This document shows positions 1 to 27,582 of a stretch of 27,582 nt of DNA, piece after piece (the first letter of the stretch is position 1; the number at the start of each line of letters is the position of its first letter). The notes beneath the pieces were generated by a model. The model did not search any database, was not told the DNA's origin, and saw only the letters and a list, made by a program, of their open reading frames with translations. This stretch comes from Candidatus Omnitrophota bacterium (GTDB lineage Bacteria > Omnitrophota > Gorgyraeia > Zapsychrales > Fredricksoniimonadaceae): the NCBI GenBank assembly GCA_016196515.1, contig JACPXN010000097.1, positions 1 through 27,582 of the forward strand, in the 5' to 3' direction. The translations under genes were made by a program, and so were the position numbers.

Positions 1-2
1 GA

Positions 3-3000
3 TGGGGCCGTATATTTGCGTTTGCATCGCCCAAGGCAAACCAGGCGGCCGAGGCCTTGGCCCGCATAAAGGCGCAGATCTATAGAGAACTTCAAGGCGG
101 CGTCCCGGCAAAAGGCATCAAGGCGGTTTTTGAAGAACTGCTGGCTTTGGACGAAGAGGCCCGGAAGATATTTGAAAAATGGGGGAGGGACCTTATTCTT
201 AATGCCATTGACCCGGCCATGGGGCTGTGGCTTGTACCGAACATAGGGGAACATGCGCAGGTCCGCGAAGAACAGATCGCCTTGCTGGGGAAATTTCAAT
301 GCCCGTTTATGATCGGCACAGAGACAGCTACTGAGGGACCATCCACGGGTATTTTTAAGTTGGTGATCGAGCCCTGGTTCGCGGCGCAAAAAGCCGAGCT
401 TGAAAAGGAAGGGCTCACCGACGCCTATAGGATGGCCGTTTGTGATATTTTAAACACCGCATTGCGTGAAAAGCCGGGAAGATGGGCAGAGGGGTTCTAT
501 CGGCAGATTTATGATTCATCAGAACAATTTGACCAAATGTTAAAAACAGCTATGGAGAAGTTGACTCAAGAGCCGGGCAAAGAAAAATTTAAAAGAAACG
601 TGGAGTTGGCCAGAAAAAATGTGGCTATGTGCCGGGAACTTTGCGGCGTTTTTGAGGACGCGATGCTGGAGCTTTTGAGCGATTATTCCGGTTTGAGCAA
701 GGAACTTAAAGGCCTGATCATGCGCGAAGCCGGCGCGGCAAAATATCACGCGCTCCATGAGATCGCCAATGAATGGCTGGCCATTTTACAACCAACAAAG
801 TATCAGCAGGAAGAGCCCCTGATGGCGGTCTTTATGGATGCCAAGCGTGCGTATCTCCAAACAGTTTCGGCGCAGATGAATCTTTTGGAAAAAGGGGATT
901 TTGCCCATGTGAGTTTGCGCATGCTCCTGGCCGAGGGCCGTCAACAGCAGGTTGATCTCTTGGCCCAAAGAATAGCGCCGCATTACCGCGAAGGTTTGTT
1001 CAAAGAGCAGGAAGCCGCGGCTTTCTTTGATAACATTGCCGCGGTCCTGTTGGGCGAGGCCGACAGCCGCGTGAAGCTGGACATCAAGATGGAGCACGAT
1101 GGACCCGTGGTCTTAAAGCTCAATTTCGTCCCTACCCCGGGAGAGTTCCGCCGTTTGGAAGATCTGTTGAATAGCAGGCTTGAGGCGGTGATCAATGGGC
1201 AGGGAACAGTTACCTCTCATTATCTTTTGTGCAGCACGAAGAAATATCCCACTTATATCATTGATGCCTCCCGCCCGGATGAAACCAAGGGCCTTTTGCC
1301 CAATGAGGAGGTCATTTTAATGAACGGAAAAATATACCTGCGTCCGGGCAAGACCCGCCGCAGGGAATCCGCGTTACAGGTCGAAGCCGCACAGAAGTTT
1401 GACCGGGCCGTGCGCGTGAGGGCGCCGTCCTCGCGGGTGCGCGTTGGGGCCAATCAGGACACACCGCAGGGGATCAAGTTTGCCGTCGGTGAGAACGGCG
1501 CGGATTTTATCGGGCTGGCGCGCCTTGAGAACATGTGCGACCGGATGGTCTTTTTGACGGCGCGGGAATTCGCGCAAAAGTTTTTGGCCATTGTTGATGC
1601 CGCGAAGGGTAAGCCGGTCACATTGCGCGTGGTGGACATCCCTGAAAAGACAGACAAGGTGCCGGCGCCGTTCGCCTTTGCCCGCAGACAGGGCGATCTC
1701 TGGTGGAAAGACCATCCGTTAGGCAGGGCCGTGACGCGCCAGATCGCCCGCGCGACCCAACAGCTTTTGGAACAACGCAAGACGGCGCAGGTGAAGTTCA
1801 TTCTCCCGATGGTCAATTCGACCGAGGACTTGGACGAGGCCGACGGTCTGTGGAGCCAGGCCATCGGCCGCGCGCCGGACAGGCGTTTAGGGGTCATGGT
1901 TGAAACCAAGGGAGCGCTGGATGATCGCGAGCGTCTGGCGCGCCGGGCCGGGGCAAGCAGTTTCGGCACGAATGACTGGACCGCGGCGCTCTACGGCATT
2001 GACCGCCTTGCGGCGGAAAGCGCAACATTCTACGACAACATCATGCCGCGCATCGTGTGGGGCGAGGCGCATTATGCCCGCCTGGCCAATGAAGGGGGAG
2101 TTATTCCCAGCGTCTGCGGCGACCAGGCCGGGGACAAACGTTTTTGGGTCGTGCGTGATATTTTCAAGCGCAGGGGGATATTGATCGACATTAGCGTGGC
2201 TCCGGCGCTGGTGCCATTGGCCAAGACCTGGATCGATGTTCTGGAACGGCTGGATCCGGGAAAGGTCCCCGGACTATCACTCGTGGAGAACATGGTGGGC
2301 CATATTATGGATTCTCGCTATGAAGACCTTGGCGATAGGGCCAATGAGGCCTTTGACACGGCCTTGCGCGAAGTGGTCAAAACCGTTGACCGCGCGCTGG
2401 GTGAAGAATTACGGGCATTGGATACGACCCCGCCGTTCGTCCCTGACCATGGACCATCCAACGACGGCAAGGTGCGTGATCTGGGGACGCTGGTGGTGAT
2501 GACAGTGGGCTTAGGTTCTTTAAGCGGGTTCTATGGCTTGACCGCGCTGGCTGTATTTGTTTTGTCCGCCGTGTTTATGGCCATGGGCCATTGGCGCAAC
2601 CAAGAAACAGCACAGCAGAAGGTGGAAAAAGAATTGCGCCGTGGTTTGGGCAAGATCATGGAACTGTTCGAGCGGGCCCACGGCACCTCCGCGCAAAATA
2701 AAAATGCTGACCACGTTTTGATCAGAAAATTGCGCGCCGGTGTTATCCGTCACAATATCGACAACCCCTATCGCGTAAAGAAAGGGACCGCTGTTACTAT
2801 TCTGATCAACGGGGATACGATCATAGACGCCCTTCCCCAACGCCTGCGCCCGCGCAATTATCCCATGCAAAAACCGTGGGCCGTTGTCTTTACCTATTTT
2901 GACCATCCGATCCGCCGCTGGGCGCATTTTGAGAGCATGGTGTCCCTCTACGGCCGCGGCGAACCAGGCCGCGAACGTTCCAATCAAAGCACCGGCCCGG

Positions 3001-6000
3001 TGGATTATGTCGCGGACAAGAAGGCGACGAATCATTTGCGCTGGTTTTCAATAGCAGTCGTGGCGGCCTTCCTAGGTGTTGTTACGGCGCACGCGTGGGC
3101 CGTGGGGGTGGCTGTTCTGGGCGTAGGCGTCGCAATGACGGTCATTCTTGTTCCCTTGATATGGGCCCTGCACCATAAAGACAATCAGCGTCATATCCGT
3201 CTTTTAAGCGATGGCCTATTGGAAACAGTCGCTTTGGCCCATGGCATGTCGGACGCATCCAACGCGCTTGTTCCTTTTGATGGCGCCTTTGCCCGCATCG
3301 TCGGCGGGATAGGCGCAAGCCGTAGGGCCATTTTACGTGAATGGGCCAGGTCCTTGACCTTGGTCGATGTTTTGGGACAAAGCTATATTCCTTATTATGG
3401 GATGCGCTTGGATTCTGAAGATATGGAAAGGGTGGAAGATACCGCGCGTGCCACAGCCAGGGATGTCAATATCATTCTTCCTGGTCCCGTGACCCTTGGG
3501 CACAGCGTTTCGGGTGGCGGGCTTCCCATGCAGGAATGGCATTTAAAGGGCTTGAGCGTCTATAAATTATTCCGTATGTTGGTCCGCTTGCCGTTCGTCC
3601 AGAAGAATTTCTTTCAAGGGGTCGTCATATCCCGAGAAACCAATGAGCCCTTTGTCGGCTTGGCCATCCACGGTCTTAATAACCGGATCGGCATGGATAT
3701 TGTGAGAAGTTTGTCCCTGGACGAATCAGCGGCGGGTGTTGAGTTGGTCGGCATCATTGGGCGCAGGGAAGGGTATAGCAACAGACGCTTCCAGCAGATC
3801 TACGCCACGCAGGGCGGTTTGCCCAATGCAGTGATGCGGCAGATCTTTAAGAATATCACCAATCAAAGCTCGGCATTTCTCAATCATGTGCGGTTGCCTG
3901 AGGGTGTTGTGCGTAAAGAGTTCGTTCCCGGCGGGTCTACCGATGCCCTGGCGCGGGCGCAAGTGATCATTCTTGCCGGGCGCATAAATTCTTTTACCGA
4001 AGAAGATGCCCTTGCCCTTATTGTCCTGGCGCCGGCTGTCAATGGCGGCCGGCCAGGCGCCATCATCATTGAGGCAACCCCCTATGCCGCAAGCGACGAG
4101 GCCAGGAAGACATTGGCGGACAGCGGCCGGTTATTGATCAATGCGTCCACCGCCAATATCGGTGAATTGACGGCCATGGCCATGGAATATCAATACCGCT
4201 TGCGCGCGGAGAAATTCAAGCCGCATCACGGCGAATATGTGAAGACCGAGATAACAGGCCGTGTCATCGCTAATGCGTACCGGCAAATGCGCAATTTGCA
4301 GGACATACCGGAGGACCAGCCGCGTCAATATCTTGAAATGGTCGCACGGGAGAACATCAATTACATTCAGAGATTTGATGCCTTGTTGGATTGGCTGTTC
4401 GACCAAACCGAGCGCATGGACCGTTTATCGTCGGTCCTGCGCCAGGAAGAACTGCACCGGCTTTCTCTGCGGTTTGAGCGGGAAACAGGCACGGGGAACG
4501 ATCATCAAGAAGCCGCGCGGAGATTCATCGGCCTTGTCCGCCGGCAAACCCGCCGCGTGCCCGACCAGAGCCGTGATCTGAATTACACGTATTTACTGCG
4601 GCAGACCGTGTTTGAACAAATATCCGGACGGTGGGTCAGTCCCGAGGAGATTGAGAGATGCGTGCCGTTATTATCGGACAAGAGCGCGCAAAACAAAATG
4701 GGGCGGGTGGCGGCGGTGTTCTTGATCGCGGAACGTATTTATAAAGACCAAAAAGAGCGTGGTGTGGTCCAGGGACTTTTAGCCGAGGCCCTTAAGGATG
4801 AGTATTACGCGGTGAATATGCAGGCGGCGCGCGCCATGGTGGTGCATGGGCATGAAGGGGCCCCCGGGGACCTGATCGACGCTTTGGGAACACAAATGGA
4901 CAGCCGCGTGCGTGAGATGATCATGTACGCGCTGATCCACGGGAATTTTAAGATCAACTGGCCGGAGCAAATTTATAAGGCCAGGGAACGATTGGGGACG
5001 GCCAGGGCGGGATTGAAAGATCAATATAAGCGGCGGCGAAAATTTAAGGAAGATCCGGAAAAGACCGCCGCGGTCCAGGCCGAGATTTACGAGGCCGCTC
5101 AACAAGTGGCCAATGCCTCGTTTTTTCTTGGTTCTTTATACCGCGTGCGGGCGCGCGGCGGCGTCGGCGGGGCGGCCGCTTTAGCCGTCCATTTTTATCA
5201 TCAAACAAGCCGGTATTTCCGCCTGGCGACCGGCGAGGCCGGACGCAGGGCCCTGGAATTCAACATTAAGATCGCGGACCTATGGCATGAGATCGGCGAA
5301 GAACGCGGATCTTGGGACGCATTGATTGAAAATGACCGCAAGGCCGTTGCCGCGTTATTGGATGTTTTCTCCGTCGCTGGATCATCTTATTTGATATTTT
5401 CTGGGTCAAAACCGTACGCACAAGTGACCGCCAAAGGGCTTGAGTTCATACGTTCCCAAAACCCAAGGACGGCATTTAAAAAATTATTGATGATCTATGG
5501 TTTTGAGGCCACTGCCGCGGAAGACTTTGCGTATGCCGTCACGGAGTTTTTGCGCCGTAAGCCCCCCACGCAAGACGGGACAAGGGATTTCTGGATGCGC
5601 AAGGAAACGCATTGGGCCGGCCTTAGAAGGGGCGTGAGCGAACTCATGGGGGAATTTTCTCTGAGCGAAGTGGGGCGTGCCGTCAACAAACATGAGATTT
5701 GGTCCCAAAACTCGGTGTGGATGAAACTGATCTTATTAACGGGCTCATATTTATTCGTCCCTGTGGAGTTGAAGTTAAACGCCCGGGCCCCGTACGAGGG
5801 GTTCAATGAACAGGTCGCGGCGCTAGAGGCGCTCGTCCGCAAAATGATCGTCGCAAAAAAGGTCCCTGACTTAAACAAGCAGGGGCTGTCCCCGGAGGCC
5901 CTCGATTTTGTCAAATGGCTGCTCAAAGAAACGGGCGTGTTAAAAGCCGGGCGCAGAGGACAATGGGCCGCGTTCCGCGGCAAGCTGACAAAAGAAGAGA

Positions 6001-9000
6001 AGGAGAAATTGGAGGTATTTAAGGCGGACGCCGGTTCCCGGCGCCTGTTGGATCCCCGGACGGTTGCAAGCGCCATTGACCTGGTGGTCCCGGCATTGCC
6101 CCGGGACATGCTGGCGCCAAAGAAGGTATTTTATATTGAAACCTCCGGCCGTTCGCCGCCTAATGCGACCTTTGTCAACGATGACATTGTTGTGTTCGCA
6201 GGCCCCCAAGTAAAGATCATCCCTTCCTTATTGGCCCGTATTCTTATCCATGAGATCATTGAGTCCTACTGGGTCCAACACCACCCGTCGGTGCGCATGG
6301 AGCGCAGGCATGAGTTGGCCCGCCAGGCCGAGGCATGGCAGGGTATTGCCGCCGAGGGGGCTTCGGACATCATTCAAATGTTTGAGTTAAGGGACAAGCG
6401 GCCCGTGACCGGGCCACTGACCAGACGACACCTTCCTCCGTTCATTGTCCAGCAACGCCTGAAAGCCAAAGACCTGTATGCCGCGTATTTCGATATGCTC
6501 ACCATGTTTGACGGGATATTCGAGCATCCGTTCGAAGCGGAATCCCGGGCTTTGGAAAATTATTGGCATTCGTTCGGATGGGAGCATCTGACCCCCCTGG
6601 CCATACAGTTGCGGGAGATCCGCGAGTGCCAGGACAAGGTGAGACTGTTGGGCGCGCGTTATCAGATCTGGGAGCAGTCGCGCACCACGGCAGAACTCTT
6701 TTTGCGCAAACAACAACTCTATAACCGCGTAGGGCTACCTACGGCCGGATCCATGCCTGTTCAGGCGCAGGATGTGCGCGCGGTTTTCGAGGTCCTGCAG
6801 GATTTGCCGATCCGCGACAGCGCCCAGTTCATTGTCTTGCAGGGCCTTGTCGATGACCTGTTGAACACCTCGTGGTCCGGGGAGATATGCGACGGGCCGG
6901 CCTGGTTCTTCGACCAACTTCGCTTTGCGAAAATACCCGTGGCGGCCATGCATGACAGCCGCAGGGTTTACGTCGATCCCCGCCTGAAAACAAGGCAACG
7001 CACAAAAGACATCCTTTATTACAGAGCGGCCATGGCCGGCCAGCGTTTGTCCGTCCTGGGGTATCCCAAGGAAGCGTGTTTGGCGACGCAGGGCGGGATC
7101 TATGTACATATGAAAGAGCGGGAGAATTACGAGGCCTATAAGACGTATGTGTCCCAACAACAGGAATTGGATGCCCAGGTGCGTCCAAAATTGCGTTTGT
7201 TCCGTCAGTGGGTCTGGGCGCGGCATGTTCGTCGTCATTTCTCCCGCCGTTCGCGGGAACTTATGATCATCAAGGATTATAGGCGTTTGCATCAGGGGTC
7301 TGTGCAGCTGATCCGGATGTCCGGGTTACTGGAACAAATAACGGACGTCAGGGGTCGATTGGACAGGACCTTGCTGGTCCAGCTGACGGGCCGTGCGTCT
7401 AAACAAAACAGGAGAGACCTCAGGTCCCTGCGCCAGGAAGAAGAAAAACTCCACGAAAGGGTCCTTTATTTTCTGGGAACAGGGCCGGACAGACGTGCTT
7501 TAATTCCGAGGTTTTTTGCGCTGATCTGGAGGAAGTTACAGGATGGGACCGACCTCGCCGCTACCCGCGATAGAAAAATATTGACCCCACAGCAGGAACA
7601 AATACTAAGAGAGACATTCCGCGAACAAGAGGAACATGTGCGTAACTTCTCCAAGCCATTGTTCATAAGATATATCAATGAAACGGCTGTCCGTCTTCTG
7701 GCCCTGCAATGGATCACCACGGATCATTTGGCGTATTCTTTAAAGAAGAGGGGTGGGAAAAAGGATATCCGCACCATGAACGGGTTCTTTGATGATTTAA
7801 AAATAATGGGAGCGGATCTGTGGGCAATGCATTATCAAGACCGTTTGAGCAGAAGAGAAAAGATGCTTGTTCATGAAGATCTGGTCAATGCCCGGGACAA
7901 ACAGAAACTTTACGGCGTACTCACCCACGAAGAGGGGGCGATCAGAAGGTTCCCGCATGATTTTAATTTGATCCTGCAGGGCATTGTCGAGTTCGGGCTT
8001 GCCGGGGTCACTGGACAGGAGAGGATCAAAATCAAACAGATGGGTCAGAATGGCCTTAATCGTCCGCAGAAATTGCTTTTAGTGCGCCTGCGGGCATGGC
8101 AGGAAGATATGCAAAGGAGCCCCGGCAATCATAGGTATGGTCTGATTTTTGTAGACTCCCAGATCAAATCATTGCTTAAAGGGGCTGGACGCGGAGTGTT
8201 GGGAATGACGGCGGAAAATTATAGGGACACAATACCCAATTCACTCCAAGGCGGTTTCAATGTGGGCGTGATGGCGGTTGTGGGTTTGATCGGCGCGGCA
8301 CTGTTTGCTTTTATGAGCTTGGCCGCTTCAACTGCCCGTGCCACGGGTCTGTTCGCCGCGCCGGTCGGGGTACAGACAACAGCACAGTCAATGCCGTGGA
8401 TGATGCTCTTGGCCGTGGTATTGGCCGGTGGGTTAATGCTTGGCGCGCGTAGAGTCGCCGCGGGAACCGCGCATAACAATGATCGACAATATTACACAAA
8501 AAAACGTAATGGACAACATGAACAAACCTGCGCCTGTAGAACCGCTCATAATGTACCCCTTTCGTCTGTCAATAATATTATAGAGGTAGAATACAACATT
8601 ACAAAAGAAAAGAACCCTATAAGAAATATCCCTTTTTCGAATGTCCCTGCAACAACTTGCCCGAAAATCAACGTAACGGCTGCCAGGTTCCCAAGATTAA
8701 ACAGGGCTTTACTTAGCTCCTTACGTTGGATCGAATTGAACGTCATTGAAAAGGTAAGCATGATAAAAGACCTCCTGCGGATATTGACGGGGGGAGTTGA
8801 TGTTGTAAAGCGAAGCATGGGGAATGCTTCATTAACGACTATGACAATAAATATATCAATAGATTATGGACCCATGGCCGCAGCCGAAGCCATTGCCACG
8901 CTCGCATTGGATAAAGCGCAAGTCATCGGATATCGCAAAGGAAACCAGCACAGCATTTATACAGTGATCGCCCGCGCGGAGATCCCAGGCCATCAGTTCC

Positions 9001-12000
9001 TGAGCCGCGAATTATTTGATACCGACAGGCCGGGACGTTCCGGCAAATATGACCTGTTGTTCAACGCCCAAGGGCATTTGCTGGCCATTTTCCCTGTGTT
9101 TGGTTTTAGCATTTTACGGCGGCATAAATTCCTGGATTTTTCTCCGTTCTATGTCGCTGTTCCCCGCCTGGATTCTCCCGGTGCATCCGAAAAATGGGAT
9201 GCGTTTTACAAGGAATATTTATCAAACCAGAAGTTGATCGAAGGATATCAGAAGCGTTTTTCCATTTGGGGCAACAGTTATGTGGAGGTGGTCAACGGAC
9301 CCTATGAATACGTGGAGATCAACAAGGTAACAGGGGAATGGGAAGGCCGCGAACTGAATGTGGCCAGGGCCCAGCCGTATTTTGACATGAAGAGTCATTC
9401 TGTGCATCGCGCCCTTATCCCCGTGTTCCCCAGCGTTTACGCGCAGACATCCATTACAAGCGCCAAAGACCGTACCTATTATTCGTCGCTTTGGGCAGAT
9501 ACTCCCGCACCTGTCGGGTTACGGGAAGGCGGCCGCGTCGTTCTCGTCGGACCAGGCTCGGGTCCGGACGCCTGGGTGCTGGCCTTAAAGACAAAGACCG
9601 CCATCAGGGTATTTGGGAAAAATCCCATGGAAGTGGCCAATGTGCGGGCAACGGCCCGCTTGCTTGGTTTTTCCGTGCGGGCCGAAGTAGCGGACAATAT
9701 CATTGATGACCGGGGCCATTTGAGGTTTGACCCGCTGGATTATGATCTGATCGTATGGAACATGCCCAATTATGCGCCGGACTCCGGATATTATGTGAGG
9801 AAAAAGTCCGTCGGATTTGAGTCCATATGGGACGGTGAACACGGAGAAGTGCTCACCCGTTTTGCCATGGGGGTTAAACACGCCGCCCGGCGTAATCCCG
9901 CCATACGCGCATTCATCTGGAACAGCGGGTTTCGCCAGGTGGGGGAAGTGTTTGGCCGCAATGGCTTGTATACACAAAGATATCTTTTGGACAGGTCCAA
10001 TCTTGCGGTTTATCTCATTGGCCGCCGGGCAGCGCAGGAAAATTATAGGGACACAATACCCAATTCATTCCAAGGCGGCTTCAATGTGGGCGTGATGGCG
10101 GTTGCGGGCGTGATCGGTGCTGCCGGTGTGGGGATCATAACATTAACGCTTAAGGGCATGCCGGTACAAAACGGGTGGGGCGCTGTTTTGGTGGTTTTGG
10201 CCGCTGTGGGGTTAATGCTTGGCGCGGGTGGAATCGCCGCGCGTGTTGCGAATGGCGATAAAAAGCGCAAACAGTCCAAAAATGAACAAAAAGATCATAT
10301 AGGGCATCGCAGGGCTCATAGTCATCTCCTTTCACTTAGTAGAATTATAGCACAGGCAAAAAATAATAAAAAAGATAATAGCCCCATTACGAATAACCAG
10401 ACATCGGGCCGTCCTGTCACTGTCTGGCCCAATATAATGAATGGGTACATAGAAACAGTCCTCTGGAGATTTTTAACGGGGGGAGTTGATGTTGTAAAGC
10501 GAAGCATGGGGAATGCTTCATTAACGGCTACGGCGATAAATATATCAATTTTTGGGCGATTTGTCAAATGGACCGTTGCCGCCGACCCCGCCCGCACCAA
10601 GAACAAAATGACCCCGGAGGAGCTGGCCGACTTGAATGCCCGGATGGAGGCGTATATCAAGGAGCATAAACAAGAGGTCCTTTTACAGCCGCCCGCGCAT
10701 GCCCAGGAGAAAGCGCGCGTCATCGCTTTGTTGAGTTCCCGGAAGGAGAATCAGGCTGATGCCAGGGCCCTGGCAGACGCCAAGGTCATCAACGCCCCGC
10801 CGTCTTTGCTGGCCGTTATCCTTGATTCGAAAGCATCCCGCAACAGCAATACCGTCTTTTCCGTGCTTCTTACCATTGGTGGAATAAATTATATAGTCCC
10901 GATCGCAGATATTGAAGCCAGTCTCATGTATGAAGCGGTGAACAGCCGCTTGCGTGCGCAAGGGGCTGGGTACGATGAGATCTGGGAAGCGTATTGTCTC
11001 CTTGGCAAAGACATCACCATAGCATTGGAAGACCATAGCGCGCGCCATGACGCATTCGATGCCATGGGAACACAATTGTTAGTTGGAATTTGTTCAGCAG
11101 GATTGGCGTTAAGCGCCGCCGTGTTGGCTTTGTCCGGTTGTGCTACAGCACCCGAGAAACCTTCTGCGCCGGATTCGGCTGAATTACAAAGAGACTTTGA
11201 TGCGGCGTCCAGCCAGGCAGAGCATTTTTCCCGGGAAAAGACCGATGACCCGAAAGTATTGGAGGACATGGCAGGGATATTAAAAAGATGGATAGGCCCG
11301 GCGACCGTGCAGACCAGGGTGTATGCCCTTCGGGCGTTGGCGTTAAGCGGGGACAAAACAAAGGGTGAAGTGATCGTCAAGTTCGCGCTGAATAACCCGG
11401 AGGCCGATTTGCGCCGAGAAGCAGTTAAGGCCCTGGGAGGGCTCGGGGACAGGAGCGTTGCAGATGATATTGTCAAGCGCTTGTCGGACAAGGACCCCTG
11501 GGTCGTGGCCGAAGCGGCGCGGGTCCTGTGGGATTGGAAGCATGCGGGGGTCGTCAAGCTGTTGACCGACGCTTGGGAGGCGGCACAAGGCAAGGAGGGT
11601 TTCTGGCCAGCGCGGTCTTTGATCGAAGATATTTTACGCAAGGCAGCGGGAGACAGCGATAACTCGATGAGTGGGCCCGCGAAAGAATGGCTCAAAAATC
11701 ATGGGGACACAATACCCAATTCCCCTCGGGCTGGATCTGCTGTGGGCGTGATGGCGGTTGCGGGCGTGATCGGTGCTGCCGGTGTGGGGATCACAACATT
11801 AACGCTTAAGGGCATGCCGGTACAAAACGGGTGGGGCGCTGTTTTGGTGGTTTTGGCCGCTGTGGGGTTAATGCTTGGCGCGCGTAGAGTCGCCGTGGCT
11901 GCCGCGCATCACAATAAAGGTCCCGATCGTAGCGATTACAGCAATAGCCAGATAAGTCCATCCAACACCGTTCATATTATTCCCCCTTCATTCCTAAGCA

Positions 12001-12230
12001 GGATCACTGCTAGTGCATATAGAAGCACGCTGCAACTCATTCCTAGGATCATTATAGCAGGTTCGAAAGCCCCGGCAACTATTTGGCTAAAGATCAATGA
12101 GGCCGCGGCAATGTTGCCTAAGTTAAAAAGCACTTTACTAAAGATCAATGAGGCCGCGGCAATGTTGCCTAAGTTAAAAAGCACTTTACTTAGCTCCTTA
12201 CGTTGGATTTCGGGGAATAGTAAATTCTAA
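3..12230 (+). CDS. Giant multidomain membrane-associated protein, 5'-partial (>4,070 aa)
   Basis: The frame of ORF 57..12230 is also open from nt 3 (WGRIFAFASPKANQAAEAL...), so the TTG at 57 is probably not the true start. Single stop TAA at 12228-12230. Contains several recognisable enzyme-like domains and TM hairpins. Confidence 0.85.
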   Translation, partial: WGRIFAFASPKANQAAEALARIKAQIYRELQGGVPAKGIKAVFEELLALDEEARKIFEKWGRDLILNAIDPAMGLWLVPNIGEHAQVREEQIALLGKFQCPFMIGTETATEGPSTGIFKLVIEPWFAAQKAELEKEGLTDAYRMAVCDILNTALREKPGRWAEGFYRQIYDSSEQFDQMLKTAMEKLTQEPGKEKFKRNVELARKNVAMCRELCGVFEDAMLELLSDYSGLSKELKGLIMREAGAAKYHALHEIANEWLAILQPTKYQQEEPLMAVFMDAKRAYLQTVSAQMNLLEKGDFAHVSLRMLLAEGRQQQVDLLAQRIAPHYREGLFKEQEAAAFFDNIAAVLLGEADSRVKLDIKMEHDGPVVLKLNFVPTPGEFRRLEDLLNSRLEAVINGQGTVTSHYLLCSTKKYPTYIIDASRPDETKGLLPNEEVILMNGKIYLRPGKTRRRESALQVEAAQKFDRAVRVRAPSSRVRVGANQDTPQGIKFAVGENGADFIGLARLENMCDRMVFLTAREFAQKFLAIVDAAKGKPVTLRVVDIPEKTDKVPAPFAFARRQGDLWWKDHPLGRAVTRQIARATQQLLEQRKTAQVKFILPMVNSTEDLDEADGLWSQAIGRAPDRRLGVMVETKGALDDRERLARRAGASSFGTNDWTAALYGIDRLAAESATFYDNIMPRIVWGEAHYARLANEGGVIPSVCGDQAGDKRFWVVRDIFKRRGILIDISVAPALVPLAKTWIDVLERLDPGKVPGLSLVENMVGHIMDSRYEDLGDRANEAFDTALREVVKTVDRALGEELRALDTTPPFVPDHGPSNDGKVRDLGTLVVMTVGLGSLSGFYGLTALAVFVLSAVFMAMGHWRNQETAQQKVEKELRRGLGKIMELFERAHGTSAQNKNADHVLIRKLRAGVIRHNIDNPYRVKKGTAVTILINGDTIIDALPQRLRPRNYPMQKPWAVVFTYFDHPIRRWAHFESMVSLYGRGEPGRERSNQSTGPVDYVADKKATNHLRWFSIAVVAAFLGVVTAHAWAVGVAVLGVGVAMTVILVPLIWALHHKDNQRHIRLLSDGLLETVALAHGMSDASNALVPFDGAFARIVGGIGASRRAILREWARSLTLVDVLGQSYIPYYGMRLDSEDMERVEDTARATARDVNIILPGPVTLGHSVSGGGLPMQEWHLKGLSVYKLFRMLVRLPFVQKNFFQGVVISRETNEPFVGLAIHGLNNRIGMDIVRSLSLDESAAGVELVGIIGRREGYSNRRFQQIYATQGGLPNAVMRQIFKNITNQSSAFLNHVRLPEGVVRKEFVPGGSTDALARAQVIILAGRINSFTEEDALALIVLAPAVNGGRPGAIIIEATPYAASDEARKTLADSGRLLINASTANIGELTAMAMEYQYRLRAEKFKPHHGEYVKTEITGRVIANAYRQMRNLQDIPEDQPRQYLEMVARENINYIQRFDALLDWLFDQTERMDRLSSVLRQEELHRLSLRFERETGTGNDHQEAARRFIGLVRRQTRRVPDQSRDLNYTYLLRQTVFEQISGRWVSPEEIERCVPLLSDKSAQNKMGRVAAVFLIAERIYKDQKERGVVQGLLAEALKDEYYAVNMQAARAMVVHGHEGAPGDLIDALGTQMDSRVREMIMYALIHGNFKINWPEQIYKARERLGTARAGLKDQYKRRRKFKEDPEKTAAVQAEIYEAAQQVANASFFLGSLYRVRARGGVGGAAALAVHFYHQTSRYFRLATGEAGRRALEFNIKIADLWHEIGEERGSWDALIENDRKAVAALLDVFSVAGSSYLIFSGSKPYAQVTAKGLEFIRSQNPRTAFKKLLMIYGFEATAAEDFAYAVTEFLRRKPPTQDGTRDFWMRKETHWAGLRRGVSELMGEFSLSEVGRAVNKHEIWSQNSVWMKLILLTGSYLFVPVELKLNARAPYEGFNEQVAALEALVRKMIVAKKVPDLNKQGLSPEALDFVKWLLKETGVLKAGRRGQWAAFRGKLTKEEKEKLEVFKADAGSRRLLDPRTVASAIDLVVPALPRDMLAPKKVFYIETSGRSPPNATFVNDDIVVFAGPQVKIIPSLLARILIHEIIESYWVQHHPSVRMERRHELARQAEAWQGIAAEGASDIIQMFELRDKRPVTGPLTRRHLPPFIVQQRLKAKDLYAAYFDMLTMFDGIFEHPFEAESRALENYWHSFGWEHLTPLAIQLREIRECQDKVRLLGARYQIWEQSRTTAELFLRKQQLYNRVGLPTAGSMPVQAQDVRAVFEVLQDLPIRDSAQFIVLQGLVDDLLNTSWSGEICDGPAWFFDQLRFAKIPVAAMHDSRRVYVDPRLKTRQRTKDILYYRAAMAGQRLSVLGYPKEACLATQGGIYVHMKERENYEAYKTYVSQQQELDAQVRPKLRLFRQWVWARHVRRHFSRRSRELMIIKDYRRLHQGSVQLIRMSGLLEQITDVRGRLDRTLLVQLTGRASKQNRRDLRSLRQEEEKLHERVLYFLGTGPDRRALIPRFFALIWRKLQDGTDLAATRDRKILTPQQEQILRETFREQEEHVRNFSKPLFIRYINETAVRLLALQWITTDHLAYSLKKRGGKKDIRTMNGFFDDLKIMGADLWAMHYQDRLSRREKMLVHEDLVNARDKQKLYGVLTHEEGAIRRFPHDFNLILQGIVEFGLAGVTGQERIKIKQMGQNGLNRPQKLLLVRLRAWQEDMQRSPGNHRYGLIFVDSQIKSLLKGAGRGVLGMTAENYRDTIPNSLQGGFNVGVMAVVGLIGAALFAFMSLAASTARATGLFAAPVGVQTTAQSMPWMMLLAVVLAGGLMLGARRVAAGTAHNNDRQYYTKKRNGQHEQTCACRTAHNVPLSSVNNIIEVEYNITKEKNPIRNIPFSNVPATTCPKINVTAARFPRLNRALLSSLRWIELNVIEKVSMIKDLLRILTGGVDVVKRSMGNASLTTMTINISIDYGPMAAAEAIATLALDKAQVIGYRKGNQHSIYTVIARAEIPGHQFLSRELFDTDRPGRSGKYDLLFNAQGHLLAIFPVFGFSILRRHKFLDFSPFYVAVPRLDSPGASEKWDAFYKEYLSNQKLIEGYQKRFSIWGNSYVEVVNGPYEYVEINKVTGEWEGRELNVARAQPYFDMKSHSVHRALIPVFPSVYAQTSITSAKDRTYYSSLWADTPAPVGLREGGRVVLVGPGSGPDAWVLALKTKTAIRVFGKNPMEVANVRATARLLGFSVRAEVADNIIDDRGHLRFDPLDYDLIVWNMPNYAPDSGYYVRKKSVGFESIWDGEHGEVLTRFAMGVKHAARRNPAIRAFIWNSGFRQVGEVFGRNGLYTQRYLLDRSNLAVYLIGRRAAQENYRDTIPNSFQGGFNVGVMAVAGVIGAAGVGIITLTLKGMPVQNGWGAVLVVLAAVGLMLGAGGIAARVANGDKKRKQSKNEQKDHIGHRRAHSHLLSLSRIIAQAKNNKKDNSPITNNQTSGRPVTVWPNIMNGYIETVLWRFLTGGVDVVKRSMGNASLTATAINISIFGRFVKWTVAADPARTKNKMTPEELADLNARMEAYIKEHKQEVLLQPPAHAQEKARVIALLSSRKENQADARALADAKVINAPPSLLAVILDSKASRNSNTVFSVLLTIGGINYIVPIADIEASLMYEAVNSRLRAQGAGYDEIWEAYCLLGKDITIALEDHSARHDAFDAMGTQLLVGICSAGLALSAAVLALSGCATAPEKPSAPDSAELQRDFDAASSQAEHFSREKTDDPKVLEDMAGILKRWIGPATVQTRVYALRALALSGDKTKGEVIVKFALNNPEADLRREAVKALGGLGDRSVADDIVKRLSDKDPWVVAEAARVLWDWKHAGVVKLLTDAWEAAQGKEGFWPARSLIEDILRKAAGDSDNSMSGPAKEWLKNHGDTIPNSPRAGSAVGVMAVAGVIGAAGVGITTLTLKGMPVQNGWGAVLVVLAAVGLMLGARRVAVAAAHHNKGPDRSDYSNSQISPSNTVHIIPPSFLSRITASAYRSTLQLIPRIIIAGSKAPATIWLKINEAAAMLPKLKSTLLKINEAAAMLPKLKSTLLSSLRWISGNSKF
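300..2250 (+). other. PTS enzyme I (PtsI)/PEP-utilising enzyme-like region of the giant protein (boundaries approximate)
   Basis: Ordered motif matches to EI: ATEGPSTGIFKLV (~ASPGIAIG), GTVTSHYLL (~GGxTSH phospho-His), GADFIGLARLE (~GAEGIGLFRTE), PVTLRVVD, FILPMV, LGVMVET, FGTNDWT..IDR, VCGDQAGD. Confidence 0.75.
3400..4350 (+). other. Degenerate Glu/Leu/Phe/Val dehydrogenase-like region of the giant protein (boundaries approximate)
   Basis: GPVTLGHSVSGGG (~GVVTGKP..LGGS), AIHGLNNRIG (degenerate QGFGNVG), IIIEATPYAASDEARKTLADSGRLLINASTANIGELTAMAMEY (~IAEGANGPTTPEADEIL..RGILVVPDILANAGGV.VSYFEW). Confidence 0.6.
6240..6330 (+). other. Zincin-like HExxE motif (LIHEIIE...RHELA..AE) within the giant protein
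   Basis: HEIIE at 6249-6263 and a second His at 6309; a variant of the HExxH metal-binding helix. Confidence 0.35.
8213..8280 (+). repeat. Module-boundary direct repeat X, copy 1 (ENYRDTIPNSLQGGFNVGVMAV)
   Basis: 68 nt matching 10037-10104 with 2 mismatches; the core gggacacaatacccaattc is also at 11704. Confidence 0.95.
8433..8549 (-). CDS. Antisense nested small single-TM protein B1, 38 aa (MSGSTGAGLFMLSITFFCVILSIIVMRGSRGDSTRAKH)
   Basis: Hand translation. ATG overlaps the TGA of A1 (ATGA coupling). One hydrophobic helix; C-terminus shared with B2 and B3. Confidence 0.7.
   Translation of the reverse strand: MSGSTGAGLFMLSITFFCVILSIIVMRGSRGDSTRAKH
8546..8761 (-). CDS. Antisense nested small 2-TM protein A1, 71 aa (MLTFSMTFNSIQRKELSKALFNLGNLAAVTLIFGQ...LLTDERGTL)
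   Basis: SD AGGAGGT (plus 8770-8776) lies 8 nt before the ATG. Two hydrophobic helices; homologous to A2 and A3. An in-frame upstream ATG at 8818 is an alternative start. Confidence 0.75.
   Translation of the reverse strand: MLTFSMTFNSIQRKELSKALFNLGNLAAVTLIFGQVVAGTFEKGIFLIGFFSFVMLYSTSIILLTDERGTL
8787..8860 (-). promoter_or_regulatory. Repeat Y copy 1: putative antisense sigma70 promoter TTGATA-N17-GTTAAT plus inverted repeat GAAGCAT-N5-ATGCTTC
   Basis: -35 at 8859-8854, -10 at 8836-8831, IR at 8812-8830. 8787-8837 is identical to 10476-10526; the four differences in 8838-8860 all fall in the -35/-10 spacer. Confidence 0.6.
9520..10020 (+). other. Class I SAM-dependent methyltransferase-like domain of the giant protein (boundaries approximate)
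   Basis: Motif I VVLVGPGSGPD and YDLIVWNMPNY, resembling the NPPY motif of HemK/N6-adenine-type enzymes. Confidence 0.65.
10037..10226 (+). repeat. Module-boundary direct repeat X, copy 2 (linker + TM hairpin)
   Basis: 5' part matches copy 1; 10085-10226 matches 11741-11882 with 1 mismatch in 142 nt. Confidence 0.95.
10212..10319 (-). CDS. Antisense nested small single-TM protein B2, 35 aa (MSPAMPYMIFLFIFGLFALFIAIRNTRGDSTRAKH)
   Basis: SD AAGGAG just upstream, within the end of A2. Hydrophobic helix; RGDSTRAKH* tail. Confidence 0.7.
   Translation of the reverse strand: MSPAMPYMIFLFIFGLFALFIAIRNTRGDSTRAKH
10322..10450 (-). CDS. Antisense nested small membrane protein A2, 42 aa (MYPFIILGQTVTGRPDVWLFVMGLLSFLLFFACAIILLSERR), lacking the N-terminal part of A1
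   Basis: AGAGGA lies 8 nt before the ATG, at the same distance from repeat Y as in A1. Aligns to the C-terminal part of A1/A3. Confidence 0.6.
   Translation of the reverse strand: MYPFIILGQTVTGRPDVWLFVMGLLSFLLFFACAIILLSERR
10476..10549 (-). promoter_or_regulatory. Repeat Y copy 2: putative antisense promoter TTGATA-N17-GTTAAT plus inverted repeat
   Basis: -35 at 10548-10543, -10 at 10525-10520, IR at 10501-10519. Confidence 0.6.
11064..11600 (+). other. Internal lipoprotein-signal-like segment (..AVLALSG-C) followed by HEAT repeats (boundaries approximate)
   Basis: MGTQLLVGICSAGLALSAAVLALSGC with Cys at 11139; HEAT-like repeats RVYALRALAL..., LRREAVKALGGLGD..., DKDPWVVAEAARVL. Confidence 0.6.
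11704..11895 (+). repeat. Module-boundary direct repeat X, copy 3
   Basis: Near-identical to copy 2 over 11741-11882; 11867-11895 is identical to copy 1 at 8432-8460. Confidence 0.95.
11868..11975 (-). CDS. Antisense nested small single-TM protein B3, 35 aa (MNGVGWTYLAIAVIATIGTFIVMRGSHGDSTRAKH)
   Basis: ATGA overlap with the A3 stop; GGGGGA upstream; shared GDSTRAKH* tail. Confidence 0.7.
   Translation of the reverse strand: MNGVGWTYLAIAVIATIGTFIVMRGSHGDSTRAKH
11972..12184 (-). CDS. Antisense nested small membrane protein A3 with duplicated first helix; original 5' end apparently lost
   Basis: Homology to A1 extends upstream (IQRKELSK) but that stretch has no ATG and is bounded by TAG. GTG at 12184 has AAGGAG 9 nt upstream. 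Could be a pseudogene. Confidence 0.55.
   Translation of the reverse strand: MLFNLGNIAAASLIFSKVLFNLGNIAAASLIFSQIVAGAFEPAIMILGMSCSVLLYALAVILLRNEGGII
12087..12190 (+). repeat. Perfect 51-bp tandem duplication (17 codons)
   Basis: ctaaagatcaatgaggccgcggcaatgttgcctaagttaaaaagcacttta occurs at 12087 and 12138. Confidence 0.97.
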
Positions 12231-12232
12231 AA

Positions 12233-12269
12233 TTGACATATTTCAGGGTTTATGATAGATTTAATCTAT
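12233..12269 (+). promoter_or_regulatory. Sigma70 promoter TTGACA-N17-TAGATT (extended -10) with overlapping palindrome ATAGATT-T-AATCTAT
   Basis: -35 at 12233-12238, TG at 12253-12254, -10 at 12256-12261, IR at 12255-12269; the predicted +1 coincides with the ATG at 12268. Confidence 0.65.
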
Positions 12270-13398
12270 GAAAATACCACGTTTTTATCATAATTTAACC
12301 TCTTTTTTAAAACCCAATAAAGTCCTGATCATCTACGGCCCGCGGCAGGTGGGCAAAACTACCTTGATCCGTGATTTTCTCACCACCTATACGGGTCGTT
12401 ACAAACTGGATTCTGGTGACAATGTGCGGACACAAGCCGTTTTAGGTTCTCAGGATTTTGACGGGATCAAAGAATATGCCCAGGGGTATTCTTTAATTGT
12501 CATTGATGAGGCCCAAAGGATCCCCAACATCGGACAGGGATTAAAAATTCTGGTGGATCAGGTCCCCGGTATTCAGGTGATCGCGACTGGCTCTTCCTCT
12601 TTTGAGTTGGCTGGACAAGTAGGGGAGCCGCTGACCGGCAGGAAAACTACGTTGACGTTATATCCGGTTGCACAGATGGAACTGCAAAACCTTTATAATC
12701 CTCATGAATTGAAAGATAATCTGGAGCATTGGCTCGTATTTGGAGGATATCCGGAAGTTACCGCCGCAGAAACGAAGAGCGAAAAGATCCGCCTGCTGGA
12801 AGAACTGGCACAGTCTTATTTGTTCAAGGACATTCTGGAGCTGGAGCGGGTCAAAAATTCCAAGGTCCTCATGGATTTGCTGCGCCTTCTGGCCTTTCAG
12901 ATCGGCCAAGAAGTTTCTTTAAACGAACTGGGCCGGCAGGTCGGGACGGACCACAAGACCGTTGCGCGTTATCTGGATCTTTTTGAAAAAACCTTCGTCA
13001 TTTATAATGTACGGGGATTCAGCCGTAACTTGCGCTCCGAGATCGTGAAAAAGAGCAAATATTATTTTTATGACAACGGTATCCGCAATGCCGTTGTTTC
13101 CAATTTCAACGGCCTGCAACTGCGCAATGATACCGGGGCGCTATGGGAGAATTTTTTGTTTATGGAACGTTTGAAGAAAAGGTCTTATCAGGGGATCTAT
13201 GCCAACAACTATTTCTGGCGGACGTGGGAGCGCCAGGAGATCGATCTGATCGAGGAGCGGGAAGGCAAGGTGTTCGCCTTTGAGTTCAAGTGGGAGGCAA
13301 GGAAGATCAAAGCGCCCGGACAATGGACGCAGGCTTATCCCGAGGCGCTGTTCGAAGTCATTGACAGAGAAAATTATCTTGATTTTATTCTTCGTTGA
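12268..13398 (+). CDS. AAA_14 family ATPase with C-terminal DUF4143 (PD-(D/E)xK-like) domain
   Basis: Walker A GPRQVGKT, Walker B LIVIDE, IATGSS, GGYP, KYYFYDNG, EIDLI...FEFKW. Confidence 0.9.
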   Translation: MKIPRFYHNLTSFLKPNKVLIIYGPRQVGKTTLIRDFLTTYTGRYKLDSGDNVRTQAVLGSQDFDGIKEYAQGYSLIVIDEAQRIPNIGQGLKILVDQVPGIQVIATGSSSFELAGQVGEPLTGRKTTLTLYPVAQMELQNLYNPHELKDNLEHWLVFGGYPEVTAAETKSEKIRLLEELAQSYLFKDILELERVKNSKVLMDLLRLLAFQIGQEVSLNELGRQVGTDHKTVARYLDLFEKTFVIYNVRGFSRNLRSEIVKKSKYYFYDNGIRNAVVSNFNGLQLRNDTGALWENFLFMERLKKRSYQGIYANNYFWRTWERQEIDLIEEREGKVFAFEFKWEARKIKAPGQWTQAYPEALFEVIDRENYLDFILR

Positions 13399-13427
13399 TC
13401 GTCTCAACCTAAGAATGCCCCCTTACC

Positions 13428-13456
13428 TTGACGCTCGCCCATCGGGGTGTTATACT
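13428..13456 (+). promoter_or_regulatory. Sigma70 promoter TTGACG-N17-TATACT (extended -10)
   Basis: -35 at 13428-13433, TG at 13448-13449, -10 at 13451-13456; ATG at 13469. Confidence 0.65.
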
Positions 13457-13468
13457 TTGGCCACAATT

Positions 13469-14917
13469 ATGATCAAATCCATTGCTTTTATCGCGTTATT
13501 GTTTTTTCCCGTTCTGGGCATTGCCCAGGAAATCACGGCCCCGCCGATGGTCGTCGTGCCGCGCATCATGAATTTTTTCAAAGACGTTGGGGCCGCCGTC
13601 ATCACCGGTAAAGAACATAAGAACCGCGCCATCGAATTTTCCATCCAGCAGTTGATCGATGAGAACGCTGATCTCCTTCAAACCGTCCAGGAACAGGCGC
13701 GCACCATTGAAACATTGCGCGGCCGGCTGGCCGATTTTGACGAGCGCGTCTACGATGCCAAAGAACTTTTCGTTGACCTTGAGAAGTATACCCAGTTAAA
13801 AGACACCCTGTTGGGTTATCAGGCCCAGATCGCCCAACGCGACCGTTTGCTGGCCGAGCGTGACGCCCAGATCAGCGCTTTGCGCGGCCATGTCCAAAAG
13901 ACCGGTGAAATTTTCGACCAGGCGGTGGACGCGGCATACGAGGCAAAAAACGCGCTTTTGGACCGGCAATCCCGTCAACTCATGGACCTGAAAGCGGAAT
14001 TGGTCCGGACAAAGGAAGAGTTGCGGTGGGCCCAGGCCGGCCAGCAGGAGTCCATCGACGCTTTCGCGGACGATGTGGCGCGGCTTAAGCAGGAAGCCGC
14101 TTTGCAGGTCGTATCCGGCGAGGAAATGGTCAAGATGAAAGGCGACATGGCGGCGTTGAACTATCAACTGGAAATGAGCCGCCAGGACCTTAAGGCCGAG
14201 GTTGAAGACAAAGCCGGCCAATTAAAAACATTGCAGGAGCGCGTTTCTCTTTATGAGCAATTGGCCGCCCGACATAAGGAAGATATCGCGCTGTTGGAAG
14301 AGAAAGCCGCTTTGACCGACCAGAAAATCCAAAAGGCCGTAACGGATGCCCGGAATGCCGAGAAACAGGAAACAGCCGAACGTTTGGTGGAATTCCAGGG
14401 ACGGTTAAAAGAAACCCTGGATATCAATGAAGACCAGCAGCATAAGATCGCCGTCTATAAAACGCGGGTGAAAGCGCTTGAAAAAGACACCAATGCCAGA
14501 GAGTTGAGCGCTTCCATGATGCAGGCGATCATTGACCAGAAGAACGCTGATTACACCAATACGACGGCGGTGTTAACGGCGAAGATAGCCGGCCTGCAGG
14601 AACGTTTGGCCGTGGCCGAAGCAAAACTGAAGACGAGCGTGGCCCAGGAGGATTTGGACAGGGTCCGGGCCATGCTCAAGTCCTCGCGCGAGGAAATAGT
14701 GTCGCTGGCCAACGCGCTCAAAGACAAAGATGCCAGCGTCGCAAAAATGCGCGCGCAATTGGACTCCAACGCCAAAGAATTTTCCGCCCAATTGGCCCAA
14801 CTGGAACGCCTCAAAGCCCAGATCGATGACGGCCGCAAAAAGATCGAGACCATGGGCAAGCAGATCGCCCGTTTGAAAATGCAACTGGGCGAATCCCGGA
14901 AAAAAGCCGGTCAATAA
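13469..14917 (+). CDS. Secreted long coiled-coil protein of unknown function (~482 aa)
   Basis: MIKSIAFIALLFFPVLGIA-QE looks like a Sec signal peptide; the rest is heptad-rich (E/K/Q/L/A). Start placed at 13469, just after the promoter, rather than 13280. Confidence 0.75.
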   Translation: MIKSIAFIALLFFPVLGIAQEITAPPMVVVPRIMNFFKDVGAAVITGKEHKNRAIEFSIQQLIDENADLLQTVQEQARTIETLRGRLADFDERVYDAKELFVDLEKYTQLKDTLLGYQAQIAQRDRLLAERDAQISALRGHVQKTGEIFDQAVDAAYEAKNALLDRQSRQLMDLKAELVRTKEELRWAQAGQQESIDAFADDVARLKQEAALQVVSGEEMVKMKGDMAALNYQLEMSRQDLKAEVEDKAGQLKTLQERVSLYEQLAARHKEDIALLEEKAALTDQKIQKAVTDARNAEKQETAERLVEFQGRLKETLDINEDQQHKIAVYKTRVKALEKDTNARELSASMMQAIIDQKNADYTNTTAVLTAKIAGLQERLAVAEAKLKTSVAQEDLDRVRAMLKSSREEIVSLANALKDKDASVAKMRAQLDSNAKEFSAQLAQLERLKAQIDDGRKKIETMGKQIARLKMQLGESRKKAGQ

Positions 14918-14927
14918 TTTTCCTCTA

Positions 14928-15200
14928 TCATGATCGGCTTTCCCGCGTAAGCCGTTCCGCGATCCACATGCGGATCAATGTCAAATACCCCAGACCTTTC
15001 TTGGCCGCGGATTCTTTCAAGGAGGCGATCATGTGGTCATCGACGCGGAGGGAGATGAGTCGTTTGCGTGGCTTGCGAAAATGCACATCTTTGACTTCCA
15101 CGAGGTCATCTTCAAATTCAGTTATGGAATGGGTCTTCCAGAACCGGGCCTCTTCATGTTCTGACTTGAATCTTGGAATAGTTTTTCGTTTGGTTTTCAT
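14928..15200 (-). CDS. CopG/BrnA-type antitoxin
   Basis: IPRFKSEHEEARFWKTH...ISLRVD...GLGYLTLIRMWI (ribbon-helix-helix-type C-terminus); SD GGGAG; directly downstream of the toxin. Confidence 0.85.
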   Translation of the reverse strand: MKTKRKTIPRFKSEHEEARFWKTHSITEFEDDLVEVKDVHFRKPRKRLISLRVDDHMIASLKESAAKKGLGYLTLIRMWIAERLTRESRS

Positions 15201-15206
15201 ATTATA

Positions 15207-15470
15207 TTATCTCCCGTAGAACCGCTTACGTTCAGCCTGAGACATGTCCCGGGCGGTGATCACCCGCACGGTTTCCTTTGCCATAAGATCGACAATAATG
15301 GTCAAGTAACGGCCGCCATCTGTTCGGCCTAATAAGCAATATCTTCCCAAACTGGTTTTACAAACAAGAGGGTTATTATAACAGACCTCTTCTGCTTCAT
15401 CAGGCGCTACGTGTTGCTCAGAAATATGGCCAATGTTGTTAAGGTCCCATTTAAAGAACTGAAAGAACAT
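15207..15470 (-). CDS. BrnT family ribonuclease toxin
   Basis: FKWD..N..HI..H.V...EAEEV...GRT..GRYL...VRVITAR; SD AGGAG. Confidence 0.85.
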   Translation of the reverse strand: MFFQFFKWDLNNIGHISEQHVAPDEAEEVCYNNPLVCKTSLGRYCLLGRTDGGRYLTIIVDLMAKETVRVITARDMSQAERKRFYGR

Positions 15471-15483
15471 CGGTGTCTCCTAA

Positions 15484-15512
15484 AGTGTATATGTATATAC
15501 AAAAGATGTCAA
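15484..15512 (-). promoter_or_regulatory. TA operon promoter TTGACA-N17-TACACT with palindromic operator TGTATATACA
   Basis: -35 at 15512-15507, -10 at 15489-15484, palindrome at 15492-15501 in the spacer. Confidence 0.7.
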
Positions 15513-15514
15513 CA

Positions 15515-17038
15515 TTATTTCATCCTGTCCAGCGTCCGGTAGCCGATGGCTTCCGCGACGTGTTTGGGCAGGATCTGTGCGCATCCTTCCAGGTCCGCGA
15601 TGGTGCGGGCCACCTTCAGCACGCGGTCATGCGCCCGGGCCGAGAGCCCCAGGCGTTCCGTCGCTGCTTTCAGCAAATCCTTACCTTGCTCGTCTAAAAC
15701 ACAATATTTTTTGATGTCTTTGCCCGTCATCGCGGCGTTGTGGCCCGCACCGCTGTCCTTAAAACGTTCGTGTTGGACCATCCTTGCTCGGCTGGTGCGT
15801 TTTTTGACGCGCGCCGACGGCTCGGATTCGGCGGTGCCCCACAGGTCTTCGTTTTTCAGCGCCGGCACTTCCAGATGGATATCGATGCGGTCTAATAATG
15901 GGCCGGAGATCTTGTTGAAATATTGTTCGATCTGTGTCGGCGCGCACACGCATGTTTTGCGGTGGCTCATGCGCCATCCGCACGGGCAGGGGTTCATGGC
16001 CGCTACCAGCATGAACCGGGCCGGAAAACACACACTGCCTTTGGCGCGCGCGACCGTGACGCACCCGTCCTCCAGCGGCTGGCGCAGGGCTTCCAGTGCA
16101 TGCCGGCTGAATTCCGGCAATTCGTCTAAAAAAAGCACTCCGTTGTGCGCGAGGGTCGTTTCGCCGGGCCGGGGGACGGACCCGCCGCCGACGAGGGCGA
16201 TGTCCGAGGCCGTGTGATGGGGGTTTCTAAGCGGCCGCTGGCGAAGGACTACCGAGGGATGTTTTAAAAGCCCCATCACCGAGTGGATCTTGGTGACTTC
16301 CAGAGTTTCTTGGCGCGACATGTCCGGCAAAATGGTCGGCATGCGTTTGGCCAGCATGGTTTTGCCGCTTCCCGGCGGCCCTACCAAAAGAACATTATGT
16401 CCGCCTGCCGCGGCGATCTCCAACCCCCGTTTGGCATGATTTTGGCCTTTGACGTCGCAAAAGTCCATGTCCCAAACCCAGGGGGTTTCAACGTTTTTGT
16501 CGTCGGGACCAAAAGGCGGGATGCTTTCCACGGAGGTGAGAAAATGCACGACTTCTTTCAGGCAGGTGACGGGATAGACCGCAACTGTTCGGGGCAGGGC
16601 GGCTTCACGGGCATTGGCCGCGGGCACGACCAATCCGTTGAGATTGTGACCTGCCGCGCTTAAGGAAGCGGCCAGGGTGCCGTGCACGGCATGGATATTT
16701 CCGTCGAGCGAAAGTTCTCCCAAAAACGCGAAGCGGTTTAAAGGTCCCTGGGGGACTTGCCCGCTGGAGGCCAAAATGCTCAAGGCAATGGCCACGTCGA
16801 AACTCGGGCCTTCTTTTTTGGTGTCCGCGGGCGCCAGGTTCACCGTGATGCGGCCGGAGGGAAAATCAAAACCGCTGTTTTTGATGGCTGAACGCACCCG
16901 TTCGCGGCTTTCGCGTACGGAGCTGTCCGGAAGCCCCACCACCGTGAACAAAGGAAGGCCGGCGCCGGAATCCGCTTCAACAGTGACCAGATACCCGTCC
17001 AGGCCGGCAATGCCGAAGCTGAGAGTTTTTGATAACAT
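15515..17038 (-). CDS. comM: ComM/YifB Mg-chelatase-family AAA+ ATPase (507 aa)
   Basis: Begins MLSKTLSFGIAGLDGYLVTVEAD; VGLPD..VRESRER, VNLAPAD.KKEG, GPPGSGKT, LFLDE, ISGPLLDRID, LSARA..RVLKVARTIADL. Confidence 0.92.
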   Translation of the reverse strand: MLSKTLSFGIAGLDGYLVTVEADSGAGLPLFTVVGLPDSSVRESRERVRSAIKNSGFDFPSGRITVNLAPADTKKEGPSFDVAIALSILASSGQVPQGPLNRFAFLGELSLDGNIHAVHGTLAASLSAAGHNLNGLVVPAANAREAALPRTVAVYPVTCLKEVVHFLTSVESIPPFGPDDKNVETPWVWDMDFCDVKGQNHAKRGLEIAAAGGHNVLLVGPPGSGKTMLAKRMPTILPDMSRQETLEVTKIHSVMGLLKHPSVVLRQRPLRNPHHTASDIALVGGGSVPRPGETTLAHNGVLFLDELPEFSRHALEALRQPLEDGCVTVARAKGSVCFPARFMLVAAMNPCPCGWRMSHRKTCVCAPTQIEQYFNKISGPLLDRIDIHLEVPALKNEDLWGTAESEPSARVKKRTSRARMVQHERFKDSGAGHNAAMTGKDIKKYCVLDEQGKDLLKAATERLGLSARAHDRVLKVARTIADLEGCAQILPKHVAEAIGYRTLDRMK

Positions 17039-17161
17039 CAATAGGACCAATGATTTGGGGAGATTTGAAGAAATACACGCCCACGGGGGATGGGCGCCAA
17101 AGCAATACTTGCCCCGCCACAAAGCGGCGGGACTACGCAAGACAAGCGAAAGAAGCATCGC

Positions 17162-17189
17162 TTGCTTTTTAAGGAACCAAAGTTATAAT
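17162..17189 (+). promoter_or_regulatory. Sigma70 promoter TTGCTT-N16-TATAAT for the DUF212-ldt-accA cluster
   Basis: Perfect -10 at 17184-17189; -35 at 17162-17167. Confidence 0.55.
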
Positions 17190-17229
17190 ATAACCTAACA
17201 AAATTACCTTTTTCCGTCAATATTTTTTT

Positions 17230-17691
17230 ATGTCTCCCCAGATCCAACACGATTTTTGGTCGGAAGTGTTTCACAATCATATCCTGATGAGCACCCTGAC
17301 GGTTTGGGTGTTGGCCCAGATCGCCAAGGTCATTGTCGGGTTCTTTCAGGAGAAGAGGTTTAATTTTCGGTGGTTCATCGGCACCGGAGGCATGCCTTCC
17401 AGCCATGCCGCGGGGGTCTCGGCTTTGGCCACTTCCGTGGGCTTGCAGCAGGGATTTGACACCGCGATGTTCGCCCTGGCTGCTTCTTTCGCCATGATCA
17501 CCATGTTCGACGCCCAGGGGGTGCGCCGTTCGACGGGACAGCAGGCGTGGATCCTCAACAAGATGATGGACGACATCTATTGGAAGGGCCAGATCGAGGC
17601 CAAACGCCTCAAAGAGTTCGTCGGGCATACGCCCGTCCAGGTGCTGGCCGGGTTTGTTTTCGGGATCGTTTGGGCGGTCATTTTATATTAA
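17230..17691 (+). CDS. Divergent PAP2 family (DUF212) membrane protein
   Basis: GTGGMPSSH, MFDAQGVRR, GHTPVQV motifs. Confidence 0.9.
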   Translation: MSPQIQHDFWSEVFHNHILMSTLTVWVLAQIAKVIVGFFQEKRFNFRWFIGTGGMPSSHAAGVSALATSVGLQQGFDTAMFALAASFAMITMFDAQGVRRSTGQQAWILNKMMDDIYWKGQIEAKRLKEFVGHTPVQVLAGFVFGIVWAVILY

Positions 17692-17702
17692 GGAGACTTT
17701 TT

Positions 17703-18527
17703 ATGAATCAGCGTCGGATCATTGCCATTGTTGCGGCCGTTTTCTTGGCTGGCATAGGCCTTGCCGTCATCAGCAAACACAAGCCGGGCACAGAAAACAG
17801 GCCATCCGGGACTTCGACGGCTTCCGTCAGCCAGATGCTGGACGAAGCCGCCCAATACGAAGCCAAGGGCGATCGACTTAAAGCCAAAGATCTGTACGCC
17901 CAGGTGGTCAGCGACCATCCCGACTATGACAAGATCGAGGAGGTCCAGGACCGGCTGGGCGCTTTGTCGATGGCCATCATCACTTCCAACATGCCGACAC
18001 CCCAGACGGTCCTGCACGAGGTCGTGCCCGGGGATTCTTTGGGAAAACTGGCCAAACAATACAACACCACGACGGAGTTCATCAAGAAAAGCAATGATCT
18101 CAAAAGCGACGTCATCCGCGTCGGGCAGAAATTGCGCGTCTGGACGGCGCCATTCACCGTTTTGGTGGACAAGTCCCAGAATATCCTCATCCTTAAGACC
18201 GCGGAAGAAGTGGTCAAGGTGTACCATGTTTCGACCGGGGCCGACAACTCCACGCCCGTCGGTCATTTCAAGATCGCCGCCAAACTCGTCGATCCGGTGT
18301 GGTTCAAGGCGGGCCATAAACCCATCCCTTCGGAAAGTCCGGAGAATGAACTGGGCAGCCGGTGGATGGGATTCGTCGAGAACCCGCAGTACGGCATTCA
18401 CGGCACGATCAAGCCCAATTTGATCGGCCAGCAGGCGACCGCCGGGTGCGTGCGTCTGGTCAACCACGACGTCGAGGAACTTTTTGACCTGCTGCCGGCC
18501 GGCACCCAGGTGACCATCCAGGACTAA
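17703..18527 (+). CDS. LysM-domain L,D-transpeptidase (YkuD/ErfK family), membrane-anchored (274 aa)
   Basis: SD AAGGAG before the ATG at 17703; N-terminal hydrophobic anchor; LysM (HEVVPGDSLGKLAKQYNTT); catalytic YGIHGT...ATAGCVRL. Confidence 0.9.
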   Translation: MNQRRIIAIVAAVFLAGIGLAVISKHKPGTENRPSGTSTASVSQMLDEAAQYEAKGDRLKAKDLYAQVVSDHPDYDKIEEVQDRLGALSMAIITSNMPTPQTVLHEVVPGDSLGKLAKQYNTTTEFIKKSNDLKSDVIRVGQKLRVWTAPFTVLVDKSQNILILKTAEEVVKVYHVSTGADNSTPVGHFKIAAKLVDPVWFKAGHKPIPSESPENELGSRWMGFVENPQYGIHGTIKPNLIGQQATAGCVRLVNHDVEELFDLLPAGTQVTIQD

Positions 18528-18530
18528 GAT

Positions 18531-19481
18531 ATGGCCGCGTTGGATTTTGAAAAACCGATTGTCGAGTTGGAATCCAGGATTGAGGATTTGCGCAAGATGA
18601 GTTCCCGGCGCGTCACCCTGGGACCGGAGATCAAGCGTCTGGAAAGTAAACTCGCGAAACTCAAAGACGATGTTTATGCCCATTTGGACCCCTGGCAAAG
18701 GGTGCAGATCGCCCGCCATCCCAAGCGGCCTTACACGTTTGATTATATCCGTCTGATGACCGAGGACTTTCTGGAACTGCACGGGGACCGTTTATTTGCC
18801 GACGACGCGGCCCTGGTGGGCGGTTTCGCGAAGATCGACGGCATCAAGGTCATGATCGTGGGACACCAGAAAGGCCGCGACGTCAAAGAGAATGTCATGC
18901 GCAATTTCGGCTGCGCCCATCCGGAAGGGTACCGCAAGGCCATGCGCCTGATGAGACTGGCGGAAAAATTCCACGTCCCCGTCGTGTGTTTGATCGATAC
19001 CCCGGGTGCCTATCCCGGCATCGGCGCTGAACAGCGCGGCCAGGCCCAGGCCATTGCCGAAAATTTGAGGGACATGGCCGGCATTAAAACCCCGACCGTG
19101 GCGGCGATCATCGGCGAGGGGGGGAGCGGCGGGGCCTTAGGCGTCGGTGTCGCCGACCGCGTCATCATTCTGGAACACGCGTATTATTCCGTTATTTCTC
19201 CCGAGGGCTGCGCCTCTATTCTGTGGCGCTCCTCGCTCAAAGCCCCCCTGGCGGCTGAAGCATTGAAACTGCACGGCGAGCATTTGATCAAGTTCGGCAT
19301 CGTCGATGAGATCGTTCCCGAACCTTTGGGCGGCGCCCACCGCGACCCGGCCGAGATCGCCGCCAACTTGAAAACCGTCCTGGTCAAACACCTCAAGAAA
19401 CTGTCCTCCCTGTCCGAAGAAGCCCTGCTGGAGGCCCGGTATAAGAAATACCGCGCCATCGGCGAATTTATTGAAAAATAA
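18531..19481 (+). CDS. accA: Acetyl-CoA carboxylase carboxyltransferase alpha subunit
   Basis: LDFEKPI, RHPKRPYT, GHQKGR, RNFGCAHPEGYRKA, IDTPGAYPG, GEGGSGGAL, SVISPEGCA. Confidence 0.97.
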   Translation: MAALDFEKPIVELESRIEDLRKMSSRRVTLGPEIKRLESKLAKLKDDVYAHLDPWQRVQIARHPKRPYTFDYIRLMTEDFLELHGDRLFADDAALVGGFAKIDGIKVMIVGHQKGRDVKENVMRNFGCAHPEGYRKAMRLMRLAEKFHVPVVCLIDTPGAYPGIGAEQRGQAQAIAENLRDMAGIKTPTVAAIIGEGGSGGALGVGVADRVIILEHAYYSVISPEGCASILWRSSLKAPLAAEALKLHGEHLIKFGIVDEIVPEPLGGAHRDPAEIAANLKTVLVKHLKKLSSLSEEALLEARYKKYRAIGEFIEK

Positions 19482-19483
19482 CC

Positions 19484-19534
19484 GTAGGGGTTCGATTTAT
19501 CGAACCCGCTGGGCGCGATAAATCGCGCCCCTAC
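19484..19534. repeat. GTAG-family REP doublet (REPIN-like), copy 1
   Basis: GTAGGGGTTCGATTTATCGAACCC-gct-GGGCGCGATAAATCGCGCCCCTAC: two inverted 24-nt palindromic units with GTAG/CTAC ends. Confidence 0.85.
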
Positions 19535-19546
19535 ACAGGATTAAAC

Positions 19547-20617
19547 ATGGACATTCGCAATTTATCCTTTGATGAATTGGCACAATATTTAATCTCCATT
19601 GGAGAAAAACCGTTTCGGGCAGGGCAGGTGTTCGAGTGGCTTTACAAGAAAGACGCGTCCACGTTCGAGGACATGACCACCTTGTCCCAGCCGCTGCGCG
19701 CGCGTCTGGCCGCTGATCTTAGGTTTACGCCCGCCGTCATTGCTGACCAACAGAAGTCTGAAGACGGCACGACCAAATTCCTTTTCGAGTTATCCGACGG
19801 CCAGCATGTGGAGGCGGTTTTGATCCCCTCCGGGCCCACGGCCGGGCGCACAACCGCGTGCATCTCCACCCAGGTCGGCTGCAAGTTCGGCTGCCGTTTT
19901 TGTGCCAGCGGTGTTGCCGGCTGGAAACGCAATTTGTCCACGGCCGAGATCATGACCCAGGTGCTTTACGTCAAGCGTGCCGCGGGCAAAAAAAGGCCTT
20001 TGAGCCACATTGTTTTCATGGGCATCGGCGAGCCCATGGACAATTATGATGTTCTGCTCAAAAGCATTCATTTGATCAATTCCGGCAAGGCGGCCCATAT
20101 CGCGGCCCGCCGCATCACGGTGTCCACCAGCGGGGTCGTTCCCAAAATTTTAAAGTTGGCCGAACAGGACCTGCAGATCGAATTGGCCATTTCCCTGCAC
20201 GGGTATGACAACCCGTCGCGCGACGTGCTCATGCCGATCAACACAAAATACCCCATCGAAAAACTGATGGAGGCCTGCCGCGCCTACGGGGCCAGCAAGA
20301 GAAGGCAGATCACGTTTGAGTATATTCTGATCAAAGGTGTCACCGTCACGCCCGAGGCGCCGGCGGCGCTCAAAAAATTGTTCAAAGGCCTTTTGTGCAA
20401 GATGAACCTCATCCCGTATAATCCCGTCGCAGAATATCCCCACCAATGCCCCAGCCATCCGGAAATGCTGGCATTCCGTTCGGAATTGGAAAAAGCGGGC
20501 ATCCACGCCACCATCCGCACGCCCAGGGGCAAGGATGTCAACGCCGCCTGCGGCCAACTGCGCCACGCGCATCAAAAGGGGAACCATATGGCGTCCTCTT
20601 TTGACAAAAATGGATGA
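19547..20617 (+). CDS. rlmN: Dual-specificity 23S rRNA/tRNA adenine C2-methyltransferase (radical SAM)
   Basis: CISTQVGCKFGCRFC, FMGIGEP, ITVSTSG, LAISLH, NLIPYN, DVNAACGQL. Confidence 0.95.
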   Translation: MDIRNLSFDELAQYLISIGEKPFRAGQVFEWLYKKDASTFEDMTTLSQPLRARLAADLRFTPAVIADQQKSEDGTTKFLFELSDGQHVEAVLIPSGPTAGRTTACISTQVGCKFGCRFCASGVAGWKRNLSTAEIMTQVLYVKRAAGKKRPLSHIVFMGIGEPMDNYDVLLKSIHLINSGKAAHIAARRITVSTSGVVPKILKLAEQDLQIELAISLHGYDNPSRDVLMPINTKYPIEKLMEACRAYGASKRRQITFEYILIKGVTVTPEAPAALKKLFKGLLCKMNLIPYNPVAEYPHQCPSHPEMLAFRSELEKAGIHATIRTPRGKDVNAACGQLRHAHQKGNHMASSFDKNG

Positions 20618-20738
20618 GGATGATATAGTGACGTTCTTTCGCGGGGCTGGCCGATTTTCTGGAAACACATTAAGGAATCGGCACAAGCACCCAAGTTTTT
20701 CTGGAATGTGTTTGAAAATAGTAAGTTTTTGGTAACTT

Positions 20739-20815
<77 letters not shown>

Positions 20816-20823
20816 AAATTTTT

Positions 20824-20907
20824 GCCAAGGTGGCGGAACTGGTATACGCGCTGGTCTCAAAAACCAGTGGTCTCACGGCCGTGAGGGTTCAACTCCCTCC
20901 CTTGGCA
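20824..20907 (+). tRNA. tRNA-Leu(CAA), CCA not encoded
   Basis: Acceptor GCCAAGG/CCTTGGC, discriminator A; anticodon arm CTGGT-CTCAAAA-ACCAG; long variable arm. Confidence 0.95.
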
Positions 20908-20912
20908 TTTTA

Positions 20913-20947
20913 TTTGTAAACCCGCCTTATCCAATCCGGTTGACAAT
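20913..20947. promoter_or_regulatory. BirA-type biotin operator TGTAAACC-N15-GGTTGACA
   Basis: Half-sites at 20915-20922 and 20938-20945 match the known BirA consensus TGTaAACC-N14-16-GGTTtACA; the right half overlaps the -35. Confidence 0.8.
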
Positions 20948-20968
20948 CCAGTCATAATCTTTTAGCAT
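20940..20968 (+). promoter_or_regulatory. Sigma70 promoter TTGACA-N17-TAGCAT of the iscS-bio operon
   Basis: -35 at 20940-20945, -10 at 20963-20968; ATG at 20977. Confidence 0.7.
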
Positions 20969-20976
20969 AGTCATTG

Positions 20977-22137
20977 ATGCAAAACGTTTATCTCGACTAT
21001 GCCGCGACGACGCCTTGCGACCCGCGGGTCGTGGAAGCCCTGCGGCCTTATTTTTATGACACCTTCGGCAATACGTTAAGCCCGCATGCCTTTGGCCGGC
21101 GCGGCCGCAAGGCCGTTGAGGATGCCCGTGAAACAGTGGCCTCTTTTTTGGGCGCCCAGCCGACGGAGATCGTCTTTACGTCATCCGCCACGGAAGCCAA
21201 TAATCACGCCATTTCAGGTGTCGCTTGCGCTTTGAGGTCCAAAGGCAGGCCTGCCTGTCCGGCAGGCAGGCATCTTGTTGTTTCCGCCATTGAGCATCAT
21301 TGCGTCCTTGAACCAGCCCGCCGTTTGATGCAAGAGGGATGCGAGGTCACGTTCGTGTCCCCGGGCAAAGACGGCATCATTTCTCCCGCGGCCATTGAGC
21401 AGGCCCTGCGTCCGGACACCATTTTGATCGCCGTGGCGCACGCCAACAATGAAATAGGCGTCCTTCAACCCGCCGAAGGTATCGGACGCATTGCCCGCGC
21501 AAAAGGTATTTATTTTTTAGTGGACGCGGCGCAAACCGTCGGACATATCCCCGTATCCGTCACCGGCATTCCTTGCGATCTTCTTTCTTTTTCGGCCCAC
21601 AAATTCTACGGTCCCCAGGGTGTCGGCGCTCTTTACATCCGTAAGGGCGTTGAATGCGCGCCGCTGCTTCTGGGAGGCGACCAGGAACGCAATCGTCGTG
21701 CCGGGACGCTCAATGTCCCGGGCATCGTCGGGTTAGGGGAAGCGGTCCGTTTGTGCCGGCCGCTCATGTCCGATGAAATGGCCGCACAGACCGTTTTGCG
21801 CGACCGGATCATCAACGCTGTCCTTCAAGAGGTTCCCGGCGCAGTCCTTAACGGTCATCGCGTTTTACGTTTGCCCAACAATGCCAACTTCTCCTTTGAA
21901 GGCGTCACTGGCGAGGACTTAGTCGCGGCCCTGGACATGGCGGGCATTGCCGTTTCCGTGGGTTCGGCCTGCACGTCGGGCCAGTTGACCCCCTCGCACG
22001 TGCTTAAGGCCATCGGCCTTTCCGATGCCATGGCCCTGGGGGCATTGCGCGTCACCGTCGGCCGCTGGACCACAGCGAAGGATGTCGATTATTTTCTGGA
22101 ACAATTGCGATTAAAGGTGTCGCGATTACGGATGTAG
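20977..22137 (+). CDS. iscS: Group I cysteine desulfurase (IscS/NifS)
   Basis: VYLDYAATTP, FTSSATEANN, SAIEH, VDAAQ, FSAHKFYGPQG (PLP Lys), RAGTLN, VSVGSACTS. ATG at 20977 preferred over TTG at 20974. Confidence 0.92.
   Translation: MQNVYLDYAATTPCDPRVVEALRPYFYDTFGNTLSPHAFGRRGRKAVEDARETVASFLGAQPTEIVFTSSATEANNHAISGVACALRSKGRPACPAGRHLVVSAIEHHCVLEPARRLMQEGCEVTFVSPGKDGIISPAAIEQALRPDTILIAVAHANNEIGVLQPAEGIGRIARAKGIYFLVDAAQTVGHIPVSVTGIPCDLLSFSAHKFYGPQGVGALYIRKGVECAPLLLGGDQERNRRAGTLNVPGIVGLGEAVRLCRPLMSDEMAAQTVLRDRIINAVLQEVPGAVLNGHRVLRLPNNANFSFEGVTGEDLVAALDMAGIAVSVGSACTSGQLTPSHVLKAIGLSDAMALGALRVTVGRWTTAKDVDYFLEQLRLKVSRLRM
21250..21270. repeat. 21-bp palindromic in-frame insertion CCTGCCTG-TCCGG-CAGGCAGG inside iscS
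   Basis: Perfect 8-bp arms; adds PACPAGR into the usual KG[KR]HI/L.S..EH segment. Confidence 0.75.
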
Positions 22138-22186
22138 GGGTTCGATTTATCGAACCCTTTGCGGGCGCGATAAATCGCGCCCCTAC
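22134..22186. repeat. GTAG-family REP doublet, copy 2; supplies the iscS stop codon
   Basis: Both 24-nt units are identical to copy 1, with spacer tttgc; TAG 22135-22137 lies within GTAG. Confidence 0.85.
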
Positions 22187-22198
22187 GGCAAAATAAAC

Positions 22199-23161
22199 AT
22201 GAATGCCCACGACCGCATTGTACAATTTTTAAAGGAAGCCGACGGTTACGTTTCCGGCGAGGAAATGAGCGAGACGCTCAAGATCAGCCGCGCCGCGGTA
22301 TGGAAATACATCGACCATCTGCGCAAGGACGGCTATGGCATCACGGCCGTGCCGCATCTGGGATACCGGCTGGTGTCCGTCCCCGATAAATTATTGCCCC
22401 ACGAAATTCAATCCGGTTTAAATACCAGAACGTTCGGAAAAAATATCGTCGCTTTTAACACCGTCGGCTCCACCATGGATGAGGCATTCCGTTTGGGCAT
22501 GGAGGGAGCGCCGGAGGGAACGCTCGTTTGTGCCGAGACACAGCATAAAGGCCGCGGCCGTCTGGGCCGCGTGTGGTCTTCCCCCAGGGCCAAGGGCATT
22601 TATTGTTCTTTGATCTTAAGGCCGCGGCTTCCGCCGGGGCAATTGGCCCGGTTGACGCTGACCGCGGCCGTGGCCCTGGCCGAGGCCTTGCGCGATGCCG
22701 CGGGAATAGAGCCCGCCATCAAATGGCCCAATGACATTCTCGTCGGCGGCAAAAAGCTCGCCGGCATATTGACGGAACTGCGCGCCGAGGCCGACCAGGT
22801 CAAATTTGTCGTCGTGGGTATGGGCATCAATGTCAATACATCGGCGTCCCAGCTCGTCGATGGGGCCGCGTCGTTAAGGACCGAAACCGGCCGTATTTTT
22901 AACCGGGTCGTTGTGCTGCGGCATATCTTGAGGTCCTTTGAGTCCTGGTACGCGGTCTTGGGGACCCGCGGCCGTTTTGATCCGGTCATGAAGGCGTGGA
23001 AGGCGCGTTCAGCCACTCTCAAAAAACGTGTGCGCGTCACCGGTCCCGGCGGCATGGTGGAAGGGCTGGCCGTGGACCTGGATACCGACGGGGCGCTTTT
23101 GGTGCGTCAGGATTCGGGAGTGATTGTCAAACAAACTGCCGGTGATGTTGTTCATGGATAA
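22199..23161 (+). CDS. birA: Bifunctional biotin repressor / biotin-protein ligase
   Basis: N-terminal wHTH (YVSGEEMSETLKISRAAVWKYI), GRGRLGRVW, KWPND, KLAGIL, C-terminal SH3-like domain. Confidence 0.95.
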   Translation: MNAHDRIVQFLKEADGYVSGEEMSETLKISRAAVWKYIDHLRKDGYGITAVPHLGYRLVSVPDKLLPHEIQSGLNTRTFGKNIVAFNTVGSTMDEAFRLGMEGAPEGTLVCAETQHKGRGRLGRVWSSPRAKGIYCSLILRPRLPPGQLARLTLTAAVALAEALRDAAGIEPAIKWPNDILVGGKKLAGILTELRAEADQVKFVVVGMGINVNTSASQLVDGAASLRTETGRIFNRVVVLRHILRSFESWYAVLGTRGRFDPVMKAWKARSATLKKRVRVTGPGGMVEGLAVDLDTDGALLVRQDSGVIVKQTAGDVVHG

Positions 23162-24311
23162 TTCCCTTCAGGAAGATCTTAATGAATTGCAGGCCCTGGG
23201 ATTGCGCCGTGGTTTGCGCCAAACGCAAAGCCCGCAGGGCCGGGCGATCATCGTTGATGGACGAAGGGTCCTGAATTTTTGTTCCAATGATTATCTGGGG
23301 CTGGCTGACGACGAAAAGGTCAAGGCCGCGGCCGTAGCATCCGTCGGTCAAGACGGTTTCGGTTCCGGCGCTTCGCGTTTGGTGGGCGGCAATATGTCCG
23401 CCCACACCGCGTTGGAAGAGCGTCTGGCCGCGCTCAAAAAGACCGAGGCCTGTCTTTTATTCTCCAGCGGGTATATGGCCAATACCGGCATTATCCCGGC
23501 GCTGGTCGGCCGCGGGGACATTGTGTTTTGCGACCGTCTGAACCATGCCTCCATCATCGACGGCATCCTCTTAAGCCGTGCTCAAATGAAACGTTATCCC
23601 CACGCGGACATGACAGCCCTTGAGGAAAATTTACGGCGGGCGTCTGGGCATCAACGCAAACTGATCGTGACAGACACCATTTTCAGCATGGACGGGGACA
23701 TAGCGCCTTTGAAGGACATCGTGGCATTGGCCCGGCGTTGGGGCGCGTGGGTGATGGTGGATGAAGCGCATGCCTTCGGGGTTTTAGGACCCACAGGCAT
23801 GGGACTCGTCGAAGAAATGGGTTTAAGCGATCAGGTGCAGGTCCAGATGGGCACTTTATCCAAAGCCGCCGGATGTTTCGGCGCCTACGTTTGCGGTCCC
23901 GCTGTGCTTAAAGAAACCCTCATCAACCGCGCCCGCAGTTTCATTTACACGACGGGGATGCCGTCTTGCGTTGCGGCCGCGGCGCATGCAGGGGTCAACA
24001 TCATCGCCGCAGAGCCCTCGCGCCGCCGGCGATTGCTGGGCAACGCCGATCATTTACGCCGGGGGTTTAAGACCCTTGGCCTTGATACGATGCGCTCAAC
24101 AACGCCCATCATTCCTATTTTAGCCGGTGAAGCCCACAGGGCGGTGGCGATGTCGCAAAAACTTTTTGAGCAAGGATTTTTTGTGCAGGCCATACGCCCG
24201 CCGACGGTGCCGGTCAACACCGCGCGTTTGCGCGTGACCGTCACGGCAGTCCATACCAGAGAGGATTGCGATGCTTTTCTGGACGCTGTTAAAACCACAT
24301 GCCTTTTCTAA
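23154..24311 (+). CDS. bioF: 8-amino-7-oxononanoate synthase
   Basis: FCSNDYLGL, GSGASRLVGG, LNHASIIDG, FSMDGD, VDEAHAFGV, GTLSKA, AIRPPTVP. Start placed at ATG 23154, overlapping the end of birA. Confidence 0.95.
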   Translation: MDNSLQEDLNELQALGLRRGLRQTQSPQGRAIIVDGRRVLNFCSNDYLGLADDEKVKAAAVASVGQDGFGSGASRLVGGNMSAHTALEERLAALKKTEACLLFSSGYMANTGIIPALVGRGDIVFCDRLNHASIIDGILLSRAQMKRYPHADMTALEENLRRASGHQRKLIVTDTIFSMDGDIAPLKDIVALARRWGAWVMVDEAHAFGVLGPTGMGLVEEMGLSDQVQVQMGTLSKAAGCFGAYVCGPAVLKETLINRARSFIYTTGMPSCVAAAAHAGVNIIAAEPSRRRRLLGNADHLRRGFKTLGLDTMRSTTPIIPILAGEAHRAVAMSQKLFEQGFFVQAIRPPTVPVNTARLRVTVTAVHTREDCDAFLDAVKTTCLF

Positions 24312-25099
24312 CGACCGACAGAGGCCTGCGCTGGCATTATGAGACGACCGGCGGCGGCGATCCTGTCCTGTTCATTCATGGATTCGGCGGCAGCGGCCGC
24401 TGGTGGGGGGCCCAAGAAGAATTTTTGCGCAGCGGTCATCAGGTCATCATTGTTGATCTGCCCGGCCATGGTCAAAGCGCGTGGATGCCCGTGACGCTGG
24501 GCGGCCTGGCCGTGGACCTGCGCCAGCTCATCAGCGGTCTTGGCATTTCCCAATTCAACGTGGTTTCCAGTTCTTTCGGCGGGCTTATTGCTTTTGAGTT
24601 ATACTGGATGGTCCCCGAGTCCGTCATGCGCATGTCTTTTGTCGGGGCCATCCCGAAATTCGCGCGCGCGCCCGGCTACCCGGCGGGGTTGGATGTAGAG
24701 AAGATCCGCACATTGAGCAATCAGTTCGACGGGGATTACGCGTCCGTCCTGGAAATGTTCTTCCGGTCGCTCTTTACGGCGCAGGAACGCGGCAGTGAAC
24801 GTTTTAAGTGGGTCAGGAATATGTATCGCCGCAGTGTTCTGCCGCAAAGGGAAGCGCTGAAATGTTTCCTGGATATTTTGGAAAAAACGGATTTGCGCGG
24901 TCATCTGGCCGGCGTCATTTGTCCGGTACAATTTGTGACCGGCAGTGATGATTATATCTGTCCCCGGCCGGTCATGGCACGGGTTGCCGAACATTTTGTG
25001 AACGCCCGTTTTGATGTGATGCGGGGCTGCGGCCATCTGCCGTTTCTCACCAAACCCGATGAATATAACCGTCTGTTGGAGGATTTTTTAATCCAATGA
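24299..25099 (+). CDS. bioH: Alpha/beta hydrolase, probable pimeloyl-ACP methyl ester esterase (BioH-like)
   Basis: HGFGG, DLPGHG, SSSFGG nucleophile elbow (GxSxG variant), Asp in GSDD, GHLPF; sits between bioF and bioC. Confidence 0.75.
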   Translation: MPFLTTDRGLRWHYETTGGGDPVLFIHGFGGSGRWWGAQEEFLRSGHQVIIVDLPGHGQSAWMPVTLGGLAVDLRQLISGLGISQFNVVSSSFGGLIAFELYWMVPESVMRMSFVGAIPKFARAPGYPAGLDVEKIRTLSNQFDGDYASVLEMFFRSLFTAQERGSERFKWVRNMYRRSVLPQREALKCFLDILEKTDLRGHLAGVICPVQFVTGSDDYICPRPVMARVAEHFVNARFDVMRGCGHLPFLTKPDEYNRLLEDFLIQ

Positions 25100-25872
25100 C
25101 CGTGTGGCAGACCTTCACCAATGGCGTGCGCAAAGCATTCACCGACGCGGCGGACCAGTATGATATTTTGGCCGGATTACACCGCGAGATCGGCCGCGAA
25201 CTGGTCAAAAAGAACGTGCAGCGTTCGGCAGCGCGCATTTTAGACGTCGGCACCGGCACCGGGTATGTGGCCGATAAAACCAAATTCTTTTTTCCCGACG
25301 CGATGGTGGTGGGGCTGGACATTGCGGAAGGGATGATCAGCAAAGCCGCCCAAACCCATGAGGGGATCCGTTGGCTGCAGGCCGACGGACAGCATTTGCC
25401 TTTTAAGGACGGGACTTTTGATATTATTTTTTCCAACCTCGCCTACCAGTGGATGCCTGACCTGCCCCTGGCTTTTGCCCAGGCCCGGCGCGTCCTGTCC
25501 GGCGGGGGCTTTTTGAGCGGCACGCTGTTTGGTGCAAGGACCTGTGAAGAACTTTTTTCTTGTTTGAAGATGGTCCAACCTGATTTTAACGGGAAAAATT
25601 TACCGCGCGTCGAAGATGTGAAGGATGCTTTGCGTCAGGCCGGTTTTGCGAACGCAAAAGTTGACTATGAACTCATCAAGGTGCAGTTCAAGGATGCGCG
25701 GGAATTGCTGGATTGGCTTAAGAATATCGGTGCCAATAACCTTGCGCAAGAGTTCTTTTTAGGCAAACAAATGCTGCAGAAAGTAGATGAATATTACCGC
25801 GGCCATTTTCCCTATCATGATGGTATTTGCGCTTCTTTCGAGGTCGTATGGTTCGACGCACGCTCTTTATAA
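25096..25872 (+). CDS. bioC: Malonyl-ACP O-methyltransferase
   Basis: F..AA..YD..A..HREIG, ILDVGTGTG, FDIIFSNLAYQW; ATGA-coupled to bioH. Confidence 0.85.
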   Translation: MTVWQTFTNGVRKAFTDAADQYDILAGLHREIGRELVKKNVQRSAARILDVGTGTGYVADKTKFFFPDAMVVGLDIAEGMISKAAQTHEGIRWLQADGQHLPFKDGTFDIIFSNLAYQWMPDLPLAFAQARRVLSGGGFLSGTLFGARTCEELFSCLKMVQPDFNGKNLPRVEDVKDALRQAGFANAKVDYELIKVQFKDARELLDWLKNIGANNLAQEFFLGKQMLQKVDEYYRGHFPYHDGICASFEVVWFDARSL

Positions 25873-26507
25873 CCGCCACGGATACCGGCGTCGGCAAGAC
25901 CATCGCAACGTTCGTTTTAGGGACATTGCTCAAGAGCGAGGGGCTTGACGTCGGGGTGATGAAGCCCGTGCAATGCGGCGGTCATGACGCCGCATTCTTG
26001 AAAAAAGCGCTGGGACTCGACGATGATATTGATGTGATCAACCCGTGTTACGCTCCCGAGCCATTGTCCCCGCATCTGGCTTTTCGCCGCGCCCGTAAAA
26101 AAGTGGATGCGGCAAAGATCAAGCAGGCCTATAAAACCTTGCGTGCCCGTCATGATATTTTGTTGATCGAAGGCGCGGGCGGCTTGATGGTGCCGCTGAA
26201 AAATAATTACTATAATGCCGACCTCATCCGGGACCTGAACACCGGAGTCATCATTGTTTCCCGTCTGGGACTTGGGACCATCAATCACACGCTGTTGACC
26301 ATCAACCAGGCAAAGGCTTATGGGCTAAAAATCAAGGGCGTACTTTTCAGTGACACCGGTCCCGGGCCTAAAGGCATTGCCGAACAAACCAACCCCGTTG
26401 AGATCAGGCGTCTGTCGGGCATCAAGATACTAGGGACCATTCCGTATTTACAACACATCAGCACCAGGGAAGTATTAAGGAAATGCCGCGAAATAACCAT
26501 CGATTAA
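25848..26507 (+). CDS. bioD: Dethiobiotin synthetase
   Basis: FITATDTGVGKT, MKPVQCG, IEGAGG, LGTINHTLL; SD GAGGT before ATG 25848. Confidence 0.95.
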   Translation: MVRRTLFITATDTGVGKTIATFVLGTLLKSEGLDVGVMKPVQCGGHDAAFLKKALGLDDDIDVINPCYAPEPLSPHLAFRRARKKVDAAKIKQAYKTLRARHDILLIEGAGGLMVPLKNNYYNADLIRDLNTGVIIVSRLGLGTINHTLLTINQAKAYGLKIKGVLFSDTGPGPKGIAEQTNPVEIRRLSGIKILGTIPYLQHISTREVLRKCREITID

Positions 26508-27582
26508 GACAAATGGACAAGCGGTATCTGTGGCATCCGTTCACCCAAATGAAGGATTGGGAGAAAGAACAGCCGCTCGTCATCGATTCCGCCGACGGGG
26601 TTTACCTTAAGGACATTGACGGCAACCGTTATATCGACGGGGTCTCGTCACTGTGGGTCAATGTGCACGGCCACCGTCAAAAGGCCATTGATGCGGCCAT
26701 CAAAAAACAAATGGGCAAGGTCAGCCACTCGACGCTCCTGGGGCTTTCTAATACACCCGCGGTGGAATTGGCTAAAGAGTTGATCGCGCTCGCCCCGCGC
26801 GGGTTAAAGAAGGTGTTTTACTCGGACAACGGCTCGACCGCGGTGGAGATCGCCGTCAAGATGGCGTATCAGTTCTGGCAAAACATTGGCCGCAGACAAA
26901 AAACACAGATCGTGCATTTGATCCATTCGTATCACGGCGATACCCTGGGCAGTGTGAGCATCGGCGGCATAGACCTTTTTCATAAAGTGTATCGCGGGCT
27001 TATTTTCAAGACCATCCCGCTGGCCATGGGCCCGAAGGTCGTCGAAGATTTTCAACGGTTGCTGAAAACAAAAGGTGGGCGCATCGCCGCCTTGGTCGTT
27101 GAGCCGCTGGTGCAGGCCGCGGCGGGTATGCTGATGTGGCCCGACGGCGTCCTTAAAAAGATGCGCGCCTTGACCAAAGAGCATGATGTATTTTTGATCG
27201 CGGATGAAGTGGCTACGGGTTTCGGCCGCACAGGCAAAATGTTCGCCTGCGCGCATGAAAAAGTAACGCCGGATTTTTTATGCCTGGCCAAGGGCATCAC
27301 CGGCGGGTATTTGCCGCTGGCCGCTACACTCACGACGCAAAAGGTCTATGACGGGTTCAAATTCGACTATAAAGACCAGAAAACATTTTTTCACGGTCAT
27401 ACCTATACCGGCAATCCTTTGGCCTGCGCCGCGGCGCTGGCCAACCTTAAGATCTTCCGCAAGGAGCGGGTCTTGGCGAAACTGCTCCCTAAGATAAAAT
27501 TCTTGGCCAAACGCCTTAAAGTGTTTTATAATCTGCATTCCGTCGTCGATGTCCGTTGGCTTGGGTTCATGGCGGGCATTGA
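26483..27582 (+). CDS. bioA: Adenosylmethionine-8-amino-7-oxononanoate aminotransferase, 3'-partial (start at 26483 or 26513)
   Basis: Hand translation: LWHPFTQM, YIDGVSSLWVNVHGH, SDNGSTAVEIAVKMA, YHGDT, DEVATGFGRTG, CLAKGITGGYLPL. No stop before the window end, so it is absent from the ORF track. Confidence 0.93.
   Translation, partial: MPRNNHRLRQMDKRYLWHPFTQMKDWEKEQPLVIDSADGVYLKDIDGNRYIDGVSSLWVNVHGHRQKAIDAAIKKQMGKVSHSTLLGLSNTPAVELAKELIALAPRGLKKVFYSDNGSTAVEIAVKMAYQFWQNIGRRQKTQIVHLIHSYHGDTLGSVSIGGIDLFHKVYRGLIFKTIPLAMGPKVVEDFQRLLKTKGGRIAALVVEPLVQAAAGMLMWPDGVLKKMRALTKEHDVFLIADEVATGFGRTGKMFACAHEKVTPDFLCLAKGITGGYLPLAATLTTQKVYDGFKFDYKDQKTFFHGHTYTGNPLACAAALANLKIFRKERVLAKLLPKIKFLAKRLKVFYNLHSVVDVRWLGFMAGI

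Follow-up and report, generated by a model that had tools for sequence, protein, structure and literature searches.

Repeated in-frame joints with nested antisense operons in a giant gene of a Candidatus Omnitrophota bacterium

Overview of the locus

The 3' third of a giant ORF in the genome of an uncultured Candidatus Omnitrophota bacterium from groundwater consists of three paralogous modules, each ending in a joint of the same type; these joints have swapped short sequence tracts, and we consider it on balance probable that recombination between these joints reshuffles the payloads. The window, by which we mean the whole stretch of 27,582 nucleotides that was analyzed, includes this ORF at positions 3-12230 of the plus strand, with at least 4075 codons; the 5' end is lost at the contig start and the stop codon lies at 12228-12230. 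The ORF contains a PEP-utilizers_C domain (amino acids 464-744), one module with a methyltransferase fold, another with HEAT repeats and several membrane hairpins, and the whole translated ORF has at least 10 hydrophobic segments. With its very long ORF, many TM helices and unrelated domains, the locus is an Omnitrophota giant multi-enzyme membrane gene. The AccA protein from the window is 65-84% identical to those of AccA loci in Candidatus Omnitrophota MAGs. Sequencing runs containing the stretch comprised three DNA runs from one study, all of them groundwater metagenomes, and no RNA runs.

Repeat X and the structure of the joints

Repeat X has three copies, at 8213-8299, 10037-10123 and 11693-11779. 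The repeat search confirmed their spacings of 1824 and 1656 nt, both divisible by 3 as a preliminary description of this DNA had stated, and pairwise blastn comparison among the copies gave offsets that are multiples of 3 for all homologous tracts. Additional blocks are common to three copies (8430-8480, 10209-10259 and 11865-11915) or to two (8765-8860 and 10454-10549). The unit was first described as a linker, a TM hairpin, an antisense cassette, a promoter block and a payload. A sense membrane hairpin and an antisense gene pair were indeed found in 3/3 joints, but copy 3 lacks the promoter block, which copies 1 and 2 have. Although this block exists, it is a minus-strand element, the predicted promoter and leader of the antisense operon itself. 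The three-module picture is further qualified by unit 3, which is truncated and has neither block Y nor a payload. The five-residue junction motif R-[SAP]-E-x-R had no match in the 4075 residues, compared with 0.34 expected by chance.

Joint 1 begins with a plus-strand linker (8215-8242) that reads ENYRDTIPNS and is just the left arm of the intergenic palindrome dispersed in this family; its 19-nt core, 8224-8242, is the same in all three copies. The sense membrane hairpin (8250-8462, plus strand) has two hydrophobic segments, at 8250-8336 and 8385-8462, and its end is overlapped by the 3' end of the minus-strand ORF B1 (8433-8549; 38 aa, one TM segment, tail ...RGDSTRAKH). The start of B1 in turn overlaps, in an ATGA, the stop of ORF A1 (8546-8761, minus strand), a canonical A-family member of 71 aa with two TM segments whose start at 8761 is preceded by AGGAGG. 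Block Y1 (8762-8860, minus strand) is the putative A1-B1 leader and promoter, with an SD sequence at 8771-8776, a hairpin at 8812-8830 and an extended -10 element (TGnTATATT) at 8850-8858. An ATG at 8818, in frame with A1, falls within the leader hairpin.

Joint 2 (10037-10259, plus strand) is formed by a linker, with its palindrome arm at 10039-10066, and a sense membrane hairpin. Its minus-strand elements are ORF B2 (10212-10325, 37 aa), ORF A2 (10322-10450, 42 aa), which has the first helix deleted relative to the A family, and block Y2 (10451-10567), with a leader hairpin and a putative promoter composed of TTGACA, 17 nt and TATATT, with TG (10567-10539). By sequence match, this was the best promoter in the region. 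Joint 3 (11693-11915, plus strand) again has a linker (palindrome arm at 11695-11722) and a sense membrane hairpin, with ORF B3 (11868-11975, 35 aa) and ORF A3 (11972-12184, 70 aa) on the minus strand. A perfect tandem repeat of 51 nt (12087-12137 and 12138-12188) doubles the first helix of A3, and both the N-terminal motif of the A family and block Y are missing. Because both depart from the A family, A2 with its deleted helix and A3 with its duplicated helix and lost N-terminal motif may be decaying. An AAA_14/DUF4143 ATPase gene (12268-13398, plus strand) is situated where joint 3 is truncated; it is not present at the syntenic locus of a congener.

Complete palindromic elements consist of two inverted arms 8-50 nt apart and lie between genes; they were found in intergenic positions in relatives and at C48:19331-19372 of the same genome. 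In the window there are three left arms but not one complete element. A right arm closing the joint was considered and rejected, as none was found in the window within three mismatches. Comparison with Rfam at eight metagenome loci of the palindrome gave no match. The 19-mer, earlier put forward as a marker of the modules, is an arm of a palindrome that is widespread between genes, and is not specific to modules. To judge by the half-palindrome, the joint sequence would descend from former intergenic DNA.

Payloads

Payload 1 (8861-10036, plus strand) was assigned by fold search, which predicts a class I SAM-dependent methyltransferase fold for its C-terminal half (approximately 9462-10036); sequence searches of Pfam, NCBIfam and PDB gave no match to it. 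Modules homologous to payload 1 are present in giant ORFs of other genera. In payload 2 (10550-11692, plus strand) an N-terminal part without assignment is followed by a hydrophobic segment (11064-11141), which includes a lipobox-like LSGC site, and by HEAT repeats (approximately 11373-11582). The two payload types that had been named from the sequence, methyltransferase and lipobox/HEAT, are thus both upheld.

A nested antisense operon

Each joint is predicted to hold a complete antisense two-gene operon with promoter, leader hairpin and SD sequence, block Y being found in copies 1 and 2 only. Gene A encodes approximately 70 aa with two TM segments and gene B approximately 35 aa with one. B would be translationally coupled to A; the ATGA overlap is also conserved in the congener, and B comes after A in 24/24 distinct copies. 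A is present in 17 of the 63 genomes of the family. Free-standing A-B copies adjoin mutL or groES, and some have already been called as genes in public data; sequence comparison thus identifies A-B as a real gene family that also occurs outside the joints. Conservation extends to the leader hairpin, in which one of the free-standing copies shows a compensatory pair. In the A-family tree 12 of 23 inner branches were unresolved, and copies from one genome do not group together. A clear membrane hairpin is not always found upstream of the nested cassettes of relatives. The A proteins are weakly similar to DUF6722 (PF20482) of Pfam: 6 of 26 had weak matches, the best with an E value of 6.9e-5 and all below the Pfam cut-off, and the protein-atlas score was 0.88. 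DUF6722 proteins resemble A in size and topology, being small two-TM proteins, and have no known function; a literature search for DUF6722 gave nothing.

Neither A nor B is disrupted in any nested copy. There are no stops in the giant frame in 21/21 nested cassettes, drawn from at least six genera, as compared with 3-7 stops (mean 4.0) in the corresponding frame of seven free-standing copies. The other two opposite frames have 4-20 stops in the nested and free-standing classes alike, and the frame relation is uniform throughout. In the A frame, amino acid identity was 0.337 and the BLOSUM62 score +1.51, and variability increased from codon position 2 to position 1 to position 3. The same nucleotides gave 0.254 and +0.51 in the giant frame, which was no better than a control frame (0.237 and +0.63). 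These substitution patterns indicate that nested A is under selection at the protein level and that the giant frame is there only kept free of stops. The antisense cassette had been regarded as a component of the unit; it is part of the joint, but the A-frame substitution pattern marks it as the only part under protein-level selection. A shares its third codon positions with the giant frame, so that a stop-free giant frame would cost A and B synonymous codon choices only.

These data also bear on whether the giant ORF is one translated unit at all. The modules might instead be separate genes that have internal starts, with small convergent operons on either side; the open frame across the cassettes would then be a by-product of cassette composition. 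The frame opposite the hydrophobic A is intrinsically stop-poor, with about 4 stops as compared with 9-11 in the other opposite frames, and the lack of better-than-control conservation of the giant-frame peptide across A is also in keeping with separate genes. In payload 2 an in-frame ATG is followed by a lipobox-bearing segment that resembles a signal peptide, and six-frame scoring of codon usage showed a weak dip of the giant frame across each cassette, which is not decisive alone. However, stops are absent from every nested cassette in at least six genera and present in each free-standing one, no module ends in a stop, and no SD sequence is visible before the internal ATG at 11064. In addition, giant Omnitrophota ORFs are reported to be transcribed as one mRNA and detected by proteomics (bioRxiv 10.1101/2023.11.21.568195, according to its text). 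We consider separate genes quite unlikely.

Mosaic identity of the joints

Copies 1 and 2 agree across 8213-8280, where 15/16 informative sites support the grouping 12|3. Copies 2 and 3 differ at a single position (10138) in the 142 nt of 10085-10226, with 88 nt as the longest exact run, and copies 1 and 3 agree over approximately 8448-8480, where copy 2 differs. The mosaic identity first described for these copies is non-random in its three-block pattern: the 89 informative sites form 13 runs, whereas 43.6 would be expected, and 100,000 permutations never gave so few (P<1e-5). The 142-nt tract shared by copies 2 and 3 is identical at synonymous sites too, whereas the adjoining cassette DNA is about 65% identical or not alignable. 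This tract supports the earlier suggestion of recent recombination or conversion among the joints, either as gene conversion of short tracts or as a partial duplication of very recent date. Recent short-tract conversion between joints is well supported by the patterns of identity, and the near-identity of copies 2 and 3 could have come from one recent partial duplication instead.

If a single ancestral module had simply been duplicated in tandem and the copies had then diverged, the joints would have no role in payload turnover and the patchiness would reflect uneven constraint. In agreement with this, the three joints are paralogous and all lie in one gene, and the 19-nt core, the hairpin end and block Y may each be under constraint at the DNA or RNA level, the core as a conserved palindrome arm and block Y as an antisense leader. 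However, uneven constraint cannot give the groupings 12|3, 23|1 and 13|2 in succession along 270 nt. It also leaves unexplained an identity of 142 nt, synonymous sites included, in two copies when the third encodes a different helix there, and the payloads between the copies are mutually unrelated. Tandem duplication alone is thus unlikely, and exchange of tracts between joints is the preferred reading.

A further alternative is a chimeric contig, in which reads from more than one strain or locus were merged across the repeats; no single genome would then have this mosaic and this module order. The sequence is from a metagenome assembly of 129 contigs with 82.6% completeness. Public contigs covering it have a depth of 2-9, none of them crosses a repeat with unique sequence on both sides, and variant continuations occur at 10581, after block Y of copy 2, and at 12207. 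Against a chimera, the unique-to-repeat junctions were reproduced without differences in two independent runs, the longest exact repeat is just 88 nt, and with one repeat used twice a single path takes in all segments. Furthermore, the frame stays open with every offset a multiple of 3, and the same architecture is found in independent assemblies of relatives. On these grounds a chimera is very unlikely.

Turnover of gene content

The syntenic giant gene in a genome of the same genus shares only the cassettes with the gene described here, while the flanking genes are 78-95% identical at the amino acid level. Giant genes of relatives contain in-frame dispersed repeats of the same kind, of 45-240 nt with 86-98% identity. 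Besides the two variant continuations, public contigs show a variant at 12086/12138 in which one 51-nt unit is missing; variant junctions were seen in two contigs. Two loose-end sequences are not in the assembled genome; a second copy of the AAA_14 gene was rejected as the cause of the loose end at 12207, as the assembly has none. Protein searches for strain variants with the C-terminal third and the X2 junction gave the window's own protein or nothing. Deletion or circular junctions between X copies, for which the preliminary description had proposed read mapping, were not seen in the public k-mer contigs, which at a depth of 2-9 and breaking at repeats are blind to rare junctions. The proposed in-frame swap, gain or loss of payloads therefore has in its favor the replaced content of the congener, the in-frame repeats of relatives and the variant contigs, but no deletion or circular junction. 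That the joints accompany in-frame gain, loss or replacement of payloads is indirectly supported by these comparisons, and the non-homology with the congener could also result from replacement of the whole gene rather than module-wise exchange.

In the mechanism that we propose, the joints would supply dispersed homology within one reading frame, and recombination or conversion between them would duplicate, delete or replace the intervening payload while leaving the gene unbroken. Only whole-codon changes would survive, because both strands must stay readable. Recombination at joints that keeps the frame would explain completely different gene content at the same locus in sister species. More tentatively, the joints may be portable recombination joints through which giant genes gain, lose and exchange enzyme modules in frame, with two-strand coding enforcing the frame; they might descend from read-through gene ends and intergenic DNA, so that giant genes would have grown by swallowing their neighbors. 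The origin of genes with tens of thousands of codons, and of the content differences between relatives, is an open question in both papers on giant genes (bioRxiv 10.1101/2023.11.21.568195; bioRxiv 10.64898/2026.06.07.730766). The locus offers a concrete, testable unit of change, with a repeated joint, measurable conversion tracts, conserved flanks and content wholly replaced between two congeners.

Comparison with known systems

The pilE/pilS system of Neisseria and vlsE of Borrelia undergo segmental gene conversion among repeated cassettes. As in these systems, short tracts appear to have been copied between paralogous segments, giving in-frame mosaic copies. In contrast, the joints lack silent donor cassettes, a variable surface epitope is not known here, and the copies lie within one ORF, where they separate unrelated domains. 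REP/BIME-type elements are intergenic palindromes, and Rickettsia palindromic elements sit in frame within genes. The joint likewise starts with a dispersed palindrome arm that is translated as part of the protein, but in the window only the left arm is present.

In CdiA-CT/CdiI and Rhs systems, as here, a conserved junction precedes variable C-terminal modules, and the preliminary description likened the locus to cassette exchange in polymorphic toxins. Under such a reading, a conserved delivery body would carry exchangeable C-terminal effector cassettes, with the small membrane proteins as immunity factors; the repeated junction and the content that differs between species would fit. The likeness does not extend to the defining features of these systems. 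When the whole ORF and the individual payloads were scanned with Pfam and NCBIfam, PEP-utilizers_C and HEAT were the only domains found, with no toxin, pre-toxin or Rhs/CdiA domain; one payload has a methyltransferase fold and the other HEAT repeats. No C-terminal toxin follows a pre-toxin motif, and there is no same-strand, downstream, co-varying immunity gene: the small genes are antisense and upstream of the payload, and A-B is conserved, does not co-vary with the payload and also occurs beside mutL or groES. The modules, moreover, lie inside the ORF and are not orphans behind a stop. A polymorphic-toxin function is most improbable.

The gene belongs with the Omnitrophota giant multi-enzyme membrane proteins (class 1 of bioRxiv 10.64898/2026.06.07.730766), which it resembles in phylum, very long ORF, many TM helices and unrelated enzyme-like domains. 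The two papers on giant genes list PEP/pyruvate dikinase-type, methyltransferase and HEAT domains (bioRxiv 10.1101/2023.11.21.568195; bioRxiv 10.64898/2026.06.07.730766). A term search of both found no mention of opposite-strand genes, shared module joints or conversion between joints; the second treats tandem nucleotide repeats rather than dispersed joint repeats. We found no paper describing nested antisense operons in Omnitrophota giant genes. Gene callers report the giant ORF only, a point of relevance to annotation.

Embedded antisense genes are exemplified by set1A-set1B, which lie inside pic. A is an intact ORF that lies wholly inside an opposite-strand ORF and appears to be under selection. 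In this respect it is like ano (PMC5960689) and other embedded antisense overlapping genes of E. coli, in which a coding ORF lies wholly within an opposite-strand gene. Unlike ano (PMC5960689), the A-B pair is a promoter-equipped two-gene operon, nested repeatedly and in many genomes, for which the free-standing paralogues serve as a control, and the host frame shows stop avoidance only. The locus thus adds to the well-controlled examples of a complete operon that sits antisense within a gene whose frame is kept open, and bears on the debate over the reality of antisense overlapping genes.

The giant gene and its joints

The window corresponds to the entire contig C34 of a metagenome-assembled genome of 0.94 Mb (129 contigs, 82.6% complete), and the public sequencing runs that contain it are groundwater metagenomes from one study. 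The AccA protein encoded in the window is 65-84% identical to proteins in records of Candidatus Omnitrophota. Its giant ORF runs from the first bases of the contig to position 12230, at least 4075 codons, and housekeeping genes of the ordinary kind lie downstream. Besides HEAT repeats and roughly ten hydrophobic segments, the ORF contains a PEP-utilizers_C domain at 1392-2234 (amino acids 464-744; 93 bits); no ortholog of it was found in five relatives, which have ordinary PEP enzymes only.

The last third of the ORF contains three joints, each opened by a copy of repeat X, with payloads 1 and 2 in the stretches between them. Read on the sense strand, every joint copy gives a short linker followed by a membrane hairpin of two helices; the opposite strand carries two small ORFs, A and B. 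A is about 70 amino acids long with two transmembrane helices; B, of 35-38 amino acids, has one transmembrane helix and a basic tail, and the stop of A and the start of B overlap as ATGA. The preliminary description gave every full unit the same parts, including a promoter block, which is correct for units 1 and 2, but unit 3 lacks that block. The block itself, here block Y, is present but belongs to the minus strand, where it serves A-B: Y1 (8765-8860) and Y2 (10454-10549) both have an extended -10, with the -10 hexamers at 8850-8855 and 10539-10544, and copy 2 has a full match to TTGACA-17-TATATT. Block Y also provides a leader hairpin and an AGGAGG sequence nine bases upstream of the ATG of A. 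The hairpin, with a 7-bp stem and a UCCCC loop (8812-8830, 10497-10515, and 5930-5948 in L044, another Omnitrophota contig), is kept both in nested copies, which lie antisense inside giant ORFs, and in free-standing copies outside them, with one compensatory base pair. A CUCC...GGAG pairing could mask the Shine-Dalgarno (SD) sequence. The first helix of A is deleted in A2; in A3 it is duplicated as a perfect 51-nt tandem (12087-12188) that is in frame on both strands.

The A-B gene pair

A and B are a real gene pair. B was found downstream of A in all 24 distinct copies, with the ATGA overlap in most, and a profile search with A was positive for 17 of the 63 genomes of the family, at one to four copies each. 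In a genome of the same genus, the congener, an ORF of 8679 codons contains the pair twice, ATGA overlap included. The seven free-standing copies are located beside mutL or groES, or abut the stop of a convergent gene of 1778 codons. Members of 61-116 amino acids have been called as hypothetical proteins in public data. The sole family link of A is a weak one to DUF6722, in which 6 of 26 members match (best E 6.9e-5; atlas score 0.88). Free-standing pairs in L044 (6313-6672, minus strand) and at three other loci (L016, L019, L025) abut large convergent genes, which end in a common conserved tail, ...FDPAMxAQFKRGDFSGVxxKILDVVP..LLGLKE...

Coding on both strands

The frame relation is constant in all nested copies: codon position 1 of A lies opposite position 2 of the giant frame, so that the third positions of both frames coincide. 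The giant frame has no stops in any of the 21 nested cassettes, compared with 3-7 (mean 4.0) in the seven free-standing ones, while the remaining two opposite frames contain 4-20 stops in nested and free-standing copies alike. By the genetic code, a giant-frame stop across A requires a Tyr, His or Gln codon in A, with the wobble base before it deciding whether a stop results, and one across B requires a TTA, CTA or TCA codon in B. An open giant frame can therefore be kept at the price of synonymous choices alone in A and B. When the same nucleotides were compared, the A frame had an amino acid identity of 0.337, a BLOSUM62 score of +1.51, and variability that was lowest at position 2 and highest at position 3, a coding pattern. 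The giant frame across A (0.254, +0.51) was no better than the control frame (0.237, +0.63). The unusual N/K/S/T/I/R-rich peptide of the giant frame in this stretch is a passenger of the hydrophobic codons of A. Both strands of the cassettes are constrained, in different ways, and two-strand coding within the joints is well supported.

Repeat X and its mosaic

Repeat X is present in three copies, with starts at 8213, 10037 and 11693. Their spacings of 1824 and 1656 nt had been noted as multiples of 3, and this extends to the offsets of all homologous tracts between any two units. The mosaic identity reported among the copies was likewise borne out, with three block groupings: copies 1 and 2 agree across 8213-8280, copies 2 and 3 are identical at 10085-10226 save for one mismatch, and copies 1 and 3 agree at about 8448-8480. 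The number of runs among the 89 informative sites is 13, compared with an expectation of 43.6, and 100,000 permutations never gave so few. The repeat and its mosaic are real and statistically solid. Over the 142-nt tract shared by copies 2 and 3, synonymous sites are identical too, whereas the adjoining cassette DNA either cannot be aligned or has an identity of about 65%; this is a sign of recent copying between joints and not of shared constraint. Gene conversion between joints is well supported.

The 19-mer and intergenic palindromes

The 19-mer at the core of the X linker had been put forward as a marker of modules. All three of its sites in the genome are indeed within the window (8224-8242, 10048-10066, 11704-11722). 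However, exact matches occur in short-ORF surroundings on 65 unrelated metagenome contigs. In this Omnitrophota family a perfect palindrome is scattered over intergenic regions, and a near-identical core makes up its arm (also at loci L219, L205, L210, L212 and L223), so the 19-mer is not a module tag. About a dozen of the metagenome sites are apparently within an hrpA-like coding region. The reverse complement of the 19-mer follows within 150 nt downstream at 29 of 66 sites, as against 2 with it upstream. The palindrome has arms of about 25 nt with the core GGGACACAATAC and a loop of 8-25 nt; 23 arms were counted in the congener and 15 in another genome. One complete palindrome is present in the window's own genome (contig C48, 19331-19372), and the window contains left arms only. 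This arrangement suggests, as the source of the joint linker, either intergenic DNA or a palindrome that was inserted.

Hairpins of another kind, paired and REP-like with a GTAG head (GTAGGGG...CCCCTAC types), occupy two intergenic spacers of the window (19484-19549 and 22134-22201). The corresponding spacer of the congener (contig C24, at 34557) has the other palindrome type in their place.

Payloads and their possible turnover

Sequence searches with payload 1 gave no match. A model built on five homologs from giant ORFs of other genera (pLDDT 58 overall, about 75 in the C-terminal half) resembles class I methyltransferases, HemK2/N6AMT1 being best by target coverage at a TM-score of 0.6. 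Payload 2 contains a hydrophobic segment ending in LSGC, followed by HEAT repeats; no SD sequence is present upstream of its ATG.

Downstream of the giant genes, the window and the congener contig are syntenic, with ten genes at 78-95% amino acid identity. The two giant ORFs have the cassettes alone in common, and no ortholog of either giant gene was found anywhere in the other genome. An AAA_14/DUF4143 ATPase gene (12268-13398) is extra relative to this synteny, exactly where joint 3 is truncated; L044 has an AAA_14-type gene (2880-4043) in the order mutS - AAA_14 - mutL - A - B. The giant genes of relatives contain short dispersed direct repeats of the same kind, 45-240 nt long, 86-98% identical and with offsets that are all multiples of 3, some of which adjoin cassettes.

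Among the public contigs, one lacks one unit of the 51-nt tandem of A3. Contigs from two runs match the window up to 10581, just past block Y2, and then diverge; one from a single run matches from 12207 onward with different sequence upstream. The variant sequences are not present in the assembled genome, and the continuations at 10581 and 12207 are possible alternative arrangements of payload or flank, to be taken as hints given the low depth of these contigs. None of the low-depth public contigs joins one X copy to another, and no strain variant of the giant gene was retrieved. In-frame payload exchange mediated by the joints, as in the proposal that recombination or conversion swaps payloads, is plausible and has indirect support.

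Comparison with known systems

A likeness to polymorphic toxin systems had been suggested. Those systems have a toxin domain, an immunity gene and an orphan-cassette layout, and the giant gene lacks all three. The R-S-E-x-R junction motif is absent from the giant ORF as well. Term searches in two giant-gene papers turned up neither antisense genes nor joints common to modules. As a whole, the giant gene fits the published class of giant multi-enzyme genes of Omnitrophota.

Follow-up and report, generated by a model that had tools for sequence, protein, structure and literature searches.

The DNA analyzed here (the window, 27,582 nucleotides of a Candidatus Omnitrophota genome) carries a cysteine desulfurase gene, iscS, as the first gene of a biotin operon whose promoter overlaps a predicted BirA operator. 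The placement of iscS behind this operator is real and conserved, and it is apparently undescribed. By all sequence criteria the operon belongs to the BirA regulon. The initial annotation had proposed a biotin-regulated desulfurase dedicated to biotin synthase (BioB). The biotin regulation stands, on the basis of conservation, whereas dedication to BioB is not supported over rival readings. At a probability of about 0.5, we favor an enzyme that, in aerobic lineages, would donate persulfide without a scaffold and, placed under BirA control, be shared by MnmA, BioB and others.

The operator (TTGTAAACC-N15-GGTTGACAA, 20914..20946) is predicted from sequence and conservation. It has N15 spacing and one mismatch relative to the published BirA consensus, TTGTAAACC-N14/15-GGTTTACAA (PMC545781); the chance expectation for matches with ≤1 mismatch is ~0.0009. 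At ≤3 mismatches the site is unique in the 940 kb genome, which is 83% complete. Half-site information content was also computed for the operator, but this measure is circular and carries no weight. A sequence scan and conservation place the promoter (TTGACA-17-TAGCAT, 20940..20968, forward strand) so that the -35 element TTGACA (20940-20945) lies inside the right half of the operator, directly upstream of iscS as first annotated, followed by a 17 nt spacer and the -10 element TAGCAT (20963-20968). The operator thus overlaps the promoter of the biotin genes, with bioFHCDA downstream. The iscS ATG is at 20977, 8 nt past the -10 element. Given that the gap between -10 element and start is 6-9 nt in 28 of 36 iscS-first loci, the message is probably leaderless.

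Immediately upstream, on the same strand, is a tRNA operon encoding tRNA-Ala(GGC) and tRNA-Leu(CAA) (20739..20908), which ends 5 nt before the operator. It has a strong sigma70-like promoter with an extended -10 (TTGACA-17-TATAGT, 20601..20629, 11/12 matches). No terminator-like site was found in the 5 nt gap between the tRNA-Leu end and the operator, and the tRNA promoter is a possible source of BirA-independent read-through. The adjoining tRNA operon, the probable leaderless message, and the continuation of the operon into mnmA-(MORN)-pgi in relatives add to what was first annotated.

The iscS gene (20977..22137) encodes a class I, NifS/IscS-like protein of 386 aa. It is followed co-directionally on the forward strand by birA (22199..23161), bioF (23154..24311, its start overlapping the birA stop), a bioH-like hydrolase gene (24299..25099), a bioC-like methyltransferase gene (25096..25872), bioD (25827..26507, a profile match) and bioA (26483..27580), which is cut by the contig end. 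This gene order agrees with the initial annotation; the best matches of bioH (TIGR01738) and bioC (TIGR02072) fall below the NCBIfam cut-offs. In a profile search, the BirA protein has both an N-terminal HTH_11 domain (E 2.6e-15) and ligase domains, as expected of a repressor that is also the biotin-protein ligase, and birA appears to be autoregulated.

Between iscS and birA lies a REP-like hairpin (22134..22186, -35.6 kcal/mol, z -5.8), and transcript termination at this point had been considered a possible objection to co-transcription. We rejected the hairpin as a terminator. It has no U-tail, is not called by a terminator scan and occurs in many copies in the genome, and in many relatives iscS runs into birA or directly adjoins it. 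The hairpin belongs to the second of two repeat families, a larger REP-like element with 48 matches on both strands, including one at 19483-19540 between accA and rlmN. The other family consists of 20-21 nt palindromic repeats with 153 matches on both strands (~75 copies genome-wide), some of them in-frame insertions, as at the end of bioB and inside iscS (21249..21271), where a copy absent from the same-genus genome adds 7 residues. The window also contains an ORF of at least 4057 aa with an open 5' end (3-12230); giant proteins have been reported for Omnitrophota.

Linkage confined to a single genome had been named as a refuting condition, but the linkage recurs widely. We surveyed 40 relatives from the same order, 38 of which have a birA match. 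An iscS orthologue is directly upstream of birA in 23 of these and absent in 14, and one contig begins inside birA. The operator is 5' of iscS in 20 of the 23 iscS-bearing relatives and in all 16 further GTDB loci; in G038 it probably also precedes iscS, across a contig break. In 12 of the 14 iscS-less genomes the same operator-promoter sits directly on birA. G016, the one genome whose BirA match has no HTH region, has an operator with a decayed left half-site and provides a natural control for the assignment of the operator to BirA. In G035 and G039 the operator has relocated to bioF, and iscS-birA stays together outside operator control. Apparent stages of an operon split can be seen, with two operators in G031 (L133) and an operator only at bioF in G030 (L129), G035 (L132) and G039 (L135, L194). 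In G036 (L152:7960-11200), operator-birA-bioH-pgi is kept; the locus no longer has bioF, bioC, bioD or bioA, and a search of the genome found no bioB. Extra operator-like matches common to ten relatives are repeats in giant coding sequences and were rejected as regulon members.

In the sister family, iscS-birA occurs in three genomes and no operator was found upstream of it. In two of them the operator is 3' of birA, directly upstream of a gene for a ~595-aa protein of the TonB-dependent receptor type (L256:9067-10923 in G101, where the assignment was checked with Pfam, and L255:4009-5851 in G115). Neither genome (96% complete for G101 and 95% for G115) yielded a bioB, and the protein is a candidate for biotin import across the outer membrane.

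As the operator, the promoter and their conservation pass every test that could be run, we consider the regulatory claim sound, with BirA predicted to bind the site. BirA control of iscS and co-transcription of iscS, birA and the bio genes are strongly supported by conservation. As the initial annotation noted, a desulfurase is not known among BirA regulon members, and the literature gives the same picture: in a survey of BirA regulons across Proteobacteria, bioABCDF and fatty-acid genes are listed and iscS is nowhere mentioned (PMC5343134), and our search for reports of a desulfurase that is BirA-regulated or encoded with biotin genes, with thin coverage of subscription journals, found nothing relevant. 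In a small sample of 58 IscS homologues from outside the Omnitrophota, neither birA nor bio genes occur within the fetched flanks (≤10 kb).

The same data bear on whether iscS is simply a passenger, with the operator serving autoregulation of birA and control of bioFHCDA, and iscS effectively constitutive, owing to leak or to read-through that starts at the tRNA promoter. Such an arrangement fits the unchanged operator in 12 of the 14 iscS-less genomes, the loss of iscS control in G035 and G039, the housekeeping genes mnmA and pgi on the same transcript, and the tRNA-Leu end close to the operator with no terminator-like site between them. A tRNA ends ≤33 nt from the operator in 10 of 52 loci, but most loci have no tRNA beside the operator. 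Furthermore, many families of the order keep iscS in first position, usually leaderless and immediately behind the operator. We therefore regard a passenger role as improbable.

The desulfurase appears catalytically intact. The PLP-binding Lys209 (21601-21603) and the GSAC-loop Cys332 (21970-21972) are invariant in 39 sequences, and the protein matches IscS structures in the PDB (E ~1e-98), with scores below the NCBIfam cut-offs for both IscS and NifS. As a fold-type I PLP enzyme with the catalytic Lys and Cys, the protein qualifies as a class I cysteine desulfurase. The MSP-type C-terminal tail is present in 0 of 40 copies from this order, versus 3 of 3 in the sister family and 11 of 11 IscU-linked copies. 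In the E. coli complex, the corresponding C-terminal helix contacts IscU and its deletion abolishes binding (PMC2854127). No IscU was found in the iscS-bearing genomes, where the PF01592 matches are SufU-type and lie beside sufS; strong IscU matches occur only in three iscS-minus genomes. Thus, the two hallmarks of an IscS of the ISC/MIS system, an IscU partner and the docking helix, are both missing here. This genome also encodes sufB-C-D-S.

Other lineages suggest where the enzyme came from. In several further families of the class, (iscR)-iscS-iscU is encoded at another site and birA sits in a nadC-uvrB-birA-coaX arrangement at which the operator was not found. The sister family has an iscU locus without iscS; its iscS is now before birA and keeps the MSP-type tail. 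In a quick tree of IscS, the copies linked to birA in this order fall into a single clade (SH-aLRT 99), which groups with the sister family copies; the tree does not settle deeper links, including descent from the iscR-iscS-iscU copies of the class. Based on the tail loss, the restriction of PF01592 matches to the SufU type and the clade pattern, the most likely account of the enzyme is an IscS that has been orphaned and has ceased to act via IscU.

The position of bioB argues against an exclusive partnership with BioB. As annotated, bioB is outside the window. It lies on contig C94 and has no operator, and the suggestion that it would follow bioA downstream was rejected, as it occupies a separate thiC-X-bioB-(korAB)-trxB locus. 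The gene is present in 40 of 41 genomes and in none is it part of the iscS-birA-bio operon. An operator at bioB occurs in only 4 of 38 loci (G005, G014, G021 and G031), which include neither this genome nor the same-genus genome. Two further features of bioB loci were observed. A conserved protein of ~600 aa without a Pfam match is encoded between thiC and bioB, divergently from bioB, in most relatives (L218:4691-6670; C94:1168-3078 in this genome, G000), and G015 has a second, more divergent bioB copy (L211:6693-7649).

A desulfurase dedicated to BioB would rebuild the [2Fe-2S] cluster of its client directly, in the way that NifS serves NadA in B. subtilis. The layout corresponds to that of B. 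subtilis nifS-niaR, a desulfurase followed by a cofactor-sensing repressor with the client elsewhere (PMC2330245, PMC13066941). BioB is of type I with invariant Cys/Cys/Cys/Arg ligands, and in vitro BioB is stimulated by NifS/IscS (PMC8300815). Direct delivery would be in keeping with the lost IscU tail, an A-type Fe-S carrier gene is often near thiC-bioB, and all four genomes whose bioB has an operator are in iscS-bearing clades. However, in the other 34 of the 38 loci bioB lacks the operator that co-regulation would require, and the operon includes mnmA and excludes bioB. Nor do the two genes consistently co-occur: 13 iscS-minus genomes keep bioB, and G101 and G115 carry iscS-birA with no bioB found. 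Where the operator moved to bioF, in G035 and G039, iscS stayed with birA. A complex prediction for IscS and BioB with alignments returned 'no answer' (score 0.00) and was weighed neither way. We consider exclusive service to BioB unlikely. We are similarly doubtful of the more specific proposal that the scaffold-free, biotin-regulated desulfurase and a single A-type carrier rebuild the BioB [2Fe-2S] cluster directly in oxygen-exposed cells; if true, this would be a natural BioB regeneration system, giving a multi-turnover biotin synthase without ISC machinery.

The gene that the operon does include is mnmA. In 26 relatives it comes after bioA, frequently with an overlap between the two, and is followed by (MORN)-pgi, and in the same-genus genome its start is at the bioA stop. 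The contig of this 83%-complete genome ends in bioA and mnmA was not found in the assembly, and its position directly after bioA is predicted from the same-genus genome. These observations raise the possibility that the desulfurase is a dedicated MnmA donor, a YrvO-MnmA-type pair with the biotin genes merely lying between the partners. Pairing of a desulfurase gene with mnmA is known in B. subtilis (PMC13066941) and is seen in homologues from outside the phylum (L078, L100), and in G101 a 5.6 kb stretch free of bio genes separates iscS-birA from mnmA downstream. TusA was not found in three iscS-bearing genomes, which fits direct transfer. Against such a pair, MnmA is C-type whether or not iscS is present, and mnmA stays after bioA when iscS is gone; because all MnmA are C-type, MnmA type is uninformative and was dropped as a discriminator. 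C-type MnmA takes sulfur from either IscS or SufS in vitro (PMC7025502). In addition, birA is near mnmA without iscS elsewhere in the class. A wider role is indicated by the joint loss of iscS, the A-type carrier, korAB and the oxidase. We rate exclusive service to MnmA as unlikely, on a par with exclusive service to BioB.

The presence of iscS tracks aerobic markers and an oxygen-respiring lifestyle, not biotin synthesis. The A-type Fe-S carrier was identified in 23 of 24 iscS-bearing and 0 of 16 iscS-minus genomes; the corresponding counts for the heme-copper oxidase are 20 of 24 and 0 of 16. korAB follows bioB only in iscS-bearing genomes. In G030 (96% complete), which is nested among iscS-bearing genomes, iscS, the A-type carrier, the oxidase and korAB are all missing. 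These counts reflect few independent events, namely a single loss that is clearly nested, a large clade without iscS and a few basal genomes, and perhaps amount to two or three events, not forty. Fisher tests ignore this kinship and overstate the co-occurrence, and we did not rely on them. No split between iscS-bearing and iscS-minus genomes was found for LipA (41 genomes) or for NadA, Nfu and ThiI (5 genomes), and ThiG is missing in G030 and present in G016. As BioB, MnmA and LipA are kept with and without iscS, none of them strictly needs the desulfurase.

We propose the following for a shared sulfur donor. Holo-BirA, acting by the known BirA mechanism on the palindrome over the -35 element, would repress a single transcript of iscS-birA-bioFHCDA-mnmA-(MORN)-pgi. 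Its first gene appears to derive from an iscS-iscU system, to have moved ahead of birA and to have been left without IscU. An aerobe presumably cannot feed sulfur-consuming Fe-S enzymes from free sulfide, and in respiring lineages the desulfurase would instead give persulfide to them directly or via the single A-type carrier. Bulk cluster assembly would be left to SufSU-SufBCD. We infer that the clients are the co-transcribed C-type MnmA and the sacrificial [2Fe-2S] cluster of BioB, and possibly LipA or ThiS. With ample biotin, holo-BirA would repress the operon; when biotin is short, more ligase, more of the dethiobiotin pathway and more desulfurase would be made. Biotin starvation would thereby raise the desulfurase and help BioB, with the donor shared and not reserved for BioB. 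Repression must be partial, and basal expression must persist, since both birA and mnmA are housekeeping genes; read-through from the upstream tRNA operon may add to this expression.

The rebuilding of the sacrificial cluster of BioB is incompletely understood and limits biotin production. The need for reconstitution has been stated (PMC8300815). The genomes studied here offer a small parts list for this process (an IscU-less desulfurase, an A-type carrier, SufSU, type I BioB and C-type MnmA), together with natural plus and minus lineages in which the role of the desulfurase can be compared. They extend the BirA regulon to sulfur mobilization and tRNA thiolation and reveal a desulfurase that lost its IscU-docking tail in an oxygen-respiring lineage. 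Should the desulfurase be a general donor whose control is leaky, the expansion of the regulon is modest.

Compared with the BirA regulons of E. coli (bioO), Desulfovibrionales and Geobacter (PMC545781, PMC5343134), the operon has the same palindrome, spacing and overlap with the -35 element. As elsewhere, BirA has an N-terminal HTH and the targets include bioF/H/C/D/A, and birA is predicted to be autoregulated as in Desulfovibrionales. What sets the operon apart from the known regulons is a cysteine desulfurase as first target, mnmA-(MORN)-pgi at its end, a probably leaderless message and a bioB that mostly lacks the operator. Relative to the MIS/ISC-type iscR-iscS-iscU of other Omnitrophota, the enzyme is 46-56% identical and has the same catalytic Lys and Cys, but the C-terminal docking tail is absent, IscU was not found, iscR is not adjoining and 39 of 40 sequences have another residue in place of a His that IscU-linked copies conserve. 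The sister family resembles the MIS/ISC type in still having the tail and a separate iscU.

Two B. subtilis systems are the closest parallels. In YrvO-MnmA, an orphan class I desulfurase and mnmA likewise share one operon and the main Fe-S system is SufSU-SufBCD, whereas here MnmA is C-type ([4Fe-4S]), six genes lie between the two and mnmA outlives loss of the desulfurase. In nifS-niaR (yrxA), a stand-alone class I desulfurase also comes first, followed by its own cofactor-responsive repressor (PMC2330245), with the Fe-S client in another operon; NifS serves NadA directly (PMC13066941). The cofactor is NAD in B. subtilis and biotin here. nadBCA is co-regulated in B. subtilis, whereas the would-be client gene bioB is mostly without an operator. 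Dedication to a single client is proven for NifS-NadA and hypothetical for the desulfurase described here.
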